Shown here: piece after piece, positions 1-64,000 of the stretch
Layout: the number at the start of each line of letters is the position of its first letter
How positions within the stretch are numbered: the first letter of the stretch is position 1
Assembly (NCBI RefSeq): GCF_001677475.2
Contig: NZ_CP015229.1
Direction: 5' to 3' (one strand)
From: Escherichia coli
GTDB lineage: Bacteria; Pseudomonadota; Gammaproteobacteria; Enterobacterales; Enterobacteriaceae
DNA: 64,000 nt
Notes under the pieces: model-generated
Seen by the model: the letters and a program-made list of their open reading frames with translations, nothing else
What the model was told of the DNA's origin: nothing
Database searches by the model: none
Program-made: the position numbers and the translations under genes

Positions 1-1
1 T

Positions 2-298
2 AAACCGCTTTTCGCGCTGATAGATGCGATGAACGAAGCTCTCGACAAGCAACGCTGGCGACGTCTTCCGGCGCTGCATCAGCAGTTGATGCGTCAGTTT
101 CACGATTACGCGGCGGCTGAAACTGACGCGCAACAGCTTGGTGCGGTGAAATCGCAACTTCATGCCGCGTTTAGCGCATTAATTGCCCGCCGCGAGCAGC
201 GTGCCGACGTGCTGAAAGCGCGCATGGAGCTGCATCAGCAGCGCCAGGAAGGCGTGCTGGCCTACTCAATTGTTCATTTACTTTCGGAGAAGCCATGA
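2..298 (+). CDS. lafD: Lateral flagellar (Flag-2) protein, LafD-like; 5' end probably lies upstream of the window
   Basis: Frame is open back to base 2; stop overlaps the next gene's ATG (ATGA at 295-298); sits directly upstream of FliK/FliL/sigma-28/MotA/MotB homologues. Name assigned by position only. Confidence 0.45.
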   Translation, partial: KPLFALIDAMNEALDKQRWRRLPALHQQLMRQFHDYAAAETDAQQLGAVKSQLHAAFSALIARREQRADVLKARMELHQQRQEGVLAYSIVHLLSEKP

Positions 299-1356
299 AT
301 CCGGCATTGCTTGCCACGCTCGGAACGCTTGCGGAAACCGCGTCTCTGAAAACGGATATTTTACCGCCGGTGAGCGGTGAAAATGCGCCCGCGTTTACGC
401 TGCCGAAAATGGCAGTCGCGGCGGTGGCGGAGCGCGTTCATAGCGCGAAAACCAGTCAGCAACAAGCCACGCACCCGCAGGAGAACGATCCGGCAACGAT
501 GCAGGCCTTAATGGCGCTGTTACTGCCGCAACCTGCCGCGCCGCATCAGGACACGCCGCCGCCGCGAAACGTGGCGACATCGCCGGTTATCCAGCAACTG
601 ACGAAAGCGGTGGTGCAAAACGCGCCGCAACGCCCGACGCAACAGCAGGAACTCACGCCGTTGCCGCCGCAGTTGCAGGCGCTGGTGAGCCAGTTGCCGC
701 AGGTAAAACCGGATCAGCATGCCAGACTGGCGACTTACGCCAGTGAAGATTTACATGCCATTGCGCCGACGCAGCCGCGCGTCTCAACACAGCCAGCTCG
801 CCCGAAACCTGAACTAACCCGTGTGACCTCGCGCCCGCAGGTTGAGCGTAAAACGGAAAAAGTGCCGGACAGCGAACCGGTTATTGCGCGTGCGGTGTTG
901 CAGGATAAGACGCCGGAACTGGTCAGCGATCATCAGGAGATTGTCGCCAAACCAGCCACGCTTTCGATGGACGAACTGGGTGAAAAACTGACGACGCTTT
1001 TCAAAGATCAGATCCACTTTCAGCTCAACAAACAACAGCAGATCTCCACCATCCGTCTCGATCCACCGTCGCTTGGCAAGCTCGAGATCGCCGTACAACT
1101 CGACAACGGCAAACTGATGGTGCACATCGGCGCGAACCAAAGTGAAGTTTGCCGCGCGTTACAGCAGTTTAGCGACGATCTCCGCCAGCATCTGACGGCG
1201 CAAAATTTTATGGAGGTGAACGTACAGGTTTCCTCCGAAGGGCAGTCGCAGCAACAACAACAGTCGGGCCATCAGCAGGAAGAGGTGAGTGCCGCCTTAC
1301 AGCTTGATGATGCGCCTCAATTTCAACAGAACGAATCCGTTTTGATCAAAGTGTAA
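295..1356 (+). CDS. lafE: Flagellar hook-length control protein, FliK-like (Flag-2 LafE)
   Basis: 353 aa, Pro/Gln-rich central region typical of FliK, conserved C-terminal part; start overlaps upstream stop. Confidence 0.7.
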   Translation: MNPALLATLGTLAETASLKTDILPPVSGENAPAFTLPKMAVAAVAERVHSAKTSQQQATHPQENDPATMQALMALLLPQPAAPHQDTPPPRNVATSPVIQQLTKAVVQNAPQRPTQQQELTPLPPQLQALVSQLPQVKPDQHARLATYASEDLHAIAPTQPRVSTQPARPKPELTRVTSRPQVERKTEKVPDSEPVIARAVLQDKTPELVSDHQEIVAKPATLSMDELGEKLTTLFKDQIHFQLNKQQQISTIRLDPPSLGKLEIAVQLDNGKLMVHIGANQSEVCRALQQFSDDLRQHLTAQNFMEVNVQVSSEGQSQQQQQSGHQQEEVSAALQLDDAPQFQQNESVLIKV

Positions 1357-1363
1357 AGGCAAT

Positions 1364-1831
1364 ATGAAGAAAATCGTGGTGGCGGGCGTGGTCAGCGCCG
1401 TTCTGGCGTTGGTGGTGGGGGCCGGAGCTGGATGGAGTGTCTGGCATCATTATGCTGGAAAAGGAAAACCGACTGCCGCCGCGCAGACGGAAACGGTGGA
1501 AACCCTGGATGAAAGTAAAAGCGTGTTTGTGACGTTGCCGGAAACCATTGTCACGCTGCATGACAACAACGGCGCGGACCATTATTTGTCGGCGGAATTA
1601 GTGATGGTAGTCGCCAGTGACAAAGAAGCGGAAAAAATAAAACATCAGGAGCCGCTGTATCAAAGTATTGCAGTTGAATGCCTGACGGAAATGAAATTTG
1701 AAGATTTGCGTGGCATGAAAATATCTGCCATCCGCAAACTGATTTCTGACGCGTTAAAGAAAGATCTTCAGCGTCGCAAAATGAGCGCACCGTATAAGGA
1801 TTTGCTGGTGAAAAAAGTGGTCTTCCAGTAA
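1364..1831 (+). CDS. lafF: Flagellar basal-body-associated protein, FliL-like (LafF)
   Basis: 155 aa, N-terminal transmembrane helix (IVVAGVVSAVLALVVGAG), FliL-like size, position between fliK-like and sigma-28-like genes. Confidence 0.65.
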   Translation: MKKIVVAGVVSAVLALVVGAGAGWSVWHHYAGKGKPTAAAQTETVETLDESKSVFVTLPETIVTLHDNNGADHYLSAELVMVVASDKEAEKIKHQEPLYQSIAVECLTEMKFEDLRGMKISAIRKLISDALKKDLQRRKMSAPYKDLLVKKVVFQ

Positions 1832-1850
1832 TCACCAGGCGGATATAAAT

Positions 1851-2567
1851 ATGCTACAGGATGTATTCGAGTCAGAAGAATTTGCTGCCACACCGGTATT
1901 AACCCCGCAGCAGGAGAGCCACTACTTGCAGGCCTATTTACCGTTGGTGCGTAAAGTGGTGCGGCAACTTGCCCCGCAGTGTAATTGCATTATTGACCGT
2001 CAGGATATGGAACAAACGGCGTTAATGGGGCTGCTTAACGCCATTCGTCGCTATGGGCAGCCGGATGAAGGTTTTGCGGGCTATGCCGTGCACCGTATTC
2101 GCGGCGCGATCCTGGATGAGCTGCGCGCTCTCGACTGGCGACCGCGCCAGCTGCGACAGAAATATCATCAGATGAAAGACCTGATTCGCGAAACGCGTAA
2201 AAAACTGGGTCACGAACCGGAGTGGTCAGAACTGGCCGTGGAAGGGATCTCGCATGAAGATTATCTCGAATATCAGCAACTGGAAGGGGCGGAAACACTC
2301 GCCAGTCTGGACGAACTGCTGAACGGTGAAGGGGCAGGCATTCCGCTTGTTGGCAGGGAACTGGAAGATCAGTTTGTCACCCAGCAAATGTTGCAACAGG
2401 CGCTTTCACAATTAAGCGAAAAAGAGCAACTGATCCTCTCCATGTATTACCAGCATGAGATGAATCTCAAAGATATTGCGCTGGTATTAGGGCTAACCGA
2501 GGCCCGAATTTGTCAACTGAATAAACAGATCGCGCAGAAAATTCGTGATTTTGTCTATCCGAATTAA
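1851..2567 (+). CDS. lafS: Sigma-28 (FliA-family) sigma factor for the lateral flagellar system (LafS)
   Basis: 238 aa; sigma-70 region 2-like segment and region 4 HTH (LSEKEQLILSMYYQHEMNLKDIALVLGLTEARICQL). Confidence 0.85.
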   Translation: MLQDVFESEEFAATPVLTPQQESHYLQAYLPLVRKVVRQLAPQCNCIIDRQDMEQTALMGLLNAIRRYGQPDEGFAGYAVHRIRGAILDELRALDWRPRQLRQKYHQMKDLIRETRKKLGHEPEWSELAVEGISHEDYLEYQQLEGAETLASLDELLNGEGAGIPLVGRELEDQFVTQQMLQQALSQLSEKEQLILSMYYQHEMNLKDIALVLGLTEARICQLNKQIAQKIRDFVYPN

Positions 2568-2579
2568 AGTGAAGAAATT

Positions 2580-3443
2580 ATGCAAAAAATATTAGGTTTA
2601 CTGGTGGTGCTCGGCTGCGTATTTGGCGGTTATTTTGAAGCGGGCGGGCAATTAGTGGCTATCTGGCAACCGGCGGAGATGATCATTATTTTGGGTGCCG
2701 GTTTCGGGGCGATGATTATTGGTAACCCGAAACATGTGCTGAAAGAGATTGCCCATCAAATTAAAGGCGTGATCAGTAAAAAACAGCTTGGGCCGGAATT
2801 TCAGCGCCAGCTATTAATGTGCCTGTATGAGTTGCTCGAAATGGTGCAAAACGGCGGCCTGCGCATGCTGGATCAGCATATCGAGCAGCCGGAGGAGAGC
2901 ACTATTTTCCAGAAATACCCGCTGGTGTTAACCCAGAAACGGCTGGTGACCTTTATTGCCGATAACTTTCGCCTGATGGCGATGGGTAAGATTGACGCTC
3001 ATGAACTGGAAGGCATTCTCGATCAGGAACTGGACACCGCTGAAGAGTCGCTGTTAACGCCGTCGCGCTCGCTGCAACGTACCGCCGAAGCGATGCCGGG
3101 ATTTGGTATTTGTGCAGCAGTGTTGGGGATCATCATCACCATGCAGTCGATTGATGGATCTATCGCCCTGATTGGCCTGAAAGTGGCGGCAGCGCTGGTA
3201 GGGACGTTTTTAGGCGTCTTTATCTGCTACTGCCTGATGGACCCGCTCGCCAACGCCATGGAACAACAGGCGCGGGCGGAGCATTCATTGTTGGAGTGCG
3301 TGCGTACCGTGCTGGTGGCGCAGGCGGGCGGTAAACCGACGCTGCTGGCGGTGGACGCCGGGCGTAAGCTGCTGCATCTGGCGTCCAAACCGACCTTCGC
3401 CAACCTCGACGCGTGGGTGAATGCGATGCTGGAGCAAGAATAA
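2580..3443 (+). CDS. lafT: Flagellar stator protein, MotA-like (LafT)
   Basis: 287 aa, multiple transmembrane helices, MotA/TolQ/ExbB-type C-terminal membrane segment; immediately followed by a MotB-like gene. Confidence 0.8.
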   Translation: MQKILGLLVVLGCVFGGYFEAGGQLVAIWQPAEMIIILGAGFGAMIIGNPKHVLKEIAHQIKGVISKKQLGPEFQRQLLMCLYELLEMVQNGGLRMLDQHIEQPEESTIFQKYPLVLTQKRLVTFIADNFRLMAMGKIDAHELEGILDQELDTAEESLLTPSRSLQRTAEAMPGFGICAAVLGIIITMQSIDGSIALIGLKVAAALVGTFLGVFICYCLMDPLANAMEQQARAEHSLLECVRTVLVAQAGGKPTLLAVDAGRKLLHLASKPTFANLDAWVNAMLEQE

Positions 3444-3445
3444 GC

Positions 3446-4369
3446 ATGAGAAAGACGGGCAACCGCCGCGAGCGTGGGGCAAAAACCACCATCGTCCGGC
3501 GGCAGATCAAAAAGAATCATGCCGGGCATCACGGCGGGGCGTGGAAGGTGGCGTTTGCCGACTTTACTTTGGCAATGATGGCGCTGTTTATGACCCTGTG
3601 GATTGTCAACAGCGTCAGTAAATCCGAGCGTGAAAGTATTATCGCCGCGCTGCACGGGCAGTCGATTTTTAACGGTGGCGGGCTGTCGCCGTTAAATAAA
3701 ATCAGCCCGCCTCATCCGCCGAAACCTGCCACCGTGGCGGTGCCGGAAGAGACGGAGAAGAAAGCGCGCGACGTCAACGAGAAAACGGCGCTACTGAAGA
3801 AGAAATCTGCCACCGAGCTTGGAGAGCTGGCAACCAGTATCAACACCATTGCCCGTGATGCGCATATGGAAGCGAATCTGGAGATGGAGATTGTCCCGCA
3901 GGGATTACGCGTGCTGATTAAAGACGACCAGAACCGCAATATGTTTGAACGCGGCAGCGCGAAGATTATGCCGTTCTTTAAAACGCTGCTGGTGGAGTTA
4001 GCGCCAGTGTTCGACTCGCTCGATAACAAAATTATTATTACCGGGCATACTGATGCGATGGCCTACAAAAGCAATATCTACAACAACTGGAACCTTTCGG
4101 GCGATCGCGTGCTTTCGGCCCGTCGGGTGCTGGAAGAGGCCGGAATGCCGGAAGATAAAGTGATGCAGGTGAGCGCGATGGCGGACCAGATGTTGCTGGA
4201 TGCCAAAAATCCGCAAAGCGCGGGCAACCGGCGCATTGAGATTATGGTGCTGACTAAAAGCGCGTCCGATACGCTGTATCAATACTTTGGTCAGCATGGG
4301 GATAAAGTGGTGCAGCCGCTGGTGCAAAAGCTGGATAAGCAGCAGGCGCTTTCGCAGCGAACGCGTTAA
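3446..4369 (+). CDS. lafU: Flagellar stator protein, MotB-like with OmpA-type peptidoglycan-binding domain (LafU)
   Basis: Single N-terminal TM (WKVAFADFTLAMMALFMTLWIV) and C-terminal OmpA-like domain (IITGHTDAMAY...NRRIEIMV). Start chosen at the ATG 3446, 2 nt after the lafT stop; the longest ORF begins at 3413. Confidence 0.8.
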   Translation: MRKTGNRRERGAKTTIVRRQIKKNHAGHHGGAWKVAFADFTLAMMALFMTLWIVNSVSKSERESIIAALHGQSIFNGGGLSPLNKISPPHPPKPATVAVPEETEKKARDVNEKTALLKKKSATELGELATSINTIARDAHMEANLEMEIVPQGLRVLIKDDQNRNMFERGSAKIMPFFKTLLVELAPVFDSLDNKIIITGHTDAMAYKSNIYNNWNLSGDRVLSARRVLEEAGMPEDKVMQVSAMADQMLLDAKNPQSAGNRRIEIMVLTKSASDTLYQYFGQHGDKVVQPLVQKLDKQQALSQRTR

Positions 4370-4405
4370 ATGCTGAATCTTTACGCATTTCTCAAACCCT
4401 GAAAT

Positions 4406-4425
4406 CACTGTATACTTTACCAGTG
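4406..4425 (+). promoter_or_regulatory. LexA (SOS) box upstream of dinB
   Basis: CACTGTATACTTTACCAGTG fits CTG-N10-CAG, about 15 bp upstream of the dinB ATG. Confidence 0.85.
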
Positions 4426-4439
4426 TTGAGAGGTGAGCA

Positions 4440-5495
4440 ATGCGTAAAATCATTCATGTGGATATGGACTGCTTTTTCGCCGCGGTGGAGATGCGCGACA
4501 ATCCCGCCCTGCGCGATATCCCTATTGCTATTGGCGGCAGCCGCGAACGTCGGGGGGTGATCAGCACCGCCAATTATCCTGCGCGTAAATTTGGCGTACG
4601 TAGCGCTATGCCGACAGGGATGGCGCTCAAATTATGCCCACATCTCACCTTGCTTCCGGGGCGCTTTGACGCCTACAAAGAAGCCTCAAATCATATCCGT
4701 GAAATCTTCTCGCGCTACACCTCGCGCATTGAACCGTTGTCACTGGATGAAGCCTATCTCGATGTCACCGATAGCGTCCATTGCCACGGTTCTGCGACCC
4801 TCATCGCCCAGGAAATCCGCCAGACGATCTTCAACGAGCTGCAACTGACGGCGTCTGCGGGCGTGGCACCAGTAAAGTTTCTCGCCAAAATCGCCTCCGA
4901 CATGAATAAACCCAACGGCCAGTTTGTGATTACGCCGGCAGAAGTTCCGGCATTTTTACAAACCTTGCCGCTGGCAAAAATTCCCGGCGTCGGCAAAGTC
5001 TCGGCGGCAAAACTGGAAGCGATGGGGCTACGGACCTGCGGTGATGTGCAAAAGTGTGATCTGGTGATTCTGCTTAAACGCTTTGGCAAATTTGGCCGCA
5101 TTTTGTGGGAGCGTAGTCAGGGGATTGACGAGCGCGACGTTAACAGTGAACGGTTGCGAAAATCCGTCGGCGTGGAACGCACGATGGCGGAAGATATTCA
5201 TCACTGGTCTGAATGTGAAGCGATTATCGAGCGGCTGTATCCTGAACTTGAACGCCGTCTGGCAAAGGTAAAACCTGATTTACTGATTGCCCGCCAGGGG
5301 GTGAAATTAAAGTTCGATGATTTTCAGCAAACCACTCAGGAGCATGTCTGGCCGCGGCTGAATAAAGCTGACTTAATCGCCACCGCGCGTAAAACCTGGG
5401 ATGAACGCCGTGGCGGGCGCGGTGTGCGTCTGGTGGGGCTGCATGTGACGTTGCTTGACCCGCATATGGAAAGACAACTGGTGCTGGGATTATGA
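4440..5495 (+). CDS. dinB: DNA polymerase IV (Y-family translesion polymerase)
   Basis: 351 aa; N-terminus [33 protein letters not shown] is the E. coli DinB sequence as recalled. Confidence 0.97.
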
Positions 5496-5546
5496 TGTAT
5501 ACTATTATGTCTATTCTGGTGTGCATTATTATGAGGGGATCACTGT

Positions 5547-5840
5547 ATGCATCGAATTCTCGCTGAAAAATCGGTCAATATCACTGAGTTACGTAAAAAC
5601 CCAGCTAAATACTTTATTGATCAACCGGTTGCGGTTCTTTCTAATAATCGCCCCGCAGGATATCTCTTAAGTGCCAGCGCATTTGAAGCGTTAATGGACA
5701 TGCTTGCTGAACAAGAGGAGAAAAAACTGGTGAAGGCGCGCTTCCGTCCGAGTGCCGCAAGATTAGAGGAAATTACACGCCGCGCTGAACAATATCTTAA
5801 TGATATGACGGATGATGATTTCAATGACTTTAAGGAATAA
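5547..5840 (+). CDS. yafN: Type II antitoxin YafN
   Basis: 97 aa, Phd/YefM-like antitoxin, immediately upstream of yafO in the dinB operon. Confidence 0.88.
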   Translation: MHRILAEKSVNITELRKNPAKYFIDQPVAVLSNNRPAGYLLSASAFEALMDMLAEQEEKKLVKARFRPSAARLEEITRRAEQYLNDMTDDDFNDFKE

Positions 5841-5842
5841 GG

Positions 5843-6241
5843 ATGCGGGTATTCAAAACAAAACTTATTCGCCTGCAACTTACAGCAGAGGAACTTGATG
5901 CGTTAACGGCGGATTTTATTTCCTATAAGCGTGACGGTGTTTTGCCAGATATATTTGGTCGCGATGCACTCTACGACGACTCGTTTACCTGGCCATTAAT
6001 CAAATTTGAGCGAGTTGCTCATATTCATCTGGCAAATGTGAATAATCCATTTCCGTCACAGTTGCGCCAATTCAGCAGAACGAATGACGAAGCGCATTTG
6101 GTATATTGTCAGGGTGCGTTTGATGAGCAAGCATGGTTGCTCATTGCCATTCTGAAACCTGAACCTCATAAACTGGCTCGAGATAACAACCAAATGCATA
6201 AAATTGGGAAAATGGCAGAAGCGTTTCGCATGCGTTTTTGA
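5843..6241 (+). CDS. yafO: Type II toxin YafO (ribosome-dependent mRNA interferase)
   Basis: 132 aa, 2 nt after the yafN stop; conserved dinB-yafN-yafO-yafP order. Confidence 0.88.
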   Translation: MRVFKTKLIRLQLTAEELDALTADFISYKRDGVLPDIFGRDALYDDSFTWPLIKFERVAHIHLANVNNPFPSQLRQFSRTNDEAHLVYCQGAFDEQAWLLIAILKPEPHKLARDNNQMHKIGKMAEAFRMRF

Positions 6242-6250
6242 ATTTATATT

Positions 6251-6703
6251 ATGAATAACATACAAATAAGAAACTATCAGCCTGGCGATTTTCAGCAACT
6301 ATGCGCTATTTTCCTTAGAGCGGTTACGATGACCGCCAGTCAGCATTATTCACCACAACAAATTGCCGCCTGGGCGCAGATTGACGAATCTCGCTGGAAG
6401 GATAAACTCGCGAAATCACAAGTGCGGGTTGCCATCATTAATGCACAACCGGTTGGTTTTATTTCCCGCATTGAACATTATATCGATATGTTATTTGTTG
6501 ACCCTGAATACACCCGCCGTGGGGTTGCCAGCGCTTTGTTAAAACCTTTGATTAAGTCTGAATCCGAACTTACAGTGGACGCCAGCATAACCGCAAAACC
6601 ATTTTTTGAACGTTATGGTTTTCAGACAGTTAAGCAGCAGCGCGTTGAATGCCGGGGAGCGAGGTTTACTAATTTTTATATGCGTTATAAACAGCAACAT
6701 TAA
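6251..6703 (+). CDS. yafP: GNAT-family N-acetyltransferase YafP
   Basis: 150 aa, GNAT-like motif region (RRGVASALL); last gene of the dinB operon. Confidence 0.88.
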   Translation: MNNIQIRNYQPGDFQQLCAIFLRAVTMTASQHYSPQQIAAWAQIDESRWKDKLAKSQVRVAIINAQPVGFISRIEHYIDMLFVDPEYTRRGVASALLKPLIKSESELTVDASITAKPFFERYGFQTVKQQRVECRGARFTNFYMRYKQQH

Positions 6704-6872
6704 ATCCAGCTTGCAATGAAAATAACGCCCGCCTAATATGTGCGCGTTTTGTTATTCCACAAACTGCAAGGAGGTAAATCATGACAAATCCTTTATCAAT
6801 GACTCTTTGCAGACCTTTCCAGGATTAATTCTTTTTTTTCTTGCCCTGGATCCGTCTGCCATTTCCTGATTT

Positions 6873-7008
6873 TTATATTTATATACTCTAAATAATTCGA
6901 GTTGTAGGAAGGCGACAAGCGAGTGAATCCCTAGGAGCTTACGAAAGTAAGTGACTGGGGTGAACGAACGCAGTCGTAGTACATGCAACTTGAAGTATGA
7001 CGAGTATA
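6873..7008. repeat. ERIC/IRU element (enterobacterial repetitive intergenic consensus), copy 1
   Basis: Contains GTGAATCCCTAGGAGCTTAC and AAGTAAGTGACTGGGGTGAACG, matching the ERIC primer sites; imperfect palindrome; second copy at 25753-25880. Confidence 0.85.
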
Positions 7009-7009
7009 A

Positions 7010-8161
7010 ATGGAATGGTACATGGGCAAATATATTCGTCCCTTATCCGATGCGGTATTTACCATCGCATCTGATGACCTGTGGATCGAGAGTTTAGCGA
7101 TCCAACAATTACACACCACGGCAAATTTACCCAACATGCATCGCGTAGTGGGGATGCCAGATTTACACCCCGGACGTGGCTACCCGATTGGCGCAGCGTT
7201 CTTCTCCGTAGGTCGTTTTTACCCGGCGCTGGTCGGCAATGATATCGGCTGCGGCATGGCGCTATGGCAAACAGATATTCTCGTGCGCAAGTACAACGCC
7301 GATAAGTTTGAAAAGCGATTATCAGCTTTGGATGACGTTGCTGAAGAAAGCTGGCTGGAGGAAAACCTGCCGTCAGCGTTTGCACTACATCCGTGGCGCA
7401 GCTCGCTTGGCTCCATCGGCGGTGGCAATCACTTCGCTGAACTGCAACAGATTGATCAAATTATCGACGCGGAACTGTTTGCACTGGCAGGTCTGGATGC
7501 GCAGCATCTGCAACTGCTGGTTCATAGCGGATCGCGTGGTCTGGGGCAGTCTGTTTTACAAAAACATATTTCCACATTCTCGCATCATGGTTTGCCGGAA
7601 GGCAGTGATGACGCGATGCGCTATATCGTGGAACATGACGATGCGCTGGCGTTTGCTCGCATTAATCGCCAGATGATCGCCCTGCGCATAATGCAACAGG
7701 TGAAGGCTACGGGAAGTCCGGTTCTGGATGTGGCGCATAACTTCATTACCGCGAGTAAAATTGGCGATCAACAAGGCTGGTTACACCGTAAAGGGGCTGC
7801 GCCAGATGACAGTGGCCTGGTGGTTATCCCCGGTTCACGCGGTGATTACTCATGGCTTGTACAGCCTGTCAGTAGCGAAGAAATATTGCATTCGCTGGCG
7901 CATGGGGCAGGACGTAAATGGGGGCGCACCGAGTGCAAAGGACGGCTGGCAGCGAAATACACGGCGACGCAACTTACGCGTACTGAACTTGGCAGCAGGG
8001 TAATTTGTCGCGATAAACAGCTCATCTTTGAAGAGGCGCCGCAGGCCTATAAATCGGCAGAAAGCGTGGTGCAATGTCTGGTGCAGGCCGGTTTAATTAT
8101 TCCTGTCGCGCGGCTGCGCCCGGTGCTGACACTCAAAAACAGTGGAGGGAAAAAAGGATGA
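7010..8161 (+). CDS. RtcB-family RNA ligase paralogue (RtcB2-like), full length
   Basis: 383 aa; GGGNHF motif and HNF motif region typical of RtcB; stop overlaps the prfH start (ATGA at 8158-8161). The K-12 counterpart (ykfJ) is a pseudogene. Confidence 0.8.
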
Positions 8162-8772
8162 TCTTGCTACAACTCTCCTCAGCCCAGGGACCGGAAGAAT
8201 GCTGCCTCGCAGTCAAAAAGGCGTTGGACAGGCTGATTAAAGAAGCATCCCAACAGCGTGTTGCGGTAACGGTGCTGGAGACAGAAACGGGCCGCTACTC
8301 TGATTCGCTGCGTTCAGCGCTGGTTTCTCTGGATGGCGACAACGCATGGGCATTAAGCGAAAGCTGGTGCGGCACTATTCAGTGGATTTGTCCGAGTCCG
8401 TATCGGCCTCATCATGGGCGCAAAAACTGGTTTCTGGGCATTGGGCGTTTTACCGCTGATGAGCAGGAACAATCGGATGCAATCCGTTATGAGACGCTGC
8501 GTTCGTCGGGGCCGGGCGGTCAACATGTCAATAAAACCGACTCGGCGGTACGCGCCACGCATCTGGCTACCGGAATTAGTGTGAAGGTTCAGTCAGAGCG
8601 CAGCCAGCATGCTAACAAACGGCTGGCGCGATTGCTGATCGCCTGGAAGCTGGAACAACAGCAACAGGAAAATAGCGCGGTGCTGAAATCGCAGCGGCGA
8701 ATGTTCCATCACCAGATTGAACGTGGCAACCCGCGACGGACATTTACAGGGATGGCTTTTATCGAAGGATAA
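8158..8772 (+). CDS. prfH: Peptide chain release factor homologue PrfH
   Basis: 204 aa from [15 protein letters not shown]; GGQ motif present ([17 protein letters not shown]); the longer ORF from 8074 overlaps rtcB and is taken as an extension artefact. Confidence 0.88.
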
Positions 8773-8784
8773 TGAAGGATGAAA

Positions 8785-8817
8785 CTGCCGGAAGGCGATT
8801 AAACGCCATCCGGCAGC
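8785..8817. terminator. Bidirectional hairpin between convergent prfH and pepD
   Basis: Inverted repeat CTGCCGGAAGGCG...CGCCATCCGGCAG between two convergent stops. Confidence 0.6.
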
Positions 8818-8828
8818 AAATCAAATAA

Positions 8829-10286
8829 TTACTTCGCCGGAATTTCTTTCAGCAGTTCAGTCAGCAGTGTCCAGTAATGACCTACGCTTTCGATGTGAAC
8901 TTGCTCATCCGGAGAGTGTGGACCGGTGATAGTTGGCCCGATAGACACCATGTCCATTTCCGGATACGGTTTTTTGAACAGACCACATTCCAGGCCCGCG
9001 TGGATAATCTGGATGTTCGGCGTCTTGTTGAACAGGCGCTGATAGGTTTCACGTACCAGATGCATCACCGGAGAATTAGCGTCCGGCTGCCAGCCAGGAT
9101 ATGCGCCTTTCGCTTCGGTTTTCGCGCCAGCCAATTTACCCAGCGAATCCAGCATGCTCACCACGTAGTCTTTACCGCTGTCGATCAGAGAACGGATCAG
9201 ACAGTGAATTTCTACGTTATTGTCAGTCATGGTCACCACACCGACGTTCAGGGAGGTTTCGACCACACCTTTTGCCACGTCGGAGTTGCGGATCACACCG
9301 TTCGGGGTGGCGTTCAGTAGACGAATAAAGGTATCGCGAGATTTCGCAATCAGGGCAGCTTTATCGTTCGCTACAGAGTCCAGCAACAAGGCCAGATTTT
9401 TCTCTTTCTCTGCCAGCTCGTTTTTCAGGATATCCTGATAGGTATTCACCAGAGATTTCAGGGCGTCGACTTTATCAGCTGCGACAGCAATGGTCGCAAA
9501 GGCTTCACGCGGGATGGCGTTACGCAGTGTGCCGCCGTTGAAATCAATAAGACGCAGGTCCAGTTCTTCTGCATGACCCGCCAGGAAGCGCACCAGCAGT
9601 TTGTTGGCATTACCCAGGCCAACGTGGATTTCACCGCCGGAGTGACCGCCTTTCAGACCTTTTAAGGTTAACTTGAAGGTTTCAAAACCAGCTGGAACCG
9701 CTTCACGATCTAAATGCAGGTTGGAGGTGAAGTCGATACCCCCCGCACAACCCATGTAGATTTCACCTTCTTCTTCGGAGTCGGTGTTAATCAAAATATC
9801 AGCCTGCAACCAGTTGCTCTGTAAGCCGAACGCACCGTCCATACCTGCTTCTTCGGTCATGGTCAGCAGCACTTCCAGCGGGCCGTGAACCACGTTTTCG
9901 TCAGCCAGAACCGCCAGTGCAGAGGCCATACCAATGCCGTTATCCGCACCCAGCGTGGTACCGCGCGCTTTAACCCATTCGCCATCAATATAAGGCTGGA
10001 TAGGATCTTTAGTGAAGTCATGCACGGTGTCGTTATTTTTCTGCGGCACCATATCGAGGTGGGCCTGCAAGACGACCGGTTTACGATTTTCCATACCTGC
10101 GGTAGCAGGTTTACGAATCAGGATATTACCTACCTGATCGCGTTCGACATGGAAACCTTTCTCTTTTGCCCAACCAACAATGTATTCAGCGAGTTGCTCT
10201 TCATGATAGGACGGGTGAGGAATAGAACAGATTTTGGCAAAAATATCCCACAGCGGCTGTGGAGATAATTGAGACAGTTCAGACAC
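8829..10286 (-). CDS. pepD: Cytosol non-specific dipeptidase (aminoacyl-histidine dipeptidase), M20 family
   Basis: 485 aa; N-terminus MSELSQLSPQPLWDIFAKICSIPHPS as recalled for E. coli PepD. Confidence 0.95.
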   Translation of the reverse strand: MSELSQLSPQPLWDIFAKICSIPHPSYHEEQLAEYIVGWAKEKGFHVERDQVGNILIRKPATAGMENRKPVVLQAHLDMVPQKNNDTVHDFTKDPIQPYIDGEWVKARGTTLGADNGIGMASALAVLADENVVHGPLEVLLTMTEEAGMDGAFGLQSNWLQADILINTDSEEEGEIYMGCAGGIDFTSNLHLDREAVPAGFETFKLTLKGLKGGHSGGEIHVGLGNANKLLVRFLAGHAEELDLRLIDFNGGTLRNAIPREAFATIAVAADKVDALKSLVNTYQDILKNELAEKEKNLALLLDSVANDKAALIAKSRDTFIRLLNATPNGVIRNSDVAKGVVETSLNVGVVTMTDNNVEIHCLIRSLIDSGKDYVVSMLDSLGKLAGAKTEAKGAYPGWQPDANSPVMHLVRETYQRLFNKTPNIQIIHAGLECGLFKKPYPEMDMVSIGPTITGPHSPDEQVHIESVGHYWTLLTELLKEIPAK

Positions 10287-10546
10287 GTTAAGTCTCCTTG
10301 TCGATCACCCGCAAAACAGTATTGCAGGTCACAGGGTTAGCAGAAAATGTTGTCAACACAAGACAGGCTTGCGAGATATGTTTGAGAATACCACTTTATC
10401 CCGCGTCAGGGAGAGGCAGTGCGTAAAAAGACGCGGACTCATGTGAAATACTGGTTTTTAGTGCGCCAGATCTCTATAATCTCGCGCAACCTATTTTCCC
10501 CTCGAACACTTTTTAAGCCGTAGATAAACAGGCTGGGACACTTCAC

Positions 10547-11005
10547 ATGAGCGAAAAATACATCGTCACCTGGGACATGTTGCAGATCCATGCACGTAAA
10601 CTCGCAAGCCGACTGATGCCTTCTGAACAATGGAAAGGCATTATTGCCGTAAGCCGTGGCGGTCTGGTACCGGGTGCGTTACTGGCGCGTGAACTGGGTA
10701 TTCGTCATGTCGATACCGTTTGTATTTCCAGCTACGATCACGACAACCAGCGCGAGCTTAAAGTGCTGAAACGCGCAGAAGGCGATGGCGAAGGCTTCAT
10801 CGTTATTGATGACTTGGTGGATACCGGTGGTACTGCGGTTGCTATTCGAGAAATGTATCCAAAAGCGCACTTTGTCACCATCTTCGCAAAACCGGCCGGT
10901 CGCCCGCTGGTTGATGATTATGTTGTTGATATCCCGCAAGATACCTGGATCGAACAGCCGTGGGATATGGGCGTCGTATTCGTCCCGCCAATCTCTGGTC
11001 GCTAA
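10547..11005 (+). CDS. gpt: Xanthine-guanine phosphoribosyltransferase
   Basis: 152 aa; [23 protein letters not shown]; PRPP-binding motif [11 protein letters not shown]. Confidence 0.95.
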
Positions 11006-11012
11006 TCTTTTC

Positions 11013-11045
11013 AACGCCTGGCACTGCCGGGCGTTGTTCTTTTTA
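11013..11045 (+). terminator. Rho-independent terminator downstream of gpt
   Basis: Hairpin AACGCCTGGCACTGCCGGGCGTT followed by a T-run. Confidence 0.75.
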
Positions 11046-11096
11046 ACTTCAGGCAGGTTACAATAGTTTCCAGTAAGTATTCTGGAGGCTGCATCC

Positions 11097-12341
11097 ATGA
11101 CACAGGCAAACCTGAGCGAAACCCTGTTCAAACCCCGCTTTAAACATCCTGAAACCTCGACGCTAGTTCGCCGCTTTAATCACGGCGCACAACCGCCTGT
11201 GCAGTCGGCCCTTGATGGTAAAACCATCCCTCACTGGTATCGCATGATTAACCGTTTGATGTGGATCTGGCGCGGCATTGACCCACGTGAAATCCTCGAC
11301 GTCCAGGCGCGTATTGTGATGAGCGATGCCGAACGTACCGACGATGATTTATACGATACGGTGATTGGCTACCGCGGCGGCAACTGGATTTATGAGTGGG
11401 CTACCCAGGCGATGGTGTGGCAACAAAAAGCCTGTGCGGAAGAAGATCCGCAACTCAGTGGTCGACACTGGCTGCATGCGGCTACGTTGTACAACATTGC
11501 TGCCTATCCTCATCTAAAAGGAGATGACCTGGCCGAGCAAGCGCAGGCTTTGTCAAACCGCGCCTATGAAGAGGCCGCTCAGCGTCTGCCGGGCACGATG
11601 CGGCAGATGGAGTTTACCGTACCCGGCGGTGCGCCCATCACCGGCTTTTTGCATATGCCGAAAGGCGATGGCCCGTTCCCGACAGTATTAATGTGTGGTG
11701 GTCTGGATGCGATGCAGACGGACTATTACAGCCTGTATGAACGTTATTTTGCGCCGCGCGGCATTGCGATGCTGACTATTGATATGCCGTCGGTGGGCTT
11801 TTCTTCAAAATGGAAGCTCACCCAGGACTCCAGCCTGTTGCATCAGCACGTCTTAAAGGCGCTGCCTAACGTACCGTGGGTAGATCACACTCGCGTCGCG
11901 GCCTTTGGTTTCCGTTTCGGCGCTAACGTTGCCGTACGTCTGGCATACCTTGAATCGCCGCGTCTGAAAGCGGTTGCCTGTCTTGGTCCGGTAGTTCATA
12001 CCCTGTTGAGTGATTTTAAGTGCCAGCAACAGGTGCCGGAAATGTATCTTGACGTTCTGGCGAGTCGTTTGGGGATGCATGATGCTTCCGACGAAGCGTT
12101 ACGCGTGGAGCTGAATCGCTATTCATTAAAAGTGCAAGGATTGCTGGGACGTCGTTGCCCAACGCCAATGTTATCAGGCTACTGGAAGAACGATCCGTTC
12201 AGCCCGGAAGAGGACTCACGCTTAATCACCTCATCATCTGCTGACGGTAAATTATTAGAGATCCCATTTAACCCGGTGTATCGGAATTTTGACAAAGGCC
12301 TTCAGGAAATCACAGACTGGATCGAAAAACGATTGTGTTAA
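11097..12341 (+). CDS. frsA: Fermentation/respiration switch protein, alpha/beta hydrolase
   Basis: 414 aa; conserved position between gpt and crl; sequence recalled as FrsA. Confidence 0.9.
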
Positions 12342-12800
<459 letters not shown>

Positions 12801-12810
12801 GTGAAATGTG

Positions 12811-12829
12811 CCGGATGCATCACATCCGG
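12811..12829. terminator. Bidirectional hairpin between convergent crl and phoE
   Basis: CCGGATGCATCACATCCGG hairpin between the two stop codons; REP-like. Confidence 0.6.
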
Positions 12830-12838
12830 CAATAATCA

Positions 12839-13894
12839 TTAAAACTGATACGTCATCCCAACCGCGACAATATCATCATTATTAATATTCAATTTGTTAT
12901 CGCTATCCAGTTGGTTGATTTTATAATCAACAAACGCTGACATATTTTTGTTGAAATAATATGTAGCACCGACGTCGATATAATTGACCAGATCTTCATC
13001 ACCGATACCTTCAATATCTTTCCCTTTCGATAAGACATAACCCAGCGATGGACGCAGACCAAAGTCAAACTGATATTGAGCGACCGCTTCAAAGTTCTGT
13101 GTCTTATTGGCAAAGCCGCCAGTTATTGGCGTCATTTTGCGTGTTTCAGAATAGAAAGTTGCCAGATAAATATTATTGGCATCGTATTTCAGACCTGTTG
13201 CCCATGCTTCTGCACGCTTGCCTGTGCCACGGCTTTGCAGATTCTGCTCGTTGGTGCGATCTGAGTTGGTATAGGCCCCACTAATGGCGAAATCGCTGCC
13301 GCCAAAGTCATATGTCAATGACGTGCCGAAGCCATCGCCGTTTTGCTTTTTAACGTCGCGGTTTTCGTTTTTCCCTTGATATTGCAGGGTTAAGTTCAGG
13401 CCATCGATAACGCCGAAGAAGTCGGTGTTCCGATACGTCGCCAGACCGCTGGCGCGTTTGGTCATGAAGTTGTCGGTCTGCGCCGAGGAGTCGCCACCAA
13501 ATTCCGGGAACATATCGGTCCAGGCCTCAACGTCATACAACGCGCCCAGGTTACGACCATAATCGAAAGAACCCAAATCTTTATATTTCAACCCGGCAAA
13601 AGCGAGACGCGTTTTTTGCTGTGCAGTATCACTCTCCGCTTTATTACCGGCAAACTCCGCTTCCCACCGACCATAACCCGTCAGTTGATCGTTAATTTGT
13701 GTTTCGCCTTTAAAACCAAAACGGATATAACTCTGGTCGCCATCTTTACTGTCGTTATCACTCATATAATGCATGGCTTTAACTTTGCCATAGACATCCA
13801 GTTTATTACCGTCTTTGTTATATATTTCTGCGGCCTGTACGGATGCAGATGCCACAATGCCCATCACCACTAATGCCAGAGTGCTCTTTTTCAT
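12839..13894 (-). CDS. phoE: Phosphate-starvation outer-membrane porin PhoE
   Basis: 351 aa from [21 protein letters not shown]; porin C-terminus ...AVGMTYQF; Pho box upstream. Confidence 0.93.
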
Positions 13895-13974
13895 TTTCAT
13901 TCCTGATTTTAATTAACGCGCGAATATTCAGCGGGAGAGTCCCGTTGAAAACAGGAAAGTTTTTAACCTGAGAT

Positions 13975-13993
13975 TGTTAAAGATATATTACAG
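13975..13993 (-). promoter_or_regulatory. Pho box (PhoB binding site) of the phoE promoter
   Basis: Minus-strand sequence CTGTAATATATCTTTAACA upstream of phoE; two CTGTAAT-like half sites. Confidence 0.8.
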
Positions 13994-14181
13994 ATTAATA
14001 ATATTCTTAAAATGTGGTAATTTATTAAATCTGTAATAAAAGCGTAAACAACTGCCGCTAGGCTTGCTGATCCCGCGCAACAAAACGCCATGCTTTGCTC
14101 GCAGATGGTTGGCAACCGACGACAGTCCTGCTAAAACGTTCGTTTGATATCATTTTTCCTAAAATTGAATGGCAGAGAATC

Positions 14182-15285
14182 ATGAGTGACAGCCAGACGC
14201 TGGTGGTAAAACTCGGCACCAGTGTGCTAACAGGCGGATCGCGCCGCCTGAACCGTGCCCATATCGTTGAACTTGTTCGCCAGTGCGCGCAGTTACATGC
14301 CGCCGGGCATCGGATTGTTATTGTGACGTCGGGCGCGATCGCCGCCGGACGTGAGCACCTGGGTTACCCGGAACTGCCAGCGACTATCGCCTCGAAACAA
14401 CTGCTGGCGGCGGTAGGGCAGAGTCGACTGATTCAACTGTGGGAACAGCTGTTTTCGATTTATGGCATTCATGTCGGGCAAATGCTGCTGACCCGTGCTG
14501 ATATGGAAGACCGTGAACGCTTCCTGAACGCCCGCGACACCCTGCGTGCGTTGCTCGATAACAATATCGTTCCGGTAATCAATGAGAACGATGCTGTCGC
14601 TACTGCGGAGATTAAGGTCGGCGATAACGATAACCTTTCTGCGCTGGCGGCGATTCTGGCGGGTGCCGATAAACTGTTGCTGCTGACCGATCAAAAAGGT
14701 TTGTATACCGCTGACCCGCGCAGCAATCCGCAGGCAGAACTGATTAAAGATGTTTACGGCATTGATGACGCACTGCGCGCGATTGCCGGTGACAGCGTTT
14801 CAGGCCTCGGAACTGGCGGCATGAGTACCAAATTGCAGGCCGCAGACGTGGCTTGCCGTGCGGGTATCGACACCATTATTGCCGCGGGCAGCAAACCGGG
14901 CGTTATTGGTGATGTGATGGAAGGCATTTCCGTCGGTACGCTGTTCCATGCCCAGGCCACTCCGCTTGAAAACCGTAAACGCTGGATTTTCGGTGCGCCG
15001 CCTGCGGGTGAAATCACGGTAGATGAAGGGGCAACCGCCGCCATTCTTGAACGCGGCAGCTCCCTGTTGCCGAAAGGCATTAAAAGCGTGACTGGCAATT
15101 TCTCGCGTGGTGAAGTCATCCGCATTTGCAACCTCGAAGGCCGCGATATCGCCCACGGTGTCAGTCGTTACAACAGCGATGCATTACGCCGTATTGCCGG
15201 ACACCACTCGCAAGAAATTGATGCAATACTGGGATATGAATACGGCCCGGTTGCCGTTCACCGTGATGACATGATTACCCGTTAA
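14182..15285 (+). CDS. proB: Glutamate 5-kinase
   Basis: 367 aa from [19 protein letters not shown]; amino-acid kinase fold plus C-terminal PUA-like region; the ORF from 14095 is a 5' extension. Confidence 0.95.
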
Positions 15286-15296
15286 GGAGCAGGCCG

Positions 15297-16550
15297 ATGC
15301 TGGAACAAATGGGCATTGCCGCGAAGCAAGCCTCGTATAAATTAGCGCAACTCTCCAGCCGCGAAAAAAATCGCGTGCTGGAAAAAATCGCCGATGAACT
15401 GGAAGCACAAAGCGAAATCATCCTCAACGCTAACGCCCAGGATGTTGCAGACGCGCGTGCCAATGGCCTTAGCGAAGCGATGCTTGACCGTCTGGCACTG
15501 ACGCCCGCACGGTTGAAAGGCATTGCCGACGATGTGCGCCAGGTGTGCAACCTCGCCGATCCGGTGGGGCAGGTGATTGATGGTGGTGTGCTGGACAGCG
15601 GTCTGCGTCTGGAGCGTCGTCGCGTACCGCTGGGGGTGATTGGCGTGATTTATGAAGCTCGCCCGAACGTGACAGTTGATGTCGCTTCGCTGTGCCTGAA
15701 AACCGGTAACGCAGTGATCCTGCGCGGTGGCAAAGAAACCTGTCGCACTAACGCTGCAACGGTGGCGGTGATTCAGGACGCCCTGAAATCCTGCGATTTA
15801 CCGGCGGGTGCCGTGCAGGCGATTGATAATCCTGACCGTGCGCTGGTCAGTGAAATGCTGCGTATGGATAAATACATCGACATGTTGATCCCGCGCGGCG
15901 GGGCTGGTTTGCATAAACTGTGCCGCGAACAGTCGACGATCCCGGTGATCACTGGTGGTATAGGCGTATGCCATATTTACGTTGATGAAAGTGCAGAGAT
16001 CGCTGAAGCCCTGAAAGTCATCGTCAACGCGAAAACCCAGCGTCCGAGCACATGTAATACGGTTGAAACGTTGCTGGTAAATAAAAACATAGCAGATAGC
16101 TTCCTGCCCGCATTAAGCAAACAAATGGCGGAAAGCGGCGTGACATTACACGCAGATGCAGCTGCGCTGGCGCAGTTGCAGACAGGCCCCGCGAAGGTGG
16201 TGGCGGTTAAAGCCGAAGAGTATGACGATGAGTTTCTGTCATTAGATTTGAACGTCAAAATCGTCAGCGATCTTGACGATGCCATCGCCCATATTCGTGA
16301 ACACGGCACGCAACACTCCGATGCGATCCTGACCCGCGATATGCGCAACGCCCAGCGTTTTGTTAACGAAGTGGATTCGTCCGCTGTTTACGTTAACGCC
16401 TCTACGCGTTTTACCGACGGCGGCCAGTTTGGACTGGGTGCGGAAGTGGCGGTAAGCACACAAAAACTCCACGCGCGTGGCCCAATGGGGCTGGAAGCGC
16501 TGACCACTTACAAGTGGATCGGCATTGGTGATTACACCATTCGTGCGTAA
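15297..16550 (+). CDS. proA: Gamma-glutamyl phosphate reductase
   Basis: 417 aa, aldehyde dehydrogenase-type fold, immediately downstream of proB. Confidence 0.95.
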
Positions 16551-16664
16551 ATAAAACCGGGTGATGCAAAACTAGCCATTTGATTCACAAGGCCATTGAC
16601 GCATCGCCCGGTTAGTTTTAACCTTGTCCACCGTGATTCACGTTCGTGAACATGTCCTTTCAGG

Positions 16665-16740
16665 GCCGATATAGCTCAGTTGGTAGAGCAGCGCATTCGT
16701 AATGCGAAGGTCGTAGGTTCGACTCCTATTATCGGCACCA
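16665..16740 (+). tRNA. thrW: tRNA-Thr (anticodon CGU)
   Basis: 76 nt GCCGATATAGCTCAGTTGGTAGAGCAGCGCATTCGTAATGCGAAGGTCGTAGGTTCGACTCCTATTATCGGCACCA; cloverleaf with CGT anticodon and encoded CCA end. Confidence 0.95.
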
Positions 16741-16754
16741 TTTAAATCAATAAG

Positions 16755-17021
16755 TTACACATCATTAGTACCTTCCTTATTTCTTGACTGGGACAAATTT
16801 GGGACCGATGGGTTCAGAATCGAGTCTATTTGCCGTGCGTGTTCGGTAAGGTGATTAGGTGCGAGGTGAGCATATCGACGAACCATTTCAAGAGTTTCCC
16901 ATCCTCCCATTTCTGTAAGTGCAAGAAGAGAAACACTGGACTGAACCAGCCTGCTTGCCTTTGCTATCAAAGTACCTTGAGGACCAGATGATTTCTGGCG
17001 ATATTTACAGCGCGTCCGCAA
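16755..17021 (-). pseudogene. Tyrosine-recombinase (phage/P4-type integrase) C-terminal remnant
   Basis: Only about 50 C-terminal residues are integrase-like ([34 protein letters not shown], with the catalytic Tyr region); no N-terminal or core domains upstream; adjacent to the tRNA attachment site. Confidence 0.65.
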
Positions 17022-17107
17022 TGAGTTTTTCTCCGTGCCGCCAGTGACGTTCCCCGCTTTTTCAGTGCGGCGATAATATCAGCGGGATGCCAGTCCTGTT
17101 GTGTCAT
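16966..17107 (-). pseudogene. Ner/Nlp(SfsB)-like HTH regulator, 5' fragment fused to the integrase remnant
   Basis: Begins [24 protein letters not shown], matching the Ner/Nlp N-terminus as recalled, then diverges and stops after about 46 codons; a Ner-like segment (LIAKA) continues in the integrase-remnant frame. Confidence 0.45.
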
Positions 17108-17574
17108 ACAACCACCTCGCTGATAAATTTTACGCCGTCGGCGGTGCGCAGCCAGCGCGGGGCTTTGAGTCCTTCCATGAAATACCAGACCAGTTCACAC
17201 AACAGCCCGGTCAGGGTTTGTTCCGTTTTTGGTTCCGCCGGGCGTTCCAGCAGAAGCTGGAGTAGTGCGAGGCAGTATTCGCACAAGGAATCTGGTTCGG
17301 AAATAAAGTGCTCTGGTGTGGCGGGAAGGGTATCAACGGTCAGGCTTTCAATCAGATGCGGCGGGATGGGGTCGTGCAGCGTGGGGTGCAATAGCGCAAG
17401 AGCCGCGTGAAGCCGTCCGCAGAGCGCTAGCCGTAGCGCGGGATCGTCGGTTTCGATCAGGGTTTCGGCGAAGCGGGCGCAGTAATCGGCAAGGACAGTA
17501 AAATCCGTGGTGGCATTGAAGGGGGCGGACAGCAGATCGAGTAAATCGCAGTCAGGGGTGAGGGTTGTAGCCAT
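17104..17574 (-). CDS. Hypothetical protein, 156 aa, acidic and Leu-rich, no recognised domain
   Basis: ORF with an AGGAGA Shine-Dalgarno about 7 nt upstream of the ATG at 17574 (longest ORF starts at 17628); stop overlaps the ATG of the Ner-like fragment (ATGA); GC-rich relative to the neighbouring RT gene. Confidence 0.5.
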   Translation of the reverse strand: MATTLTPDCDLLDLLSAPFNATTDFTVLADYCARFAETLIETDDPALRLALCGRLHAALALLHPTLHDPIPPHLIESLTVDTLPATPEHFISEPDSLCEYCLALLQLLLERPAEPKTEQTLTGLLCELVWYFMEGLKAPRWLRTADGVKFISEVVV

Positions 17575-17917
17575 AGGGCGTCTCCTGTAACGGTTTATTA
17601 TGTCCGCCACTAGAGAGGCTAATCTCATGGGGGGCGGAACCGGACGGGGTTAGCCTTACCGGCGTTACAGGAAACCGGCGCGTCTTGCGACGCCCCCGCC
17701 CGGCCCGCCATTGAGGTGTAGCCGAACGCACGACACAAAAAAGACGCTGGTGCGTCAAGTGTCGCCTGTAACGGTTTTCAGGAGGCTAATCCCGACGCCT
17801 GATTTTGCAGGCGCGGGAGAAAGATACTGCGATTGGTCATGAGTGGCAAGGGCTACATCCTGTTTACCGACATCTCACGCAAAAATACCCTGATTATTAA
17901 TAGCGAAAATCAGTTTC

Positions 17918-20900
17918 TTATTTTGGCGGTAGCTTTTTGCGGTTCTTTGCCAATTGGAATCCTTCAGGTAACGGTTTGAATTTATCGCCGCCTTTAGGCC
18001 AGCGTTTTGCCCTGCTCTGAAATGCCCTTAACGAGTCGATATCCAGTGTTGCAGCGATCACAAAGTCATTATCGCCGCCCTTCACACGAGCAATATCACG
18101 CATAAAGGGTTCTTTTGCCGGGGAACGTACGCGACTATCGCCGTATTTTCGGTTATTCACTAAAATGGTATAGGCATGAATATCCAGCGCTGCTGATTCA
18201 ATCAACGATGCAAACGTATCCAGATCTTTATTCCAGCTCAATACCATTAATGCATCGAGCGCGCCCTGAAAACGGATCCTCGCTTTACTATTCTGGAGTT
18301 CAGAGCAAATCATAACGCCAAAATTGACGCCGTGATGAATATATACCGGCTTACGTTGTTTAACATTAAGTGTCGAGTCCCAAGACTTACCATAAGTTGA
18401 AAATAATGCCTCATCTTCACCTACGGCGGGTTCCAGCTTGGGTTGCCATATTTTGACACTCGCTGGATAGCCGAGTCTGTTATCTGAAAGGACAAGTACG
18501 GCCTCACTCTTCAGTTGATTATCGCCTAAGTGGCGGTATTCTGTTCCCGCAATTAGACTGATACCCGCCGAACTCAAACGATCAGCAATACTGTTAACCC
18601 AGCGTAACGGGATTGAAAGCTCGGGGAATAAAACATAATCAGGTTTAGGAGATAGTTTCAATGTTGCATTAACCAGTTCAGAAATCCGCTGGTACCTTGA
18701 ACGGGACAAGTTAGATTTATTGCAGGCCATTTTAGCCCAGTCGTCTTCCTCTGTTTTAATGCTGGTTAGCGCAACGACAATTTTATGTTTCCTGTCAGTG
18801 CCAATATGAATGAATTTCTTAGGCCGAGCTTTTTTTGTCGCTTCATCTGAGTCCTGCTCCGATGCTAGTAACGTCGGTTTGATCCATACACCGCGTAATG
18901 CTTGAGTATATTTTGCCCAAACGGTGGACGGTCTCTCATCTGGTTTTTTGTCGGATGTAGAGGGTAATCCAACACATTCGGGGGCCAGTTCTGATATTTC
19001 AGCGGGAGTTAAAGGACGTGTAGGGAAAATGTAAGGTAGGTAACTTTCGTTCTTACGATTTCCTTTAGCCACTTTTTCCAGTCGGGTATTCTTGGTTGAT
19101 TTCAAAAATAGCTTAATAACGTCAATATCAATAAGCGATGAGTCCCTCATTAATTTCAGTATTTTAACTTCTTTTTTACGATCACGCTGATTAACAAGTT
19201 TTTCTGCCGACTGACTCTTTACGATCTGTTTATAAGGTTCCTTTGCTAAATCAGCTCGAGCTACCAATGGCGCTTTTAAATAAAAATCTGCTGAATCAAA
19301 GCGAAGATCCAGTAAATCCTTTAGATTTGTCAGACTTTGTGAAATATGATTAAAAAATGTATCCGCAAGGCACTCTTCTTTCTTTGAACGTTTATCAAGA
19401 AATAATCTGTCAGGACTGTAATATCGTGTCGCTGCATCAACAAATAGCCAGCTTAATGTGCCTTTTATACAGCGCCAAAGATCATTTACTGCTCGAGTTT
19501 TGCAACCATTTATAGTCACTTCCTTACCTGAAGTAATCACCGATGCCAACAGGTTGATGGACTCGTAAGCTTTAAGTACAATTTTTTCCGCGTGCTGCCA
19601 TTCATTCATACTGATAGCAAAGCCAAGCAGCCTTGGCAGATAACTAAAATGTGCAAATAGATTATCAGCCCTAAGAATATGGTTGTAGGCAAACTGATAA
19701 AACTCTTCCCGCTGTTCTTTCCATTCACTTGGAGACAGATCTCGTGCCAGTGTTTCAACGTAGCGTAATTGCAGTGACCAGCCCAAACGACGAATGGTTA
19801 ATCCATCCGCACGGCGCAGAGTATCGGCATTTTCACCTACACTACCGGCAGCGGAAAGGACTTTAGCTGCGGTGGAGTGTTCCAGTTGATCCGGTGAAGG
19901 CATCAAGCGGTGTTCACTAGAAAGCTCGTAGATCTCCTTTTCGATACTGTCGAGCAGATCTATTCCTGCCCTCCCTTGAAGCACGAAAAGTTTTTGCTTA
20001 TCGGATTGTAACTGGATGGTGGTCTTACCCTGGAAATGCTCGCCCTGCTGTATTTGCCATATTTGTTTTTTCTCGTTTTTCAGATAAACGCAATCATTGC
20101 CAAGCCTATCTTGCAGCAATAACATAAATTCGTGATTATTAGTAATTTTACCTGTATCGCGTATTACAAGGAACATATCATCGACATAACGACCGTAGTG
20201 AATTGGCGACAGTTTTTCAATGACTAATTTATCCCAATGGTGTAGCAATATATTGGAAATGATCCGACTGGCTGTTAATCCAATGACCAGACCACCATTA
20301 ATAACAGGTGTTTTGTACGCTATTTTTTTTCCAAATGCCGCTGCGCCGTCAGACCAGTGCTTTAAGAATACAGCTAACTGTGCAGTAAACGCTTTTTCAT
20401 GCTCAGTCAGTTTTATGTTTAGTGTGTTATAGAGATCATCAGAGGTTATAGCCAGTGGATCAATAAAATGATAGTAACTTTTTAAATCCAGTGAGGCGGC
20501 GATAATGTCACGATCTTTTTCCAACTCGTCACGTATAGCTTTTAAGCCATCACCACGCCATTTTTGGTAGGGCTGGAAATAGGGGCTAAAAGAACCCACG
20601 GCACTGATATGGAATGGATTATCCTGCTCATTGCTAAATAATTCATCATTACGAATACGTTTTAGCCGCGCGCCATAACAACAGTTGTCTAAGCTGGCAT
20701 CAAATTTATGCCCGACCATATTAATCCATAGTGCAGAGATAATGTGACTATCAACCGGGAAGTCACCAATAATACGAAACTCTGGTATCAGATCAAAATT
20801 ATTAAATAAATGGTCGGCTGCTCGTTTAGGATTAGAAAAGTGGACGTGTCCATTTTGGAATTCATGTTTTTTCTTTGTGGTTAATTTTTTCGGTAACAAA

Positions 20901-21127
20901 CGAAATTTGCCAATCAACTTCTTATTGCTACTGAATCCATCTTCGCTCTGCAAAATATCTAAGAGTTCTTGCAGGTTTTCAATTAATTCCTGCTCATACT
21001 CGGCAAATTTGATAGCAACAGGAAATGTATTCTCAAAGAAGCTATCGGCTTTGGCTTTCCGGTAAGCGACCAGAAGGTCTTCAATCGTCAGATCATCCCA
21101 GCCAGTGAAAGTTGCCTGATATGTCAT
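17918..21127 (-). CDS. Reverse transcriptase fused to a C-terminal nitrilase (CN-hydrolase) domain; UG/Abi-type defence-associated RT (DRT type 1 / UG1-like architecture)
   Basis: 1069 aa. RT motifs: motif A ASLDLKSYYHFID, motif B GLVIGLTASRIISNILL, motif C YGRYVDDMFLV (about aa 310-320). C-terminal ~280 aa carry a nitrilase-like Glu/Cys pattern (VLFPELSIP ... GVMICSELQ). AT-rich gene in an island next to a tRNA. Confidence 0.85.
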   Translation of the reverse strand: MTYQATFTGWDDLTIEDLLVAYRKAKADSFFENTFPVAIKFAEYEQELIENLQELLDILQSEDGFSSNKKLIGKFRLLPKKLTTKKKHEFQNGHVHFSNPKRAADHLFNNFDLIPEFRIIGDFPVDSHIISALWINMVGHKFDASLDNCCYGARLKRIRNDELFSNEQDNPFHISAVGSFSPYFQPYQKWRGDGLKAIRDELEKDRDIIAASLDLKSYYHFIDPLAITSDDLYNTLNIKLTEHEKAFTAQLAVFLKHWSDGAAAFGKKIAYKTPVINGGLVIGLTASRIISNILLHHWDKLVIEKLSPIHYGRYVDDMFLVIRDTGKITNNHEFMLLLQDRLGNDCVYLKNEKKQIWQIQQGEHFQGKTTIQLQSDKQKLFVLQGRAGIDLLDSIEKEIYELSSEHRLMPSPDQLEHSTAAKVLSAAGSVGENADTLRRADGLTIRRLGWSLQLRYVETLARDLSPSEWKEQREEFYQFAYNHILRADNLFAHFSYLPRLLGFAISMNEWQHAEKIVLKAYESINLLASVITSGKEVTINGCKTRAVNDLWRCIKGTLSWLFVDAATRYYSPDRLFLDKRSKKEECLADTFFNHISQSLTNLKDLLDLRFDSADFYLKAPLVARADLAKEPYKQIVKSQSAEKLVNQRDRKKEVKILKLMRDSSLIDIDVIKLFLKSTKNTRLEKVAKGNRKNESYLPYIFPTRPLTPAEISELAPECVGLPSTSDKKPDERPSTVWAKYTQALRGVWIKPTLLASEQDSDEATKKARPKKFIHIGTDRKHKIVVALTSIKTEEDDWAKMACNKSNLSRSRYQRISELVNATLKLSPKPDYVLFPELSIPLRWVNSIADRLSSAGISLIAGTEYRHLGDNQLKSEAVLVLSDNRLGYPASVKIWQPKLEPAVGEDEALFSTYGKSWDSTLNVKQRKPVYIHHGVNFGVMICSELQNSKARIRFQGALDALMVLSWNKDLDTFASLIESAALDIHAYTILVNNRKYGDSRVRSPAKEPFMRDIARVKGGDNDFVIAATLDIDSLRAFQSRAKRWPKGGDKFKPLPEGFQLAKNRKKLPPK

Positions 21128-21422
21128 GCGTTATCGTCCTTAGATTAAAGTCTGTACAGAATTAGCCAGCCGTTTCATGCCCGAAGGAGGTGCTCTTGAC
21201 ACCAGTAATCCATCAGTGAGGCTGGCAATAATTTTGATTTGTATCCATGTTACACGCTCCCCGCAACCAGTCCGAGCATATATTTGTCACATTTTTCCCG
21301 AAAGTGATTAAGTTTGAATTTTTTGTTTAATGTCGATTTTTAGTCGACAAAATGAGGAATAAGTAAATTATTTCTTGCTGTGGCGTATCCCTGAACCTAC
21401 ACTGGTTTAAATATTTGTACTA

Positions 21423-22226
21423 ATGTCTATTCAGGGGCGACATTTGCCAAATTATCTAAACTGGCTGATGCAGAATACGCTACCCGGTCAGGTGCTGCTC
21501 CAGTCATGGCTTACCCGCAACGGCGTAGATCGTAAGCTCTCTTACCTCTATGTCCAGAATGGCTGGCTCAGGCGGATCGCTCACGGCGTATACTGCCGGA
21601 CGGGTCGTGAACCGGACTGGGTGGACGCGGTTTACTGCCTGCAAACACAGTGGGAAAAGCCAGTACGGGTGGCGGGGCTAACCAGCCTTGCGCTTCAGGG
21701 CCATGCGCACTATACCGAACCGGGTAAGCCGCAAATCTGGCTCGCGCTTCCGGCTTACGTCAAACTGCCGGGATGGTTTGCTGCCTTCGAACAATCTGCA
21801 ACATTTATCACGCTGTATACATCGGGCCTTACCGTTGATGTCACGTCATTTACTACGGAACTGAAAATTGGCGACCGGCAGTTAGCAGGCAGTGCCCCGG
21901 AACTGGCCGCGTATGAGATCGCCTGCGGCGTTCCTTCGTTGATATCGTTCGAACATGCCGATGCTCTGTTTCAGGGGATGAATCTTCTCAGCCCGCGTAA
22001 ATTGCAGGCGTTACTCTGCGCCAGTCATTCGGTTAAAACCAACCGGGTGATGCTTTACCTTGCCCGGCGTAATGGACACCCTTATTTTCAGTATATTGAT
22101 CAAAGCGGTATAGAAACAGGTACGGGAAAGCGGCAAATCATACCCGGCGGCTGGCTGGAGCCGGATTATCAAATTACTGTTCCACGCGAATTTAAACCGG
22201 AAGGAGTCGAAGATGGATCTGCGTGA
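21423..22226 (+). CDS. AbiEi-family antitoxin / transcriptional regulator (type IV TA, abortive infection)
   Basis: 267 aa; N-terminal winged-helix pattern (LTRNGVDRKLSYLYVQNGWLRRIAHGVYCRTG) typical of AbiEi; overlaps the downstream nucleotidyltransferase gene by 14 nt. Confidence 0.65.
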   Translation: MSIQGRHLPNYLNWLMQNTLPGQVLLQSWLTRNGVDRKLSYLYVQNGWLRRIAHGVYCRTGREPDWVDAVYCLQTQWEKPVRVAGLTSLALQGHAHYTEPGKPQIWLALPAYVKLPGWFAAFEQSATFITLYTSGLTVDVTSFTTELKIGDRQLAGSAPELAAYEIACGVPSLISFEHADALFQGMNLLSPRKLQALLCASHSVKTNRVMLYLARRNGHPYFQYIDQSGIETGTGKRQIIPGGWLEPDYQITVPREFKPEGVEDGSA

Positions 22227-23133
22227 TAGCTATACCCGGCAGGTCAAACTGTTGATGGCCGCTCTGCCGCATGTGGCGAAGGAGTCCTGTTTCGCGTTGA
22301 AAGGCGGCACGGCAATCAATTTGTTTGTGCAGGATTTTCCCCGTCTGTCGGTGGATATCGATCTGGCGTATAAGACTTTTGCGGATCGCGATACCGATTT
22401 GACGGCGATCAACGACGCTTTGAAGAGAATTACTGCATCGCTGAACAGTAAACCGGGGATTACCGCGATTCGGCAGGAAAATAAAACGGATGAAAAGCGC
22501 ATCATTGTGAATACGGCTGATGCCCAGATTAAGATCGAGGTTAGTCCGGTCTGGCGTGGGCTGTTGTTGCCTCCGGCAGAAATGTCGGTGTGCGAACGTG
22601 TGGAAATGGAGTATGGCTTCACCACTATGAGTGTCGTTTCGCTGGCGGATCTTTATGGCGGTAAAATCTGCGCAGCGCTTGATCGTCAGCACCCGCGCGA
22701 TCTGTTTGATGTGCTGAATATGCTGGAGAAACCGGGACTGATGCGGGAGATCTTTGACGGTTTTCTTTGTTATCTGGCAGGCCATCCCCGCCCCATTGCC
22801 GAGTTGCTGGCCCCAAACTGGGATACAGAGCGGATCACGACGCTGTATGCCCAGGAATTTTCGGGGATGACTCAGCAGGAAACGTCGCTGGAATCGCTGC
22901 TGTCAGTAACGACTTTGCTGCCGCAGGCGTTGAAGTCACATCTTACGGATCTGGATCGCGAGTTCTTGCTCAGTTTTAAGCAAAACAGCCCTGACTGGTC
23001 GCGGTATCGCTATCCTGAAATTCAGCATCTTCCGGCTATTCGCTGGAAGCAACGCAATCTGGCGGTGCTTAAAGATAAAAATCCGGCGAAGTATGTGGCG
23101 GCGGTGAATAAGCTAGAGAGGGTGCTGGAGTAA
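22213..23133 (+). CDS. AbiEii/AbiGii-family nucleotidyltransferase toxin (DUF1814)
   Basis: 306 aa; N-terminal LKGGTAINLF and DIDLAY motifs of the AbiEii nucleotidyltransferase fold; translationally coupled to the upstream AbiEi-like gene. Confidence 0.75.
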   Translation: MDLRDSYTRQVKLLMAALPHVAKESCFALKGGTAINLFVQDFPRLSVDIDLAYKTFADRDTDLTAINDALKRITASLNSKPGITAIRQENKTDEKRIIVNTADAQIKIEVSPVWRGLLLPPAEMSVCERVEMEYGFTTMSVVSLADLYGGKICAALDRQHPRDLFDVLNMLEKPGLMREIFDGFLCYLAGHPRPIAELLAPNWDTERITTLYAQEFSGMTQQETSLESLLSVTTLLPQALKSHLTDLDREFLLSFKQNSPDWSRYRYPEIQHLPAIRWKQRNLAVLKDKNPAKYVAAVNKLERVLE

Positions 23134-23538
23134 TATTCTTAGCGCTGTTCAGGGACTCTGAATTGGGCCATGATGCTTTGGTTATATGAATAACTTCGTG
23201 GCCATAACTCAAACATATTCATTTAATTCAATACATAGCACCATCGAGTAAGAGATCGCTGAGTCATTAGACGATCTCTGCTCGTGGAAATACGAAACTA
23301 TCTCTTTCCAAAGCTGATCTGAATAACATTATCTGGAGCATCATTATTAGACCTGATGATCTCATGCTCAATAAAATCCCCCCATTTCAAAAAAAGATCC
23401 CGTAATTTTTCCGCCTGCTGCCCGACCTGATAAGTTCTGATTAATCTGTCTTTCGGAACATGATTCAACAGAAGTTCTATAAGCCGTTCTGGCGCATCCA
23501 GATACTCAGCACAGCCTGTAGAGTGCAGGTGCAGACAT

Positions 23539-24438
23539 TTAAGCCAATTGCTGCCGCCATTCCTTGACGTGGTCAATCAGGGCGCGGAGCTTTGGTGCAA
23601 TATTGCGACGCTGTGGGAAATACAGATAGAAGCCCGGAAATTGTGGAAGAAAGTCATCAAGCAGCGATACAAGCTTACCGCTTTCAATATATGGCCTGAA
23701 CGTTTCCTGAGTGGCAATTGTTATTCCTCCGCCGGCAAGAGCCAGCCTCAACATCAGACGCAGATCATTCGTCGTAATCTGCGGTTCAATCGCAAGGTCG
23801 AAAGCTCTACCGTTTTCTTCAAATGGCCAGCGATAAGGAGCAACCTCCGGGGACTGACGCCAGCCGATACACTTATGATTCACAAGTTCACGCGGGTGAA
23901 CAGGTGTGCTGTTGGCTGCGAGATAGGAGGGAGAGGCAACGACCATTTCACGCTGCCTGGCGGTAAGGGGAACAGCAATCATGTCTTTTTCAATGACCTC
24001 TCCGAGCCTTACGCCAGCATCGTAACCTGCGGCAACGATATCGAATTCCTCATCCGTGACAACAATATCAAGCGTAACGGCTGGATTGGCAGCTGCAAAC
24101 GAAGCGATTAGCGGACCTGAAAGAAATTCTTCTGCTATCGACGTCACCGCGATTCTGAGATGTCCACGTGGTACATGGTCAGAAACCATCTCTTCGAACG
24201 CTGCCTCAATACCGGATAAAGGTAATGACAACGATTTATGCAGCCGTTCTCCCGCTTCCGTCAAATTAACTGAGCGCGTGGTCCGCATTACAAGCATTGT
24301 CCCGAATGCATCTTCAAGGCGTCTTATTCCCTGACTGACCGCTGAACGGGTAACGCCCAGTCGTGCGGCGGCTTTACTGAAATTACTCTCTTCTGCTACC
24401 GCGATAAAAATGGGTAAAAGATTAAGATCGATTTTCAT
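23539..24438 (-). CDS. LysR-family transcriptional regulator
   Basis: 299 aa; N-terminal HTH (FSKAAARLGVTRSAVSQGIRRLE) and LysR substrate-binding domain; divergent from an SDR gene. Confidence 0.85.
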   Translation of the reverse strand: MKIDLNLLPIFIAVAEESNFSKAAARLGVTRSAVSQGIRRLEDAFGTMLVMRTTRSVNLTEAGERLHKSLSLPLSGIEAAFEEMVSDHVPRGHLRIAVTSIAEEFLSGPLIASFAAANPAVTLDIVVTDEEFDIVAAGYDAGVRLGEVIEKDMIAVPLTARQREMVVASPSYLAANSTPVHPRELVNHKCIGWRQSPEVAPYRWPFEENGRAFDLAIEPQITTNDLRLMLRLALAGGGITIATQETFRPYIESGKLVSLLDDFLPQFPGFYLYFPQRRNIAPKLRALIDHVKEWRQQLA

Positions 24439-24536
24439 TGTTTAATGCCGCTAACCACTGAGTACATTGAAAGCAGGATACTGGAACCAATCATAAAGTT
24501 CTATTATCTCTCCGAACACATTTGAAGGAGAACGTA

Positions 24537-25259
24537 ATGGATAAGGTCATATTAATCACCGGCGCATCAAGTGGTATTGGGGAAGGTATTGCCAGAGAAC
24601 TGGGAACGACAGGTGCGAAGGTTTTACTGGGCGCACGCAGAGTTGAGCGTATCGAAGCCATTGCAACCGAAATCTGCCTCGCAGGAGGAATTGCTAAAGC
24701 GCGGGAGTTGGATGTCACAGACCGACAGTCCATGGCCGATTTCGTGCAAGCAGCGCTGGATAACTGGGGGCGAGTTGATGTTCTTATCAATAATGCGGGC
24801 GTTATGCCGCTTTCACCGCTTGCAGCAGGAAAACAGGATGAATGGGAGCTCACTATTGACGTGAATATCAAAGGTGTACTGTGGGGAATTGGCGCTGTAC
24901 TTCCGGTGATGGAAGCACAGGGTTCCGGTCAGATAATCAATCTTGGTTCTATTGGTGCCCTTTCTGTTGTGCCCACAGGCGCAGTCTATTGTGCATCAAA
25001 ATTTGCAGTACGGGCTATTTCTGATGGCTTACGGCAGGAAAGCTCGAAAATCCGTGTGACCTGCGTAAATCCTGGCGTTGTCGAAAGTGAACTGGCTTCA
25101 ACCATTACCCATGTGGAAACCATGAAGGCAATGGACGCCTACCGTTCTGTTGCACTTCAACCCGCGGATATTGCCCGTGCTGTAAGGCATATTATTGAAT
25201 CTCCCGAAAGCGTTGATACAACCGAAATTACCATCAGACCCACTGCATCTGCAAACTGA
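24537..25259 (+). CDS. Short-chain dehydrogenase/reductase (SDR) family oxidoreductase
   Basis: TGASSGIG Rossmann motif and the S...YxxxK catalytic pattern (YCASK); start taken at MDKVILITG. Confidence 0.85.
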   Translation: MDKVILITGASSGIGEGIARELGTTGAKVLLGARRVERIEAIATEICLAGGIAKARELDVTDRQSMADFVQAALDNWGRVDVLINNAGVMPLSPLAAGKQDEWELTIDVNIKGVLWGIGAVLPVMEAQGSGQIINLGSIGALSVVPTGAVYCASKFAVRAISDGLRQESSKIRVTCVNPGVVESELASTITHVETMKAMDAYRSVALQPADIARAVRHIIESPESVDTTEITIRPTASAN

Positions 25260-25470
25260 AGAATAACTTTTACATTCACGTTTTATTAAATATGTCAGAA
25301 GGAAAATTTATATCCACCTGTTTTGCATAGCAAGATGCATTATGTATTGCTCACCCCGAAGGAGATGAAGTTTTAATTACAGAAGGAGTATTTTCTCTTG
25401 GAGTAAATATGGCTCATGTTTAATGCCTATGTATATAAAACTCATCCTCTCAATTGTCAGGAGAATTAAC

Positions 25471-25701
25471 ATGAATACTATCTGTTCTTTAATTGTTGTG
25501 GTTACACTGTCTTTATTATCATTCAGTAGCGTCGCCAAAACGATTACTGCCGTCGGTTCAACCATCGACAGCACTGAAAAAGAAATTTCTTTACAGGCAG
25601 AAAAACAAGGAAAATCATATAAAATTCTGGGCGCATTTTTCAAGAACAGAGTTTATATTATAGCAAAGTTAACACCAGTCAGTAAAAATGATGCTTCATA
25701 A
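25471..25701 (+). CDS. Small secreted DUF1471 (YdgH/BhsA/McbA-like) protein
   Basis: About 76 aa with a signal peptide (MNTICSLIVVVTLSLLSFSSVA) and a mature part resembling the BhsA/YhcN family; boundaries uncertain. Confidence 0.5.
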   Translation: MNTICSLIVVVTLSLLSFSSVAKTITAVGSTIDSTEKEISLQAEKQGKSYKILGAFFKNRVYIIAKLTPVSKNDAS

Positions 25702-25752
25702 GGCTCATGATATAATTTTTAAGACATGATCAAGAAGCACGTTTATTTATTC

Positions 25753-25880
25753 ATATACTCTAAATAATTCAAGTTGCAGGAAGGCGACAAGTGAGTGAAT
25801 CCCCAGGAGCTTACAAAAGTAAGTGACTGGGGTGAATGAACGCAGTCGCAGCACATGCAACTTGAAGTATGACGAGTATA
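25753..25880. repeat. ERIC/IRU element, copy 2
   Basis: Over 90% identical by eye to the copy at 6873-7008 (GTGAATCCCCAGGAGCTTAC ... AAGTAAGTGACTGGGGTGAATG). Confidence 0.85.
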
Positions 25881-26031
25881 ATTATCATTATTATGGCCAT
25901 GGAATACCTGACAAATGACGCTACCCCAACCTTCTGTACCAGTCGTTCTGCTAATTCTACCGATGCTTCGGTCTGGAGTGGTAGAGTAATATTAGACACA
26001 GTTTTATTTTCTCTCTTTTTCGAGGGCTGTA

Positions 26032-26297
26032 TATGAACAGGAAGAATACATCCCTAAGCGGTTAATGCTGGCGTAATCAATAGACCAGCATTAATCACAG
26101 ATGATTATCAATCAGACAGAAATGGTTAAATCGTCGAATTCATAATTAATACTTTTTGTAACGCCGCTGAATAGCTTGAAAAGGATGTATATTTTAAATA
26201 TCAGTGAAGTGAACAGTTTATTGCCGTTATTAATAGAAATGGAGGAATAAATACGCGTATTCTACTATTGCAACAAAAACAACGATATTGATCATTT
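26032..26297. repeat. Intergenic repeat module, intact copy (two halves contiguous)
   Basis: First half matches 44674-44784 and second half matches 45478-45622 (for example TATTTTAAATATCAGTGAAGTGAACAGTTTATTGCCGTTATTAATAGAAATGGAG); contains an internal inverted repeat TTAATGCTGG...CCAGCATTAA. Confidence 0.7.
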
Positions 26298-26527
26298 TTC
26301 ATAATGAAGTAACCTGACAGATATAAAAATGTTGATTGAGGCTAAATGCCCGGATGAAGGTTGTCGAGGGAGCCAGGTTGTTTTTTCTTTTGGATGATCT
26401 CCATTGCTGGATAGTCCCCTTGTACAGATAAGTCTGCTCTTTCTCGCTCAAAGCAGACCCTGGAATTGAACGCAGAGTGACTACCTGACACAATATTGCA
26501 CCGTGAAGAGTCGGTCGTTGTTAACGT

Positions 26528-27412
26528 TCAGATTTTCAATGTATCAATGACCATCCGCAGAGCGGGGGAGACGTTGCGATGAGGGTAATAGAGAAACAAT
26601 CCCTCCATTCGCAGGCTGTAACGCTGCAACACTCTGATAAGCTTACCGTGTTCTAAATCATCCGCGACCAGTTCAACAGGAACATAGGCCAATCCGAGGC
26701 CCAGCCGGGCTGCTTCTGCTTCCATATAGCTGTCGGATAAGGCCCATTGCCCTTCAGGGCGATGAGTGATTTTTTTATCATCCTGATTGAGTTCCCACTG
26801 GTATACGCTGCCGTCGGCAAACTGATAGGCGATACAGGGATGCGCCTTTAAATCCGCCGGGGTTTGCGGAAAACCATAGCGACGAAAATGTTCCGGAGTC
26901 CCCACAATTGCCATCTCCATATCGGGCGTGATGCGTACCGCGACCATGCCCTGACCGACTTCAGGCCCCAGGCGGACACCTGCATCGAATCTTTCCTCGA
27001 TGATATCGACGAACCGGCTCTCATTTATCAGTTCAAGCCGGATATCAGGATATCGCTGTTTAAATACCGCCAGCTTTGGCAGCAGGCATTTATCAATCGC
27101 GTGCTGGCTGGCATTGATACGCACCGTGCCGGAGGGCGTCTCTCGATAGTGCGCCAGCGTGGCAAGCCCAAGATCTAACATTTCAAATCCAGATGCCGTC
27201 TTCTGGTAGAGCTGCTCGCCTGCTTGTGTCAGCGACAGTTTACGCGTGGTGCGCACTAGCAGCTGGACGCCCAGCCTTTCTTCAAGCTCGCGAACAGAAC
27301 GGCTGACTCCTGACTGAGCAAGACCCAGCCGCTGAGCTGCTGCGGTAAAGCTGCCTTCCCGCACCACCTGCATAAACAGGTACAGCTCGTTGTAGTTCTC
27401 CCTTTTCGCCAT
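26528..27412 (-). CDS. LysR-family transcriptional regulator (position of K-12 yagP)
   Basis: 294 aa, HTH (FTAAAQRLGLAQSGVSRSVRELE); divergent from a hydrolase/MFS gene pair. Confidence 0.85.
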   Translation of the reverse strand: MAKRENYNELYLFMQVVREGSFTAAAQRLGLAQSGVSRSVRELEERLGVQLLVRTTRKLSLTQAGEQLYQKTASGFEMLDLGLATLAHYRETPSGTVRINASQHAIDKCLLPKLAVFKQRYPDIRLELINESRFVDIIEERFDAGVRLGPEVGQGMVAVRITPDMEMAIVGTPEHFRRYGFPQTPADLKAHPCIAYQFADGSVYQWELNQDDKKITHRPEGQWALSDSYMEAEAARLGLGLAYVPVELVADDLEHGKLIRVLQRYSLRMEGLFLYYPHRNVSPALRMVIDTLKI

Positions 27413-27598
27413 TGAAACATCCCCCCTTCATGCCGGCAATCTCCGCATTAATTTATAACAATATGGTATTAATCTTAGCATTAATCGCCCCCTAATCAGC
27501 ACTAATTCTGCTCATTATAATGACCCCATCAAAGCAAAGCACCGCAGCGTTGTCCGTCGGAAACCTGTATCTCTCTGTTGTTTTTTATGGGGATTTTT

Positions 27599-28735
27599 AT
27601 GAAAGCCTTCACCCGAACGCTAAAAACCGCGATGCCGACCATGTTGCTTTTCGCATCATTAAGTGGAGTCACGACAATGAGTTATGCTGATTCAACCAAT
27701 CCTAATGCCCCTGTGTCCATGACAGATAAATGGGATAAAACGTTCGCCGAGAGCCAGAAAGTCGATCACCGTAAAGTCTCGTTCCCGAACCGATATGGCA
27801 TCACCTTAGTGGGCGATCTTTACCTGCCTAAAGACCGTGGCGATCGCAAACTGGCGGCGATTGCGGTCAGTGGGCCATTTGGCGCGGTGAAAGAGCAATC
27901 CAGCGGCTTGTATGCGCAGACGCTGGCGGAACGAGGGTTTGTTACCCTGGCGTTCGATCCTTCTTACACCGGGGAAAGCGGCGGCTATCCGCGAAACGTC
28001 GCCTCACCGGATATCAACACTGAAGATTTCAGCGCGGCGGTGGATTTCTTAGGGCTGCAAAAAGAGGTAGATCGCAACCGTATCGGGCTGCTCGGTATTT
28101 GTGGCTGGGGCGGCATGGCGCTGAACGACGCGGCGATGGATACCCGCGTTAAAGCGGTAGCTACCAGCGTGATGTATGACATGAGCCGGGCGATGGGTCA
28201 TGGTGTGGGGGATGGCAAAGACCGTTATTCTATCGCCGACCGTCGTGCTGTTCTGCAATATCTGAATGAACAGCGCCGGAAGGATGCGCAGAGCGGAACG
28301 TTCGCTCACGGTGGTCATGATATTAATGTCGATAGCAACGGCAAGGTCAGTGCTGGCGAGCGCATTCTGCCAGAAACGCTGCCGGCAAATCCTCATCCGG
28401 TACTGAAAGAGTTCTTTGACTACTATCGCATGCCGCGCGGCTTCCACGAACGTTCCGTTAACTCTACCGGGGCGTGGACGGCAACGATGCCGCTGTCATT
28501 TATGAATATGCCGCTGTTGAGCTACGCCAGTGAAATCACCATTCCGACGCTGATTGTGACCGGTGAGAAAGCACATTCACGTTATTTTGCTGAAGATGCT
28601 TACAAGGCGGTTGGCAGTAAAGACAAAGAGCTGGTGGTGGTACCAGGGGCAAATCACGTGGACCTGTACGATAACGTGGCCGGAAAAATACCTTTCGCGA
28701 AGTTCGAACAATTTTTCCAGACCAAACTGAAATAA
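27599..28735 (+). CDS. Secreted alpha/beta-fold hydrolase
   Basis: Signal peptide, then an alpha/beta hydrolase-like core (GICGWGG nucleophile-elbow-like motif); start taken at MKAFTRTLK. Confidence 0.7.
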   Translation: MKAFTRTLKTAMPTMLLFASLSGVTTMSYADSTNPNAPVSMTDKWDKTFAESQKVDHRKVSFPNRYGITLVGDLYLPKDRGDRKLAAIAVSGPFGAVKEQSSGLYAQTLAERGFVTLAFDPSYTGESGGYPRNVASPDINTEDFSAAVDFLGLQKEVDRNRIGLLGICGWGGMALNDAAMDTRVKAVATSVMYDMSRAMGHGVGDGKDRYSIADRRAVLQYLNEQRRKDAQSGTFAHGGHDINVDSNGKVSAGERILPETLPANPHPVLKEFFDYYRMPRGFHERSVNSTGAWTATMPLSFMNMPLLSYASEITIPTLIVTGEKAHSRYFAEDAYKAVGSKDKELVVVPGANHVDLYDNVAGKIPFAKFEQFFQTKLK

Positions 28736-28810
28736 AACCTCTCCTGAATTGATGCAAAGCCACCGGTCTATGGCAGGTGGCTTTTATCCTGATCTTTGTG
28801 AAATTTCACT

Positions 28811-30004
28811 ATGTCGACACTAAGCCAAACACTATCACCTCATCATCAGCGCGCATACTGGGGCGGTATTTTTGCCATGACCCTGTGCGTGTTTGTGCTG
28901 ATTGCTTCTGAATTTATGCCCGTCAGCCTGCTCACGCCGATTACCCGCGATTTAGGCGTGACGGAGGGGCTTGCAGGGCAGGGGATTGCTATCTCCGGCG
29001 CGCTGGCGGTTCTGACCAGCCTGACGCTTTCAACGCTAGCTGGAAAGATGAATCGTAAGTTCCTGCTGCTGGGGATGACGGTTCTGATGGCCGTATCGGG
29101 GCTTATTATTGCGCTGGCTTCCAGTTATCTGATGTATATGGTCGGTCGTGCGATGATTGGGGTGGCCATTGGCGGTTTTTGGTCGATGTCAGCGGCAACG
29201 GCGATTCGTCTGGTGCCGCAGCATCAGGTTACGCGTGCGCTGGCGATTTTCAACGCCGGTAATGCGCTGGCGACGGTCGTGGCCGCGCCGCTGGGAAGCT
29301 ATCTGGGGGCCACGGTCGGATGGCGAGGCGCTTTCTTGTGCCTGGTGCCTATCGCGGTTGTCGCCTTTATCTGGCAGTACATCAGCCTGCCCAGTATGGA
29401 TGCGAATAAAAGCCACACGTCAGCTGGCGATGTATTCCGCATACTTAGCCGCCGCGTGATTGCGGTTGGCATGCTGGCCTGCGGCCTGTTTTTCATGGGG
29501 CAGTTTGCACTATTCACCTATGTGCGCCCGTTTCTGGAGTCGGTGACACGGGTTAATTCCTTAGGCTTGTCGTTGATTTTGCTGATTATCGGCGTGGCCG
29601 GTTTTATTGGCACGCTGGTTGTTTCGGCATTTCTCAACAGAAAATTCTACCCCACGCTGATGGCCATACCCGGACTGATGGCCGTCATTGCTATCGGTCT
29701 GATGCTTACCGGGCATCACGTCTGGACGGTCTCGCTGCTGTTAGGACTCTGGGGCATGCTGGCCACCGCCGCGCCAACCGGATGGTGGACATGGATTGCG
29801 CGTACGTTGCCTGACAACGCCGAAGCCGGAGGCGGCCTCATGGTCGCGGTGATTCAGCTCGCCATCGCCCTTGGATCAACGGCAGGAGGCATCGTGTTTG
29901 ACCGCCTTGGCTGGCAGAGTACGTTTGCCATGAGTAGCGTGCTGCTCCTTTGCGCGGGCGTACTGACCTTTGTTACCGCACGCCAGAAGGCCGGTGCGTT
30001 TTAG
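28811..30004 (+). CDS. MFS-family transporter
   Basis: 397 aa, about 12 predicted transmembrane helices, MFS-like loop motifs. Confidence 0.8.
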   Translation: MSTLSQTLSPHHQRAYWGGIFAMTLCVFVLIASEFMPVSLLTPITRDLGVTEGLAGQGIAISGALAVLTSLTLSTLAGKMNRKFLLLGMTVLMAVSGLIIALASSYLMYMVGRAMIGVAIGGFWSMSAATAIRLVPQHQVTRALAIFNAGNALATVVAAPLGSYLGATVGWRGAFLCLVPIAVVAFIWQYISLPSMDANKSHTSAGDVFRILSRRVIAVGMLACGLFFMGQFALFTYVRPFLESVTRVNSLGLSLILLIIGVAGFIGTLVVSAFLNRKFYPTLMAIPGLMAVIAIGLMLTGHHVWTVSLLLGLWGMLATAAPTGWWTWIARTLPDNAEAGGGLMVAVIQLAIALGSTAGGIVFDRLGWQSTFAMSSVLLLCAGVLTFVTARQKAGAF

Positions 30005-30183
30005 TCCGGCGAGGGGGCGCGTTGCTGAATAAGTTACACACGGCGATGAGCGCCCACTATGGGTTGGGCGCTCTTTTAAACGATTTAGGTGATTTTCTAA
30101 AACGGCTACTGCAAATTTTTCTCTTAATTTATGGGTATTTCCCCCGGAGGCGAGAAAGCGCTCTCCACGCCCGGCCGCAAGGA

Positions 30184-31140
30184 TCAGGACGACGGGGGCA
30201 GGCATGAATCCTCCTCCAGATGGAGACGTACAGAGGCAACTTCTGCCAGCACAGAGAGGGCCAGTGTATGCGCATCCCGGGCTTTGGGGAATATCCCGAT
30301 GGGTGCCCGGATTTGCGCTGTCTCCTCCCTGGACCATCCCAGCTCGTGGAGCTTTTGCAGACGTAAAGTGTGGGTTCGATAGCTGCCCAATGCGCCGAGA
30401 TAAAAGGGTTTTGCCTCTCGCGCGGCCTGCAACACTGGCAGCTCCCGGTTGAGATCATGGCACAGCAAAATGACCGCCGTATCGGTATCGATCTGAGCGC
30501 TGGCTGAGGCCGGAAAAAGATCGAAGATATGGTTGTCATAGCCTGTGGCTGCTGCAAGACTCGCGGTTGCCTGCGCCTCAAGAGAACCTCCGTAAATCAA
30601 CAGCCTGACGCATGGCCTGAACCCTACCTCAAAGCCATTGAGATTCCAGCCCGTTCGGGTTTGCGTGGGCAGGCACACCAGCGATTGTGCTTGCGGATCA
30701 TAGCGCAGCCCCGCCGGTTTTCTCTGTTCCAGGCGGTTCAGCACGGCGAGCAGAGGCTGTGCCGTGCGTAGTTTATGGAGCGTCAGCGTGATCCCACCGC
30801 CGCAGGGCAGAACGATGTCAAACCACGGCGAACCTTCGCCATAGCGAATTTCGCGATCGCAGCCTGAGCCCATCATCTCCAGCGCTTCAAAAGCGGCAGC
30901 GGCCTCCACGCAGCCGCCAGAGACAAAACCGCAGTAACGACCATCTTCGCGCACCACCATCTGCGCCCCGAGCGGGCGCGCCGCGCCGCCGCGTATCTCC
31001 ACCAGCGTCACCAGCACCGCTCCTTTACCGGACATTAGCGCCTCTACGGCGAAGCGCAGAATGGTCCGGTGGTCATCGGTGAGAAACGCCTGCTCTGGCT
31101 TATGCCAGTGTTCGTCTTTGTCAAAAAGCGGGTATGACAT
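30184..31140 (-). CDS. paoD: Molybdenum cofactor insertion chaperone, XdhC family
   Basis: 318 aa; last gene of the paoABCD operon; XdhC/CoxI-like. Confidence 0.85.
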   Translation of the reverse strand: MSYPLFDKDEHWHKPEQAFLTDDHRTILRFAVEALMSGKGAVLVTLVEIRGGAARPLGAQMVVREDGRYCGFVSGGCVEAAAAFEALEMMGSGCDREIRYGEGSPWFDIVLPCGGGITLTLHKLRTAQPLLAVLNRLEQRKPAGLRYDPQAQSLVCLPTQTRTGWNLNGFEVGFRPCVRLLIYGGSLEAQATASLAAATGYDNHIFDLFPASASAQIDTDTAVILLCHDLNRELPVLQAAREAKPFYLGALGSYRTHTLRLQKLHELGWSREETAQIRAPIGIFPKARDAHTLALSVLAEVASVRLHLEEDSCLPPSS

Positions 31141-31149
31141 TGTTCCTCC

Positions 31150-33348
31150 TTAAACCACATCCGGCAGCTTATCGAGCAGCTTATCCAGAGTGATGGGATA
31201 ATCCCGTACCCGAATACCGGTGGCGTTATACACCGCGTTGGCGATAGCCGCGCTCACGCCGCACAGGCCCAGCTCACCGACACCTTTGGCCTTCATCGGG
31301 GAGGATATGGGGTCGGTATCATCCAGGAAAATCACCTCCTGTTTTGGGATATCCGCATGGACCGGCACCTCATACCCCGCCATATCGTGATTAACGAAGT
31401 AGCCCAAACGGTCATCCACCGCCAGCTCCTCCATCAGTGCCGCGCCCATGCCCATAGTCATTGCGCCAATGACCTGGCTGCGTGCAGTTTTCGGATTCAG
31501 GATGCGTCCTGCAGCACACACAGCGAGCATACGCCGGACCCGAACTTCTCCCGTCGCGCTATGCACGCCGACCTCCACAAAATGCCCGGCAAAGGTCGAC
31601 TGCTGGTACTCCTTGCTCAGTGTTCCGAATTCAATGCTCTCTTCCGCTGTCAGTCTGCCGCCTGCGGTGGCCTCACGTAGCGTGGCGCTACGGGTACCGT
31701 TGGTAATCTTGCCGTCGGCAAACTGCGACTGCTCAGGATCAAACCCGACAGCCGAGGCAATCATTTCGCGAAGTTTCACGCAGGCGGCGTAAACGCCAGA
31801 GGTGGAGGTATTCGCGCCCCATTGTCCGCCAGAACCCGCAGAAACCGGGAAACTGGAATCGCCGAGGTGAACCGCAACCTGCTCCAGCGGTACGCCAAGC
31901 ATTTCCGCTGCCGTCTGGGCCAGAATGGTGTAGCTGCCGGTGCCAATGTCGGTCATGTCCGTTTCTACGGTAACGGTGCCGTTTTGTTCGAGGTGAACCC
32001 GAGCACCCGATTTTTCCAGCAGATTATTGCGGAAGCCCGCCGCAACACCGTGGCCGACTAGCCACTCCCCGTCGCGCACCTGTCCGGGTGTGGCGTTGCG
32101 CTGCTTCCAGCCAAATTTATCCGCTCCGGTGCGCAAGCACTCGATAAGCTGACGGCGAGAGAAGCGGCGCGTCGGGTCGGCGGGGTCAACCTGAGTGTCA
32201 TTCAGGATGCGAAACTCGACGGGATCGATGCCCGCTTTTTCCGCCAGTTCGTCGATCGCGATTTCGAGCGCCATCAGACCGGGGGCTTCGCCGGGCGCAC
32301 GCATGGCGTTCCCTTCCGGCAAATCAAGCGTGGCGAGCCGCAGGCCGGTATGACGGTTTGCCCCTGCGTAGAGTAATTCGCTTTGCTGTACCGCCGTTTC
32401 CGGCGTGCCGCCGGGCAGGTTTCCGGACCAGCTTTCATGTGAGATAGCGGTGATTTTCCCGCTCTGGTCAGCACCGATACGCAAGTGCTGAAGGGTGGCG
32501 GGGCGGTGCGTGGTGTTATTGGGAATAGTGGGGCGGGGGAGCATCACTTTAACCGGACGTTTCACCGCACGGGCAGCGAGGGCCGCCAGCAGCGCATCGC
32601 TTCTCAGGAACAGCTTGCCGCCAAACCCTCCTCCGATATACGGGGAGATAATACGCACATTCTCCACGGGCACTTTCAGCGTTTTTGCCAGATCGGTGCG
32701 GCACCAGTCAATCATCTGATTTGAGGTCCAGAGGGTAAGCTTATTTCCATCCCAGACGGCCATCGAGGCATGTGGCTCCATCGCCATATGGCTCTGGTCC
32801 GGGGTCGTGTAGGTAGCATCAATCTTCACCGCAGCGGAGGTGAAAGCCCCGTCAAAGTCACCGACGTTTTTGTCGGGCGTGTCTTCCGGCGGCTGATTGA
32901 CGGCCTGTTTTTCGTCCGCCAGGGAGTAAGCTCCTTTATTACGGCGATAGTGCGCCTGCAACAGCGAGGCCGCCGCTCGCGCCTGTTCGAAGGTCTCGGC
33001 CACTACCAGCGCAATGGCCTGATGATAGTGCTCAATAGTGGGGCCGCCTAACAGCCTGGCGGTGTTTTTGTCGCCTTTGTCGAGTGCCCCGGCGTTACTG
33101 GCGGTAATGACAGCCAGTACGCCCGGCGCTTTTTGCGCGGCGTCCGTATCAAGGGCGGTGAGGCGTCCTTTGGCAATGGCGGAACCGACGATATAGCCAT
33201 AGGCGGCGTTGGGGGCTTCTTCATGCCATTCGTAGGCGTAGCGTGCCGTGCCGGTAGTTTTCAGCGGTCCGTCGATGCGGTCATGGGGACGACCGACAAC
33301 CTTCAGCTGATCGATCGGGTTTTCCCCTGCGGGTTTATCAAATTTCAT
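31150..33348 (-). CDS. paoC: Periplasmic aldehyde oxidoreductase, molybdopterin-binding large subunit
   Basis: 732 aa, xanthine dehydrogenase/aldehyde oxidase-family molybdopterin domain. Confidence 0.9.
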
Positions 33349-34301
33349 GCCTGTGCCCTCGCTTCAGCCAGTACGGAGGCAAGCGTTCGCTTCGCCAACA
33401 GGAGTTTAAAGGTGTTTTCAGCGGTGGGATGGGCGCTGGCGAACAGCGCGTCATATACGGCCTGCGCCCCCTGGGATAGCTGAGCATCCGCAGCCTCAAT
33501 GCGCCAGGGCTTATGTGCTACTCCGCCCAGCGCGACGCGCCCGCTGCCGTCAGGCTGAATAATCGCTGCGACCGATACCAGGGCAAAGGCGTAGGAGGCG
33601 CGATCGCGCACCTTACGGTAAATATGTTTTCCGCCGAGCGGCGGAGGTAATGTCACCGCAACGATAAGCTCACCGGGAAGCAGGGCGGTTTCAATGTGCG
33701 GCGTTTTCCCCGGTGGGTGATAAAAATCAGCCAGTGTGATACTGCGAGTCTTTCCCTCCGGCGTGATGGTTTCCACCACCGCATCCAGCAACCGCATTGC
33801 GACCGCCATATCGCTCGGATGGGTGGCAATGCAGGCTTTGCTTACGCCTACCACCGCGTGCTGACGGCTAAAGCCTTCAAGTGCCGCGCAGCCGCTCCCG
33901 GGCAGGCGCTTATTGCAGGGCTGATTGGTGTCGTAAAAATAGGGGCAGCGCGTGCGCTGGAGCAGATTACCTGCGGTGGTTGCCTGATTACGTAACTGAC
34001 CAGACGCGCCAGCGAGCAGAGCGCGGGAGAGTACCGCGTAATCACGACGCACGCGCTCGTGAGCCGCCAGGTCGGTGTTCCGTACCAGTGCGCCGATGCG
34101 CAGCCCACCCGCGTCGGTCACTTCAATCTTATCGAGCCCGAGCCCGTTCACATCGATAAGGTGGGTGGGCGTTTCAATTTCCAGCTTCATCAGGTCCAGC
34201 AGATTGGTCCCGCCAGCGATAAATTTTGCGCCGGGTACGCGCTGAGCGCTAAGTGCCGCCTCGGCCGGGGTGTTCACTCGTTCATAGGTAAACGCCTTCA
34301 T
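33345..34301 (-). CDS. paoB: Aldehyde oxidoreductase FAD-binding subunit
   Basis: 318 aa, FAD-binding domain of the CO-dehydrogenase/xanthine dehydrogenase type; overlaps paoC by 4 nt. Confidence 0.9.
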
Positions 34302-34987
34302 GATTTTATCTCCCCCGCAGCGTCTTCAATGGCGGCAAGGATGTTAGCGTATGCTCCACAGCGACAGATGTTACCGCTCATACGTTCACGGATCTCATCG
34401 GCCGTTCTTTCTGGAGGGGAAACCAAATCGACCGTGACGTGACTGGGAATGCCGTCCTGAATCTCTTTTAGCACCGCTACTGATGAGCAAATTTGCCCGG
34501 AGGTGCAGTAGCCGCACTGGAAGCCATCATGCTTGATAAAGGCCGCCTGCATGGGGTGAAGATTATCTGGTGAACCCAGGCCTTCAATGGTGGTGATCTC
34601 GGCCCCCAGATGCATGACTGCAAGCGTCAGGCAGGCATTAAGCCTGCGACCATTGACCAGCACGGTACAGGCTCCGCACTGTCCGTGATCGCAACCTTTC
34701 TTGGTACCGATCAGATGCAGATTTTCACGCAAAGCGTCCAGTAGCGTGGTTCGGGTATCCACCTCAAGCTGCTCGGTTTTGCCGTTCACCTTAAGTGTCA
34801 GGGGCATTATCTCTGGCGCGGGTGTAGCTGCCGGAACGCTTGCCGCAAACGTAGAATGAGGATAAACCACGGCGGTCGCCGCCGTTGCGGCGCTCACTTT
34901 AATCAGATCGCGACGGGTCAAACTAAAATCGTGCGGCTCGTGCTTCCCAACCCGATTATCTTCGGGGTATTCGCTTTGGTTGCTCAT
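34298..34987 (-). CDS. paoA: Aldehyde oxidoreductase [2Fe-2S] subunit with Tat signal
   Basis: 229 aa; twin-arginine motif ([17 protein letters not shown]) and two Cys clusters for 2Fe-2S centres. Confidence 0.9.
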
Positions 34988-35404
34988 ACCAGGCCTCCGG
35001 TATTCTAATGGGGAAAATAAGAGTGCGTTGCGAGAGTGCTGATGCTTTTTTAAACGTTAAGCATAGTCGGCGACAGCAGGAGGATTATTCTTAAAACGCG
35101 AATGCAGCTATGAGCCCGGCTAATAAATTCATGTTCGCCGGGATGTTGATGATGATGGGAGCTGGTTTATTGCTTTAGTTGTACGATGCAAAAACCGATA
35201 AGGAAACCTGTGATTGTCAGCTCTGCATCACCCTGCAAATCTTTGTCACTTCTAATATAAAAATATGGAGAAATGATGGTGCTTATATTCATTGGCGATT
35301 AGGAAACCATCTTGTTATACAAAACAATACAGTTCTTTACATTTGCTTTGTTTTATGAATACTCCTAAAGAGGTGTATAACATAATGGTACAAGCAGGGT
35401 AGAT

Positions 35405-36019
35405 ATGAATATATTTGAACAAACTCCACCGAACCGCAGACGTTACGGTCTTGCTGCATTCATTGGGCTGATTGCTGGCGTTGTTTCCGCATTTGTGAAG
35501 TGGGGGGCTGAAGTTCCATTGCCGCCACGTAGCCCGGTGGATATGTTTAATGCAGCGTGTGGCCCGGAATCATTAATCAGGGCTGCTGGGCAAATTGATT
35601 GCTCCCGTAATTTTCTCAATCCTCCGTATATTTTTCTTCGGGATTGGTTGGGGCTGACAGATCCAAATGCGGCTGTTTATACCTTCGCCGGGCATGTCTT
35701 TAACTGGGTTGGTGTAACGCACATAATCTTTTCGATAGTTTTTGCCGTTGGTTACTGTGTGGTCGCCGAAGTATTTCCGAAAATTAAACTTTGGCAGGGT
35801 TTACTGGCAGGTGCTTTAGCCCAACTTTTTGTTCATATGATTTCTTTCCCTCTCATGGGACTGACGCCACCTCTGTTTGATCTTCCGTGGTATGAGAATG
35901 TCTCTGAAATTTTTGGACATTTAGTCTGGTTCTGGTCTATTGAAATTATTCGCAGAGATTTACGAAACAGAATTACTCATGAGCCAGACCCTGAGATCCC
36001 TTTAGGCTCAAACAGATAA
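35405..36019 (+). CDS. yagU: Inner-membrane protein YagU (DUF1440)
   Basis: 204 aa, several TM helices; conserved position after the pao operon. Confidence 0.8.
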
Positions 36020-36033
36020 TGTAATGAATGATA

Positions 36034-36060
36034 AAAATGGCGCAAATACAGCGCCATTTT
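36034..36060 (+). terminator. Hairpin terminator downstream of yagU
   Basis: AAATGGCGCAAATACAGCGCCATTT stem-loop followed by a T-run. Confidence 0.65.
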
Positions 36061-36265
36061 TATAGGTTAAAAACATTGCTTTTTATATTCTGATGCAGCT
36101 AGTCAGTGAGCATATCGCGCCACTTCAGGATGATGTAGATCCGAAGAACGCTACAGAAGAGAGGCATTGTTGCTGGCAAATAGAAGAAGTTTCGGGTTTT
36201 GTTGCCCCTAAAAACGAAGCCCCGCTATTACAGTAGGCGGGGCAGTGCAATTAATTATTGCATAT

Positions 36266-36595
36266 TTATAACGGTGTCAGCCCGTATTTAGCTCTTGCAC
36301 GATTGCAAGCCTCATTGACTTCTCCATTTTCACCAGACATGGCGAATTCTCTGCATGTGGACGATCGATTTTTATATATCGTGCAGCAGGCATTTTTGCC
36401 CGGGGTTCCTGCAAGGGCAATACATCGGGGGTTTTTCTGATTGGTACCGCTCATGCATCGGTGAAAAGGGGATATTTGTTCAGTGAGCCTGGCGGGAATG
36501 GTACCGCCAGCATCGTCGGCTTCGGCCCAGTAAAAAGAGACGCGGAAAAATGCACAACAGGCACCACACGTCATGCATGGATTCAGATTGCTCAT
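36266..36595 (-). CDS. ykgJ: Cys-rich Fe-S/Zn-binding protein YkgJ
   Basis: 109 aa, CxxCxxCC motif at the N-terminus ([17 protein letters not shown]). Confidence 0.8.
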
Positions 36596-36907
36596 AATTC
36601 ACCAGTACAGCTATAAATCGTAAAGAGAACAGCGGTACATCGTATGTAAGAACGTACCGCGGTTGGCTGGTGAACTTTCGATAGTGTGAGTATTGAATGA
36701 TTTCCAGCCGTTACCGATTTTACGTACTAATTCGTGAAGAAACCACTCGTTAGCAGGCTGCCTGGTACCTTTCCGTGTCTCCTGAACACTATGGTGTACA
36801 TATGAGAAAGCCCATCATTACAGGTGACATTGACGATCGCTTCCACATTATTTAAACGATTTTTGAGTCTCTGAGGTGGAATTCTTCCCTCGACCGATGG
36901 ATAAGTA

Positions 36908-37618
36908 TCAGTCCGCCGAAGGGGGCTTAGCCGGACAGGAATTGCTAATCTTAATGAATTTGTCGTTATAGACCAGATAATGATTCCCCGGCTGACGTAA
37001 CTCAGGCTGATGAACCACGTCTCCCGGACGTAGATACCAGGCGTCGCCTTCCTCTTCGGTCGAATCACATCCTGGTTTAATCAGTAGCTTAAACCACGTG
37101 TTGCCGGTGTTACTTACCGTTCCTGTCACCTGGTCGAAGGACCATTTAAACTGAACCTGACGTGGTCGTACTACCAGAATGGTATCCATCACCACCACCG
37201 GCTCCGTGCTGACCTCGCCGCCGGTTGGGCTGCGTCTTGTCTGGTTACGAGTGGGGACCTCGCGAAATGAGACCCGGTAGTAGCGCTCGCGGTTATCCCG
37301 TGGCCCATGATAGTAAAATTTAAAATACTCGCTCTCACCAGCCTGCAACGCCAGCTGGCGGGGGGCGAAAAGCAGTTCACCATCCACCGGTCGGGTGCGC
37401 AATTCACTGCTGCCTGGGCTATCAATAGCACTGATGGAAATACGGTATATCCGTGCGCTTTTGTTGTTATTCACTACACGTTTGCTGACAAAGTCAGACT
37501 CGGACGGCAGCGAAAATGTCAGATTGCCGACCGAAATCGCCTGTGTCAAAGGTGCCGCCAGCATACAGACCGCTGTCAGCAGGGCCTTAGTTAATGTTAC
37601 GCCACGTCGCCTGAACAT
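36908..37618 (-). CDS. ecpE: E. coli common pilus periplasmic chaperone EcpE
   Basis: 236 aa from [20 protein letters not shown] (signal peptide); last gene of the ecp operon. Confidence 0.8.
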
Positions 37619-39230
37619 GAATTTCTCCTGAAGCGCTGACTTCGCCAAACCAGCCGTTATCATCTATCGTACGCAGCGAAATGGCGTTATCCATTGGAAT
37701 CGAAAATTTGACTGTGGTCTTATCCATCTGCCCCACTTCGCCAGAGATATCAGTCCACGGTGTGGTCAGCCACAGCGCATCGGTCATATCCCGCCAGCTA
37801 TCATCGCACCCGGCATCGTAGGTTTTTGTAGCTCCGTTGCGGGTAATAAAGGAAAGCGTCGCCGGGAACGGTACTTTCGCCTTACCGTCATCGGAGCTGA
37901 AGACACAATAGGAGCGCCCGCCAATCACCTGCGCGGGTCCGGTCACCTTGATCAGCACTTCGTCGGCAGCTGTTTTACCGCTGGTGGTTACGATATAGCC
38001 GAAATCGAGTGCCGACTCGCCGCTGCCGACATATCCCTCCCGCGACGGTGTCTGAGTATATTCATCGGAGATAATACTGATGCTGAAATCACGGGGTTTG
38101 ATAAGCAGCGTGTTGGAGGTAGAAAATTCATACCAGCCAGACTCCGGTGATGTGGTGTTCTGAAAGCGAAAGTTGAACAGATCTTTGGTGTTGATATCGC
38201 TGATCCCGAGGTTCACCATCTGCTTAAAGAAGTTGCTCGAGAAGAAAACATAGATCGAGTCTGCGCTCTTCATCTCGTTGAAGGTGTAGTAATAGGCAGT
38301 ATTGCTCACCGGTTTCCATGAACTGCCATTCAGACTGAACTGCATATCGTACGCCCCGACGGCCGAGGCTAACGACGAGTTGGCGATCGCCGGGAATATA
38401 TGGATTGAGGTGTTGCTGAGTCCGTTTGTTTGCAGGGTGTAGTTGACCATCTTACAACTTAATCCTGAAAGGCTGCCGATGGTTTGTGTCCGGCAGTCGG
38501 CGTTCCCTTCGCCCAGAGTCGGTACTCCGTCGCTGTTGATAAATACCTCCGCCAGCGAGTGGGTATTTATTAACCGCAGATTTGCTGCTTTCGTATGGGT
38601 GACGTTGCGAACATACCAGTTGCCGGAGGCCTGATCCTTACAGCGTGCGCCGCTGCTGGCGTCATAGTTCACAGAGGTCTGGCAGGCATTGATGGTCATT
38701 GTAAAGCTGCTGCCGACGGGCATTTGTTGCATATACTGGTAAAACGCGTCTGACAACATGCCGTGCATCCACTTCGCGCCGCCGCTGGTCACCGTCGCGC
38801 CATAAAATCCACTGGCGTCGGTGGTTTGCGGCAGGATAAGACTGGTGGTCATATTACACCCTGCGTACCAGTTGATGCAGCGTAAGCCAGTTAAAGGAGA
38901 TGATACCGGCGAATTTTCCAGCCACATATCAAACTTCCAGTTGGTATAGAGGCCGGTGTTGTAACCGTTATCAATGTAGCCGAGGCTTTGCTGATAAATG
39001 GTTCCTGAGCCAGTGTATTTTAAACCGGTCCAGCGGTTAGCACCGGTCAGGCGCGGATCCAGCGCCCCGCCAGGCGTGACGAAAAAGTTGTCGTCTGAGT
39101 TGTTTTCGACAAACACAAACTCGCTTGCCGGTGCATCCGCCCAGGTTGTTTTGCTCACTGCAGCTCTGAGCGCGGTTGCTGGCCAGATTAACGCAAATAT
39201 TATCATCGCTATCAGTAGGTTAACTCTCAT
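37587..39230 (-). CDS. ecpD: E. coli common pilus tip adhesin EcpD
   Basis: 547 aa, signal peptide; synteny. Confidence 0.85.
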
Positions 39231-41745
39231 TCTCTTCTCCTGTCTGCTTCACGGCTGCCCACGATGAGAGGCCGCTGCAGACCACATCACCGACCCAGAC
39301 GGCACCGCGCGCCTGGTTGAGTTCCAGTGCCACTTCGCAGGTTTTATTGCCACTGTAGCGAAAATCGATAGTGGGGTATTTCTTGTCCACATCCATGACA
39401 AACTCGCCGTTTTCATCGGTTCGGGTTCGGCCGATATGGTTGTTAATCCGTGCGTTAGCCAGCAGTGTGCCGTCTTCCGCACGGATACGGCCGGAGACGG
39501 TAACCATCTGCTTCACCTCTGGCTCAATGACAGCGACATTGCCTGGATAGAGAGTCAGATGACTTTTGCGGCCGCTGACGATATCGTAACTGTCGAGTGA
39601 GTTTTTGCTGTTCTGTAACTCCACCTCATATCTTCCATAGGGAGAGAGCGGGAGATAGTTACGCTTGCCGTTAAGCGGGAAAATCCGCCCGTTGATTTTG
39701 GCGCTGATCTGACCGTCGTCCTCCAGCCCTGTGTTGAATATCACCCCAGCGTTGCCATCAGTCCGCCCGCTGGCAGCAATGTTTTTACCCTGCCAGCCGA
39801 CGCTGCCATTGGCGGTCAAGTTGGTATTGACGTAGCCGTCCGCCGCGCTATTGACGTTCAGCGTTCCGCTGGCGTAACGAGCGTCGAACTGTGCATACGC
39901 CCCACCGCTGAGGGTTTTGTCATCACCGGTATCGCCGGAGATGGCACGTGACAGATTGGCACCAACAGTGCGAATGGTTCCTTCATCAAACTGTTTGCGT
40001 GCTGACAGGTTTGCCATGGTGTAGCCGTTTTGATGGGTCATCCCTGCGCTAAACCAGTTGCCCAGTGGGAGCGAGAGATCGAGAGCGATATATTTCCCGG
40101 TATTGGCGTTGCTGTCGCCGTTGTTATAGCGCTGAATACCGGCCCGCAGGCCAAGCGAACCAAAGTTACCGCTGTAGACATTTTGATAGTAATCTGCTGT
40201 GTAATAATGGTTGTTGTAACGGCGGTCATCATTGTAGCTGATGCTGAATGTGCCCAGCTTCGACCACAGTGAGTTCAGGTTGAGTGTGCCGCCGATAGCA
40301 CGGTTGTCGGCATCGCTACGTCGCAATTGATTGCCAATGCGGGTTTTTTCCTGATTAACCCACAGCGAACTAAAGCCTCCCGGTAGAGTGGCGCTGATGC
40401 TGCCGATGCTGCTCCATGAGCTGTCACTGGCCAGCATATTTTGCAGGTTAACGTTGATTGCCCCCCCAAGCGGCAGCGTCAGACGGGTTTCACCCACCGC
40501 CTGATTATCGTATCCATATCCCGTTGCCGCCCAGCTAAGCGTACTCAATGAGCCGGAGGTCGAGGCACCTGCTAGCCAACTCTCTTTAGCTGGTCGCGTC
40601 TTTTTCCCGTTTTCCGACCAGCGATCCATATGAAAGCTACCGCCCCATATCTGCCACGCCAGTGGTGCACCGACTCCGCGCCCCCGGCTAAACAGCTTAT
40701 TGACCCGCTGGGTGCGTTTGCTGATCACGCGACCATTAACGATCACCTCAACTTCCACATCGTAAATACCGTACGGTAGACCCCGGGTATCCACTTCATG
40801 ATTGCCCATGGTGAAGTTCTGAACGCTTAGTAGCCGCCCATCACGGGTGAGATGTACTTCACCCGCCGCCGGTAAAAAGGCGATCACTGGCGTGGCAGAC
40901 TGGCTGCTGTCGAAGATGGTGGAGCTGGCCTGGTTTCCCCAGGAAAGGCCGTAAATCTTTCCTGCTGAAATGGCGGTCATCGGCCCTAAGGACTGCAAGT
41001 TCCAGGTGTCGAGCATTCCACCGGCAAATCGGTGACCGGCAAAATCGCGTTCGTACATCGCTTTATATAATTCACTGTCCTGTTGACCGCTACCGATCCC
41101 ATACAGCGAGCCGTCGAGCACCACGTGATGTTCGCGCAGCGCAGTAACGTTATTCAGCGACAGATAGCTGGATGTGTTGCTCCCGCCGTTACGCAACTGG
41201 TTGTTATAGACGCCGAAGTTATAGCTCAGATTACTGCTGAGGGTGTTAACACTGGACTGCCCGATGTCTTCGCTACGTGAGCGTAGTACGGTGCCCAGCG
41301 CTTCGCGCTTGACCACCAGCTGCAGCAGCAGTTGGCGCAAGCTGAGATCCAACTGCGCGTTGTCAGTCAGGGGGATGGTAAGGGCCTCATTGAACGGGGC
41401 GTTCGCCAGAGCCATCAGCTGCTGTCGAGTTTGTTCGCTGACACTGGCGTTATCTTCACTCTCTTCCAGCTGTATTTTCCGGATGCGTAGCTGTCCATCA
41501 TCCAGCCAGATAAAAGCGCTGCCGATTCGCTGATCGTCCTGGCGACCCTGGCTACCGGCGAGATGAATATAGAGCGGGACGCTCATGCCGTCCTGAAGCG
41601 CCTGACTGAAGGCCTGCGGAATAATCACCCCACCTATTTGCTGCGCACTTATGTCAGCAGCGCTGGCATCGGGTTGAACGAACAAAAAGACCATGCCGAA
41701 GGCAAACTGGGCTTTCAGTCCTGGGGAGAACCGTCGTAAAGGCAT
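39220..41745 (-). CDS. ecpC: E. coli common pilus outer-membrane usher EcpC
   Basis: 841 aa, usher-sized beta-barrel protein with signal peptide. Confidence 0.85.
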
Positions 41746-41770
41746 TGTCGTTATCCATCTGCACAGCTAT

Positions 41771-42439
41771 CTATTTCACGGGAATGAACTTATCACCCTG
41801 CCAAAGTGCAACCCGTCCTTTGTTATCCGCCGTGTCCACGCGGGTAAAACGACGCGACTTGCCCGGCATCAGGTAGTAATTCTCTTTACACTCCTTACCA
41901 TTGGCGGCTTTCAGGCAGGGGCCGTAAGCGAGGATCCGCAGCGTCGCATTTCCTGTATTTGTCAGGGAGCCGTTGGCGTACTGAAAGTGGTAGTTCGCCT
42001 GGCGGGGGGCGACGACCAGAATGGTGCCGATGCGGGCGGAAGCAGTGGCCACAGCGCTGCGGTTGGCATTATCGCGCTGTGCATCACTGAGGGCCTGATC
42101 AAACCAGACAATGCGGTAGTAGCGCTCTTTTTCATCTGCAGGTCCCTTATAGAAGAAGCGGATCACTTCGCTGGCTTGGGCGGGTAGCAGCAAGCTGGCG
42201 GGAGTGAGTAGCAACTCATCCGGCTTGTCCATTGAGATAACCTGCCCGTCGTCAAGCGGTGAAGAGAGCCGTTCGAGACGGATATTGATAAGGCGACCAC
42301 TGTCGGTACTGTTTTTGATCGTTTTGCTCAGCGTGCTGCTGTCACTGTTCATAAACGATGATATATCGCCGACATCTAGCGCCTGGGCCGGAGATATTCC
42401 GGAAAACAGCAGAGCGAGAGGCAGAAGGTGCTTTTTCAT
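41771..42439 (-). CDS. ecpB: E. coli common pilus chaperone EcpB
   Basis: 222 aa, signal peptide; synteny. Confidence 0.85.
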
Positions 42440-42496
42440 AACAATTCCGTCCAGGAATAAAGCAGGGGGGCTACCCCTGCTGGTACATCAGAGAGA

Positions 42497-43084
42497 TTAA
42501 CTGGTCCAGGTAGCGTCGAACTGTACGCTAACGTCGCCGCTCCAGATGCCTTCCGGTAGAGTGCTGTAATCGGTTACTGCGGTGGTACCATTGGTGGTGC
42601 CGCTGATGATGGAGAAGGTGAAACCATCCTGTGCGGTGGTACGATTGCTGGCATTGTAACCGTTAGCCAGCGGGCTAAGGTTGCCGCCCAGTACGCCGTT
42701 GGCGGTATCGATCATCACGGTATCGCCAGTTTTTTCGACTGCCGCGCCGTTATAATCCACGCCCACATTCAGTGTGGAACCTGAGGTATCCAACTGGGTT
42801 AATGTGTTGGTGATAAGACGTGAGGTCAGTTTAAAGGCGGTAGCCGTTGAGTCACCCTCGATAGCCACGTCAAATAGACCTTTCTGTGAGTTAAAACCTT
42901 TAATGCCTTCGGCATACTGGAACGCCAGGCTACCGAGTGGCGTCACAACCAGTTTACTGGTGGTGTCTTTTTTGGCTGTTGCCGACCAGGTCGCTACAGC
43001 CTGAGCTGTTACGTCAGCAGCCTGCGCCACACCCATGCCGGTAAACACCGTTACCAGAGCTATTGCCAGAACCTTTTTTTTCAT
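42497..43084 (-). CDS. ecpA: E. coli common pilus major pilin EcpA (MatB)
   Basis: 195 aa; [30 protein letters not shown]... recalled as EcpA. Confidence 0.9.
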
Positions 43085-43158
43085 TGCATTTCTTCCCGAG
43101 TTGAATTGAGGACGTGATGTCCCTGTGAGTCATTTTTTAAAACTAACTTGCCTGGAGT

Positions 43159-43770
<612 letters not shown>

Positions 43771-44150
43771 TTACAGGTGCATTCAGTTTCATTAGTAAAC
43801 CGGAAGTAAATAAGATACGTAGCACATATCAATAAAGGTTAAACGAGATTAAGTTTAATTATTTTCGATTGGGCTTAAATTTATGTTTTTTTCCCGATGA
43901 GTGTCAATATGTGAACGGAAAAGGAATTCAATGGTTAAGTCAATATTTAGAAAAACTGAAAATATTGCTTTTTTGATAAGAAGAAAAAGACATTTGGTTT
44001 CATAAGGTTATTGGCAATATAACGTTCATTTCTTACTTGCATTTTATATTGGTCAGGAATTTTGCCCTGAAGTGTTAGGAATAGTCTTAATGCGCTGTGT
44101 GATGGACTAGTAAAAAAACAAGTTTTAAGGGTAAGGGATAGAATATAAAA

Positions 44151-44378
44151 CTATGATGAGCTGCCATTGAAGATGATTTGCCAATCAGTAAGATATTTTA
44201 ATGGATTAACATGCCGCACAAAATGGTTATAGGTGTTCATTCCAATAAGTGATGGAAAATTGAACCGGGTTATGTACATCATCTGTTCGGTAAGCCCCCT
44301 AAGAGCCAAATTAAGTGAAGTTAAACGAAGGCTGCCAGCTGTCACAGGAACGATGGCCTTTTTGTCAGGGCACTGCAT
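44151..44378 (-). CDS. ykgL: Small hypothetical protein (YkgL-like)
   Basis: 75-aa ORF between ecpR and ykgO, where K-12 has ykgL; no domain recognised. Confidence 0.4.
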   Translation of the reverse strand: MQCPDKKAIVPVTAGSLRLTSLNLALRGLTEQMMYITRFNFPSLIGMNTYNHFVRHVNPLKYLTDWQIIFNGSSS

Positions 44379-44673
44379 TCAGTCATCTGTGCGCATTACT
44401 CTAACTGGCACTCGAACGTCGGCGATGGGGTTGCCGGTGGATCAGGCTGTTCCTGTGGCGTAAACGTTTTTATGTTAGTACCAACAGATTTACCACATTT
44501 ATCATCTTAACAGTTTGAGTGAAAATGCAGGCTGCGCCGCAAAGGGAGGAGACTGAGTGGCGTGTTCAGTCTAAAAGAGAGTTGATGCCAGCATACAGGG
44601 GCGAAGCTGGTCAACAAGTCAACATTAAGATAATGGAATATTCGGAGAGAAACGTCAGGCAGTTGGCCTCAAA

Positions 44674-44784
44674 TGAACAGGAAGAATATATCCCCAGGAA
44701 AATTAATGTTGGTGTTATAAACACACCAACATTAATCCGATCTGATTATTAATCAGACAAATATCGTTAATCCGTCGAATTTTG
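44674..44784. repeat. Intergenic repeat module, split copy, first half
   Basis: Matches 26032-26140 (ATGAACAGGAAGAATA...CCGTCGAATT); ykgO/ykgM follow directly. Confidence 0.7.
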
Positions 44785-44786
44785 AA

Positions 44787-44927
44787 TCAACGTTTTTTCT
44801 TACGACCCTGAACGGCCTTAAAACGTGGATTAGATTTACAAATCACATATAGCCGTCCTTTTCGCTTCACAATCTGACAGTCTGGATGGCGTTCTTTTGC
44901 GGTACGCAGAGAGTTAAGGACTTTCAT
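44787..44927 (-). CDS. ykgO: 50S ribosomal protein L36 paralogue, zinc-independent type
   Basis: 46 aa [46 protein letters not shown]; start overlaps the ykgM stop by 1 nt. Too short for the ORF track; found by manual translation. Confidence 0.9.
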
Positions 44928-45193
44928 CACGCCCCCTTTTTCGTGCTAACAAAACGACCAAAACGTTGGGTGAATCGTTCAACATTTCCTTCTGATGCCA
45001 CTGTTCTCAGCTTCCCTGTATAGAACGGGTGCGATTTAGAAGAGACATCAATTGTCACGTACGGATACGTTACGCCATCCAGCTCAATCTCCCGGTCTGT
45101 TTTGATAGTCGAGCCGATTTTAAAGTACTCATCAACACTGGTGTCGTGGAACACCACAGTACGATACTCAGGATGGATATTGGGTTTCATCAT
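44927..45193 (-). CDS. ykgM: 50S ribosomal protein L31 paralogue, type B (zinc-independent)
   Basis: 88 aa starting [19 protein letters not shown], no Cys zinc ribbon; Zur box immediately upstream. Confidence 0.92.
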
Positions 45194-45198
45194 TTTTA

Positions 45199-45221
45199 CC
45201 TGTTATGTTATAACATAACCG
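45199..45221 (-). promoter_or_regulatory. Zur box in the ykgM promoter
   Basis: Near-perfect palindrome TGTTATGTTATAACATAAC 6-28 bp upstream of the ykgM start. Confidence 0.85.
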
Positions 45222-45477
45222 TAAAGATACATGCTCATCCGGATCATTTCAACACCCAATCCCTGTGACCCTTTGTGGATGTGGAATTTCCGCAACGGGG
45301 AACTCTGGCATTGTTAGCAGCCATTGGTGACGCTCCCATAAACGCCTGGATGAGTGATTGATGATGGTTTTGCTGAGAGTATGGATTTTTCGAGAATGGA
45401 GGTTATCTCTACTTTACTGGCCGATGATTTATCGCAGTATGATTGATTACCTGACAGCGTGTATTCCTCTCCCACGG

Positions 45478-45622
45478 ATATAATAATTACTTACAAAAAG
45501 GGAGAGGATGCATATTTTAAATATCACTGAAGTGAACAGTTTATTGCCGTTATTAATAGAAATGGAGAAATAAATAGGCGTATTCTACAATTGCGACAAA
45601 AACAACGATATTAATCAGTTTA
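45478..45622. repeat. Intergenic repeat module, split copy, second half
   Basis: Matches 26141-26297 (TATTTTAAATATCACTGAAGTGAACAGTTTATTGCCGTTATTAATAGAAATGGAG...AACAACGATATT). Confidence 0.7.
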
Positions 45623-46135
45623 TGACTGATTTGTTGTACTTTATTCTCTTTCATTGGTACTTCCTCGCTTTAAAAAAGAGTGCACTTCGTAAGTGCCCTT
45701 ATATAAATAACGAGTTTGGTCAACCAATTTTTTGACATGTATCACAAATTTGAATAGATGTATTACATCAACTATCTTTTATTGCACCAACGTCATTGAT
45801 ATATGTCGCCTGAAGTCAGTTCCGGGAATGAGTCTGATCTCAAGATTGGCCCAGTCCTGGCGTTGATTGGCGCTGAGGAGCATATCGCATCTCATCATAA
45901 TGTCGTATCTCCTGGGGTGTTATACAAGATATCGTTGTTGGTGACCTGGGAGAGGAATTGAGTTCTATTAAACCGTCAACTATGCCGGATACATACTGGA
46001 TTACACTGCAGGCACGCCTTATGAGAGAACGTGCCGCAGTGACGGGTTAATTATCTGAAAGAATTTGTGAGGCTGTATCGGTTACTCATTGATTTGATAG
46101 TTTTACTCTCGGGAGAGTAATAGATATTTAATCCA

Positions 46136-46379
46136 TTAACGGAAACCAGTGAGTTCCTTTCGATGTCTGAATTTCCTTGGCGTGACATAGGTATATCCTG
46201 TAATTACTAAACCAATATTTTGTGAGCGACGTTTATAATATTCGAGTTCTTGCTCAGAGATGGTTCCATCAGGATTAGCTGACCAGGTCGTCATAGGAGC
46301 CATAACGATACGATTACATGGCTTTGTTTTTTTCTGTCAGCATAAAAGGAGGAAACAGTGATAAGTGTTTATTTGTCAT
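46136..46379 (-). pseudogene. Old-yellow-enzyme/NADH:flavin oxidoreductase family N-terminal remnant (frameshifted, truncated)
   Basis: Manual translation gives MTNKHLSLFPPFML... then, after a frame change, MAPMTTWSANPDGTISEQELEYYKRRSQNIGLVITGYTYV, resembling the OYE N-terminus (xMAPMT...EYY...GLIIT); stop after about 55 codons. Confidence 0.35.
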
Positions 46380-46672
46380 GACAATACCTCAAATGTTTAT
46401 CTGATTTTGATGCGTATATTTTAACTGGTTAGTTGTTACCAGCTTTGGAACCAAGATTTTTGGCTTTGTTTTTATTTATAATTACTGTTAGTGCTTTTAT
46501 TGAATTTATGGTGGAGAAAAGAGTAAAAAAAGAAAGTTAATGATGTGTGTCAGAATATCGGTAAGAAGAATGACGCAATCGTGAGGATACGTTTATTCAT
46601 AATAAATCTCCTGAAAGTTTAGAATTATTTTCTATACAGCCAGATTATCATTGTTACTAATAATGTGGTTAA

Positions 46673-48616
<1,944 letters not shown>

Positions 48617-49165
48617 TTATCGTTCATGAGAAGCATAACGTAAAGAGAAGAGCTCGATTAGACGGCAGGATTTGTCAGGGGTTATGAACGAAATTCATAA
48701 ATCTGTTTGAGTGTTGCGATGGGTAGTGCAAGTTCGATATCTCCGCAATTTACAGTCCGATGAAGGAAAATGAATATCCATAAAAAATATATTGGTTTAT
48801 CCTGGTATATATACCTATTTCGACGTATTTCCAATAGTTGTTAATTAAAGGCAGGTCATTATTATTCACTCTGAATAATGAATTATTCACTGTCCGCAGA
48901 GTAAAAATATAACTTAGGTATCTATTTAATGACTTGCACAAAAAGCTAAATTTTCACCCATAAATAAAAATATAATCCCGCGCCCAACCACCTGATGAGT
49001 GGCTACAGGCACTGGATATATTAGGTGGCGGTGTACTTTCTTACATAAAGGTATTTCCTTTTCTGCGGAAAAGGAAACCGGGAAATCCCCGGCTTTTCTG
49101 ACAAGCAGACACCATTATTTGTGTCTGCCTATGTTCGTTAATTCGTTCATCAGGAAATTATCTCA

Positions 49166-52100
49166 ATGTCACGTTATAAAACAGGTCATAAACAACCACG
49201 ATTTCGTTATTCAGTTCTGGCCCGCTGCGTGGCGTGGGCAAATATCTCTGTTCAGGTTCTTTTTCCACTCGCAGTCACTTTTACCCCAGTAATGGCTGCA
49301 CGTGCGCAGCATGCGGTTCAGCCACGGTTGAGCATGGAAAATACCACGGTAACTGCTGATAATAATGTGGAGAAAAATGTCGCGTCGTTTGCCGCAAATG
49401 CCGGGACATTTTTAAGCAGTCAGCCAGATAGCGATGCGACACGTAACTTTATTACCGGAATGGCCACCGCTAAAGCTAACCAGGAAATACAGGAGTGGCT
49501 CGGGAAATACGGTACTGCGCGCGTCAAACTGAATGTCGATAAAGATTTCTCGCTGAAGGATTCTTCGCTGGAAATGCTTTATCCGATTTATGATACGCCG
49601 ACAAATATGTTGTTCACTCAGGGAGCAATACATCGTACCGACGATCGTACTCAGTCAAATATTGGTTTTGGCTGGCGTCATTTTTCAGGAAATGACTGGA
49701 TGGCGGGGGTGAACACCTTTATCGACCATGATTTATCCCGTAGTCATACCCGCATTGGTGTTGGTGCGGAATACTGGCGCGATTATCTGAAACTGAGCGC
49801 CAATGGTTATATTCGGGCTTCTGGCTGGAAAAAATCGCCGGATATTGAGGATTATCAGGAACGCCCGGCGAATGGTTGGGATATCCGCGCAGAGGGCTAT
49901 TTACCTGCCTGGCCGCAGCTTGGCGCAAGCCTGATGTATGAACAGTATTATGGCGATGAAGTCGGGCTGTTTGGTAAAGATAAGCGCCAGAAAGACCCGC
50001 ATGCTATTTCTGCCGAGGTGACCTATACGCCAGTGCCTCTTCTGACACTGAGCGCCGGGCATAAGCAGGGCAAGAGCGGTGAGAATGACACTCGCTTTGG
50101 CCTGGAAGTTAACTACCGAATTGGCGAACCTTTGGCGAAACAACTCGATACGGATAGCATTCGCGAGCGTCGGGTACTGGCAGGCAGCCGCTATGACCTG
50201 GTTGAGCGTAATAACAACATCGTTCTTGAGTACCGCAAATCTGAAGTGATCCGTATTGCTCTGCCTAAGCGTATTGCAGGTAAGGGCGGGCAGACGGTTT
50301 CCCTGGGGCTTGTGGTGAGTAAAGCAACTCACGGTCTGAAAAATGTTCAATGGGAAGCGCCGTCTTTGCTGGCCGCAGGCGGAAAAATTACGGGGCAGGG
50401 TAATCAGTGGCAAGTGACGCTCCCGGCTTACCAGGCAGGCAAAGACAATTATTATGCGATTTCTGCGGTTGCCTACGATAACAAAGGCAATGCCTCAAAA
50501 CGCGTGCAGACAGAGGTGGTCATTACCGGAGCAGGTATGAGTGCCGAGCGCACGGCGTTAACGCTTGACGGTCAGAGCCGTATCCAAATGCTTGCTAACG
50601 GTAGTGAGCAAAAGCCACTGGTGCTTTCTCTGCGCGACGCCGAGGGGCAGCCAGTCACGGGCATGAAAGATCAGATCAAGACTGAGCTGACGTTCAAGCC
50701 AGCTGGAAATATTGTGACTCGTACCCTGAAGGCCACTAAATCACAGGCAAAGCCAACTCTGGGTGAGTTCACCGAAACTGAAGCAGGGGTGTATCAGTCT
50801 GTCTTTACTACCGGAACGCAGTCAGGTGAGGCAACGATTACTGTTAGCGTTGATGGCATGAGCAAAACCGTCACTGCAGAACTGCGGGCCACGATGATGG
50901 ATGTGGCAAACTCCACCCTGAGCGCTAACGAGCCGTCAGGTGACGTGGTTGCTGATGGTCAGCAAGCCTACACGCTGACGTTGACTGCGGTGGACTCCGA
51001 GGGTAATCCGGTGACGGGAGAAGCTAGCCGCCTGCGACTTGTTCCGCAAGACACTAATGGTGTTACCGTTGGTGCCATTTCGGAAATAAAACCTGGGGTT
51101 TACAGCGCCACGGTTTCTTCGACCCGTGCCGGAAACGTTGTTGTGCGTGCCTTTAGCGAGCAGTATCAGTTGGGCTCATTACAACAAACGCTGAAGTTTG
51201 TCGCCGGGCCGCTTGATGCAGCACATTCGACCATCGCCCTGAATCCGGATAAACCGGTGGTTGGCGGTACAGTTACGGCAATCTGGACGGCAAAAGATGC
51301 CAATGACAACCCTGTGACCAGCCTCACGCCGGAAGCGCCGTCATTAGCGGGTGCCGCTGCTGTAGGTTCTACGGCATCGGGCTGGACAAATAATGGTGAT
51401 GGGACGTGGACTGCACAAATTACTCTCGGCTCTACGGCGGGTGAATTAGAAGTTATGCCGAAGCTAAATGGACAGGATGCGGCAGCAAATGCGGCAAAAG
51501 TAACCGTGGTGGCTGATGCGTTATCTTCAAACCAGTCGAAAGTCTCTGTCGCAGAAGATCACGTAAAAGCCGGCGAAAGCACAACCGTGACGCTTATTGC
51601 AAAAGATGCACATGGCAACGCTATCAGTGGTCTTTCGTTGTCGGCAAGTTTGACGGGGACCGCCTCTGAAGGGGCGACCGTTTCCAGTTGGACCGAAAAA
51701 GGTGACGGTTCCTATGTTGCTACGTTGACTACAGGCGGAAAGACGGGCGAGCTTCGTGTCATGCCGCTCTTCAACGGCCAGCCAGCAGCCACCGAAGCCG
51801 CGCAGTTGACGGTCATCGCCGGAGAGATGTCATCAGCGAACTCTACGCTTGTTGCGGACAATAAGGCTCCGACCGTCAAAACGACGACGGAACTCACCTT
51901 CACCGTGAAGGATGCGTACGGGAACCCGGTCACCGGGCTGAATCCAGATGCACCAGTGTTTAGCGGTGCCGCCAGCACGGGGAGTGAGCGTCCTTCAGCA
52001 GGAAACTGGACAGAGAAAGGTAATGGGGTCTACGTGTCGACCTTAACGCTGGGATCTGCCGCGGGTCAGCTGTCTGTGATGCCGCGAGTGAACGGCCAAA

Positions 52101-53419
52101 ATGCCGTTGCTCAGCCACTGGTGCTGAACGTTGCAGGTGACGCATCTAAGGCTGAGATTCGTGATATAACAGTGAAGGTTAATAACCAACTGGCTAATGG
52201 ACAGTCTGCTAACCAGATAACCCTGACCGTCGTGGACAGCTATGGTAACCCGTTGCAGGGGCAAGAAGTTACGCTGACTTTACCGCAGGGTGTGACCAGC
52301 AAGACGGGGAATACAGTAACAACCAATGCGGCAGGGAAAGTGGACATTGAGCTTATGTCAACGGTTGCGGGAGAACACAATATTTCCGCTTCGGTGAATG
52401 GTGCTCAGAAGACGGTCACGGTGAAATTCAACGCGGATGCCAGCACCGGTCAGGCAAACCTGCAGGTAGACGCCGCTGCTCAAAAAGTGGCAAACGGCAA
52501 AGATGCCTTTACGCTGACGGCGAACGTTGAGGATAAAAATGGTAACCCTGTTCCAGGGAGCCTGGTGACCTTTAATCTGCCCCGGGGTGTCAAGCCGCTT
52601 ACAGGCGATAATGTCTGGGTGAAAGCCAACGATGAGGGGAAAGCAGAGTTGCAGGTGGTTTCAGTGACTGCCGGAACGTATGAGATCACGGCATCGGCAG
52701 GGAATAACCAGCCTTCGAATACGCAGACTATAACGTTTGTGGCCGATAAGGCGACCGCAACCGTCTCCGGTATTGAGGTGATTGGCAACTATGCACTGGC
52801 GGATGGCAAAGCCAAACAGACGTATAAAGTTACGGTGACTGATGCCAATAACAACCTGTTGAAAGATAGCGAGGTGACGCTGACTGCCAGCCCGGCAAAT
52901 TTAGCTCTGGATCCCGATGGGACGGCGAAAACTAATGAGCAAGGGCAGGCTATTTTCACCGCCACGACCACTGTCGCAGCGAAATATACACTCACGGCGA
53001 AAGTGGAACAGGCCAACGGTCAGGAATCGACGAAAACTGCTGAATCTAAATTCGTCGCGGATGATAAAAACGCGGTGCTCGCCGCATCATCTGATGTGAC
53101 TTCTCTGGTGGCGGATGGGGTACAGACCGCAACAATGACGGTTACCCTGTTCTCGGCAAATAACCCTGTTGGGGGGAATGTGTGGGTCGACATTGAGGCT
53201 CCGGAAGGAGTGACGGAGAAGGATTATCAGTTCCTGCCGTCGAAAAATGACCATTTCGTGAGCGGGAAAATCACGCGTACATTTAGTACCAGCAAGCCTG
53301 GTGTCTATACATTCACATTTAACGCCCTGACCTATGGCGGGTACGAAATGAAGCCAGTGAAGGTGACCATTACCGCGGTGGATGCCGATACGGCAAAGGA
53401 CGAGGAGGCGATGAAGTAA
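49166..53419 (+). CDS. fdeC: Intimin/invasin-family outer-membrane adhesin, full length (FdeC / EaeH)
   Basis: 1417 aa; N-terminal beta-barrel anchor region followed by many Ig-like repeat segments (recurring ...VTLTA/VTVTD...GNPV... blocks); position corresponds to K-12 eaeH. Confidence 0.88.
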   Translation: MSRYKTGHKQPRFRYSVLARCVAWANISVQVLFPLAVTFTPVMAARAQHAVQPRLSMENTTVTADNNVEKNVASFAANAGTFLSSQPDSDATRNFITGMATAKANQEIQEWLGKYGTARVKLNVDKDFSLKDSSLEMLYPIYDTPTNMLFTQGAIHRTDDRTQSNIGFGWRHFSGNDWMAGVNTFIDHDLSRSHTRIGVGAEYWRDYLKLSANGYIRASGWKKSPDIEDYQERPANGWDIRAEGYLPAWPQLGASLMYEQYYGDEVGLFGKDKRQKDPHAISAEVTYTPVPLLTLSAGHKQGKSGENDTRFGLEVNYRIGEPLAKQLDTDSIRERRVLAGSRYDLVERNNNIVLEYRKSEVIRIALPKRIAGKGGQTVSLGLVVSKATHGLKNVQWEAPSLLAAGGKITGQGNQWQVTLPAYQAGKDNYYAISAVAYDNKGNASKRVQTEVVITGAGMSAERTALTLDGQSRIQMLANGSEQKPLVLSLRDAEGQPVTGMKDQIKTELTFKPAGNIVTRTLKATKSQAKPTLGEFTETEAGVYQSVFTTGTQSGEATITVSVDGMSKTVTAELRATMMDVANSTLSANEPSGDVVADGQQAYTLTLTAVDSEGNPVTGEASRLRLVPQDTNGVTVGAISEIKPGVYSATVSSTRAGNVVVRAFSEQYQLGSLQQTLKFVAGPLDAAHSTIALNPDKPVVGGTVTAIWTAKDANDNPVTSLTPEAPSLAGAAAVGSTASGWTNNGDGTWTAQITLGSTAGELEVMPKLNGQDAAANAAKVTVVADALSSNQSKVSVAEDHVKAGESTTVTLIAKDAHGNAISGLSLSASLTGTASEGATVSSWTEKGDGSYVATLTTGGKTGELRVMPLFNGQPAATEAAQLTVIAGEMSSANSTLVADNKAPTVKTTTELTFTVKDAYGNPVTGLNPDAPVFSGAASTGSERPSAGNWTEKGNGVYVSTLTLGSAAGQLSVMPRVNGQNAVAQPLVLNVAGDASKAEIRDITVKVNNQLANGQSANQITLTVVDSYGNPLQGQEVTLTLPQGVTSKTGNTVTTNAAGKVDIELMSTVAGEHNISASVNGAQKTVTVKFNADASTGQANLQVDAAAQKVANGKDAFTLTANVEDKNGNPVPGSLVTFNLPRGVKPLTGDNVWVKANDEGKAELQVVSVTAGTYEITASAGNNQPSNTQTITFVADKATATVSGIEVIGNYALADGKAKQTYKVTVTDANNNLLKDSEVTLTASPANLALDPDGTAKTNEQGQAIFTATTTVAAKYTLTAKVEQANGQESTKTAESKFVADDKNAVLAASSDVTSLVADGVQTATMTVTLFSANNPVGGNVWVDIEAPEGVTEKDYQFLPSKNDHFVSGKITRTFSTSKPGVYTFTFNALTYGGYEMKPVKVTITAVDADTAKDEEAMK

Positions 53420-53455
53420 TTTTAAGAATATGAAAGTAGCATTCTAATAAACATT

Positions 53456-53482
53456 AATGGCGTTGACATATTCAACGCCATT
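53456..53482. terminator. Bidirectional hairpin between convergent fdeC and ykgA
   Basis: AATGGCGTTGACATATTCAACGCCATT stem-loop flanked by A/T runs. Confidence 0.65.
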
Positions 53483-53538
53483 ATTATTGAATTTCCAGAC
53501 AGTAGTCTCGTTATAAATTCATTTAGATATAGCGACAA

Positions 53539-54429
53539 CTAAACCGGACGAACGGGGATAAAAATTTCGCAAACAACATCATTGCTATCCTTTTCTACGA
53601 AATCTTCATTGTAATAAAACCGCTCAATATCACTGCCGTTGACTCTGGCTAACCCCCTGGCGGGTAATTCCATCAGATAGAGGTTTCGCGCCCATTCAGG
53701 GTAGTGCTCCCACTCACCTTCATAGCGGAAAGAGGCATACAGTCCTCGGTTAATTGTCCACTCTTTCGGCATCTCTGAATCGGTTTGTTTGCATACCGTA
53801 CCGGCAAAAGTTTCAACCGTGAGCAAATCGACCGATTTTGTTGACGGTTCAAACGTGGAGACGAAATAGATATCCGTCTTAAAATTCTTCATACATCTGG
53901 CTAAATGATGACGTCGTAGTTTGACTTCTTCATCCGGTGATTTAATCGACACTTCAATGTCATATTTAAATGAGTTGCCAAAAATAGGTGTCTCAGGAAA
54001 GTTGACTAATCTACACTCCGTCTTTTGCTGTTGACGTATTAAAAAAGAAGGGAAGATATTTGCGAGATCCCAATAATCACGGTGGCGGTATTCACGGGGA
54101 GAGCAGCGGAATAACTTTTTAAATTCGCGGCTGAATGACTGCTGTGAATCAAAATGCAAAGAGAGTGCAATATCAAGCATAGATTTCGCGGTGAGCCGGA
54201 CAAGAATGGCGGCACGACAAAGCCTTCGTTTGCGAATGTATTCTCCCAAAGGCACATGCATGAAATTTCGGAACAGAAGCTGGATGTTGCGTCTGCTGTA
54301 GCCAGATTTCTGTGCGATATCTTCGATTGAAATAGGGTGCTCAAGATTGCACTCAATCCACTCCAGGAGCTGCTGTAGAATCTTCTGCCTGATCATCACA
54401 TTCTCCATTAATTCTTCGTCATATCGCAC
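53539..54429 (-). CDS. ykgA: AraC-family transcriptional regulator with C-terminal effector domain
   Basis: 296 aa, N-terminal AraC HTH (IEDIAQKSGYSRRNIQLLF...SQQSFSREFKKLFRCSP). Confidence 0.8.
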   Translation of the reverse strand: MRYDEELMENVMIRQKILQQLLEWIECNLEHPISIEDIAQKSGYSRRNIQLLFRNFMHVPLGEYIRKRRLCRAAILVRLTAKSMLDIALSLHFDSQQSFSREFKKLFRCSPREYRHRDYWDLANIFPSFLIRQQQKTECRLVNFPETPIFGNSFKYDIEVSIKSPDEEVKLRRHHLARCMKNFKTDIYFVSTFEPSTKSVDLLTVETFAGTVCKQTDSEMPKEWTINRGLYASFRYEGEWEHYPEWARNLYLMELPARGLARVNGSDIERFYYNEDFVEKDSNDVVCEIFIPVRPV

Positions 54430-54629
54430 ATTTTCGTTATGCCCTGGGCCCTAAGTGTATCAAAAACAGCAAGGCCGAAGGCAAAAGTACTGGTAGCGTC
54501 TGCTTCGTTGTCCCCGAAAATAGAGAGGTTTCAGTCCTACATTATTAATGAATTTTTTGCATAAGTGATATCAAAATCCACATACTAATTTGAGGTTACG
54601 TTTTAACGTAGACTCATTGTTCATGCCTA

Positions 54630-55514
54630 ATGGAGGGACTGACAGTGGAATTTTCCGTATTAAGTAACAATCTGAAAATGCCGATGATGGGATTTGGTGT
54701 TTTTCAGGTTACCGATAAAAACGTGTGCAAACAGTCAGTGTTGAACGCTATCCGCACGGGTTATCGACTCATCGACACTGCAGCGGTATACGGTAATGAA
54801 GATGCCGTCGGTGAAGCCGTTCGTGAAGCTATATCTGAAGGTTTATGTACCCGAGATGAGTTATTTATAACGTCTAAATTGTGGGTGCAGGATATGTTGA
54901 ATCAGGATACGGCAGCAGCAGGTATTGAAGCATCATTAAAAAAATCGGGACTAGAATACTTCGACCTCTATTTATTGCATCAGGCTATGCGCGATTATTT
55001 CAGTGCGTGGCGTGCACTCGAAGATGCCTATGAAGAGGGCAAATTAAAAGCAATTGGGGTTTCCAATTTCTACCCTCATGTTCTGGCGAACTTTTGTGAA
55101 ACGGTAAGAGTTAAACCGATGGTCAACCAGGTCGAGTTGCATCCCTATTTTGCCCAACCAGAGGCGCTGGCAACCATGAAGTATTATAACGTGCAGCCTG
55201 AAGCATGGGCTCCGTTAGGTGGGGGACGACATAAACCCTTTGAAAATAATCTGCTTCAGAGTATTGCAGATGCCCATCAAAAATCGATTTCTCAAGTCAT
55301 TCTGCGTTGGAATATTCAACGGGGAGTGGTCGTTATTCCGAAATCGATACATCAACAGCGTATCGAAGAAAATTTTGCTATCTGGGATTTCTCACTGACA
55401 GAGAAAGAAATGGCACAAATTAGTTCGCTTGATTTGGGTTATGTTGGGGAGTCGGTAAAACATTTTAATCCTGAATTTGTTCGTGGTTGTCTTGCTGTAA
55501 AAATACATGATTGA
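54630..55514 (+). CDS. Aldo-keto reductase, paralogue of the gene at 47750-48601
   Basis: 294 aa, MPMMGFGVFQVTD...[14 protein letters not shown]; exact start uncertain. Confidence 0.8.
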   Translation: MEGLTVEFSVLSNNLKMPMMGFGVFQVTDKNVCKQSVLNAIRTGYRLIDTAAVYGNEDAVGEAVREAISEGLCTRDELFITSKLWVQDMLNQDTAAAGIEASLKKSGLEYFDLYLLHQAMRDYFSAWRALEDAYEEGKLKAIGVSNFYPHVLANFCETVRVKPMVNQVELHPYFAQPEALATMKYYNVQPEAWAPLGGGRHKPFENNLLQSIADAHQKSISQVILRWNIQRGVVVIPKSIHQQRIEENFAIWDFSLTEKEMAQISSLDLGYVGESVKHFNPEFVRGCLAVKIHD

Positions 55515-55673
55515 TATTAATCATGTATTTTACCTGAGACAACAAGAATCTTTTAACAGGGGAGTGATATTGATCTTCACTCTGTCATATCTCCGGTAAT
55601 ATGGCGTCAGGCTTCATCATCAGAAAGGGGGCCTGACGCCTGAAAAAGTGAACAACAGACAGTGTTCTGATTA

Positions 55674-56267
55674 TCAATCTTCAGTTTTTAACGTTGAACT
55701 GGATTCATTACTGTGTTGTTTAAGAATGTCCCGCGCCGAATCTGCCATTATCATGACAGCACCTGCCAGCATCAGAGTATCTTTCAATACCAGACGACCA
55801 GCACCAGATAAATAAGGGAAACCATGATGAGCGTCACCCAATGCGGGTACCCATGCCTCCGGGGTGGTGATTAAAAATGAGAGTGTTACCAGCGGCGTGG
55901 TAAATGCCATCAGCCCTCCCAATAAACCTAACCAGCGATTGACAGGATTAGCCAAAACCAGCAGAGCAATAATCACCTCCACGATGCCAAGACCGTTGGA
56001 AAAACCATAGGTATTATTAGCCGTTTGCCATGCCCTTGCTTCTGGTTTGTATTCGCCTTCGTGAGTCAGATACTGTTTATAGTCTTCTGGGTGTTCATAA
56101 AAGAACGACATTAGTGGACTGTTTGCGACGAATGGTGTAATGCTGTCTGCCTCGTAAGGGACAAACTTTAATAACCCAATCCACATAAAAACAATCGCAA
56201 TACTCAGACGAATCAATGTCAGGCCAATTTTATCTCCCCGACTTAACAGGTGCAGGTATCTTTCCAT
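55674..56267 (-). CDS. rclC: Reactive-chlorine resistance membrane protein RclC (DoxX-like)
   Basis: About 197 aa, multi-pass membrane protein; downstream of rclB. Confidence 0.85.
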   Translation of the reverse strand: MERYLHLLSRGDKIGLTLIRLSIAIVFMWIGLLKFVPYEADSITPFVANSPLMSFFYEHPEDYKQYLTHEGEYKPEARAWQTANNTYGFSNGLGIVEVIIALLVLANPVNRWLGLLGGLMAFTTPLVTLSFLITTPEAWVPALGDAHHGFPYLSGAGRLVLKDTLMLAGAVMIMADSARDILKQHSNESSSTLKTED

Positions 56268-56278
56268 TGTAAACATCC

Positions 56279-56515
56279 TTATTTATACAATACTGCTGTT
56301 GCGGTTGAATTATTATCAATTCGCATCGATGTGACTTTCCAGGATGAAGCATTATATTTTTTGGCCATATCAGCAATGGCATCCTCCAGAACTGTCGGTG
56401 ATGCTGATACTGACGAGACGCTGATATGTTTCAGAATTATTTTATCATCTGCATTGGTGGAAAATGCCATAACGCCAGATAATAGTGTTGCAAATAAAAC
56501 AGATTTTTTAAACAT
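56279..56515 (-). CDS. rclB: Reactive-chlorine resistance periplasmic protein RclB (DUF1471)
   Basis: 78 aa from MFKKSVLFATLLSGVMAFSTNA (signal peptide); the ORF extension to 56563 runs into the IS end. Confidence 0.8.
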   Translation of the reverse strand: MFKKSVLFATLLSGVMAFSTNADDKIILKHISVSSVSASPTVLEDAIADMAKKYNASSWKVTSMRIDNNSTATAVLYK

Positions 56516-56563
56516 ATAAAATACCATCAATGAAGTGATTAAGAAGTTAGGTAGTGCATCCAA

Positions 56564-56959
56564 TTAGTAGAACATGTGTTTTTCGATAAACGCTCCGATC
56601 ACTTTTTCGTGGATCTCAACTGAGCGTGAGAAGCAGATTGTTTTACGAGCCAACCGCTTAATGCGGGTGCGTAGCGTCAGATTATTACGCTCAATGCGTT
56701 GGGTGAATATTTTGCCGGTCAGATGCTTATTCTTCGGCACCTCCCGGCCATAGCTGCCCCAGTCATCGCTGGTCAGCATGCCGATGTTGAAGGGTGTAAG
56801 CAGTGCCAGTAGCTCCCGGCACGTTTGATCGGTTCGGGGACCAAAAGTGTAGGCCAGTACACCGCCTGTTTTGGTGTTGTACGCGTACCAGAGCCAGTGT
56901 TGCCGGGCTTTACTGCCAACGTAGCTCCATTGCTCATCAAGCTCGCAGATAAGCGCCAC
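56564..56959 (-). CDS. insB: IS1 transposase InsB' (ATG-bounded part; the InsAB' fusion frame extends upstream by frameshift)
   Basis: 131 aa with IS1 InsB similarity (DEQWSYVGSKARQ...YTQRIERNNLTLRT...). Confidence 0.8.
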   Translation of the reverse strand: MALICELDEQWSYVGSKARQHWLWYAYNTKTGGVLAYTFGPRTDQTCRELLALLTPFNIGMLTSDDWGSYGREVPKNKHLTGKIFTQRIERNNLTLRTRIKRLARKTICFSRSVEIHEKVIGAFIEKHMFY

Positions 56960-56985
56960 ATCAGCATGGGCAACAGGCGAAGACG

Positions 56986-57258
56986 TTATTCGCTTTGGCG
57001 CGAGTTTTTTAAAGTCCGGATGACGGTGTTAATACCAATTTTCAGTGTCCTGGCGGTATCGCGAACCCCGGCACCATTAAAGGCCATTTCAGTTATCAGC
57101 TCTTTCATACCCGGCTTACGTGCTTGATAAGTATAAGTGAGCTGAAACACACGGTGGCAGTCACGGCAGCGAAATCTGTCACGGCCTTTAGGGTTCTGAC
57201 CATGGCGGTAAACCTGAGCTGACTGACAACGGGGACAATGAATATTAACGCTGGCCAT
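56986..57258 (-). CDS. insA: IS1 protein InsA (zinc-finger/HTH transposition regulator)
   Basis: 90 aa MASVNIHCPRCQSAQVYRHG... with CxxC...CxxC and HTH; divergent from K-12 IS1A InsA but clearly the same family. Confidence 0.85.
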   Translation of the reverse strand: MASVNIHCPRCQSAQVYRHGQNPKGRDRFRCRDCHRVFQLTYTYQARKPGMKELITEMAFNGAGVRDTARTLKIGINTVIRTLKNSRQSE

Positions 57259-57397
57259 GAGATAACCTCAAAAGCCCGTATTATACATCAGATTCAACTA
57301 ATTAGAGACATCACCAGAAGTTATAAAGTAACAGGGAATTAATAAGATTCTTTTCTCTGAGACGCCAGAATATTTGTTCTGGCGTCTGATTTTGAGT

Positions 57398-58723
57398 TTA
57401 TTTAACTAATGAAAATAGATCATTGAGTGATTCGCTCATCGACGGATGAGTAAATATCTGATCGCGTAATATGCTATAAGGCAGCCCGGCATCCATCACC
57501 ATTTTCACTATATTGATCATCTCGTGGGAGTCAACACACAGCAGTGATGCTCCTAATATACGTTGGGTTTTATTATCAACAATCGCTTTTAATACCCCAC
57601 GGGTATCGTTCATCACTCTTGCGCGCGGAATTGCAGCTACAGGCAATGTCACCACCTGAATATCAGCACCACTCTCTCTGGCCTGTTCTTCTGTCATACC
57701 AACCCTGGACAGTGGCGGTGTCATGAATACGGAATAAGGCACATTTTTCCGATCATCAGTACTACGTCTGCCTTCTCCCAGCAACTCATCACGCACAATG
57801 CGGTAATCATCCAGTGAAATATAAGTAAATTGCAGCCCGCCGGTAACATCTCCCATCGCCCAAATATTGTCTGCGGTGGTATGTAATTGCTTGTCAACGA
57901 CAATTGCCCCACGTTCGTTTACTGCGATACCTGCATTTTCTGGATGTAACGAAGCGGTAGCCGGTTGACGACCGGAAGCTATTAACAGTGCATCCACCGC
58001 CAGTTGGGCGTGCTCGCTATGCACTTGCACTTGATTTTCATGGTGACTGATTCGCTCCACATGGGCATTGAGGATAATATCGACGCCCTGATCGCGTAAA
58101 ATCGTCGCGATATTATCAGCAATATCCCGATCTTCCCGAGGCAAAAACAGCGAAGCTGCTTCTAAAATGGTTACCTTGCTGCCAAAATTAGCGAACATAG
58201 AGGCGAACTCAACGCCAATATATCCGCCGCCCAAAATACCTAAATGCCCAGGCAATTCTTTTAGATTAAGTAATCCGGTGCTGTCATATACACCAGGCGT
58301 GGTGGTAATTCCAGGAATTGGCGGAACCACGGTTTGTGCACCGGTATTAATAAAAATTTTCTCGCCATGAATCTCCAGATTTCCCTCAGGCCGATGAACA
58401 CGCAGGCTATTATTATTGATAAACTCCGCCTGGCCGTCGATCACGTCGATATTGGGCATATCCGCAAGATTATGAAAATTCTTATTACGTAAAAAATTAA
58501 CCACTTCATTTTTACGCTGTATGGCACGGACAAAATCTGTGTGCTGCTGTGCGTCATGAACCAATGTTTTGGTTGGGATGCAGCCGATATTAATACAGGT
58601 CCCGCCATACATTGCATTTGATTGTTCGATGAGAGCCACTCGCCAACCTGCTTTTGCCAGCGTGACGGCTAATGTTTTTCCCGCCTTGCCAAAACCAATA
58701 ATAACTGCCTGATATTTATTCAT
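57398..58723 (-). CDS. rclA: Reactive-chlorine resistance flavoprotein disulfide reductase RclA
   Basis: 441 aa from MNKYQAVIIGFGKAGKTLA; FAD-binding GxGxxG and redox-active CxxxxC (GGTCINIGCIPTK). Confidence 0.9.
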   Translation of the reverse strand: MNKYQAVIIGFGKAGKTLAVTLAKAGWRVALIEQSNAMYGGTCINIGCIPTKTLVHDAQQHTDFVRAIQRKNEVVNFLRNKNFHNLADMPNIDVIDGQAEFINNNSLRVHRPEGNLEIHGEKIFINTGAQTVVPPIPGITTTPGVYDSTGLLNLKELPGHLGILGGGYIGVEFASMFANFGSKVTILEAASLFLPREDRDIADNIATILRDQGVDIILNAHVERISHHENQVQVHSEHAQLAVDALLIASGRQPATASLHPENAGIAVNERGAIVVDKQLHTTADNIWAMGDVTGGLQFTYISLDDYRIVRDELLGEGRRSTDDRKNVPYSVFMTPPLSRVGMTEEQARESGADIQVVTLPVAAIPRARVMNDTRGVLKAIVDNKTQRILGASLLCVDSHEMINIVKMVMDAGLPYSILRDQIFTHPSMSESLNDLFSLVK

Positions 58724-58948
58724 GATGATTTCCTGTCGAAACGCGTTCATTTGACATCATGACTATAGACGCAAAAGAGCAAATAACATTTCTTCACAAC
58801 GCTTGATATTTTGTCTTATCGTCTGGTATTTTCTTTTTCTTAATCAGAATCACAAAACAAAAATCATGATTAACTATTTGATGATATTACATTAATTATT
58901 TACTAAGATTGTTGGTGTTTGTAATCAAAAACCACTCAGGAGTCTGAT

Positions 58949-59803
58949 ATGGATGCCCTTAGCCGTTTGTTGATGCTTAACGCTCCACAAGGAACGATCG
59001 ATAAGAATTGCGTGTTAGGAAGTGACTGGCAGCTTCCACATGGTGCCGGGGAATTATCGGTTATTCGTTGGCATGCGTTAACGCAAGGAGCGGCGAAGCT
59101 GGAAATGCCGACGGGAGAGATTTTTACATTACGCCCGGGAAATGTGGTCCTGCTACCACAAAATTCAGCTCATCGCCTGAGTCATGTCGATAATGAATCG
59201 ACCTGTATTGTCTGTGGCACTCTTCGGCTGCAACATTCGGCGCGTTATTTTTTAACGTCTTTGCCGGAAACGCTGTTTTTAGCACCAGTTAACCACAGCG
59301 TGGAATATAACTGGCTGAGGGAGGCGATCCCGTTTTTACAACAGGAATCCAGATCGGCGATGCCGGGAGTGGATGCACTGTGTAGCCAGATCTGCGCTAC
59401 ATTCTTTACCCTCGCGGTGCGTGAGTGGATTGCACAGGTTAATACTGAGAAAAACATTCTCAGTTTGCTTCTGCATCCACGTCTTGGTGCGGTAATACAG
59501 CAAATGCTGGAAATGCCAGGACACGCCTGGACCGTCGAATCGCTGGCCAGCATCGCCCACATGTCCCGGGCAAGTTTTGCCCAGCTTTTCCGTGATGTTT
59601 CCGGAACCACGCCGCTGGCTGTATTAACAAAGTTGCGTCTACAAATAGCGGCCCAGATGTTTTCCCGGGAAACGCTCCCTGTTGTGGTGATCGCTGAGTC
59701 AGTAGGCTATGCCAGTGAATCATCTTTTCACAAGGCGTTTGTCCGCGAGTTTGGTTGTACCCCGGGCGAATATCGGGAAAGGGTCAGACAGCTTGCACCC
59801 TGA
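58949..59803 (+). CDS. rclR: Reactive-chlorine-sensing AraC-family activator RclR
   Basis: 284 aa; C-terminal AraC HTH; divergent from rclA. Confidence 0.88.
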   Translation: MDALSRLLMLNAPQGTIDKNCVLGSDWQLPHGAGELSVIRWHALTQGAAKLEMPTGEIFTLRPGNVVLLPQNSAHRLSHVDNESTCIVCGTLRLQHSARYFLTSLPETLFLAPVNHSVEYNWLREAIPFLQQESRSAMPGVDALCSQICATFFTLAVREWIAQVNTEKNILSLLLHPRLGAVIQQMLEMPGHAWTVESLASIAHMSRASFAQLFRDVSGTTPLAVLTKLRLQIAAQMFSRETLPVVVIAESVGYASESSFHKAFVREFGCTPGEYRERVRQLAP

Positions 59804-60321
59804 ATAAAACCGCCAGGAATCGGAGCAAAGATAATCCGCATTCCGGGTGTTGTGAGCCTTTCAGCTATTTATATTTCCAGGTTTTTTATATGTTTTTTTG
59901 AAGTGGTCTGGCTTAGTAATTAAATAAAAGATACAAACTAAATTGCTTCAATTAAATAAAATCCCGACTATTACTTGATACGTGATTATTGTCGGTAATT
60001 TTGTTTGTACACCATCAGTGTATATCTCAATAACCCCTGAATAAGTAGCTCTGAATAGGTATAAGGGATGTAGCCATTTTTAAATGGATTTCTTATGCCA
60101 AAAATGATCGTCGATTTCCCCATAAAATGTGAGCGATGCCGAAAGAAATAAAATTAGTTATTGCATTTGAAGTTTGGATGAAAGATTATCATTTGTCATA
60201 CAAATGAGGGGTGGTATGTTGCTAGCCAATTAAAAAAGAACGCCATATTTATTGATGATTGCTCCCCCGGAAGGGGGGAACCATCGGGCATAAATGGGCA
60301 TGAAGTAATGGAGTATTAGTT

Positions 60322-61041
60322 GTGAATGTCAATTTCTTTGTCACCTGTATTGGTGACGCCCTGAAATCAAGAATGGCACGAGACTCCGTGCTGCTACTGG
60401 AAAAACTCGGCTGTCGCGTAAATTTCCCGGAGAAACAGGGATGCTGCGGTCAGCCTGCGATCAATAGTGGTTATATCAAAGAAGCGATTCCAGGGATGAA
60501 AAATCTGATCGCCGCACTGGAGGATAACGACGATCCCATTATTTCACCGGCTGGCTCTTGCACCTATGCCGTAAAAAGTTACCCGACGTATCTGGCGGAT
60601 GAACCTGAATGGGCATCACGAGCCGAAAAGGTTGCCGCGCGTATGCAGGATCTCACCTCTTTTATTGTTAATAAATTAGGGGTAGTCGATGTAGGTGCCA
60701 GTTTGCAAGGGAGAGCGGTGTATCACCCATCTTGTAGCCTGGCCCGTAAGCTGGGGGTGAAGGACGAGCCACTTACGCTGCTAAAAAATGTGCGTGGACT
60801 GGAGCTGTTGACCTTTGCTGAACAGGATACCTGCTGCGGATTTGGCGGCACGTTCTCGGTCAAAATGGCCGAAATATCCGGCGAGATGGTGAAAGAAAAG
60901 GTTGCGCACCTGATGGAAGTCCGCCCTGAGTATTTAATTGGTGCTGACGTGAGTTGCCTGCTGAACATCAGTGGGCGATTACAACGGGAAGGGCAGAAAG
61001 TCAAAGTGATGCATATTTCTGAAGTGTTGATGAGCCGCTGA
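60322..61041 (+). CDS. ykgE: Cys-rich Fe-S oxidoreductase subunit YkgE (LutA-like)
   Basis: 239 aa, GTG start; MNVNFFVTCIGDALKSRMARD as recalled for YkgE. Confidence 0.9.
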   Translation: MNVNFFVTCIGDALKSRMARDSVLLLEKLGCRVNFPEKQGCCGQPAINSGYIKEAIPGMKNLIAALEDNDDPIISPAGSCTYAVKSYPTYLADEPEWASRAEKVAARMQDLTSFIVNKLGVVDVGASLQGRAVYHPSCSLARKLGVKDEPLTLLKNVRGLELLTFAEQDTCCGFGGTFSVKMAEISGEMVKEKVAHLMEVRPEYLIGADVSCLLNISGRLQREGQKVKVMHISEVLMSR

Positions 61042-61051
61042 GGATATAAAG

Positions 61052-62479
61052 ATGTCGATCAAAACCAGTAATACAGATTTTAAGACACGCATCCGTCAGC
61101 AAATTGAAGATCCGATCATGCGCAAAGCGGTGGCAAACGCGCAGCAGCGTATTGGGGCAAATCGGCAAAAAATGGTCGATGAATTGGGGCACTGGGAGGA
61201 GTGGCGCGATCGGGCCGCCCAGATACGTGATCATGTTCTGAGTAATCTCGACGCTTATCTGTACCAGCTCTCAGAAAAAGTGACGCAAAACGGCGGTCAC
61301 GTCTATTTTGCAAAAACCAAAGAAGACGCTACCCGCTACATTTTACAGGTTGCCCAACGCAAAAATGCCCGGAAGGTGGTGAAATCTAAATCGATGGTAA
61401 CCGAAGAGATTGGTGTCAATCATGTGTTGCAGGATGCTGGCATTCAGGTGATTGAAACCGATCTGGGTGAATATATTCTCCAGCTGGATCAAGATCCGCC
61501 CTCTCATGTTGTGGTCCCGGCAATTCATAAAGATCGCCATCAGATCCGTCGAGTGCTAAACGAACGTCTGGGCTATGAGGGGCCGGAAACGCCTGAAGCG
61601 ATGACCTTATTCATCCGGCAAAAAATCCGCGAAGATTTCCTCAGTGCTGAAATAGGTATTACCGGCTGTAATTTCGCGGTGGCAGAGACAGGTTCGGTAT
61701 GCCTGGTGACCAATGAAGGTAATGCGCGAATGTGTACCACGCTGCCTAAAACGCATATTGCAGTGATGGGAATGGAGCGTATTGCCCCCACGTTTGCCGA
61801 GGTAGATGTATTGATCGCCATGCTGGCGCGCAGTGCCGTTGGTGCACGTTTGACGGGATACAACACCTGGCTGACAGGACCGCGCGAAGCGGGGCACGTT
61901 GATGGTCCTGAAGAGTTTCATCTGGTTATTGTCGATAACGGACGTTCTGAGGTGCTGGCCTCTGAATTTCGGGATGTGCTGCGCTGTATTCGCTGCGGGG
62001 CTTGTATGAATACTTGTCCGGCATATCGCCATATTGGCGGTCATGGATATGGCTCTATTTATCCAGGGCCAATTGGTGCGGTGATTTCTCCGCTACTTGG
62101 CGGCTATAAAGATTTTAAAGATTTACCCTATGCCTGCTCTTTATGCACTGCTTGTGACAGCGTGTGTCCGGTGCGTATTCCGCTGTCAAAACTGATTTTG
62201 CGTCATCGTCGGGTGATGGCTGAAAAAGGGATCACCGCAAAAGCAGAGCAACGGGCGATAAAAATGTTCGCTTATGCCAATAGTCATCCAGGATTGTGGA
62301 AAGTCGGGATGATGGCTGGTGCTCATGCGGCAAGCTGGTTTATCAATGGCGGCAAAACACCACTCAAATTTGGCGCGATTAGCGAATGGATGGAAGCACG
62401 CGATCTTCCTGAAGCTGACGGAGAGAGTTTCCGTAGTTGGTTTAAGAAACATCAGGCGCAGGAGAAAAAGAATGGATAA
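61052..62479 (+). CDS. ykgF: Fe-S cluster-binding electron-transport protein YkgF (LutB-like)
   Basis: 475 aa; two 4Fe-4S ferredoxin-type Cys motifs (CIRCGACMNTCP, CSLCTACDSVCP). Confidence 0.9.
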   Translation: MSIKTSNTDFKTRIRQQIEDPIMRKAVANAQQRIGANRQKMVDELGHWEEWRDRAAQIRDHVLSNLDAYLYQLSEKVTQNGGHVYFAKTKEDATRYILQVAQRKNARKVVKSKSMVTEEIGVNHVLQDAGIQVIETDLGEYILQLDQDPPSHVVVPAIHKDRHQIRRVLNERLGYEGPETPEAMTLFIRQKIREDFLSAEIGITGCNFAVAETGSVCLVTNEGNARMCTTLPKTHIAVMGMERIAPTFAEVDVLIAMLARSAVGARLTGYNTWLTGPREAGHVDGPEEFHLVIVDNGRSEVLASEFRDVLRCIRCGACMNTCPAYRHIGGHGYGSIYPGPIGAVISPLLGGYKDFKDLPYACSLCTACDSVCPVRIPLSKLILRHRRVMAEKGITAKAEQRAIKMFAYANSHPGLWKVGMMAGAHAASWFINGGKTPLKFGAISEWMEARDLPEADGESFRSWFKKHQAQEKKNG

Positions 62480-63167
62480 TCGGAGCGAATTTTTGAATAA
62501 CGTTGCTCAGGCACTGGGTCGCCCGCTGCGACTTGAACCGCAAGCAGAAGATGCGCCGCTTAACAACTATGCTAACGAGCGGCTTACCCAACTTAACCAA
62601 CAGCAGCGCTGTGACGCGTTTATTCAGTTTACCAGCGATGTTATGTTGACGCGCTGTGAGCTGACCAGCGAGGCGAAGGCGGCAGAAGCTGCAATACGTC
62701 TGTGTAAAGAGCTGGGAGATCAGTCGGTCGTGATTAGCGGTGACACGAGGCTGGAGGAATTGGGGATTAGCGAACGTTTGCAGCAGGAATGCAATGCCGT
62801 TGTTTGGGATCCGGCGAAAGGTGCCGAGAATATCTCGCAGGCAGAGCAGGCTAAAGTGGGTGTCGTGTATGCTGAATATGGTTTAACCGAATCGGGAGGC
62901 GTGGTTCTTTTTTCCGCCGCCGAGCGCGGGCGTTCATTGAGCCTGCTCCCGGAATCTTCTCTTTTTATCCTGCGTAAAAGCACAATCCTGCCGCGTGTAG
63001 CGCAACTCGCAGAAAAATTGCATCAGAAAGCGCAGGCCGGTGAACGAATGCCGTCCTGCATTAACATCATTAGCGGCCCTAGTTCAACGGCGGATATTGA
63101 GCTTATCAAAGTCGTCGGGGTTCATGGCCCGGTGAAAGCGGTGTATCTGATTATTGAGGATTGCTGA
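62472..63167 (+). CDS. ykgG: LutC-like protein YkgG
   Basis: About 231 aa from MDNRSEFLNNVAQALG; start overlaps the ykgF stop. Confidence 0.85.
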   Translation: MDNRSEFLNNVAQALGRPLRLEPQAEDAPLNNYANERLTQLNQQQRCDAFIQFTSDVMLTRCELTSEAKAAEAAIRLCKELGDQSVVISGDTRLEELGISERLQQECNAVVWDPAKGAENISQAEQAKVGVVYAEYGLTESGGVVLFSAAERGRSLSLLPESSLFILRKSTILPRVAQLAEKLHQKAQAGERMPSCINIISGPSSTADIELIKVVGVHGPVKAVYLIIEDC

Positions 63168-63409
63168 GTGAGATATGAAGTCTGGACATAAACCTGAAGG
63201 CGGCATACGAGGTTGTGAATAGCGTTAAGGACAACCTGACTTAACCCCGTTCTGTCATGGTTATGCTCCTCTTCTTTAAATATCCTGGCATTAGTAATGC
63301 CAGGATATTTACAGTGAAAAAGACAGGCATCCATTCCTGAAAACGGGTTCCCTTCCCGGTCATTGTCACTTCAGTTTTATACAGGCACTCTCTATCAGAA
63401 TGCTGTTTA

Positions 63410-63847
63410 TTACTGCCCAGAGTTTTGTTGGTATTCATCTACCATTTTTTTGACAAGGCAAAACATTACAGAAATCACAATGCTTAGAAAAAATCCCAGA
63501 GCCAGGCAAATGGCAGCAGGGTATTTATTTTTTATTTCTGGTGAGCTTATAGTGACACAGCCATCACCGTTCGGATACAATGACCAGTTCCTGGTCAGGT
63601 ATATCATTTTTGTATAAAGCTCACTGTTAATTGCTGAAGGCGTTTGTATCTCATCGAGAACTTGCCTGCCATTATGGTATTCTGACGCATACCATTTGAT
63701 AATAGACGCATGCACGCGAGATATTTCCGCTTCAGCAGTTGGTAAATCGCTCTTATCTCCTGACCATTCCAGCTTTATTTCTCTGTTCTTGACATCTGGG
63801 CTGGTCTGAAAAAATGTAGTAATTCGCTGAATGACATCTTCAGTCAT
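63410..63847 (-). CDS. Hypothetical protein with C-terminal transmembrane anchor
   Basis: 145-aa ORF with C-terminal hydrophobic helix (AAICLALGFFLSIVISVMFCLV); in-frame stop upstream at 63929-63931; AT-rich; no recognised domain. Confidence 0.4.
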   Translation of the reverse strand: MTEDVIQRITTFFQTSPDVKNREIKLEWSGDKSDLPTAEAEISRVHASIIKWYASEYHNGRQVLDEIQTPSAINSELYTKMIYLTRNWSLYPNGDGCVTISSPEIKNKYPAAICLALGFFLSIVISVMFCLVKKMVDEYQQNSGQ

Positions 63848-64000
63848 TGTGGTCTGACAGGCAAAGTTATTATTGCTATCACAGTTAACAAGTATGCCTG
63901 GTGTTGTCTGATTTATTTTAGCTGTAACTCACTTTTATATTATCTTTATTGATATACAGAAACAACAGCACCATTGCCATACAGATAGCTATAATAAAAA

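Follow-up and report, generated by a model that had tools for sequence, protein, structure and literature searches.

Positions 1-4369 of an Escherichia coli chromosome segment form an intact distal end of Flag-2 cluster 3 next to dinB

Flag-2 is a secondary, lateral-type flagellar system of Enterobacterales that was reportedly first described in E. coli 042 by Ren et al. in 2005, and a 2020 survey is said to have covered 4028 Enterobacterales genomes. The locus studied here opens a stretch of 64,000 nucleotides of E. coli DNA (the window) and raises the question of whether it is the end of a complete second flagellar system or the surviving end of a broken one. We find that positions 1-4369, on the plus strand, are the intact 3' end of Flag-2 cluster 3 (lafWZABCDEFSTU), and with high confidence we read this segment as at once the tail of that cluster, the end of a lafBCDEFSTU operon and the edge of an upstream cluster that is very probably complete. 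Since a second flagellar cluster has already been described, there is no new biology in the Flag-2 genes of the window; their value is for annotation, in that the strain is Flag-2 positive and the genes should be named lafD to lafU and not primary-flagellum fliK or motAB. The genes were present in 1294 to 1303 of the 5426 complete E. coli genomes (24%), in agreement with the published Flag-2 prevalence in E. coli of 24 out of 100 (PMC6993521).

Gene content, integrity, orthology and position can be read directly from the window. A sequence-only reading of the same DNA had recognized the distal end of Flag-2, with five complete co-directional genes and a 5'-truncated gene upstream of them, and this identification was correct gene for gene as judged by gene order, product lengths, orthology with 042 and the distance to dinB; the open reading frames match on the plus strand. 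The genes lafD-lafE-lafF-lafS-lafT-lafU are all co-directional, a collinearity check against 042 returned the same order and product lengths, and the segment occupies the usual chromosomal slot of the Flag-2 distal end, with lafU as the last gene adjoining dinB.

The first gene, lafD (1..298, plus strand), is represented by the 3' 298 of its 312 nt and is cut by the window edge alone: in an assembly that is 100% identical here the ATG lies 14 nt before base 1 of the window, and the gene aligns with the lafD of 042 and Eco_24-2013 (103 aa). LafD has 78% amino acid identity to its 042 counterpart, and at the nucleotide level the best match to lafD among 1303 complete E. coli genomes is 84.6% identical. 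The lafD allele of the window lineage is thus unusually divergent, and a lineage-specific lafD 27-mer had no match in a contig scan of 100,044 species representatives. No Pfam or NCBIfam family, including the FliT profile, matched LafD at the thresholds used, and its putative assignment as a FliT-like chaperone rests on synteny and on the NCBI name FliT given to the 103-aa homologues. A similarity of the LafD tail to Pfam CCD97-like_C (20 bits, under its cut-off) was set aside as coiled-coil noise.

The remaining genes, all on the plus strand, belong to recognizable flagellar families. The 353-aa product of lafE (295..1356) is a FliK-like hook-length control protein in which a P/Q-rich N-terminal half precedes a C-terminal (T3S4) Flg_hook domain at residues 240-321 (Pfam, E value of 3.7e-17), as in FliK hook-length control; it shows 94% gapless identity to the 042 protein and a dN/dS of 0.16-0.19. 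The product of lafF (1364..1831) is a FliL-like basal-body-associated protein of 155 aa (Pfam FliL, 2.4e-10) with 99.4% identity to 042 and a dN/dS of 0.03-0.06, and lafS (1851..2567) encodes the lateral system's sigma factor, a 238-aa member of the FliA/sigma-28 family that matches Pfam Sigma70_r2 and r4 (~1e-12), the FliA/WhiG model NF009091 of NCBIfam (444 bits; cut-off, 339) and TIGR02479 (202.6; cut-off, 189.6) and is 97% identical to 042 without gaps. LafT (2580..3443; 287 aa) is a MotA-type stator subunit (Pfam MotA_N, 4e-28, plus MotA_ExbB; MotA1 TIGR03818, 375 bits; cut-off, 304) with 99.7% identity to 042 and a dN/dS of 0.009. LafU (3446..4369; 307 aa) is a stator subunit of the MotB type that carries an OmpA-like, peptidoglycan-binding domain (Pfam MotB_plug, 4.5e-15, plus OmpA; NCBIfam equivalog NF005273, 572 bits; cut-off, 383) and is 97.7% identical to 042; the open reading frame list starts it at a GTG at 3413, but all annotated homologues begin at the ATG at 3446. 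Proteins identical to LafE and LafU are encoded on another contig as well (ANO87442.1 and ANO87446.1). Antisense open reading frames of 50 to 150 aa in positions 1-4400 were attributed to the G+C-rich coding sequence and discounted, a repeat search of positions 1-6000 returned only short, chance-level repeats, and an Rfam search gave no match inside 1-4369.

Alignment with the 042 Flag-2 locus, which the sequence-only reading had proposed as a check, returned the same genes in the same order, with no frameshifts and no internal stops in any of the six and gap-free alignments for LafE to LafU at 94-99.7% amino acid identity. The frameshifts in lafS, lafT or lafU that had been named as the sign of a wrong call were absent. 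Together with dN/dS values of about 0.009-0.2, far under 1, the alignments indicate that all six genes are intact and under purifying selection.

The sequence-only reading had also proposed that the full second flagellar system continues upstream of the window. Positions 1-11356 are 100% identical to contig ABBDOW010000002.1 of assembly GCA_019142445.1, which carries lafC back to lafK upstream of the part equivalent to the window, and a sister assembly, GCA_019139975.1, is 100% identical over an overlap of 13,392 nt and adds lfiM to lfhA. We joined these two into a composite upstream cluster and left out locus L006, which comes from an unrelated strain and was found with a LafK query; the LafK protein is widely identical across strains. 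A complete Flag-2 locus has 39 conserved genes, from lfhA to lafU. For each of the 42 genes in the 042 locus the composite gave a full-length match, including an intact lfgC, so that lfhA to lafC (clusters 1, 2 and the proximal part of 3) are full length in these relatives, from which the window strain differs slightly, and no truncation of the upstream cluster was found in the nearest public relatives. The exact LafE, LfgI, FliB-like and LfiF alleles were each found in ~47-66 blocks of the contig collection, and a similar number (50) had a core allele encoded at the opposite end of the window, which suggests that both ends of the locus are present throughout the lineage. At 50-57 kb the window differs from ABBDOW010000002.1 by an extra 766-bp IS1-family insertion (56550-57315) and three SNPs, which makes its strain a close relative of that assembly and not the same strain. 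Because the window ends inside lafD, we strongly infer, rather than observe, an intact upstream cluster in this strain; the rest of the ~38-kb cluster is very probably present upstream and complete. No complete RefSeq E. coli genome is more than ~96-97% identical to the host lineage.

Intergenic distances from lafD to lafU are -4 (an ATGA overlap of lafD and lafE), 7, 19, 12 and 2 nt. This confirms the tight spacing noted earlier, although the mention of overlapping stop and start codons in the plural was an overstatement, as the lafD/lafE overlap is the only true one. A single operon, also proposed earlier, is likely, but its start would lie outside the window, at lafB and a sigma-54 promoter. 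In the relatives, a perfect TGGCAC-N5-TTGC motif is seen 47 nt before lafB, ~1.8 kb upstream of the window, and it stands at the same distance in four of four loci (042, Eco_24-2013, a metagenome locus and the window lineage). A second perfect copy lies 52 nt before lfgB in three of these four loci and was not found at that gene in Eco_24-2013. Given the motif before lafB, the genes of the window most likely end a lafBCDEFSTU operon with predicted sigma-54 dependence. From lafD to lafU on the plus strand, there was no terminator-like site except a weak 5-bp stem inside lafU (3649-3662), and the 2-19 nt between neighbouring genes are too short to hold a promoter.

Three other explanations have to be weighed against this picture. 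FliK, FliL, FliA, MotA and MotB families are all found in the primary flagellar system too, so the genes could in principle belong to Flag-1 or to another supernumerary locus (flag-3/4/5). However, LafT is only 36% identical to K-12 MotA in a pairwise alignment (P173 and P222 are conserved, while at the positions of R90 and E98 there are a Gln, with the nearest Arg at 95, and a conservative Asp), and LafU is only 31% identical to K-12 MotB, with Asp39 in the conserved ADF motif aligned to MotB Asp32. These values, against 97.7-99.7% for the 042 LafT and LafU, point to a paralogous system and not to Flag-1. The LafU-specific equivalog also outscores the MotB model (572 versus 219 bits), and the gene order and the position beside dinB are those of Flag-2; the probability of a Flag-1 or flag-3/4/5 identity is negligible, and we regard it as refuted. 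A second alternative is a division of the segment into more than one transcription unit, in which an internal promoter, dependent on LafS/sigma-28 or on sigma-70, would drive lafTU or lafS as a late class apart from lafB-F. Stator genes are late (class 3) in other flagellar systems, the gaps ahead of lafS and lafT are the largest in the series, and the sequence-only reading had suggested a search for sigma-28-type promoters ahead of lafT and lafA. A scan with the E. coli FliA consensus found neither: no site in the 308 nt before lafT or in the lafZ-lafA spacer matched TAAA-N14-16-GCCGATAA within three mismatches. The only sites in the window with two or fewer mismatches are two overlapping ones inside lafU (3669-3670), where they are not usefully placed, and those in the composite cluster fall only within the coding sequences of lfhA, lfhB, lfiI, a glycosyltransferase gene, lfgF, lfgK and lafU and were put down to chance. 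A promoter scan gave no sigma-70-like site on the plus strand upstream of lafS or lafT. LafS promoter specificity in Escherichia may differ from that of FliA, so that the scan could miss its sites, and the negative result counts against the predicted promoters only. Overall, we consider separate units rather unlikely and prefer the single operon starting at lafB.

The remaining challenge to a complete system is that the distal genes are intact while the cluster is broken upstream in the window strain by an IS element, a partial deletion or a frameshift, so that the segment would be what is left of a defunct system. Flag-2 loci are hot spots for IS insertion and deletion events (PMC6993521), with frequent IS disruption of lfgF and lfiG as well as deletions (PMC6993521; PMC11420993), and lfgC carries a frameshift even in 042. 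The window strain has at least one copy of an IS1-family element that is absent from its closest public relatives, so IS elements have moved in this strain. Against this stand the 42 of 42 full-length genes in relatives that match 11.4 kb of the window without a difference, and the distal genes are under strong purifying selection, which speaks against long-standing decay; moreover, the contigs that we read with exact lineage alleles collapse into just one or two gene contexts. We judge an upstream break to be very unlikely, and a complete cluster remains the preferred reading.

The 70-nt spacer between the lafU stop and the dinB ATG (4370..4439, plus strand), of the length given in the sequence-only reading, recurs with the same length in 042, Eco_24-2013 and K-12. 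It contains dinB promoter-like hexamers at 4389-4416 and a box, CTGTATACTTTACCAG, at 4408-4423, which we take to be the LexA site of the established dinB SOS box; dinB itself follows at 4440-5495. A terminator scan detected no intrinsic terminator after lafU within the spacer.

Judging from their families, LafD would act as a chaperone in export, LafE would serve as the ruler for hook length and switch secretion specificity, LafF would be a basal-body protein of the FliL type and LafT/LafU would form a proton-conducting MotA/MotB stator (the ion specificity being predicted) that would power rotation. LafS would be the system's own sigma-28, with lafA, the flagellin gene, among the late genes that it would turn on. 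We infer the extent of the operon, the regulatory cascade and any actual expression: LafK would activate a sigma-54 promoter 47 nt 5' of lafB, from which lafBCDEFSTU would be transcribed, in which case LafS and the stator would be made together with the cap, chaperones and ruler, and flagellin expression would follow under the control of LafS. As there is no sigma-28 consensus before lafA or lafT, the class 3 step is putative. It is conceivable, but doubtful, that a lineage with every Flag-2 gene intact in its relatives might build working proton-driven lateral flagella under some natural condition, for instance at low temperature or on surfaces, and that, with no terminator between lafU and the SOS-controlled dinB-yafNOP genes, Flag-2 transcription might read through into dinB. 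In the literature, we found no report of working E. coli lateral flagella under natural conditions. With 42 intact genes in its relatives, the lineage could be a reasonable candidate for testing Escherichia Flag-2 expression, a question that predates the window and is not made newly testable by it.

The lateral (laf) systems of Vibrio parahaemolyticus and Aeromonas hydrophila share with Flag-2 their gene names, the arrangement lafB...lafS-lafT-lafU and the presence of a LafK-type activator within the cluster; their LafT/LafU stator is proton-driven. They are distant orthologues, compared here by description, and any function of the Escherichia system is predicted. The sigma-54 motifs before lafB and lfgB in Escherichia fit the lateral hierarchy model of LafK/sigma-54 followed by LafS/sigma-28 (PMC4481668), and the Escherichia locus, as described in EC958, has no motY or maf-5 (PMC4637896). 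The Flag-2 locus of the ST131 strain EC958 looks intact, including lfgC, as in the window's relatives (PMC4637896), but it is reported to lack lafW and lafZ, both of which these relatives have. The only E. coli test of LafA expression and motility that we found is that of EC958, in which neither LafA nor Flag-2 motility was seen under the laboratory conditions tested (PMC4637896); an intact sequence thus does not equal an expressed organelle. Cluster 3 of 042 (Flag-2 at NC_017626.1 284682-323159) shares its genes, order, lengths, spacing, dinB junction and the sigma-54 motif 47 nt before lafB with the window lineage, while the nucleotide identity is only ~95%, falling to ~79% across lafD. In addition, lfgC is intact in the relatives and frameshifted in 042, and a RelE/HTH pair between lafW and lafZ (VR2) is present in 042 and absent from the relatives.

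K-12 MG1655 has the same slot in a different state. The sequence-only reading that K-12 retains only fragments was right, as MG1655 has lfhA' and lafU' pseudogenes (b0229/b0230) and then dinB after the same 70 nt. The two strains share the 3' end of lafU, the spacer with the dinB promoter and LexA box, and dinB-yafNOP, but 35.4 kb is gone in K-12, whereas the window is intact distal to lafD. By blastn against the composite cluster, K-12 is without 35,384 bp, from inside lfhA to about position 3597 of the window inside lafU, and the sole part of the segment that it retains is 3598..4369 (plus strand), the lafU' pseudogene. At the junction (~3598-3603), the end of lfhA' and the start of lafU' overlap by 6 nt.

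On the plus strand, window positions 1-4369 hold co-directional reading frames in a series without a break: the tail of lafD (ending at 298, with 298 of its 312 nt inside the window), lafE (295-1356, 353 aa, Pfam Flg_hook), lafF (1364-1831, 155 aa, FliL), lafS (1851-2567, 238 aa, Sigma-70 regions 2 and 4), lafT (2580-3443, 287 aa, MotA_N and MotA_ExbB) and lafU (3446-4369, 307 aa, MotB_plug and OmpA). They are followed on the same strand by dinB (4440-5495, 351 aa, Y-family polymerase domains). The start of lafU is ATG 3446 in all annotated homologues, 2 bases past the lafT stop, although the ORF lister puts it further back, at GTG 3413. Curated NCBIfam models were exceeded by LafU (LafU equivalog NF005273, 572 bits against a cut-off of 383), LafS (NF009091, 444 against 339) and LafT (MotA1 TIGR03818, 375 against 304). 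The sequence-only reading, which had described these genes as the distal end of the lateral-type Flag-2 flagellar cluster, thus agrees with the reading frames and with the Pfam and NCBIfam assignments. Its mention of overlapping stop and start codons in the plural was overstated, since the gaps from lafD to lafU are -4, 7, 19, 12 and 2 nt and only the lafD/lafE junction overlaps (ATGA); another 70 nt separate lafU from dinB.

Two annotated Flag-2 loci, that of the reference E. coli 042 and that of strain Eco_24-2013, share the gene content, gene lengths and 70-nt spacer to dinB seen here. Global protein alignments to 042 (columns including the stop) gave 333/354 identities for LafE, 155/156 for LafF, 232/239 for LafS, 287/288 for LafT and 301/308 for LafU, with no gaps or internal stops, and the frames of lafS, lafT and lafU are free of the frameshifts that would have spoken against an intact cluster. 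With dN/dS (Nei-Gojobori) running from 0.009 in lafT to 0.19 in lafE (0.02 in the adjoining dinB), the laf genes of the window are under purifying selection and not in decay. LafT shares 36% identity with K-12 MotA and LafU 31% with K-12 MotB; the proton-binding Asp32 of MotB aligns to LafU Asp39, and LafT keeps MotA Pro173 and Pro222, while MotA Arg90 is replaced by Gln. By these comparisons, the laf genes are paralogous to those of the primary flagellum and not copies of them. The locus is the Flag-2 locus reportedly described by Ren et al. in 2005, and all of the defining features that the window can show are present. The finding is already known, and Flag-2 was surveyed later by De Maayer et al. 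2020 (PMC6993521) and 2020b.

As had been claimed from sequence alone, K-12 retains mere fragments of the cluster: in MG1655, the pseudogenes lfhA' and lafU' lie immediately ahead of dinB. In an alignment with the complete cluster, the K-12 sequence passes directly from within lfhA to window position 3598 within lafU, with a 6-nt overlap at the deletion junction and 35,384 bp missing, so that the K-12 part of the finding is 3598-4369 only. Among the 5426 complete E. coli genomes in RefSeq, 5416 have a match to some portion of window 1-4500, but at least 80% of it is covered in only 1294, and lafD is present in 1303. The distal Flag-2 genes are thus found in 24% of these genomes, which equals the published rate of 24 in 100 E. 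coli surveyed; lfhA/lafU remnants were seen in all 76 Flag-2-negative strains of that survey (PMC6993521).

The window edge falls 14 nt into lafD, and the upstream genes were read in relatives reached through a search of public assemblies for the exact LafE protein. Contig ABBDOW010000002.1 (NCBI GCA_019142445.1), whose pieces were joined with zero conflicts, is 100% identical to window 1-11356. Going back from lafD, it carries lafC, lafB, lafA, lafZ, lafW, lfgL-lfgA, lfgM and lfgN and, beyond lfgN, a FliB-like methyltransferase gene, an 814-aa glycosyltransferase gene, a cytidylyltransferase-like gene, lfiJ-lfiE and lafK. A sister assembly, GCA_019139975.1, is 100% identical to this contig across a 13,392-nt overlap and supplies lfiM, lfiN, lfiP, lfiQ, lfiR, lfhB and lfhA, then rayT and yafL. 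Measured between the stop codons of lfhA and lafU, the resulting composite locus is 37.9 kb long, and each of the 42 genes in the 042 locus has a full-length tblastn match on it, so the cluster that was expected to continue upstream is complete in these relatives. In the contig collection, LafE, LfgI, the FliB-like protein and LfiF are each found, as the exact allele of the lineage, in 47-66 blocks, and an allele at the window's far end is found in 50; the contigs read with lineage alleles nearly all reduce to one gene context. The window differs from the ABBDOW010000002.1 assembly by an extra IS1-family element at 56550-57315 and 3 SNPs, so completeness in the window's own strain is a conclusion drawn from relatives rather than observed, but it is very probable. 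Compared with 042, the relatives' locus has an intact lfgC (143 aa; frameshifted in 042) and lacks the RelE/HTH pair that lies between lafW and lafZ in 042. The genes of VR1 are the most divergent (FliB-like 86% and LfgN 88% identity), and the VR1 glycosyltransferase is 814 aa in the relatives against 823 aa in 042.

About 1.8 kb upstream of the window (composite position 33732), 47 nt ahead of lafB, there is a sigma-54 -24/-12 element that matches TGGCAC-N5-TTGC perfectly; it is found at equal distance in all four loci compared (042, Eco_24-2013, a metagenome locus and this lineage). Another perfect element 52 nt ahead of lfgB, about 14.6 kb upstream of the window (composite 20880), is present in three of the four and was not found in Eco_24-2013. 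The intergenic gaps from lafB to lafU are tiny, the promoter scan detected no sigma-70-like site ahead of lafS or lafT, and the only terminator-like site on the plus strand is a weak 5-bp stem inside lafU (3649-3662). On the best interpretation, the genes in the window would be the last part of a lafBCDEFSTU operon that LafK switches on with sigma-54. This proposed control follows the lateral-flagellar hierarchy of Vibrio parahaemolyticus and is represented here by promoter motifs only; in that species, as summarized in PMC4481668, LafK/sigma-54 activates the class 2 genes, among them the lateral fliA, after which class 3 is driven by sigma-28. LafS would then turn on the late genes, lafA for example; LafE would gauge hook length and change over the specificity of export; and LafT and LafU would form a proton-conducting stator anchored to peptidoglycan. 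The sigma-28-type promoters sought upstream of lafT and lafA did not appear: nothing ahead of either gene came within 3 mismatches of TAAA-N14-16-GCCGATAA. The sigma-28 step is therefore not supported by the motif scan, yet it is not refuted by it, because the consensus of LafS in Escherichia may not match the motif scanned. Elsewhere, a report on EC958, where lfgC is intact, records no LafA and no Flag-2 motility in the conditions tried (PMC4637896). Flag-2 is described as functional in Plesiomonas and as expressed at low temperature in Yersinia enterocolitica (PMC4481668, PMC11420993).

Compared with the 5426 complete E. coli genomes of RefSeq, the laf genes reached at best 95.9% identity and the adjacent core genes 96.7-97.1%; the stretches of the window tested (1-4500, 4400-12000 and 12000-36999) all gave about 96-97%. 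Despite this divergence, the proteins of the lineage are deposited as E. coli. The host seems to belong to a lineage of Escherichia that has diverged, possibly one of the cryptic clades, and since Flag-2 is about as divergent as the core, the data fit its vertical inheritance, lafD excepted. lafD (window 1-298) has about 79% nucleotide identity to 042 over one 250-nt bin, and LafD has 78% amino acid identity. The dS of lafD is 0.55-0.69, compared with 0.05-0.2 in the flanking genes, and of the 1303 complete E. coli genomes that are Flag-2-positive, the best match to lafD has 84.6% nucleotide identity. Divergence and dS so far above those of its neighbors suggest that the lafD allele was imported by recombination. 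A lineage-specific lafD 27-mer was absent from all GTDB species representatives.

The 70-nt spacer past lafU contains the dinB promoter-like hexamers and the LexA box, CTGTATACTTTACCAG (4408-4423). The terminator scan detected no terminator in this spacer, so read-through from lafU into dinB may be possible. A 15-nt inverted repeat (4380-4394/4434-4448, 93% complementary, 39 nt between the arms) encloses the dinB promoter and the LexA box and extends to the dinB start codon. The dinB-yafN-yafO-yafP operon is complete in the window (5547-6703); 042 has an internal stop in yafO, which is intact here (132 aa), and Eco_24-2013 is without yafN and yafO.

Further along, an rtcB-like gene (383-aa ORF) and prfH (204 aa) are both intact at 7010-8772; in K-12 both survive only as pseudogenes (ykfJ and prfH), and the copies in Eco_24-2013 are damaged. 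A small defense island (16665-23133) adjoins tRNA-Thr(CGT) at 16665-16740. It includes a 1069-aa reverse transcriptase on the minus strand (17918-21127; PADLOC RT_UG5-nitrilase, DRT, 1032 bits), which had no Pfam match, and an AbiEi/AbiEii pair (21423-23133). Rfam matches to C4 antisense RNA (17627-17715) and isrK (17737-17814) suggest a P4-like remnant. A full-length Rfam IS009 RNA match (36025-36223, 193 bits) lies downstream of yagU. At 49166-53419, a stretch with no gene called in the closest assembly encodes a full-length 1417-aa inverse autotransporter, presumably EaeH-like, with IAT_beta and many Invasin_D3/Big_1 repeats. The IS1-family element at 56550-57315, which is absent in the two closest public assemblies, is 766 bp long (DDE_Tnp_IS1, E 3e-76), has duplicated an 8-bp target, AGAAGTTA, and sits between genes for a 78-aa YdgH/BhsA-like protein and a 441-aa pyridine-nucleotide-disulfide oxidoreductase, which we assume to be rclB/rclA-like.

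Follow-up and report, generated by a model that had tools for sequence, protein, structure and literature searches.

The segment at positions 4406-6703 of the window, that is, of the whole 64,000-nucleotide stretch of Escherichia coli DNA analyzed here, is very probably (roughly 0.9) the canonical E. coli dinB-yafN-yafO-yafP operon. No feature of the sequence speaks against this reading. This operon is already known, and the present genome is one more E. coli strain with the textbook SOS operon.

Gene content and comparison with K-12

The four genes lie on the plus strand, and all four proteins were assigned by scores above the curated cut-offs of NCBIfam equivalog models. These genes are dinB, encoding DNA polymerase IV (4440-5495; 351 aa; NF002677, 545 bits against a cut-off of 256); yafN, encoding an antitoxin (5547-5840; 97 aa; NF007300, 194 bits against 99); yafO, encoding a predicted ribosome-dependent mRNA interferase toxin (5843-6241; 132 aa; NF007377, 245 bits against 153); and yafP, encoding a GNAT N-acetyltransferase (6251-6703; 150 aa; NF007338, 319 bits against 146). 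In the YafN-YafO pair, the small antitoxin gene is located directly 5' of the toxin gene, and both match curated equivalog models. The spacing is minimal, as originally described, with gaps of 51 nt between dinB and yafN, 2 nt between yafN and yafO, and 9 nt between yafO and yafP; terminator-like sites from dinB to yafP were found only inside coding sequences, at chance level.

The operon of K-12 MG1655 (b0231-b0234) consists of the same four genes in the same order and with the same intergenic distances. The original prediction of an intact operon is confirmed in gene identities, order and coordinates, all of which match K-12, and the annotation comparison proposed as its check gave the same answer, with all family models above cut-off and DNA 97-99% identical to that of K-12 (97.3-99.0% per gene). 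The flanks differ: the window has an intact lafT/lafU on the upstream side and an intact rtcB-prfH on the downstream side, whereas in K-12 these are pseudogenes, with a 1,032-bp deletion in rtcB-prfH that corresponds to window positions 7228-8259.

The changes in dinB relative to K-12 are mostly synonymous, and the protein sequences are 99.4% identical, with two substitutions, M210I and Q342H. Residues D8, F13, Y79, D103 and E104 and the C-terminal QLVLGL, which we take to represent the catalytic acidic residues, the steric gate and the clamp-binding motif (QLVLGL), are all intact. YafN is 98% identical to its K-12 counterpart (two substitutions), YafO 98.5% (2 of 132 residues changed) and YafP 96% (six substitutions, among them W59R and W138R). 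Given the six non-synonymous against five synonymous codon changes in YafP, two of them Trp-to-Arg, the two substitutions in the dinB-yafN spacer, and the common loss of yafNO (48% of complete E. coli genomes), the operon could be thought present but decaying, for example, with YafP or the yafNO control region impaired in this strain. Such decay is very improbable: all four reading frames are full length, with no frameshift or premature stop, the YafP score of 319 bits is far over the cut-off of 146, and R138 is the residue of the Klebsiella homologue. Five of the YafP substitutions, W59R and W138R included, were not found in two other E. coli alleles compared.

LexA box and promoters of the operon

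A consensus scan detected a dinB promoter-like site on the plus strand at 4389-4416, with the -35 element TTCTCA, a 16-nt spacer and the -10 element TATACT (4411-4416). The -10 element is overlapped by a LexA box, the 20-mer CACTGTATACTTTACCAGTG at 4406-4425 (core CTG-N10-CAG at 4408-4423), the 3' end of which is 14 nt from the dinB ATG. With perfect CACTG...CAGTG arms, the box is fairly called strong, as it had been, and its right half-site reads CCAG instead of ACAG. The 70 nt 5' of dinB, including the box, are identical to those of K-12 MG1655. The loose consensus CTGT-N8-ACAG, with at most one mismatch, occurs 26 times in the window against 17.5 expected and, being barely enriched, proves nothing by itself. 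The sole exact match to the stricter ACTGTAT-N7-CAGT in the window is the dinB site, and about 0.45 matches to this pattern are expected per window with at most one mismatch.

The original prediction drew on established knowledge, and SOS induction of the operon, driven by the dinB promoter, has indeed been published (PMC2814082, PMC3105422, PMC7781912). From the sequence identity with K-12 and the published K-12 work, we infer that the operon is SOS-inducible in this strain: LexA bound at the box over the dinB -10 would repress transcription, and DNA damage would cause LexA to be cleaved and the four genes to be transcribed together, yielding translesion polymerase IV, the YafN antitoxin, the YafO toxin and the YafP acetyltransferase. 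The yafNO genes would also be driven from a proximal promoter at the dinB-yafN junction, autoregulated by YafN. The plus-strand region 5467-5546, which comprises the end of dinB and the dinB-yafN spacer and contains the promoter-like site TGGAAA-18-TATGAT (5467-5496; consensus scan), appears to correspond to this published promoter; here, the spacer differs from K-12 by the two substitutions mentioned above.

Induction of yafNO by mitomycin C proceeds only from the dinB promoter, the second promoter being autoregulated (PMC2814082), and YafO cuts ribosome-bound mRNA 11-13 nt past the start codon (PMC7781912). In other SOS-linked E. coli loci, namely, dinJ-yafQ, symE/symR, tisB/istR and hokE, a toxin that halts translation or growth is likewise under LexA control (PMC2814082, PMC7781912), but unlike these, yafNO lacks its own functional LexA box and is SOS-induced solely as a passenger of the dinB promoter (PMC2814082). 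The operon is known in four-gene and two-gene forms (PMC3105422). The four-gene form, to which the window belongs, is present in 52% of the complete E. coli genomes, and yafNO is missing from 48% (n=5,426). The CFT073-type two-gene dinB-yafP operon (PMC3105422) and the dinB-GNAT pair of Klebsiella share with the window the succession of an SOS-type dinB, a YafP-family acetyltransferase gene and rtcB-prfH, but both are without yafNO, and in these, dinB and yafP abut or overlap.

The rtcB-prfH unit and its leader

Downstream of the operon, on the same strand, rtcB (7022-8161) encodes an RtcB2-type RNA ligase (379 aa; NF007153, 629 bits) that is 93% identical to typical E. coli RtcB2 and contains H294, and prfH (8158-8772; 204 aa; TIGR03072, 325 bits) overlaps rtcB by ATGA. 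The GGQ motif of PrfH is invariant in the alignment. A scan of genome contigs with the PrfH alignment picked up mostly RF1/RF2 genes, via the GGQ pattern, and true prfH at only about 12 of the 80 loci; enterobacterial and Pseudomonas-group loci were found by exact-protein look-up, and the RF1/RF2 loci were reused as negative controls.

The unit has a promoter-like site of its own at 6711-6739 (plus strand; TTGCAA-17-TAATAT, followed by the GC-rich GTGCGCG) with conserved spacing: a TTGNNN-16..18-TANNNT site at a fixed distance from the leader Shine-Dalgarno sequence was present in 20 of 25 leaders, compared to about 5% of shuffles. Next on the same strand is a 15-codon leader ORF, MTNPLSMTLCRPFQD (6781-6828), with the Shine-Dalgarno sequence AAGGAGG at 6768-6774. 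A putatively translated ORF of 13-15 codons behind a strong Shine-Dalgarno sequence was found in every gammaproteobacterial and betaproteobacterial locus examined. The leader covariance model scored 101 bits at 6753-6908 of the window and yielded 16 matches in 1.05 Mb, all directly 5' of rtcB; the 68 control loci gave no match.

The stop codon of the leader ORF is enclosed by hairpin P1 (6809-6859, plus strand), in which GCAGAC (6809-6814) and CCAGG (6819-6823) pair with CCTGG (6845-6849) and GTCTGC (6854-6859). The outer helix of P1 is 100% paired among 18 sequences, with one pair represented by A-U in 9, G-C in 8 and G-U in 1, and its covariation of 0.217, against 0.143 in shuffles, was reached by none of 500 shuffles. 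The segment TGCCATTTCC (6857-6866, plus strand) is complementary to the rtcB ribosome-binding region GGAATGGTA (7012-7020). This helix, P2, is paired in 88% of cells (n=18 sequences) with little covariation, and minimum-energy folding also predicts it for the leaders of Salmonella, Klebsiella and Kangiella. In P0, the leader Shine-Dalgarno sequence pairs with leader codons 9-11; P0 and P2 are 88-91% paired and almost invariant, and covariation support is limited to P1 among the leader helices. Folding with a masked ribosome footprint was used to search for a leader switch, and the effect on accessibility of the rtcB ribosome-binding site was small (0.33 for the free leader, 0.41 when codon 1 was occupied and about 0.32 when the ribosome stood further along), so that no mechanism is claimed from it.

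In the window, the leader is interrupted by a 123-bp ERIC/IRU repeat (6884-7006; ends TACTC...GAGTA; flanked by TA at 6882-6883 and 7007-7008), inserted into the loop that connects the pairing segment to the rtcB ribosome-binding site. Like ERIC elements in general, which measure about 125 bp and occur in several copies per enterobacterial genome, the repeat is an imperfect palindrome with dispersed copies and the ERIC core sequence, and the ERIC2 primer (primer sequences taken as in PMC3696847) matches 6945-6966 with one mismatch. The site is empty in Klebsiella, Salmonella, Pragia and an Escherichia-like metagenome contig, and ERIC copies occur in 2-16 places per E. coli genome (median 9). 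The hairpin formed by the repeat folds at -53.3 kcal/mol (z = -8.7). We considered this hairpin before rtcB as an rRNA mimic or small RNA and rejected the idea, given that it is an ERIC repeat inserted at TA, absent in relatives and present in about nine places per E. coli genome. The repeat also explains the match of the hairpin to Rfam V_AS5 (E = 7e-7, below threshold; 12 nt in common with 16S rRNA helix 44).

Compared by description, the rtcB-prfH leader resembles PA5471.1 of Pseudomonas aeruginosa, its closest known counterpart. In both cases, a short leader ORF (13 codons in PA5471.1, 13-15 here) precedes a gene of the RtcB family, belonging to one and the same cluster (PRK09588), and prfH comes next; the P. 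aeruginosa gene order is PA5471.1, armZ (PA5471, RtcB-like) and PA5470 (prfH). Close Pseudomonas-group relatives match the leader model at 74-81 bits, with the same motif as in E. coli. PA5471.1 couples ribosome stalling to expression (PMC3516279, PMC12057347, PMC13041342), and according to a review, ykfJ of K-12 is reportedly inducible by 4-azaleucine (PMC3516279). In the P. aeruginosa model, transcription is attenuated at terminators located about 250 bp 5' of armZ. The leader ORF of Enterobacteriaceae, by contrast, stops about 60-70 nt short of rtcB; terminator-like sites were not found, and it is the ribosome-binding site of rtcB that is covered by the pairing. The E. coli leader differs additionally by the ERIC insertion. 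A terminator hairpin of the PA5471.1 type (segments 3:4), the formation of which depends on the leader being translated to its end, was not found in the spacer; there, the partner of the conserved 3' helix is the rtcB ribosome-binding site. Therefore, a translational mode is possible, and the leader may work like PA5471.1 but via translation rather than termination. A literature search found no mention of the leader peptide sequence, and the E. coli RtcB2-PrfH literature consulted contains no discussion of the leader, whereas the P. aeruginosa counterpart is well studied (antibiotic-induced efflux). Regulation of rtcB-prfH is probably located in a conserved leader that is unrecorded in E. coli annotations.

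Proximity of the dinB operon and rtcB-prfH

The end of yafO is 0.77-0.78 kb from the start of rtcB (7010 or 7022), in agreement with the 0.8 kb originally given for the distance of YafO upstream of the rtcB-prfH module. There, the proximity was offered as context only, with no link asserted.

Transcripts from the dinB promoter could conceivably pass yafP into the rtcB-prfH leader, such that DNA damage would raise rtcB-prfH mRNA and the SOS regulon would reach ribosome repair. All six genes share one strand, the yafP stop is followed after just 7 nt by the next promoter-like -35, and scans of the spacer (6704-7021) found no intrinsic terminator-like site on the plus strand, so that some read-through from the dinB promoter would be possible; moreover, the order dinB, then rtcB-prfH, is kept in Escherichia, Klebsiella, Salmonella, Citrobacter, Cronobacter and Kosakonia. 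We nevertheless consider regulation by read-through unlikely, because rtcB-prfH is accompanied by a promoter-like site and leader of its own wherever it occurs, with dinB as a neighbor or not, and because the spacer contains no LexA-like site by loose or strict pattern scans. A read-through transcript would still include the leader, which is expected to keep expression low, and the searchable literature, including one supplement, reports no SOS induction of ykfJ or prfH.

In Salmonella, Cronobacter, Kosakonia and Citrobacter, the gene order is dinB, rtcB, prfH and pepD, and Klebsiella has the same genes plus a yafP-like GNAT gene between dinB and rtcB. None of these has yafNO at the locus; among the genera sampled, yafNO is found there only in Escherichia. 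In Pragia, Entomomonas, the Pseudomonas group and Ralstonia, rtcB-prfH is located in unrelated neighborhoods and has the same leader. Judging by this distribution, rtcB-prfH behaves as a separate unit, since its promoter-like site and leader accompany it where dinB is not a neighbor. With the conserved promoter and leader that rtcB-prfH carries, the position of the dinB operon beside it looks like inherited synteny rather than a functional association.

Another proposal is that YafO-cleaved messages leave stalled ribosomes that are rescued by PrfH, or that YafO-induced stalling on the leader ORF activates rtcB-prfH, with selection keeping the modules together. The modules are adjacent, the YafO cut site 11-13 nt past the AUG (PMC7781912) falls within the 15-codon leader ORF, and the related P. 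aeruginosa leader responds to stalling, as K-12 ykfJ reportedly does to 4-azaleucine (PMC3516279, PMC13041342). This pairing is highly improbable, however, with yafNO missing at the locus in every non-Escherichia genome examined and retained in K-12 despite the deletion in rtcB-prfH. Furthermore, PrfH of the E. coli type, which has no C-terminal tail, is described as specific for ribosomes with a damaged decoding center, not for non-stop ribosomes (PMC12829566). Of the 5,426 complete E. coli genomes, 2,830 have yafNO and 2,674 an intact rtcB-prfH. Were the two independent, about 1,395 genomes should have both, but only 611 do; the corresponding odds ratio, about 0.07, is confounded by phylogeny (counts: both, 611; yafNO only, 2,219; intact rtcB-prfH only, 2,063; neither, 533). 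Taken together, the genome comparisons and the population counts speak against a specific link between YafO and RtcB/PrfH.

We deem very unlikely a broader scheme, in which rtcB-prfH would be controlled by an ERIC-split, PA5471.1-like leader (with its own promoter-like site, 15-codon ORF and competing helices) that senses stalled or damaged ribosomes and is fed by the SOS operon, either via read-through from dinB or via a YafO cut in the leader ORF that removes the 5' pairing partner. If this scheme were true, DNA damage would prime ribosome repair.

In itself, the finding of dinB-yafNOP in this strain is nothing new. Its examination removes the tempting but unsupported story of a toxin and a ribosome-repair module as a functional pair, and points to the conserved leader as the probable site at which the ribosome-repair genes are regulated.

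The SOS operon at dinB

The genes dinB (4440-5495), yafN (5547-5840), yafO (5843-6241) and yafP (6251-6703), detected as open reading frames on the plus strand, are separated by gaps of 51, 2 and 9 nt, in agreement with the original prediction of a toxin-antitoxin pair and yafP following closely behind dinB. The gene assignments were upheld by model search, in which all four products scored far above the curated cut-off of their own NCBIfam equivalog, and by alignment with K-12 MG1655, where the genes have equal lengths and 97.3-99.0% DNA identity, with two amino acid changes each in DinB, YafN and YafO and six in YafP. DinB retains D8, F13, Y79, D103, E104 and the C-terminal QLVLGL. The 70 nt 5' of dinB are identical to K-12; a consensus scan located a promoter-like site on the plus strand (TTCTCA-16-TATACT, 4389-4416), and the predicted LexA box is present as the 20-mer CACTGTATACTTTACCAGTG (4406-4425), which matches the K-12 site, overlaps the -10 hexamer and stops 14 nt short of the dinB start.

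A loose LexA consensus with at most one mismatch yields 26 matches versus 17.5 expected in 64 kb and is uninformative at this scale, whereas the only exact match to the stricter ACTGTAT-N7-CAGT in the window is the dinB site. What speaks for the LexA box is where it lies, over the -10 hexamer, together with the perfect CACTG/CAGTG arms and the identity with the characterised K-12 site. With one mismatch, the stricter pattern also occurs at 21634-21651, 22432-22449, 26821-26838 and 54777-54794, making five sites in the window, including that of dinB, versus 0.45 expected.

In K-12, the rise in yafNO mRNA after mitomycin C requires the dinB promoter, and a second promoter directly 5' of yafN is autoregulated by YafN (PMC2814082). 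YafO cuts ribosome-bound mRNAs 11-13 nt past the start codon (PMC7781912). The acetyltransferase YafP modulates the genotoxicity of nitroaromatic compounds, and the operon exists in E. coli in four-gene and two-gene (dinB-yafP) forms (PMC3105422). With a coverage of at least 80% required, we detected the yafNO segment in 2,830 of 5,426 complete E. coli genomes (52%), in agreement with the published 57-60%. Judged by its sequence, 4406-6703 is this known, already described SOS operon; from the sequence identity, we infer SOS inducibility and YafO toxin activity in this strain.

The non-synonymous load is the highest in YafP, which carries I22L, E51D, W59R, W138R and P148Q compared with both K-12 and strain GMF065; R138 is also the residue of the Klebsiella homolog. 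The dinB-yafN spacer (5496-5546) differs from K-12 by two substitutions (TGTATATTC to TGTCTATTC and GGGTAT to GGGGAT); this is the region to which published work assigns the autoregulated promoter of yafNO, with its LexA-like box that is not functional. NCBIfam NF007300 labels YafN a 'type I toxin-antitoxin system antitoxin', apparently an annotation slip spreading into RefSeq records, because YafN is the protein antitoxin of a type II system. Immediately 5' of dinB are full-length lafT (motA-like, 2580-3443) and lafU (ending at 4369), lateral-flagellar (Flag-2) genes of which K-12 has only a lafU pseudogene beside the lfhA remnant; Citrobacter arsenatis has the same Flag-2-to-dinB junction.

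YafO and the neighbouring rtcB-prfH genes

The proximity of yafO to rtcB-prfH, put at about 0.8 kb in the original prediction, was confirmed (0.78 kb from the end of yafO to rtcB). Both downstream genes are intact in the window: rtcB (7022-8161) encodes a 379 aa RtcB with H294 kept and 93% identity to typical E. coli RtcB2, and prfH (8158-8772) encodes a 204 aa PrfH containing GGQ. K-12 has a 1,032-bp deletion corresponding to 7228-8259.

The gene order is dinB, a yafP-like GNAT gene, rtcB, prfH, pepD in Klebsiella, and dinB, rtcB, prfH, pepD in Salmonella, Cronobacter, Kosakonia and Citrobacter. None of these five genera has yafNO at this locus, which, among the genera sampled, carries it only in Escherichia; therefore, the older adjacency is that of dinB with rtcB-prfH. 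In Pragia, Entomomonas, two Pseudomonas-group species and Ralstonia, the neighborhoods of rtcB-prfH are unrelated. Intact rtcB-prfH was found in 2,674 of the 5,426 complete E. coli genomes and co-occurs with yafNO in 611, versus about 1,395 under independence (raw odds ratio of about 0.07, confounded by shared ancestry), showing that neither module needs the other. PrfH of the E. coli type, without a C-terminal tail, is described as specific for ribosomes with a damaged decoding center; a different PrfH subfamily rescues non-stop ribosomes as well (PMC12829566).

Synteny, population counts and PrfH specificity argue against a specific relationship between YafO and RtcB/PrfH. Read-through from the dinB promoter into rtcB-prfH could still occur, because no terminator was detected between yafP and rtcB and the next -35 follows the yafP stop after a gap of only 7 nt, and the leader ORF described below might conceivably be a target of YafO; both are unlikely as explanations of the gene arrangement. 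Rather, rtcB-prfH has the appearance of a self-contained unit, responsive to stalled ribosomes, that lies downstream of dinB by happenstance.

The flanks of rtcB-prfH are K-12-like (97-98% identity); central rtcB, especially 7500-7900, is only 82-85% identical to a typical intact E. coli allele, and the best full-length match to 7022-8772 among the 5,426 genomes does not exceed 92.7%, suggesting that the allele is unsampled or has arisen by recombination. Another ATG in the rtcB frame is found 12 nt 5' of the annotated start (7010-7024; MEWY-MGK); TGGAATGG within this segment is conserved as far as Betaproteobacteria, and a role in ribosome binding or pairing explains it better than a coding role. 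In some E. coli strains, among them GMF065 (positions 6034-6802 of its locus, L001, corresponding to 8773-8828), a gene for a metal-dependent hydrolase and a small hypothetical gene lie between prfH and pepD; both are absent from the window.

A conserved leader upstream of rtcB

The segment between yafP and rtcB contains a promoter-like site (TTGCAA-17-TAATAT, 6711-6739) with a GC-rich stretch behind it; a 15-codon leader ORF (6781-6828) behind a strong Shine-Dalgarno sequence; a hairpin (6809-6859) whose 5' arm is the 3' end of this ORF; and a pyrimidine-rich segment (6857-6866) whose sequence complements that of the rtcB ribosome-binding region (7012-7020). The same arrangement was found in Enterobacterales, Entomomonas, Kangiella, Pseudoalteromonas, the Pseudomonas group and Ralstonia, and in diverged form in Massilia; a metagenome pattern search gave 28 matches, 25 of them followed by an RtcB reading frame. 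In each of the 18 aligned leaders the outer helix of the hairpin is paired, and it covaries, one pair being A-U in nine, G-C in eight and G-U in one; the other two proposed helices are compatible but nearly invariant. The conserved CUUUGCAG is in another reading frame in two lineages and, therefore, it is the RNA and not the peptide that is under selection. The promoter-like site is at a fixed distance from the leader Shine-Dalgarno sequence in 20 of 25 leaders versus about 5% of shuffles. A covariance model built on the 18 leaders and run on 1.05 Mb produced 16 matches, all directly 5' of rtcB, including the window (101 bits) and K-12, which retains the leader 5' of the ykfJ pseudogene; the 68 RF1/RF2 control loci gave no match, nor did the prfH loci of Bacteroidota and Alphaproteobacteria. 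The segment 6711-7021 is predicted to be a conserved, unannotated rtcB-prfH leader of Gamma- and Betaproteobacteria, located only upstream of rtcB.

The single match in an Rfam scan, a sub-threshold one to V_AS5 (6881-7004), covers a very stable hairpin (-53.3 kcal/mol, z = -8.7 on folding) and is accounted for by a 123-bp ERIC/IRU repeat (6884-7006; ends TACTC...GAGTA, TA duplicated; one mismatch to the ERIC2 primer); V_AS5 itself may be an ERIC-type repeat. Mimicry of 16S rRNA helix 44, with which 12 nt are shared, was rejected given that the hairpin is the ERIC repeat. The insertion is absent at this site from Klebsiella, Salmonella and Pragia, and the empty site is visible in an Escherichia-like metagenome contig; it falls in the loop separating the leader's pairing segment from the rtcB ribosome-binding site. 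E. coli genomes have a median of nine ERIC copies; a second core in the window (25817-25838) matches ERIC2 with two mismatches. Entomomonas and Pseudoalteromonas have unrelated insertions, also in loops of the leader.

The literature on E. coli RtcB2-PrfH that we searched contains no mention of native regulation of rtcB-prfH. In Pseudomonas aeruginosa, armZ (PA5471) is RtcB-like and belongs to the same PRK09588 cluster, PA5470 is prfH, and the 13-residue leader peptide PA5471.1 links armZ/PA5470 expression to ribosome stalling; in K-12, ykfJ can reportedly be induced by 4-azaleucine (PMC3516279, PMC12057347, PMC13041342). Because of the armZ/PA5470 match, the stalling-coupled leader and ykfJ inducibility, the E. 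coli leader is best read, by comparison with the published description, as a putative relative of PA5471.1. Unlike PA5471.1, it has no terminator-like site, none being found in the yafP-rtcB spacer, and its conserved 3' helix covers the rtcB ribosome-binding site, which points to control that would be translational rather than transcriptional. Folding with a masked ribosome footprint changed accessibility only slightly, so the leader mechanism is one that we infer. With the operon itself already known, the more useful by-product of this analysis is the adjacent leader.

Follow-up and report, generated by a model that had tools for sequence, protein, structure and literature searches.

A full-length ERIC element within the predicted leader of the Escherichia coli rtcB2-prfH operon, likely carried as a tolerated passenger

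Between yafP and the rtcB2-prfH ribosome-repair operon, the window (the whole stretch of 64,000 nucleotides of Escherichia coli DNA analysed here) contains a full-length ERIC/IRU miniature inverted-repeat element, which we call copy A (Table 1). In our judgement, copy A is likely to be a tolerated, near-neutral passenger in the rtcB2-prfH leader, which was inserted at a TA, folds on itself and has little effect on expression. We favor this reading because strains with an empty site carry an intact, functional operon and because the predicted energetic effect of the element is small. The ERIC copy matters little by itself: it belongs to an already known kind of element, described since 1990-91, and K-12 has it at the same site. 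The coexistence of full, short and empty alleles at this site offers a marker and a natural experiment on any effect that a MITE hairpin may have when it lies 3 nt away from a ribosome-binding site. The conserved leader around it, with a putative promoter, an upstream open reading frame (uORF) and four pairing segments, is the more interesting by-product and might provide a testable answer to the question of how a repair system for colicin E3 and ribosome damage is induced.

Table 1. Features of the yafP-rtcB2-prfH region and the second ERIC copy, in window positions
Feature	Position	Strand	Remarks
yafP	6251-6703	+	PRK09831
Promoter-like pair for the rtcB2-prfH leader	6711-6739	+	-35 TTGCAA 6711-6716, 17-nt spacer, -10 TAATAT 6734-6739
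Leader segment 1 (CUGCAAGGAG)	6764-6773	+	predicted to pair with segment 2
Leader uORF	6781-6828	+	15 codons, MTNPLSMTLCRPFQD-stop; Shine-Dalgarno AAGGAGG 6768-6774; invariant in Escherichia
Leader segment 2 (CUCUUUGCAGAC)	6803-6814	+	predicted to pair with segment 1 or 3
Leader segment 3 (CGUCUGCCAUUUCC), anti-RBS	6853-6866	+	predicted to pair with segment 2 or 4
ERIC/IRU element copy A, full length	6882-7008	+ (sense strand same as rtcB)	127 bp
Left terminal inverted-repeat arm	6882-6904	+	TA 6882-6883 is one copy of the duplicated target
Segment missing from short ERIC alleles	6900-6971	+	72 bp; from alignments of 13C1065T, NS-NP030 and E1V33
Conserved central core	6923-6966	+	ERIC1R reverse complement, then ERIC2
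Right terminal inverted-repeat arm	6986-7008	+	TA 7007-7008 is the second target copy
Leader segment 4 (GGAAUGGUACAUG)	7012-7024	+	rtcB Shine-Dalgarno-like sequence and start codon
rtcB2	7022-8161	+	PrfH-coupled RtcB-family RNA ligase, intact, 379 aa; PRK09588, TIGR03073 release_rtcB
prfH	8158-8772	+	peptide chain release factor H, intact, 204 aa; TIGR03072, 325 bits
ERIC copy B	25754-25880	+	127 bp, same orientation as copy A

Identity and structure of the element

Copy A reads TATACTCTAAATAATTCGAGTTG ... CAACTTGAAGTATGACGAGTATA, with the ends TATACTC...GAGTATA, and its terminal arms of 23 nt each are 78% complementary. Its core matches GTGAATCCCCAGGAGCTTAC, the reverse complement of ERIC1R, at 6923-6942 and AAGTAAGTGACTGGGGTGAGCG, ERIC2, at 6945-6966, each with one mismatch. 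Both primer sequences were confirmed against the literature, where they occur in 233 papers, and the number of such matches expected by chance is zero (none in 100 shuffles). For a full-length comparison we built a consensus from six E. coli copies (A, B and those at ybhJ-ybhI, at dxs-yajO, upstream of ler and at pgk-fbaA), which is not the published consensus. Copy A differs from it at 6 of 127 positions, a match of about 95% over the full length, and aligns colinearly, without gaps and end to end with four unrelated E. coli copies over 127 bp. The RNA of the + strand folds at -53.3 kcal/mol compared with -25.3 +/- 3.2 kcal/mol in shuffles (z = -8.8), and that of the - strand at -31.4 kcal/mol (z = -3.7). 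The advantage of this strand, about 10 kcal/mol, is found in all six aligned copies. The family is dispersed in unrelated contexts, with a median of 4-6 places per E. coli genome detectable by megablast. Copy A thus shows every sequence-level hallmark of ERIC/IRU, namely the length, the core, the terminal inverted repeats with their hairpin, the TA ends and duplication, and the dispersed copies. It is a full-length ERIC/IRU miniature inverted-repeat element.

The first-pass annotation had recognized a typical ERIC imperfect palindrome between yafP and the rtcB-like gene, and the consensus, the primer core and the hairpin bear it out; the poor consensus match that would speak against ERIC was not what the alignment returned. 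Its bounds of 6873-7008 gave the right place and the wrong start, taking in 9 nt of A/T-rich flank before the true start at 6882. A chance palindrome, or a repeat of another family such as REP/BIME, could draw only on the fact that palindromic repeats are common between the genes of E. coli. Set against the consensus match over the full length, a primer core without chance matches and the dispersal of the family across each genome, it has practically no chance of being the correct assignment.

In length, ends, core, hairpin, intergenic setting and short forms, copy A is the same as the ERIC/IRU/RU-1 elements known from Enterobacteriaceae (Sharples & Lloyd 1990; Hulton et al. 1991; PMC2229807 for a review), and in none of these respects does it differ. 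What is peculiar is its position inside a structured regulatory leader and its three-allele polymorphism. The stem of copy A has three lineage-specific substitutions, each of them a C-to-U change by which G-U pairing is retained in the sense RNA (-52.5 versus -30.6 kcal/mol), which hints at a possible constraint at the RNA level, three events not being significant.

An Rfam scan of positions 6000-9000 (E <= 1) returned no ERIC family and nothing matching the leader, apart from one spurious snoRNA match. Copy A aligned to RF02818 (V_AS5, a Vibrio antisense RNA) over positions 1-129 of 129 with 42.6 bits (E = 3e-7), and weakly, at chance level, to RF02766 (Ysr49, a Yersinia sRNA; E = 0.86). Membership of either family was rejected because the scores are far below the gathering thresholds of 96 and 95 bits. 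The V_AS5 model itself appears to have been built on an ERIC-like repeat.

Insertion sites and their allelic states

Escherichia whittamii (L009) has an empty site, GATTTTTTATATTTATAAATGG, compared with ...ATTTA-TA[CTC..GAG]TA-AATGG at the filled site. The empty site (GATTTTTTATATTTA-TA-AATGG; ...TATATTTA-TA-AATGG...) is exactly what remains of the filled site when the element and one TA are taken away. This comparison shows that copy A was inserted at a TA dinucleotide, which was duplicated. A 64-bp short ERIC is found at the homologous TA in Klebsiella spallanzanii, 1 nt upstream of ATGGAWTGG, and a metagenomic Klebsiella sequence (L025) represents the precise empty allele of that site, in agreement with TA duplication.

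Among complete E. coli genomes, the rtcB locus is present in 5425 of 5426, and 1650 of the 5426 (30%) have the full ERIC at it. Forty evenly spaced rows of the ranking comprised 12 full, 17 short and 10 empty alleles, from which we estimate that roughly 44% of E. coli have the short form and roughly 25% an empty site. The full allele was seen in the window, PEC408, K-12, O157:H7 and Escherichia sp. MOD1-EC7003, the short allele in 13C1065T, NS-NP030 and Escherichia sp. E1V33, and the empty allele in DG351-2, the GTDB E. coli representative and E. whittamii. The short allele is 55 bp long; 72 bp of the interior are missing from it, a loss bounded by two imperfect direct repeats, AGTTGCAG and AGTCGCAG (AGTTGYAG / AGTCGYAG).

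Full or short, an ERIC is kept at this site by about 75% of E. coli genomes, and two cryptic Escherichia lineages have one there as well. Together with the copy in K. spallanzanii, the retention in about three quarters of E. coli could mean that the element is more than a passenger. A scan of metagenomes with a Klebsiella-type leader motif gave 12 matches, two of which were unrelated and left out, and none of the 10 true Klebsiella- or Citrobacter-type leaders contained an ERIC; nor did the leaders of all other genera sampled. We read the K. spallanzanii copy as pointing to a site that tolerates or attracts ERICs, not to a component that the leader requires.

The window has a second ERIC, copy B, and no third (blastn, 7-nt word). 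Copy B is 93.7% identical to copy A and differs from the six-copy consensus at 4 of 127 positions. E. coli Combat11I9 and O157:H7 7636 lack it and have the same flanks with a net difference of 125 bp, in agreement with TA duplication; it is an insertion specific to the lineage of the window. The second, similar copy announced at 25753-25880 is thus genuine, at 25754-25880. It lies 9 kb from thrW (16665-16740), and its placement at the island edge is approximately right, the common E. coli backbone resuming about 60-190 bp away.

The rtcB2-prfH leader and the position of copy A

The gene order dinB-yafN-yafO-yafP-[ERIC]-rtcB-prfH-pepD agrees with that of annotated E. coli genomes, the best complete matches among which are 96.8-98.1% identical in the tested regions. 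Copy A begins 178 nt past the yafP stop codon. RtcB2 matches PRK09588 with 629 bits (residues 1-378 on profile positions 1-378 of 379) and is 92-94% identical to Escherichia representatives; prfH overlaps the rtcB2 stop codon by 4 nt. The longest rtcB ORF opens at ATG 7010, 1 nt after copy A, and the element had been reported to end 2 bp before the rtcB start. However, E. coli NS-NP030 has ACG in place of this ATG, and Citrobacter lacks it. The second ATG, at 7022, does not vary; RefSeq starts the orthologous rtcB there, and residue 1 of the protein translated from it aligns to profile position 1. Judging from these comparisons, the conserved rtcB start is ATG 7022 and not 7010. Copy A ends 13 nt before this codon and 3 nt before the Shine-Dalgarno-like GGAATGG, which is invariant within Escherichia.

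Upstream of the element, 125 nt from about 6750 to 6870 show no variation among E. coli, E. whittamii and two cryptic Escherichia lineages, although the flanking genes differ by 3-8%. A sigma-70 scan from yafP to rtcB found no promoter above threshold; TTGCAA-N17-TAATAT scores 8/12 and was accepted as promoter-like on conservation alone. We compared this leader with rtcB2-prfH loci of Klebsiella, Citrobacter, Salmonella, Kosakonia, Cronobacter, Limnobaculum, Leminorella, Proteus, Providencia and Pseudomonas (two). In 11 of 15 lineages, the promoter-like pair with the best score is the one 22-44 nt ahead of the uORF Shine-Dalgarno, and nine of these pairs read TTGCnn-N17-TAnnAT, from Escherichia to Pseudomonas. 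The uORF is kept in 13 other lineages as 13-16 codons with a ..LC(R/G).. motif and a strong Shine-Dalgarno; the Pseudomonas peptide is MQLLTTLCRSRLA. The 5' UTR location proposed for the element in the first-pass annotation is well founded: copy A lies almost certainly in the 5' UTR of rtcB-prfH, as far as conserved sequence can tell, because the conserved promoter-like pair is upstream of it and the start codon follows it after just 13 nt. It is presumably transcribed from that promoter-like site. We also considered a promoter within the ERIC or at its end (junction TATAAAT, 7005-7011) and rejected it, as there is no acceptable -35 (2-3/6) and the scan is silent.

In an alignment of 14 lineages, helix 1:2 has 95% of its cells paired and no covariation. 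Helix 2:3 has 96% (96.4%) paired, with A-U to G-C compensation in five lineages, and helix 3:4 has 80% paired, both partners having changed in three of its pairs. Single helices with slid partners gave 20-47%. The off-state, composed of helices 1:2 and 3:4 and an inner hairpin, has 87% of cells paired compared with 28-43% when the partners are slid. No intrinsic terminator was called between yafP and rtcB. The inner hairpin with the U-rich tract at 6809-6880 was considered as a terminator, either for the dinB operon or within an attenuator, and discarded, the U-tract beginning at least 8 nt past the stem and the scanner remaining silent; more probably, it represents a single-stranded, A/U-rich stretch ahead of the Shine-Dalgarno. 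A second anti-Shine-Dalgarno, UUAUUCCA (6753-6760), which paired with the RBS in the masked model, was dropped since it is not conserved outside Escherichia.

Copy A sits in the A/T-rich loop between segment 3, the anti-RBS, and segment 4, the RBS. We judged its effect on folding from minimum-free-energy (MFE) structures, RNAalifold and the energies required to open the RBS (7012-7024). In the MFE folds of the full, short and empty alleles, helices 1:2 and 3:4 are kept and the ERIC forms a self-contained side hairpin. The helices would survive the insertion because the inverted repeat folds on itself within the hairpin loop. In the free leader, opening the RBS was modelled to cost 10.4 kcal/mol for the empty, 8.3 for the short and 8.3 for the full allele. 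With a ribosome-sized mask on the uORF start, the values were 6.4, 5.0 and 6.0 kcal/mol, respectively, and with the mask on the uORF stop 12.9, 10.8 and 10.8 kcal/mol. The ERIC is thus predicted to weaken the sequestration of the RBS by only about 2 kcal/mol, to the same extent in the full and short forms.

Among known systems, the host leader, though not the ERIC, has its closest relative in the PA5471.1 leader of Pseudomonas aeruginosa, which senses ribosome stalling and controls armZ(PA5471)-prfH(PA5470) (Morita et al. 2009, as related in PMC3516279, PMC12057347 and PMC13041342). Both have a short leader ORF ahead of an RtcB-family gene and prfH, and four segments with alternative pairing. 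The Pseudomonas rtcB-prfH loci share with the Escherichia leader the uORF motif (..TLCRSRLA-stop), the GCAGG/CCUGC pairing of segments 2 and 3, and the anti-RBS and RBS segments. In the P. aeruginosa leader, which lies about 250 bp upstream, the 3:4 hairpin is described as a transcription terminator. In contrast, segment 4 of the Escherichia leader is the rtcB Shine-Dalgarno with the AUG, followed by AAAUAUAUUCG without a U-tract. The host leader therefore has the leader ORF and the mutually exclusive 1:2, 2:3 and 3:4 helices of PA5471.1 but not its 3:4 intrinsic terminator. It also resembles erm-type leaders (ermC, ermB), which have a leader ORF and 1:2, 2:3 and 3:4 helices with 3:4 hiding the Shine-Dalgarno and the start codon, so that both would become accessible once a ribosome stalled near the beginning of the leader; there is, however, no sequence relationship, and the mechanism in the host leader is a prediction. 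By analogy, we infer that the leader might be a ribosome-stalling attenuator, and the 3:4 helix without a U-tract probably points to translational attenuation in Escherichia. PMC3516279 reports that E. coli (K-12) ykfJ is inducible by 4-azaleucine. In the literature searched, whose coverage was limited and is no proof of novelty, we found no description of the enterobacterial leader or of an ERIC within it, and the E. coli RtcB2-PrfH literature examined does not mention a promoter, a leader or an ERIC.

A more far-reaching proposal, possible yet doubtful in our view, is that rtcB2-prfH of Enterobacterales is governed by an undescribed uORF-dependent translational attenuator homologous to PA5471.1, by which stalled or damaged ribosomes would induce their own repair. 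ERICs would have landed repeatedly in its permissive loop, at the same TA in Escherichia and K. spallanzanii, and the series of full, short and empty alleles would measurably shift its set-point.

Passenger, regulator, terminator or cause of decay

In the passenger reading, an ERIC MITE entered the presumably transcribed leader of the rtcB2-prfH operon at a TA and duplicated it. The target was the A/T-rich stretch, predicted to be single-stranded, between the anti-RBS and the RBS with the start codon, a loop that offers the TA targets used by ERIC. Transcription would run in the orientation with the stronger hairpin, and the ERIC RNA would pair with itself. Such self-folding might keep segments 3 and 4 adjacent and thereby preserve the regulatory helices of the leader. 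The element would be optional, as full, 72-bp-deleted and empty alleles at one E. coli site suggest, and copy A is presumably near-neutral.

The ERIC could instead be a working post-transcriptional regulator of rtcB2-prfH, acting on mRNA stability, for instance as a substrate of RNase III or RNase E or by stabilising the 5' end once processed, on translation initiation, or on the set-point or kinetics of the leader switch. Its place in the 5' UTR, 3 nt from GGAAUGG and 13 nt from the AUG, the better folding of its sense orientation, the weaker modelled sequestration of the RBS by about 2 kcal/mol and the short ERIC at the same TA in K. spallanzanii are all in keeping with such a role. When a ribosome covers segment 1, the modelled probability of helix 2:3 is moreover higher with the ERIC, 0.93 versus 0.6. 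There is also a precedent in Yersinia, where ERICs reportedly alter the stability of flanking co-transcribed mRNA in an orientation-dependent manner (De Gregorio 2005, as summarised in PMC2229807). As in Yersinia, copy A lies in an mRNA beside a coding region, with an orientation that matters for RNA folding. However, the precedent is not simply transferable because it concerns elements near the upstream gene's stop codon, where ribosomes unmask an RNase E site, whereas copy A is far past the yafP stop and just upstream of a start codon. All strains with an empty site, about 25%, have an intact operon, and in one of them, ATCC 25922, whose site is empty, RtcB2-PrfH protects against colicin E3 (PMC9223846). 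The coexistence of three allelic states suggests weak selection, the energy difference is small and identical in the full and short forms, and 10 of 10 metagenomic Klebsiella- or Citrobacter-type leaders and all other sampled genera lack the element. We therefore regard a regulatory role as unlikely. The suggestion of the first-pass annotation that the element might affect mRNA stability or translation found no positive support, given the empty sites with intact operons and the modest change in the model.

Far less probable is a role of the hairpin as a terminator or insulator against read-through from the LexA-controlled dinB-yafNOP into rtcB-prfH, even though its great stability (-53 kcal/mol) and its place between two transcription units that run in the same direction might invite the idea. 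The hairpin is followed by AAAUGGAAUGG, with no U-tract, and the scan finds no terminator. Being downstream of the promoter-like site and the uORF of rtcB, a terminator here would block the operon's own transcripts, and about a quarter of strains do without the element. The missing U-tract and the position downstream of the leader's promoter-like site make this role very improbable.

Finally, the ERIC might have lowered rtcB2-prfH expression, relaxed selection and so favored the 1-kb deletion that creates ykfJ and a prfH pseudogene (PMC1586002). We compared ERIC alleles with deletion status in evenly spaced rows of 5447 records, 39 of which were classified. Among these sampled rows, the operon was intact in 1 and deleted in 11 with the full ERIC, intact in 9 and deleted in 8 with the short ERIC, and intact in 10 and deleted in none with the empty site. 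Thus each of the 19 deletion alleles has an ERIC, full or short, and all 10 empty-site alleles are intact, as decay led by the ERIC would predict. Nevertheless, linkage on one haplotype gives the same pattern, nine of the 39 rows have an intact operon next to a short ERIC, and in the window an intact operon stands next to the full element. We consider decay led by the ERIC improbable, and the presence of an ERIC in every deletion allele may reflect linkage only. Strains with a decayed ykfJ, in which the retention of the element had been proposed as a check, do keep it, in full in K-12 and O157:H7 and as the short form in 13C1065T. The window belongs to a rare class, with the full ERIC and an intact operon.

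The rtcB2-prfH leader and the ERIC within it

Apart from the full-length ERIC inserted in it (copy A), the leader of rtcB2-prfH is strongly conserved (see table). It contains a promoter-like pair, TTGCAA-N17-TAATAT, and a 15-codon uORF (MTNPLSMTLCRPFQD) with a strong Shine-Dalgarno sequence. Four leader segments are predicted to allow the pairings 1:2, 2:3 or 3:4, and helix 3:4, which holds copy A in its loop, is predicted to mask the rtcB Shine-Dalgarno sequence and AUG. The leader is invariant in Escherichia and still recognisable in 13 further lineages, including Pseudomonas, where its counterpart is the PA5471.1 leader. It corresponds to no Rfam family and is not mentioned in the literature on E. 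coli RtcB2-PrfH that we found.

Coordinates of the leader and of the ERIC elements and insertions compared
Feature	Location	Organism	Remark
rtcB2-prfH leader	window 6711-7024, minus 6882-7008	E. coli	strongly conserved
Copy A, ERIC, 127 bp	window 6882-7008 (+)	E. coli	between yafP and rtcB2-prfH
Copy B, ERIC	window 25754-25880 (+)	E. coli	
Short ERIC-like element, 64 bp	L015 2924-2987	Klebsiella spallanzanii	
Diverged ERIC	L034 476-602	Salmonella enterica	opposite orientation; ~65% identity to copy A
Insertion, ~175 nt	L036 ~571-745	Intestinirhabdus alba	in the loop of the leader's inner hairpin

Copy A itself is asymmetric between its strands. The three substitutions found in the stem of copy A alone (window 6897, 6932 and 6977) are all C-to-T changes, which retain G-U pairs on the sense RNA and create A-C mismatches on the opposite strand. 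The folding energies consequently differ to an unusually large extent, -52.5 kcal/mol for the sense strand versus -30.6 kcal/mol for the other. Three C-to-T events are too few for significance. Among the Rfam families, the Vibrio antisense RNA V_AS5 (RF02818) matched window 6881-7004 over its whole length below the threshold (42.6 bits, E = 3e-7), and the match of the Yersinia sRNA Ysr49 (RF02766) to the same interval was at chance level (E = 0.86). At least the V_AS5 family looks to have been built on an ERIC-type repeat.

ERIC alleles, operon state and lineage in E. coli

We tallied ERIC alleles and operon states in evenly spaced row samples of E. coli genomes over the region homologous to window 6500-7400. 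The known 1-kb rtcB-prfH deletion occurred with a full ERIC or a short one (72 internal bp deleted) in 19/19 rows, and the operon was intact in all 10 rows with an empty site. The state of the window, a full ERIC with an intact operon, was rare (1/39 rows). In E. coli NS-NP030 (L002 1-704), the left end of the short ERIC is divergent (TTGTTACTCTC); yafP there directly follows dinB with overlapping ends, and the yafN-yafO toxin-antitoxin pair is absent.

When window regions 6500-7400, 6790-7100 and 24300-27300 were compared with 5426 complete E. coli genomes, the best identities were no higher than 96.8-98.1%, and the RtcB2 of the window is just 92-94% identical to Escherichia representatives. 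The source of the window seems to be either an Escherichia lineage outside these complete genomes or a recombinant at this locus.

Copy B lies in a LysR / SDR / hypothetical gene / ykgR context. Its absence from the best-matching complete E. coli genomes, in which the surrounding context otherwise matches, together with the just ~95% identity of its closest E. coli relatives, points to a lineage-specific but not very recent insertion.

Insertions at rtcB-prfH loci of other genera

The K. spallanzanii element has ERIC-type terminal arms around a different interior, and shares with the Escherichia ERIC the insertion TA located 1 nt upstream of ATGGAWTGG; a metagenomic Klebsiella locus provides its precise empty counterpart. 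The Salmonella ERIC has dinB on one side and the promoter of the rtcB leader on the other; yafNOP is absent there, and the 3:4 loop of that leader is without an ERIC. In Intestinirhabdus alba, the gene downstream of rtcB is called at just 144 aa, and the locus may be decaying.

What the first reader, a model, noticed from the sequence alone, without database searches (positions are those of the whole stretch)
7010..8772. Intact rtcB-like ligase translationally coupled to prfH (ribosome rescue/repair module)
A full-length 383-aa RtcB-family ORF (GGGNHF motif) ends in an ATGA overlap with prfH, which retains a GGQ motif. In K-12 the rtcB part is decayed (ykfJ), leaving prfH orphaned; here the pair looks functional. 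As I recall, RtcB2-PrfH pairs have been reported to rescue and religate ribosomes cut by ribotoxins. The module lies just downstream of the yafO toxin gene and an ERIC element.
Basis: partly seen in the sequence, partly recalled or inferred. Interest (0 to 1): 0.55.

Follow-up and report, generated by a model that had tools for sequence, protein, structure and literature searches.

The report
Intact RtcB2–PrfH ribosome-repair operon
This is an intact copy of a known two-gene bacterial system that frees and re-ligates ribosomes cut by toxins such as colicin E3; about half of E. coli genomes carry it, and it sits behind a small stall-sensing leader gene already studied in Pseudomonas.

Summary
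Window 7022-8161 (or 7010-8161 for the longest ORF) encodes a full-length RtcB2 ligase. Its stop codon overlaps the start of a 204-aa PrfH (8158-8772) in the sequence ATGA.

Both proteins pass NCBI's curated family cut-offs. Every catalytic and ribosome-contact residue reported for the characterised E. coli proteins is present, and dN/dS is about 0.1. The exact proteins are already in NCBI, annotated as such.

K-12 has a deletion of about 1.03 kb (window 7228-8259). It removes most of rtcB2 and also the first ~34 codons of prfH. About half of complete E. coli genomes keep the full-length pair.

Upstream (6711-7021) lie a conserved promoter, a 15-codon leader ORF and a four-segment RNA switch. 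I found this leader in every rtcB2-prfH locus I could test across Gamma- and Betaproteobacteria, with compensatory base changes in its helices. It is the same family as the P. aeruginosa leader peptide PA5471.1, and ArmZ there is an RtcB2 orthologue. The ribosome-repair papers I read do not cite that work. Here a 127-bp ERIC element is inserted inside the leader.

The parts
6711..6739 (+). Putative sigma-70 promoter of the operon: -35 TTGCAA (6711-6716), 17-nt spacer, -10 TAATAT (6734-6739). The predicted transcript start is near 6746.
   Evidence: Read from the sequence. The same TTGCAA-N17-TAnnAT arrangement sits at a fixed distance upstream of the leader in most other genera. The consensus scan missed it because it scores 8 of 12, below the tool's threshold of 9. 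This part is inferred and has not been mapped experimentally.
6752..6919 (+). Match to the covariance model of the rtcB2 leader (PA5471.1-type leader RNA). The true 3' end of the leader is at the rtcB2 start (7021); the ERIC insertion displaces the last helix arm.
   Evidence: Model R1 scores 84.6 bits, E = 6e-26. There is one strong hit per rtcB2 locus, always abutting the rtcB2 start, and none elsewhere in 616 kb. The P. aeruginosa armZ leader also matches, at 48.7 bits.
6768..6774 (+). Shine-Dalgarno sequence AAGGAGG of the leader ORF, 6 nt before its ATG. It is also the 5' arm of helix P1 (6764-6773), which pairs with 6803-6812.
   Evidence: The core of P1 is invariant in most lineages and changes in a compensatory way in Chromobacterium, Ps. 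fuscovaginae and Betaproteobacteria.
6781..6828 (+). Leader ORF of 15 codons, MTNPLSMTLCRPFQD, stop TAA. It is a homologue of P. aeruginosa PA5471.1 (MIQFSTLCRLRLA).
   Evidence: A 12-20-codon ORF with a strong SD was found upstream of rtcB2 in 77 of 77 testable loci and in 10 genera sampled separately. Its N-terminus is variable, but the nucleotides CTTTGC(A/G)G are nearly invariant. The P. aeruginosa sequence was read. It matches the published description of 13 residues with Q3 and F4 (PMC13041342).
6809..6859 (+). Hairpin P2/P3. P2 pairs GCAGAC (6809-6814) with GTCTGC (6854-6859). P3 pairs CCAGG (6819-6823) with CCTGG (6845-6849). The 5' arms lie in the last six codons of the leader ORF, and its stop codon begins 2 nt after the P3 arm.
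   Evidence: RNAalifold predicted P2 on a plain MAFFT alignment without being given my model. P2 is 96-98% paired, with 3-4 of its 6 pairs changed on both sides. All 5 P3 pairs show changes on both sides.
6859..6866 (+). Anti-start segment CCATTTCC, the 5' arm of P4. It pairs with GGAATGG (7012-7018) just upstream of the rtcB2 ATG. In this window the pairing can extend into GTCTGCC / GGTACAT(G).
   Evidence: Predicted in the fold of the whole window leader, with the ERIC hairpin nested inside its loop (z = -4.1). The helix is about 70-76% paired across genera, with compensatory changes such as CCAATTCA/TGAATTGG.
6882..7008 (.). ERIC element (enterobacterial repetitive intergenic consensus), 127 bp, inserted in the loop between the anti-start segment and the rtcB2 start.
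   Evidence: It has terminal inverted repeats at 6882-6904 and 6986-7008, and the ERIC core matches exactly at 6945-6963. It gives a partial match to Rfam RF02818. The same 127 bp recur at other places in E. coli genomes (H30). The insertion is absent from E. coli locus L013 and from Salmonella, and is 64 bp long in Klebsiella.
7022..8161 (+). rtcB2, encoding the 379-aa RNA 3'-phosphate/5'-OH ligase that re-ligates 16S rRNA. The longest ORF starts at 7010 and adds MEWY.
   Evidence: The exact protein is ANO87451.1.
8158..8161 (+). ATGA overlap of the rtcB2 stop codon and the prfH start codon (translational coupling).
   Evidence: The overlap is conserved in 76 of 85 loci.
8158..8772 (+). prfH, encoding the 204-aa release-factor homologue that hydrolyses peptidyl-tRNA on ribosomes cut in the decoding centre. 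GGQ is at residues 120-122.
   Evidence: The exact protein is ANO87452.1.
8786..8817 (.). GC-rich inverted repeat between the convergent prfH and pepD genes. It is a possible bidirectional terminator.
   Evidence: Read from the sequence only. The terminator scan did not list it. This part is inferred.

Best explanation
Window 6711-8772 is a complete, apparently functional rtcB2-prfH operon of E. coli.

Mechanism taken from published work on near-identical proteins. A ribotoxin such as colicin E3 or CdiA-CT cuts 16S rRNA between A1493 and G1494, and the ribosome stalls. PrfH enters the A site and recognises the new 3'-phosphate end of A1493. It then releases the peptide through its GGQ motif, so the ribosome can be taken apart. 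RtcB2 re-ligates the 16S rRNA in the freed 30S subunit.

Shown here. Both genes are intact, all residues needed for these steps are present, and both genes are under purifying selection. Their overlap (ATGA) is conserved.

Also shown here. The operon has its own promoter-like element and a conserved leader. The leader is a 15-codon ORF followed by four RNA segments that can pair 1:2, 2:3 or 3:4. It belongs to the same family as the PA5471.1 leader of the P. aeruginosa armZ-PA5470 operon, and ArmZ is an RtcB2 orthologue.

Inferred, by homology with PA5471.1 and from the fold. When the leader ORF is translated to its end, segment 3 is free to pair with segment 4, which covers the rtcB2 start, and expression is low. 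When a ribosome stalls early on the leader, segments 2 and 3 pair instead, the rtcB2 start is freed, and the repair genes are induced.

Whether control in E. coli acts on transcription, on translation or on both is not established.
For: Identity of the two proteins:
- NCBIfam equivalog scores exceed the curated cut-offs for both, and Pfam agrees.
- PrfH is about 97% identical to the PrfH chain of 7SA4.
- The exact sequences are in NCBI as E. coli 'RNA ligase RtcB family protein' and 'peptide chain release factor H', on 53-63 contigs.

Integrity:
- The catalytic residues D47, H49, D74, C77, N136, H137, H168, H239 and H294 are conserved.
- PrfH contact residues A9-P12, R52, S53, R83, H85, H86, R88, K89, N90, R181, H184 and R189, and Q122, are all present.
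- dN/dS against strain PEC408 is 0.12 for rtcB2 and 0.10 for prfH.

Function of the family: PMC9304027, PMC9223846 and PMC13166195.

Leader:
- A short upstream ORF (uORF) is present in 77 of 77 loci.
- RNAalifold recovers helix P2 unaided.
- In the model-based alignment 86% of cells are paired, 18 of 22 pairs change on both sides, and 0 of 500 shuffles reach the observed values. Versions with the partner slid by 1-3 columns give only 23-50% paired.
- The model gives one hit per locus, always at the rtcB2 start.
- The P. aeruginosa armZ leader matches the model, and its uORF is MIQFSTLCRLRLA.
- ArmZ has all RtcB motifs at the same positions, and its gene overlaps prfH by 4 nt.
- The published attenuation model for PA5471.1 has the same logic (PMC13041342).
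- K-12 ykfJ was reported to be inducible by 4-azaleucine (PMC3516279).
- In a constrained-folding test, a ribosome placed on the uORF start raised the predicted accessibility of the rtcB2 start from 0.32 to 0.41, in 43 of 60 leaders. A ribosome placed at the uORF stop did not.
Against: - No experiment exists on this allele. Its RtcB2 differs at about 25-32 of 379 residues from the other full-length E. coli alleles compared, and I did not obtain the RtcB2 sequence of ATCC 25922.
- The 127-bp ERIC insertion in the leader could alter regulation. However, K-12 carries the same insertion and its ykfJ was reported to be inducible.
- The accessibility effect is modest, and the sequences are phylogenetically related, so its p-values overstate the support.
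- The model-based alignment is fitted to the structure it tests.
- P1 is almost invariant, so it is supported by covariation only in a few distant lineages.
- No canonical intrinsic terminator follows the hairpin in E. coli: the T-run starts about 10 nt after the stem.
Confidence: 0.88

Rival explanations
1. The pair is a divergent allele that looks intact but has lost activity, that is, an early pseudogene.
For: The best nucleotide identity to 5,426 complete E. coli genomes is only 92.7% over the two genes. The central part of rtcB2 is 84-87% identical to its closest hit. The locus is deleted in about half of E. coli genomes, so it is dispensable.
Against: Synonymous changes dominate: dS is 0.30 for the whole of rtcB2 and 0.52 in the centre, with dN/dS of 0.12-0.14. 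No stop codons or frameshifts are present. All catalytic and contact residues are kept. The amino-acid replacements are mostly conservative and avoid the motifs. Other E. coli alleles differ from each other almost as much, so high diversity is a property of the locus and not of this copy.
Confidence: 0.05
2. RtcB2 here acts mainly as a regulator, like ArmZ (which binds the repressor MexZ in P. aeruginosa), or as a general tRNA/mRNA repair ligase like RtcB1, rather than as a 16S rRNA repair enzyme.
For: ArmZ is an RtcB2 orthologue with all its motifs and has a documented protein-binding role (PMC12057347). RtcB1 and RtcB2 share the same catalytic residues.
Against: The published assays show that E. 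coli RtcB2 repairs damaged 30S subunits but not cleaved tRNAs, and that RtcB1 does the opposite. The operon did not protect against colicins E5 or D. The conserved coupling to PrfH points to a substrate on the ribosome. I know of no MexZ/MexXY counterpart in E. coli; this is my own knowledge and was not tested here.
Confidence: 0.04
3. The module is functionally part of the neighbouring dinB-yafN-yafO-yafP SOS / toxin-antitoxin operon. It would be read through from that operon and would repair damage linked to the YafO ribosome-dependent mRNA interferase.
For: The genes are on the same strand and adjacent, and the same order recurs in several Enterobacteriaceae. YafO acts on the ribosome.
Against: The module carries its own conserved promoter-like element and leader. 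It keeps these in Providencia, Limnobaculum, Pseudomonas and Betaproteobacteria, where the neighbours are unrelated. Salmonella, Citrobacter, Kosakonia and Cronobacter have dinB-rtcB2-prfH-pepD without yafNO. YafO cleaves mRNA, not 16S rRNA at A1493; this comes from the K-12 annotation and my own knowledge.
Confidence: 0.03

Closest known systems
E. coli ATCC 25922 RtcB2-PrfH (PDB 7SA4; Tian et al. 2022 PMC9304027; Maviza et al. 2022 PMC9223846 and 2026 PMC13166195)
   Same: Same species, same chromosomal site (between yafP and pepD) and same two-gene overlapping operon. PrfH is about 97% identical and has the same length (204 aa). The catalytic His294 and Gln122 are in the same positions, and all reported rRNA-contact residues are identical.
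   Different: This is a different allele. PrfH has 7 substitutions, none at a contact residue. RtcB2 is about 92-93% identical to the other full-length E. coli alleles sampled. The window carries an ERIC element in the leader that other intact-operon E. coli copies, such as L013, lack.
E. coli K-12 ykfJ / prfH pseudogenes
   Same: Same locus and flanks (97.8-98.0% identity), and the same leader and ERIC element.
   Different: K-12 lacks window 7228-8259. This removes RtcB2 residues 70-379, which include every metal/GMP ligand except D47 and H49, and PrfH residues 1 to about 34. The same ~1 kb deletion was noted by Baranov et al. 2006.
P. aeruginosa PA5471.1 leader - armZ (PA5471) - PA5470 operon (Morita et al. 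2006 and 2009, as described in PMC3516279, PMC12057347 and PMC13041342)
   Same: ArmZ is a 379-aa PRK09588/RtcB2-type protein with every RtcB motif at the same position. Its gene overlaps a 204-aa prfH by 4 nt. Its 13-codon leader, MIQFSTLCRLRLA, and the downstream RNA match the covariance model built from the other genera. The published logic is that complete leader translation turns expression off and early stalling turns it on. The segment topology found here fits that logic.
   Different: In P. aeruginosa the product has been recruited as an anti-repressor of MexZ, and the leader carries an insertion of about 146 nt in the P3 loop. Control there is described as transcription attenuation. 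In E. coli the 3:4 helix covers the rtcB2 start codon and no canonical terminator is visible, so translational control is at least as likely. The inducers tested there were antibiotics, not ribotoxins.
PrfH-CT subfamily (Capnocytophaga gingivalis PrfH; PDB 9MOR/9MQ4; PMC12829566)
   Same: It has the same GGQ and rRNA-recognition domains. The window PrfH aligns with it over residues 3-201 (E = 8e-40).
   Different: The window protein has 204 aa and lacks the basic C-terminal tail that lets PrfH-CT also rescue intact non-stop ribosomes. It therefore belongs to the short, damage-specific E. coli type.
E. coli RtcB1 (rtcBA operon, sigma-54/RtcR-controlled)
   Same: Same fold family (PF01139) and identical catalytic residues.
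   Different: It is only 32% identical and has extra insertions. It is paired with rtcA, not prfH. It was reported to repair tRNAs and not the A1493 cut.

Membership tests
RtcB2 (release-factor-H-coupled RtcB; NCBIfam PRK09588 / TIGR03073) | Sequence scores above the curated family cut-offs | tested here: met
   629.2 bits against a cut-off of 407, and 612.5 bits against 271.8. Pfam PF01139 matches in two stretches.
RtcB2 (release-factor-H-coupled RtcB; NCBIfam PRK09588 / TIGR03073) | RtcB metal-binding and guanylylation residues are present (P. horikoshii D65, H67, D95, C98, N202, H203, H234, H329, H404; EcRtcB2 H294) | tested here: met
   D47, H49, D74, C77, N136, H137, H168, H239 and H294 are present. 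They are invariant in the alignment with RtcB1 and other RtcB2 proteins. The P. horikoshii numbering was partly checked from alignment offsets; the rest is from my own knowledge.
RtcB2 (release-factor-H-coupled RtcB; NCBIfam PRK09588 / TIGR03073) | Encoded immediately upstream of prfH, same strand, with stop and start overlapping | tested here: met
   ATGA at 8158-8161. The same arrangement occurs in 76 of 85 loci.
RtcB2 (release-factor-H-coupled RtcB; NCBIfam PRK09588 / TIGR03073) | Ligates 16S rRNA cleaved at A1493/G1494 in 30S subunits, and does not ligate cleaved tRNAs | not testable with these tools
   This is a biochemical property, shown for the ATCC 25922 protein.
PrfH (TIGR03072; IPR017509), short EcPrfH type | Sequence scores above the curated cut-off, with near-identity to the structurally characterised protein | tested here: met
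   325.5 bits against a cut-off of 166.65. The match to 7SA4 chain 8 has E = 8e-133 over residues 1-204.
PrfH (TIGR03072; IPR017509), short EcPrfH type | GGQ peptidyl-hydrolase motif, and absence of RF domain 1 | tested here: met
   GGQ is at residues 120-122. The 204 residues align only to RF2 residues of about 116-308.
PrfH (TIGR03072; IPR017509), short EcPrfH type | Residues of the A1493-3'-phosphate pocket and of the h18/S12, C1914 and C1054 contacts | tested here: met
   All 15 listed contact residues are identical to the published ones.
PrfH (TIGR03072; IPR017509), short EcPrfH type | No basic C-terminal tail (which distinguishes it from PrfH-CT) | tested here: met
   The protein has 204 aa and ends at the same residue as EcPrfH. 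The PrfH-CT length class is 225-250 aa.
PrfH (TIGR03072; IPR017509), short EcPrfH type | Releases peptide only from ribosomes damaged in the decoding centre | not testable with these tools
   This is a biochemical property, shown for EcPrfH.
PA5471.1-type leader (leader peptide plus RNA switch of armZ/rtcB2 operons) | Short ORF (about 13 codons in P. aeruginosa) with its own SD, upstream of the rtcB2/armZ coding sequence on the same mRNA | tested here: met
   The ORF has 15 codons (6781-6828), with SD AAGGAGG 6 nt upstream. The same family of peptides ends in ...LCR... in P. aeruginosa and in 77 of 77 other loci.
PA5471.1-type leader (leader peptide plus RNA switch of armZ/rtcB2 operons) | Downstream RNA segments capable of alternative pairings | tested here: met
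   P1, P2/P3 and P4 are predicted in the window and in other genera. Covariation supports them. The covariance model matches both the window (84.6 bits) and the P. aeruginosa leader (48.7 bits).
PA5471.1-type leader (leader peptide plus RNA switch of armZ/rtcB2 operons) | Expression of the downstream genes is induced by ribosome stalling on the leader | not testable with these tools
   This has been shown only in P. aeruginosa. For K-12 ykfJ there is a second-hand report of induction by 4-azaleucine. The in-silico accessibility test is weakly consistent.
ERIC (enterobacterial repetitive intergenic consensus) element | About 127 bp, imperfect palindrome with a conserved core, intergenic, multi-copy | tested here: met
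   The element is 127 bp with 23-nt terminal inverted repeats. The core matches exactly at 6945-6963, and a second copy lies at 25795-25838. Other copies exist in E. coli genomes. The consensus used for the search was recalled from memory.

The most novel reading that the evidence does not exclude
The PA5471.1-type leader may be a universal built-in damage sensor of rtcB2-prfH operons across Gamma- and Betaproteobacteria. In E. coli it would make the ribosome-repair genes inducible specifically by ribosomes cut in the decoding centre.

Such ribosomes are reported to pile up at start codons. One parked on the leader's start would hold segment 1 and let segments 2:3 pair, which uncovers the rtcB2 start. 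PrfH and RtcB2 would then clear and repair that same ribosome and so shut the switch off again, closing a feedback loop.

This would also join two literatures that do not cite each other: ArmZ/MexXY antibiotic induction and RtcB2-PrfH ribotoxin defence. The ERIC insertion in this strain would be a natural variant of the switch.
Probability: 0.35. Interest if true: 0.6.

Novelty: already known. Interest (0 to 1): 0.3.

Why it matters
The gene pair itself is ordinary. It is an annotated, experimentally characterised E. coli system, present at full length in about half of complete genomes.

Its practical meaning is that this strain, unlike K-12, should tolerate colicin E3-type and CdiA-CT(ECL)-type ribotoxins.

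The useful by-product concerns regulation. The ribosome-repair papers I read say nothing about how the operon is controlled. The sequence shows a conserved leader that is the same thing as the stall-sensing PA5471.1 leader of P. aeruginosa armZ. That gives a concrete, testable answer to how cells decide when to make the repair enzymes. It also suggests that ArmZ-mediated MexXY induction evolved on top of an older ribosome-damage response.

Tried and rejected
1. For about 40 calls I treated the leader ORF and RNA structure as possibly undescribed. It is absent from Rfam. It is not mentioned in the four RtcB2-PrfH papers and is not annotated in any record seen. I rejected this reading after finding that P. 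aeruginosa ArmZ is a PRK09588/RtcB2 protein with the known leader PA5471.1. I confirmed it by fetching that locus.

2. I asked whether the low identity to other E. coli genomes marks a foreign import peculiar to this strain. This was rejected as special, because other E. coli alleles differ from one another by 5-19% in the same segments. The window backbone is about 97% identical to its best hits anyway.

3. The consensus promoter/terminator scan found no promoter and only weak terminator-like sites inside the coding sequences, so it was uninformative. The promoter proposed here rests on cross-genus conservation.

4. A classical intrinsic terminator after P2/P3 is not supported in E. coli, because the T-run is separated from the stem by about 10 nt.

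5. I considered whether the segment after the hairpin, or the leader as a whole, mimics the 3' end of 16S rRNA or helix 44. I found no convincing similarity and dropped the idea.

6. RNAalifold on the MAFFT alignment recovered only P2. P3 and P4 needed a structure-aware alignment, which is biased towards the model.

7. A full-text search for the leader peptide sequence found nothing, and the 'ykfJ' matches listed were mostly unrelated papers, none read. Morita et al. 2009 could not be fetched, so its content is cited second-hand.

8. I did not obtain the ATCC 25922 RtcB2 sequence for a direct comparison.
Full report
**1. The observation**

The ORF 7010-8161 is open for 383 codons and contains GGGNHF. 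A second ORF starts at the ATG at 8158, which overlaps the TGA at 8159-8161, and runs to 8772 (204 codons, GGQ at 120-122). The coordinates, the ATGA overlap and the motifs are therefore all correct.

The conserved start of the ligase is the ATG at 7022, giving 379 aa:
- The NCBIfam model aligns from residue 5 of the long ORF.
- RefSeq annotates that start in the closest complete genome.
- Homologues from Salmonella to Pseudomonas begin MG(N/K).
- The published catalytic His294 falls on a histidine only in that numbering.

**2. What the two proteins are**

The ligase scores 629 bits on NCBIfam PRK09588 (cut-off 407) and 612 bits on TIGR03073 'release_rtcB' (cut-off 272). It matches Pfam RtcB.

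The second protein scores 325 bits on TIGR03072 'release_prfH' (cut-off 167). It is about 97% identical over its whole length to the PrfH chain of the 70S complex 7SA4, with seven substitutions.

Both exact sequences are already in NCBI (ANO87451.1, ANO87452.1), named as RtcB-family ligase and release factor H, on 53-63 E. coli contigs.

RtcB residues. The P. horikoshii RtcB ligands map to D47, H49, D74, C77, N136, H137, H168, H239 and H294 of the 379-aa protein. All are invariant in alignments with E. coli RtcB1 (32% identity) and with RtcB2 from other genera.

PrfH residues. Tian et al. describe contacts with the cleaved A1493 3'-phosphate (A9-P12, R83, H86, R88, R189), helix 18 / protein S12 (K89, N90), C1914 (R52, S53, R181, H184) and C1054 (H85), and the catalytic Q122. 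Every one of these residues is present.

The protein has no C-terminal tail, so it is the short, damage-specific type and not the PrfH-CT type.

**3. Is this copy functional?**

The backbone of the window is about 96-97% identical to the best of 5,426 complete E. coli genomes. The two genes reach only 92.7%, and parts of rtcB2 drop to 84-87%.

The differences are mostly synonymous. dN/dS is 0.12 for rtcB2 and 0.10 for prfH, with dS up to 0.52 in the centre of rtcB2. The amino-acid changes are conservative and avoid the motifs.

Other E. coli alleles differ from one another nearly as much in the same segments. High allelic diversity is therefore a property of the locus and not a sign of decay in this copy. 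I conclude that the pair is very probably active. This is an inference; nothing here tests activity.

**4. The K-12 lesion**

K-12 aligns to window 4300-7227 and 8260-11070 at 97.8-98.0% identity. About 1,032 bp is replaced by a few bases. The junction follows RtcB2 codon 69 and resumes near PrfH codon 35.

K-12 therefore loses all RtcB2 ligands except D47 and H49. It also loses the N-terminal part of PrfH, which includes part of the A1493 pocket. prfH is truncated, not merely orphaned. This agrees with Baranov et al. and Tian et al..

Of 5,426 complete genomes, 2,674 have a match covering at least 80% of the two genes. In the sampled rows, lower-coverage matches sit at 41-52% coverage of the longer 2.1-kb query, as expected for the deletion.

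**5. How it works**

The mechanism is established for the ATCC 25922 proteins:
- PrfH releases peptide only from ribosomes cut between A1493 and G1494.
- RtcB2 re-ligates the damaged 30S subunit but not cleaved tRNAs.
- Both activities are needed in vivo at natural expression levels.
- Over-expressed RtcB2 alone can suffice.

Overlap of the two genes is conserved. Of 85 loci, 33 have ATGA and 43 have TRATG.

**6. Surroundings: the module is autonomous**

In Salmonella, Citrobacter, Kosakonia and Cronobacter the order is dinB-rtcB2-prfH-pepD, without yafNO. In Providencia, Limnobaculum and Pseudomonas the neighbours are unrelated.

Upstream of rtcB2, every genus shows the same sequence of elements:
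- a TTGCAA-N17-TAnnAT promoter-like element;
- a strong SD;
- a 12-20-codon ORF;
- a hairpin;
- a U-rich stretch;
- a conserved GGAWTGG just before the rtcB2 ATG.

In the window these are at 6711-6739, 6768-6774, 6781-6828, 6809-6859 and 7012-7018.

**7. The leader**

A scan of one genome per species returned 80 rtcB2 loci from Gamma- and Betaproteobacteria. A short ORF with an SD was present in 77 of the 77 loci that could be tested. Its N-terminal codons vary, but the nucleotides CTTTGC(A/G)G and the position of the stop codon (2 nt after the P3 arm) are conserved. This points to constraint on the RNA and not on the peptide.

RNAalifold, run on a plain MAFFT alignment, predicted helix P2 with three compensatory pairs.

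Counting my four helices on that alignment gave 82% of cells paired, against 25-50% when the partners were slid by 1-3 columns. P2 was 96% paired.

A covariance model found exactly one strong hit per locus, always ending at the rtcB2 start, and nothing else in 616 kb. On the model-based alignment, 86% of cells pair and 18 of 22 pairs show changes on both sides. No shuffle out of 500 reached any of the observed measures. That alignment leans towards the model.

P1, which pairs the leader's SD with CTTTGCAG, is invariant in most lineages. It changes in a compensatory way in Chromobacterium, Ps. fuscovaginae, Hydrogenophaga and Rhodoferax.

The segments can pair 1:2 (P1), 2:3 (P2) or 3:4 (P4, extended). 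The 3:4 helix covers the rtcB2 start region.

**8. The leader is not new**

The MexXY literature states the following:
- P. aeruginosa PA5471 (ArmZ) belongs to UPF0027/PRK09588.
- Its E. coli homologue is ykfJ.
- It is co-transcribed with PA5470, a release-factor homologue.
- Its expression is controlled by a 13-residue leader peptide, PA5471.1, that senses ribosome stalling.

I fetched a P. aeruginosa locus. ArmZ has every RtcB motif at the same position as the window protein, and its gene overlaps a 204-aa prfH by 4 nt. The leader ORF reads MIQFSTLCRLRLA, with Q3 and F4 as published, and the covariance model matches at 48.7 bits, with a 146-nt insertion in the P3 loop.

The published model is that full translation of the leader lets segments 3:4 form and blocks expression, while early stalling lets 2:3 form. 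This is the same topology I had inferred.

A constrained-folding test agrees weakly. Placing a ribosome on the leader's start raised the predicted accessibility of the rtcB2 start in 43 of 60 leaders (mean 0.32 to 0.41). Placing it at the stop codon did not.

The RtcB2-PrfH papers do not mention ArmZ, PA5471 or any leader. The 2025 MexXY review calls ArmZ only 'RtcB-like'.

What is added here is threefold: the family-wide conservation, the covariation support, and the bridge between the two literatures. Maviza et al. (2026) report that E3-cleaved ribosomes accumulate at start codons. That makes a damage-specific version of the sensor plausible, but it is untested.

**9. The ERIC element**

The 127 bp at 6882-7008 have 23-nt terminal inverted repeats, the ERIC core and a weak match to Rfam RF02818. 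The same 127 bp recur elsewhere in E. coli genomes.

The element sits in the loop of the 3:4 helix. The predicted fold keeps that helix, with ERIC as a nested hairpin.

The insertion is polymorphic:
- It is present in K-12 and PEC408.
- It is absent in E. coli L013 and in Salmonella.
- It is a 64-bp remnant in Klebsiella.

The 12 nt between ERIC and the true start (ATGGAATGGTAC) are conserved because they form the 3' arm of P4. This explains why the spurious 'MEWY' extension appears conserved.

**10. Verdict**

The system is already known, and even this exact allele is annotated. Interest is low to moderate. It is raised slightly because the conserved PA5471.1-type leader gives a testable account of how the repair operon is switched on.

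Noticed in passing
window 6882-7008; compare L013 2357-2509, L005, L007: The ERIC insertion inside the rtcB2 leader is polymorphic. It is full-length here and in K-12 and PEC408, absent in another E. coli (L013) and in Salmonella, and a 64-bp remnant at the same site in Klebsiella. Many intact-operon E. coli genomes cover only about 94% of the query, which fits absence of the 127 bp.
   Followed up: partly
window 7300-8300: The centre of rtcB2 and the 5' end of prfH show unusually deep allelic divergence within E. coli: dS up to 0.52, with 5-19% nucleotide difference even between two other E. coli alleles. dN/dS is nevertheless low. The hypervariable stretch lies inside the segment deleted in K-12-type strains.
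   Followed up: partly
L094 2215-4251 (P. aeruginosa): ArmZ, the MexZ anti-repressor, keeps every RtcB catalytic motif, and its gene overlaps prfH by 4 nt. It is therefore an RtcB2 orthologue that may still be a ribosome-repair ligase. The RtcB2-PrfH papers read here and the MexXY papers read here do not connect the two.
   Followed up: partly
window 16665-23133: A tRNA-Thr(CGU) gene (16665-16740) is followed by an island. It carries C4 antisense RNA and isrK (17627-17814, minus strand), a 1069-aa defence reverse transcriptase of the UG5-nitrilase (DRT) type (17918-21127, minus strand) and an AbiEi/AbiEii pair (21423-23133).
   Followed up: partly
window 1-4300: Genes of the lateral flagellar (Flag-2) cluster (lafU, motA, a FliA-type sigma factor, FliK) lie upstream of dinB. 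K-12 keeps only a lafU pseudogene here.
   Followed up: no
window 25795-25838: A second ERIC copy (core with 3 mismatches to the recalled consensus).
   Followed up: no
window 49166-53419 and 36025-36223: A 1417-aa intimin-like inverse autotransporter adhesin, whose scores are below the curated cut-offs of the named subfamilies. There is also a match to Rfam IS009 RNA at 36025-36223.
   Followed up: no
L012 (Intestinirhabdus alba) 1191-3312: This locus appears to be decaying. prfH is split into 144-aa and 61-aa ORFs, and the leader carries an insertion of about 210 nt in the P3 loop.
   Followed up: no
L002 2243-2695 (E. coli PEC408): yafP is annotated as a pseudogene (internal stop) in the complete genome closest to the window at this locus. 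The window's yafP is intact.
   Followed up: no

Follow-up and report, generated by a model that had tools for sequence, protein, structure and literature searches.

The 3′ end of the tRNA-Thr(CGT) gene thrW, between yagP and proA, is catalogued as defence hotspot #33, which is occupied by integrase-only mobile elements that encode defence systems in 275 of 555 occupied instances (Hochhauser et al. 2023, PMC10121019). Two described occupants are the GI-thrW island of the ST131 lineage, which in strain EC958 encodes the M.EcoMIII restriction-modification system (PMC4659465), and the 34-kb prophage CP4-6, which lies at this site in K-12 as the initial annotation had stated. A further point of reference is the UG5-large group of reverse transcriptases, members of which protect against phage (PMC9122126, PMC9226505, bioRxiv 10.64898/2025.12.16.694600). 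A gene for a transmembrane partner accompanies 31 of 299 UG5-large members (PMC9226505), and the system validated in E. coli (E101, Rousset 2022) required this partner (PMC9226505). The partner-less DRT11 of S. meliloti is also functional, as reported only in a preprint (bioRxiv 10.64898/2025.12.16.694600). The known cargo of the P4 psu-int hotspot includes reverse transcriptases fused to a nitrilase domain (PMC9122126).

Here we analysed a 64-kb stretch of an E. coli chromosome (the window) that contains thrW. Positions 16741-23521 (6,781 bp) very probably constitute a degenerate integrative island at the thrW 3′ end, belonging to the same family as GI-thrW of ST131. Locus and element class match hotspot #33. 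The island is accessory, and E. coli defence islands of this kind have been catalogued before; a defence island at thrW is in itself ordinary and known. The hotspot entry of Hochhauser et al. is a catalogue of occupancy, and appears to include neither the state of decay found here nor the gene backbone (C4 RNA, orphan gene and HTH_35 regulator) described below.

Extent of the island and its right boundary

The integration target thrW (16665-16740, plus strand; detected by ARAGORN and by the Rfam tRNA model with 71.8 bits) forms the left boundary, and the island begins at 16741, one base past the tRNA gene. While the initial annotation had extended the island to 26500 and left its right boundary undefined, a three-way comparison of the window with ST131 and K-12, together with empty-site genomes, placed the boundary at a deletion junction between 23521 and 23522, ~3 kb earlier. 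Here sequence derived from the distal integrase gene (int2) stops at ...CCTGTAG, and the adjoining AGTGCAG is the final 7 bp of the ancestral spacer between thrW and a LysR gene; homology to K-12 begins at 23522. The unoccupied arrangement, in which proA, thrW, the 116-bp spacer and the 3′ end of LysR are contiguous, was found in 948 of 5,426 complete E. coli genomes (17.5%; matches at 100% coverage and 98-99% identity). Because these genomes join thrW through the spacer directly to LysR, the LysR regulator (23539-24438, minus strand), the SDR oxidoreductase (24522-25259, plus strand), the ERIC copy (25754-25879) and everything further right are chromosomal flank and lie outside the island.

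At least 80% of the island was present in 258 of the 5,426 E. coli genomes (4.8%), strain 042 among them. The distribution is sporadic, with empty sites in related genomes, as in a tRNA island, and these genes are not conserved core in most E. coli. The RT gene has a GC content of 0.37-0.46 compared to 0.52-0.58 in proBA. A second copy of the 25-nt tRNA 3′ end was absent from the 64-kb window with up to 3 mismatches allowed, in agreement with the failure to find such a repeat by eye. The missing direct repeat is explained by the deletion at 23521|23522, which took the 5′ part of int2, attR and the spacer; the ST131 sibling has the repeat.

The window encodes no intact integrase, only two C-terminal stubs of about 65 and 74 amino acids. 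The initial annotation was right about the stub beside thrW but had taken it for the sole lost integrase, whereas the P4-type integrase at the distal end is also truncated, along with attR. With both integrases dead and attR missing, the island cannot excise. The proposal of an accessory, immobilised island with defence cargo at the CP4-6 site was therefore borne out by the 258 carriers, the 948 empty sites and the lack of an intact integrase. All of the listed genes (the orphan gene, an intact RT-nitrilase, AbiEi/AbiEii, LysR/SDR and ERIC) are present.

Conserved arms and a variable cargo slot

The tRNA-proximal arm begins with int1, the C-terminal stub of a lambdoid Sf/P22-type tyrosine integrase (16755-16950, minus strand; ~60-65 codons). 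The stub matched PHROG integrase families (E=5.9e-10 and 8.3e-22) and retains the region of the catalytic Tyr (...RRYAHL...). Phages SfII, SfI, SfIV and phi458 have int genes with 95% identity to bases 16741-16918, and the homologous stretch is marked as an integrase pseudogene by PGAP in TUM13936, 042 and W46. As the initial annotation had described, the stub is fused to a frameshifted Ner-like fragment, a pseudogene of an HTH_35 regulator (16951-17107, minus strand; PHROG transcriptional repressor match) that carries a frameshift and an in-frame stop and has lost its central helix-turn-helix. When the intact 80-aa HTH_35 protein encoded at locus L042 served as tblastn query, residues 1-19 aligned to 17107-17039 and residues 38-70, in a different frame and including a stop, to 17049-16951. 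The adjacent orphan gene (17104-17574, minus strand; reading frame open back to 17628) encodes a 156-aa protein and is the partner of HTH_35 in related islands. The protein had no match in Pfam, PHROG, PADLOC or NCBIfam, and its homologues form 616 clusters in Enterobacterales, every one unnamed. AF2 modelled the protein as a helical bundle (pLDDT 74), for which a search returned no fold match.

An antisense-RNA module at 17627-17827, missed by the initial annotation, adjoins the orphan gene. It comprises a C4-type antisense RNA gene (17627-17715, minus strand) that matches Rfam RF01695 over its full length (model positions 1-87; 73.7 bits; gathering score 45), and an isrK-like RNA (17737-17814, minus strand; RF01394, 68 bits; gathering score 50). 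Overlapping the latter is a candidate a1/b1 target element of C4 (17775-17827, minus strand), whose score of 43.8 bits for RF03163 is just below the gathering score of 46.7. A promoter-like site lies at 17849-17821, although such sites are no commoner here than expected by chance.

When the window was compared by blastn with the ST131 genome Ecol_743 (NZ_CP015069.1), homology was confined to 16001-17850 and 21220-23521, which delimits a variable cargo slot at 17851-21219 between two shared arms. In the window this slot holds an RT-nitrilase (3.4 kb), whereas in ST131 it holds hsdS-hsdM-hsdR (6.1 kb), the EcoMIII system; RT and hsd were the only two cargo types in a small hand-picked sample. 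The RT-nitrilase (17918-21127, minus strand) is an intact, 1069-aa reverse transcriptase of the UG5-large group that carries a nitrilase domain fused at its C terminus. It matched the PADLOC RT_UG5-nitrilase profile PDLC03780 over residues 1-1068 (E=0, 1031.7 bits), and Pfam alone gave no match. The RT motif YVDD at residue 314 and the nitrilase residues Glu (FPELS), Lys (QPK) and Cys (ICSE) are invariant in 18 homologues; these motifs, as well as the full-length profile match, are shared with E101 and DRT11. Only 67 bp separate the RT stop from the conserved arm, and no open reading frame for a transmembrane partner fits there. In lacking this partner the protein resembles DRT11 and differs from E101, and its location in a thrW island differs from the P4 psu-int hotspot or megaplasmid that harbour known UG5-large systems. 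Homologues elsewhere occupy unrelated contexts, without AbiE in 28 of 29 loci and without C4 in 6 of 6 loci.

The distal arm encodes AbiEi, an antitoxin and transcriptional regulator (21423-22226, plus strand; PADLOC E=7.6e-79, and so named by PGAP in homologous loci), and AbiEii, a nucleotidyltransferase toxin (22213-23133, plus strand; PADLOC E=7.8e-117) whose translation contains the motif GGTAINL...DIDL. The two reading frames overlap by 14 bp, in the bicistronic arrangement of a type IV toxin-antitoxin system. The distal island end is formed by the final 74 codons of int2, a P4-type (arm-domain) integrase gene (23299-23521, minus strand). This second integrase remnant had been overlooked. 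It corresponds, at 92% identity, to residues 366-439 of the integrase pseudogene (439 aa) in ST131 GI-thrW, and the annotations of TUM13936 and Z1323CEC0003 list the stretch as a pseudogene of a site-specific integrase. Judged by family membership, the cargo would provide two independent anti-phage systems of the abortive-infection type: an RT-nitrilase predicted to require both of its activities, and a putative GTP-dependent nucleotidyltransferase toxin, AbiEii, that would be restrained by AbiEi.

Relatives of the island at thrW

GI-thrW of ST131 (EC958 and relatives) occupies the same insertion site. The two islands have in common a left arm of int1 stub, broken HTH_35 gene, orphan gene and C4/isrK, and a right arm of AbiEi/AbiEii and the P4-type integrase, with the arms ~93% identical. 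While the window has lost 83% of int2, attR and the spacer, ST131 retains int2 at full length (with an internal stop) followed by a 45-nt repeat of the thrW 3′ end (attR). The element probably integrated by site-specific recombination within the final ~45 nt of thrW, and a later deletion in the lineage of the window would have removed the 5′ 1.1 kb of int2 together with attR, leaving only 7 bp of the 116-bp spacer.

The gene order of the window (thrW, int1 stub, orphan, C4, RT-nitrilase, AbiEi/AbiEii) is also that of the thrW island in 042 and in some 257 further RefSeq genomes, to which the island aligned at 100% coverage and 96.8% identity. These copies differ in that a more extensive deletion, which runs from the stop codon of AbiEii to position 26066 of the window, removed the int2 stub, LysR and SDR. 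In the RT slot the window matches all E. coli carriers at 98.3-98.5% identity. The 042-type carriers have a different allele of the C4-isrK arm: that of the window is 88% identical to the RT carriers compared to 98% to ST131. E. coli C has the identical junction of truncated int2 and LysR, behind a truncated hsdR in place of RT. These identity patterns suggest that lineages may still exchange cargo and arm alleles by homologous recombination within the arms.

CP4-6 uses the same att site in thrW, and its P4-type integrase gene intF lies at the same distal end and in the same minus-strand orientation as int2. The resemblance ends there: by blastn, CP4-6 (K-12 262898-297205) and the window share only thrW/att, IntF and int2 are only 22% identical, and the cargo is unrelated.

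Origin of the element

Two accounts would place the boundaries or the status of these genes differently. A single ~9.8-kb island (16741-26500) that includes LysR/SDR, ERIC and AT-rich repeats and owes its immobility solely to loss of the integrase beside thrW is highly improbable. The scarcity of the LysR/SDR block (at least 80% present in 387 of 5,426 genomes) and the low GC content of the 25.25-26.5 kb stretch (0.33-0.40) are what one would expect of it, but the scarcity is due to deletions, of 23878-30128 in K-12 and of 23135-26066 in 042, W46 and VCSW5. Moreover, K-12 keeps a 356-bp remnant of LysR as yagP (98% identity), in O157:H7 the same LysR/SDR block follows an unrelated P4-like satellite, and the int2 remnant parts AbiE from LysR. 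The adjacency of LysR to thrW in empty-site genomes already refutes this larger island, unless all 948 assemblies are artefactual. The opposite proposal, that the island genes are ancestral Escherichia core lost elsewhere, can scarcely be correct. The RT slot diverges from other E. coli copies by 1.5-1.7%, similar to or below the 2.3-2.7% of proBA, and the RT of E. albertii is 93-95% identical, both of which speak for this proposal. Against this stand the low proportion of carriers, the clean empty sites with their spacer intact, the att repeats that bracket the ST131 block, the low GC content of the RT gene and the integrase remnants at both ends.

The degenerate GI-thrW-type island could also be of composite or satellite ancestry. 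Fusion of two tandem thrW elements, one contributing int1-HTH_35-orphan-C4 (possibly with RT) and the other AbiE-int2, with loss of the intervening att, is possible though not the probable course. It would account for two unrelated thrW-specific integrase remnants, one per end, and accords with the tandem arrays at thrW in O157:H7, with a second int1 stub after attR in ST131, and with the position of the C4-orphan-HTH_35 module on the integrase/tRNA side in L042. However, in ST131 one pair of thrW repeats brackets the whole block, int1 stub included, a Serratia locus keeps AbiE, RT, isrK, C4 and orphan together, and no internal att remnant was found in the 64-kb window. Descent from a P4-like satellite, heavily reduced to its integrase, its psu-int defence hotspot (RT-nitrilase, AbiE) and its CI/C4 immunity RNA region, appears unlikely. 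The P4-type arm domain of int2 and its CP4-6-like placement, the identical order of isrK and C4 in the P4-like satellite of O157:H7 at thrW, and the RT-nitrilases of the psu-int hotspot point towards such an origin. Yet no psu, delta, sid, alpA or alpha primase occurs among the open reading frames and annotations, no P2/P4 cos site was matched within 3 mismatches, and the integrase stub and C4-type RNA are the only features shared with P4-like satellites. In addition, no homologue of the orphan was found in the O157 P4-like element, and C4/isrK-like regions match lambdoid phage immunity regions too (for example SfV, at about 71%).

A further point against satellite descent is that the isrK-C4-orphan-HTH_35 backbone recurs in other integrase-only islands that likewise lack satellite genes. 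Its order is cargo slot, a1b1/isrK, C4 RNA, 156-aa orphan, HTH_35, (EFASI RNA), integrase and tRNA, and it was found at thrW and at another tRNA site beside mtfA in E. coli, and in Serratia marcescens. This backbone might characterise a family, so far undescribed, of minimal elements that depend on a helper (satellites or 'hitchers'), with an antisense-RNA immunity switch in the style of P1/P4 and a dedicated defence slot, a proposal that we regard as doubtful. If true, it would give a mechanism of mobilisation and regulation to the 'integrase-only' defence islands that the hotspot catalogue of Hochhauser et al. leaves unexplained.

Extent of the island at thrW

The sole tRNA gene found in the window by ARAGORN, tRNA-Thr(CGT) (thrW, 16665-16740), has proB (14095-15285) and proA (15297-16550) upstream of it. 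The initial annotation placed a decayed defence island directly after thrW, at 16741-26500, with a LysR/SDR gene pair and an ERIC copy included and the right boundary undefined. Alignment with K-12 ran to window position 16750, resumed at 23522-23877 (yagP, 98% identity) and resumed again from 30129 (paoD). A conserved ~116-bp spacer comes after the most distal thrW repeat in both K-12 and O157:H7 and leads directly into the 3′ end of a LysR gene. The predicted empty site (937 bp: thrW together with the 3′ end of proA, then the spacer, then the 3′ end of the LysR gene) was uninterrupted in 948 of 5,426 complete E. coli genomes, at 98-99% identity. Because thrW, spacer and LysR are contiguous in these genomes, the island spans 16741-23521 (6,781 bp). 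The original reading was right as to the kind of element but wrong as to its extent, since the island ends at 23521 and not at 26500.

The LysR/SDR pair and everything rightward are chromosomal flank, outside the island. The first LysR gene (23539-24438, minus) and the SDR gene (24522-25259, plus) are followed by a small ORF, a 126-bp ERIC copy with a visible core sequence (25754-25879), a ykgR fragment, a second LysR gene (26528-27412, minus), genes for an alpha/beta hydrolase and an MFS transporter, and paoD. Alignment of K-12 yagP at 23522-23877 identifies yagP as a remnant of the first LysR gene; its assignment to the second was rejected, as blastn placed it on the first. The patchy distribution of this flank is due to deletions: 23878-30128 is missing from K-12 (6.25 kb), 23135-26066 from strains 042, W46 and VCSW5, and all flank up to yagU from ST131. 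In K-12 the deletion leaves yagP, the 3′ third of the LysR gene, fused to paoD, and the SDR, second LysR, hydrolase and transporter genes lost there are intact in the window.

The small ORF (25423-25701, plus) has a signal-peptide-like N-terminus and AT-rich surroundings (GC 0.33-0.40). It gave a weak BhsA/YdgH-type match under the family cut-off (E=1.9e-4) and is kept as 'hypothetical protein' in O157:H7, TUM13936 and others. The ERIC copy is an insertion relative to TUM13936 and matches a different copy, which in W46 and VCSW5 lies between yafP and rtcB; it is thus polymorphic between strains. Across the pao-ecp core region (30100-38000) no complete RefSeq E. coli genome was more than 98.1% identical to the window, and over proBA (14095-16550) identity to the compared E. 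coli loci was only 96.5-98%. This DNA probably comes from an Escherichia lineage that falls outside the phylogroups usually sequenced, perhaps a cryptic clade.

Two integrase remnants and the lost attachment site

Immediately after thrW lies the C-terminus of an integrase (~65 codons, 16755-~16950, minus), recognised by PHROG integrase families. Bases 16741-16918 share 95% identity with int of phages SfII, SfI, SfIV and phi458, which integrate at thrW. This was initially taken for the single lost integrase; a second remnant at 23299-23521 (minus) had been overlooked. It codes for the final 74 residues of a P4-type integrase, with 92% identity to residues 366-439 of the integrase of the ST131-type strain Ecol_743, whose 1,320-bp gene contains one internal stop and has directly behind it attR, a 45-nt copy of the thrW 3′ end. 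A three-way comparison showed that the window tracks this integrase to ...CCTGTAG (23521) and continues with AGTGCAG, the final 7 bp of the ancestral spacer. The direct joining of integrase sequence to these 7 bp indicates that attR and the spacer were lost in one deletion together with the 5′ part of the integrase gene. Together with the empty site, this comparison fixes the right boundary at 23521|23522.

A search for partial repeats of the tRNA 3′ end, allowing up to three mismatches, found none, in agreement with the earlier inspection by eye. A weak att look-alike at 23219-23245 (13/16 bases, by eye) was dropped, as it is homologous to the ST131 intergenic region between AbiEii and the P4-type integrase and is therefore not an att site. 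The junction of truncated integrase and LysR is present in 16 of 5,426 genomes, among them E. coli C, where a truncated hsdR lies upstream of AbiE in place of the reverse transcriptase (RT) gene. In the locus of this laboratory strain (L041, NZ_CP020543.1, 8594-12623) the hsd-type version of the island sits behind CP4-6-like genes, and the truncated hsdR adjoins an IS3 element. In Ecol_743 (L008, NZ_CP015069.1) a second Sf-type integrase stub follows the attR of its thrW island, GI-thrW, at 41015-41265, and is the allele that sits directly after thrW in the window. ST131 has another allele as its thrW-adjacent stub, and the first ~70 bp of that allele are the same as the 'ancestral' K-12/O157 spacer; the spacer thus looks like an ancient integrase remnant.

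Defence cargo and its probable exchange

The initial annotation was largely correct in its gene content, and the genes it listed were found. The RT-nitrilase gene (17918-21127, minus) is intact and encodes 1069 aa. Pfam gave no significant match, and a PADLOC profile was needed: RT_UG5-nitrilase matched over the whole length (E=0, 1031.7 bits) and Drt1a only weakly, which identifies the protein as UG5-large, not DRT1. Alignment with 17 homologues (49-81% identity) left 332 invariant columns, including HYGRYVDDMF and the nitrilase Glu (FPELS), Lys (QPK) and Cys (ICSE). UG5-large was defined by Mestre et al., with a transmembrane partner in 31 of 299 members (PMC9226505), and the E. coli E101 system of Rousset et al. 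depends on this partner (PMC9226505; PMC9122126). DRT11, a partner-less UG5-large, is sufficient in S. meliloti and gives an abortive-infection-like phenotype (2025 preprint, bioRxiv 10.64898/2025.12.16.694600). There is no room for such a partner in the window, where the RT stop and the conserved arm are only 67 bp apart. GC content was 0.37-0.46 across the RT gene, compared with 0.52-0.58 in proBA. Promoter and terminator scans returned sites no commoner than chance and are thus a weak pointer only. The ORFs of AbiEi (21423-22226, plus; PADLOC E=7.6e-79) and AbiEii (22213-23133, plus; E=7.8e-117) overlap by 14 bp. AbiE was reportedly characterised by Dy et al. in 2014 as a type IV toxin-antitoxin system with a GTP-binding nucleotidyltransferase as toxin.

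RT-nitrilase is a cassette independent of the island. A scan of one genome per species recovered relatives of RT-nitrilase at 29 loci (49-95% identity), in hosts including Serratia, E. albertii, Acinetobacter, Pseudomonas, Shewanella and many marine Gammaproteobacteria; tRNAs other than thrW lie near several of them. Only the Serratia marcescens locus also carries AbiE and the island's 156-aa orphan gene, in the order AbiEii, AbiEi, RT, isrK, C4, orphan, hsdR-PrrC-hsdS-hsdM. There (L011, JADMXW010000008.1, 6810-13879) a type I restriction-modification operon that encloses a PrrC anticodon nuclease homologue (E=1.8e-151) adjoins the RT-isrK-C4-orphan block, which indicates a larger defence island.

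The ST131 GI-thrW is homologous to the window over 16001-17850 and 21220-23521 (~93% identity) and unrelated between these arms. In this slot (17851-21219) the window has a 3.4-kb RT-nitrilase cassette, whereas ST131 has a 6.1-kb hsdS-hsdM-hsdR cluster, the GI-thrW-encoded EcoMIII system of EC958 (PMC4659465). The RT version was at least 80% present in 258 of 5,426 genomes, one of them strain 042, whose island matched that of the window at 100% coverage and 96.8% identity. Identity of the RT slot was 98.3-98.5% to each of the E. coli carriers examined. The C4-isrK arm showed 88% identity to these carriers but 98% to ST131; for AbiEi the compared loci ranged from 93.8% to 96.6%. As judged from sequence, this mosaic and the E. 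coli C configuration suggest that exchange took place through homologous recombination in the arms and not through integrase-mediated transfer. Hochhauser et al. place hotspot #33 at yagP-proA (tRNA_Thr_CGT), count 275 cases with defence systems among 555 occupied ones, and show 'integrase-only mobile elements' there (PMC10121019).

The left-arm backbone

The left arm contains a broken Ner-like HTH_35 gene (16951-17107, minus), the orphan gene (17104-17574, minus) and an RNA module (17627-17827) overlooked in the initial annotation: a full-length C4 antisense RNA (17627-17715), an isrK-like RNA (17737-17814) and an a1/b1 target element scoring near threshold (17775-17827), all on the minus strand. 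When an intact HTH_35 homologue was mapped onto it, residues 1-19 fell in one frame and residues 38-70 in another, and an in-frame stop was present. Across Enterobacterales the orphan protein has homologues in 616 clusters, none named, and it has no match in Pfam, PHROGs, PADLOC or NCBIfam. Its AF2 model is a helical bundle of moderate confidence (pLDDT 74), for which Foldseek searches of PDB and BFVD yielded nothing beyond generic helical bundles (E>0.009) and no informative match. An 'ash family protein' ORF called by PGAP in other genomes, at the position homologous to 17619-17783 (minus), overlies the C4 gene; stops interrupt the window copy, and a genuine protein gene is unlikely here.

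Two readings were weighed. The P4-like satellite of O157:H7 at thrW also carries isrK and C4, but lacks an orphan homologue; with no psu, sid, delta or alpha gene in the window and no match in a P2/P4 cos search, the satellite label was not adopted for the island. An RT-associated non-coding RNA was likewise rejected, since the C4/isrK module occurs without RT in ST131 and in a further E. coli island, located at a tRNA beside mtfA (L042), and is absent from six other RT-nitrilase loci tested. The left arm of the window is an eroded copy of the layout of that E. coli island, which comprises defence genes, a1b1/isrK, C4, orphan, intact HTH_35, EFASI RNA, an Integrase_1-family gene, a P4-type integrase and a tRNA. 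The EFASI motif (Rfam RF02957, ~100 bits) lies between the HTH_35 and integrase genes at 10389-10517 of L042 and the related L043, and at 14821-14948 of L011; it is absent from the eroded arm.

Earlier work already describes this type of island, its site and both of its defence systems, which leaves little novelty, and the locus has little importance beyond bookkeeping. For annotation, its boundary is now corrected to a single base, LysR/SDR belong to the flank, the 'ash family protein' call overlies an RNA, and RT-nitrilase belongs with UG5-large. The island is a worked example of a tRNA-hotspot defence island that is decaying, with both integrases and attR lost, and whose cargo slot and arms are, despite this decay, apparently still reshuffled by homologous recombination. 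Discovery potential lies only in the conserved C4-orphan-HTH_35 backbone of integrase-only islands, which might mark an uncharacterised class of helper-dependent elements.
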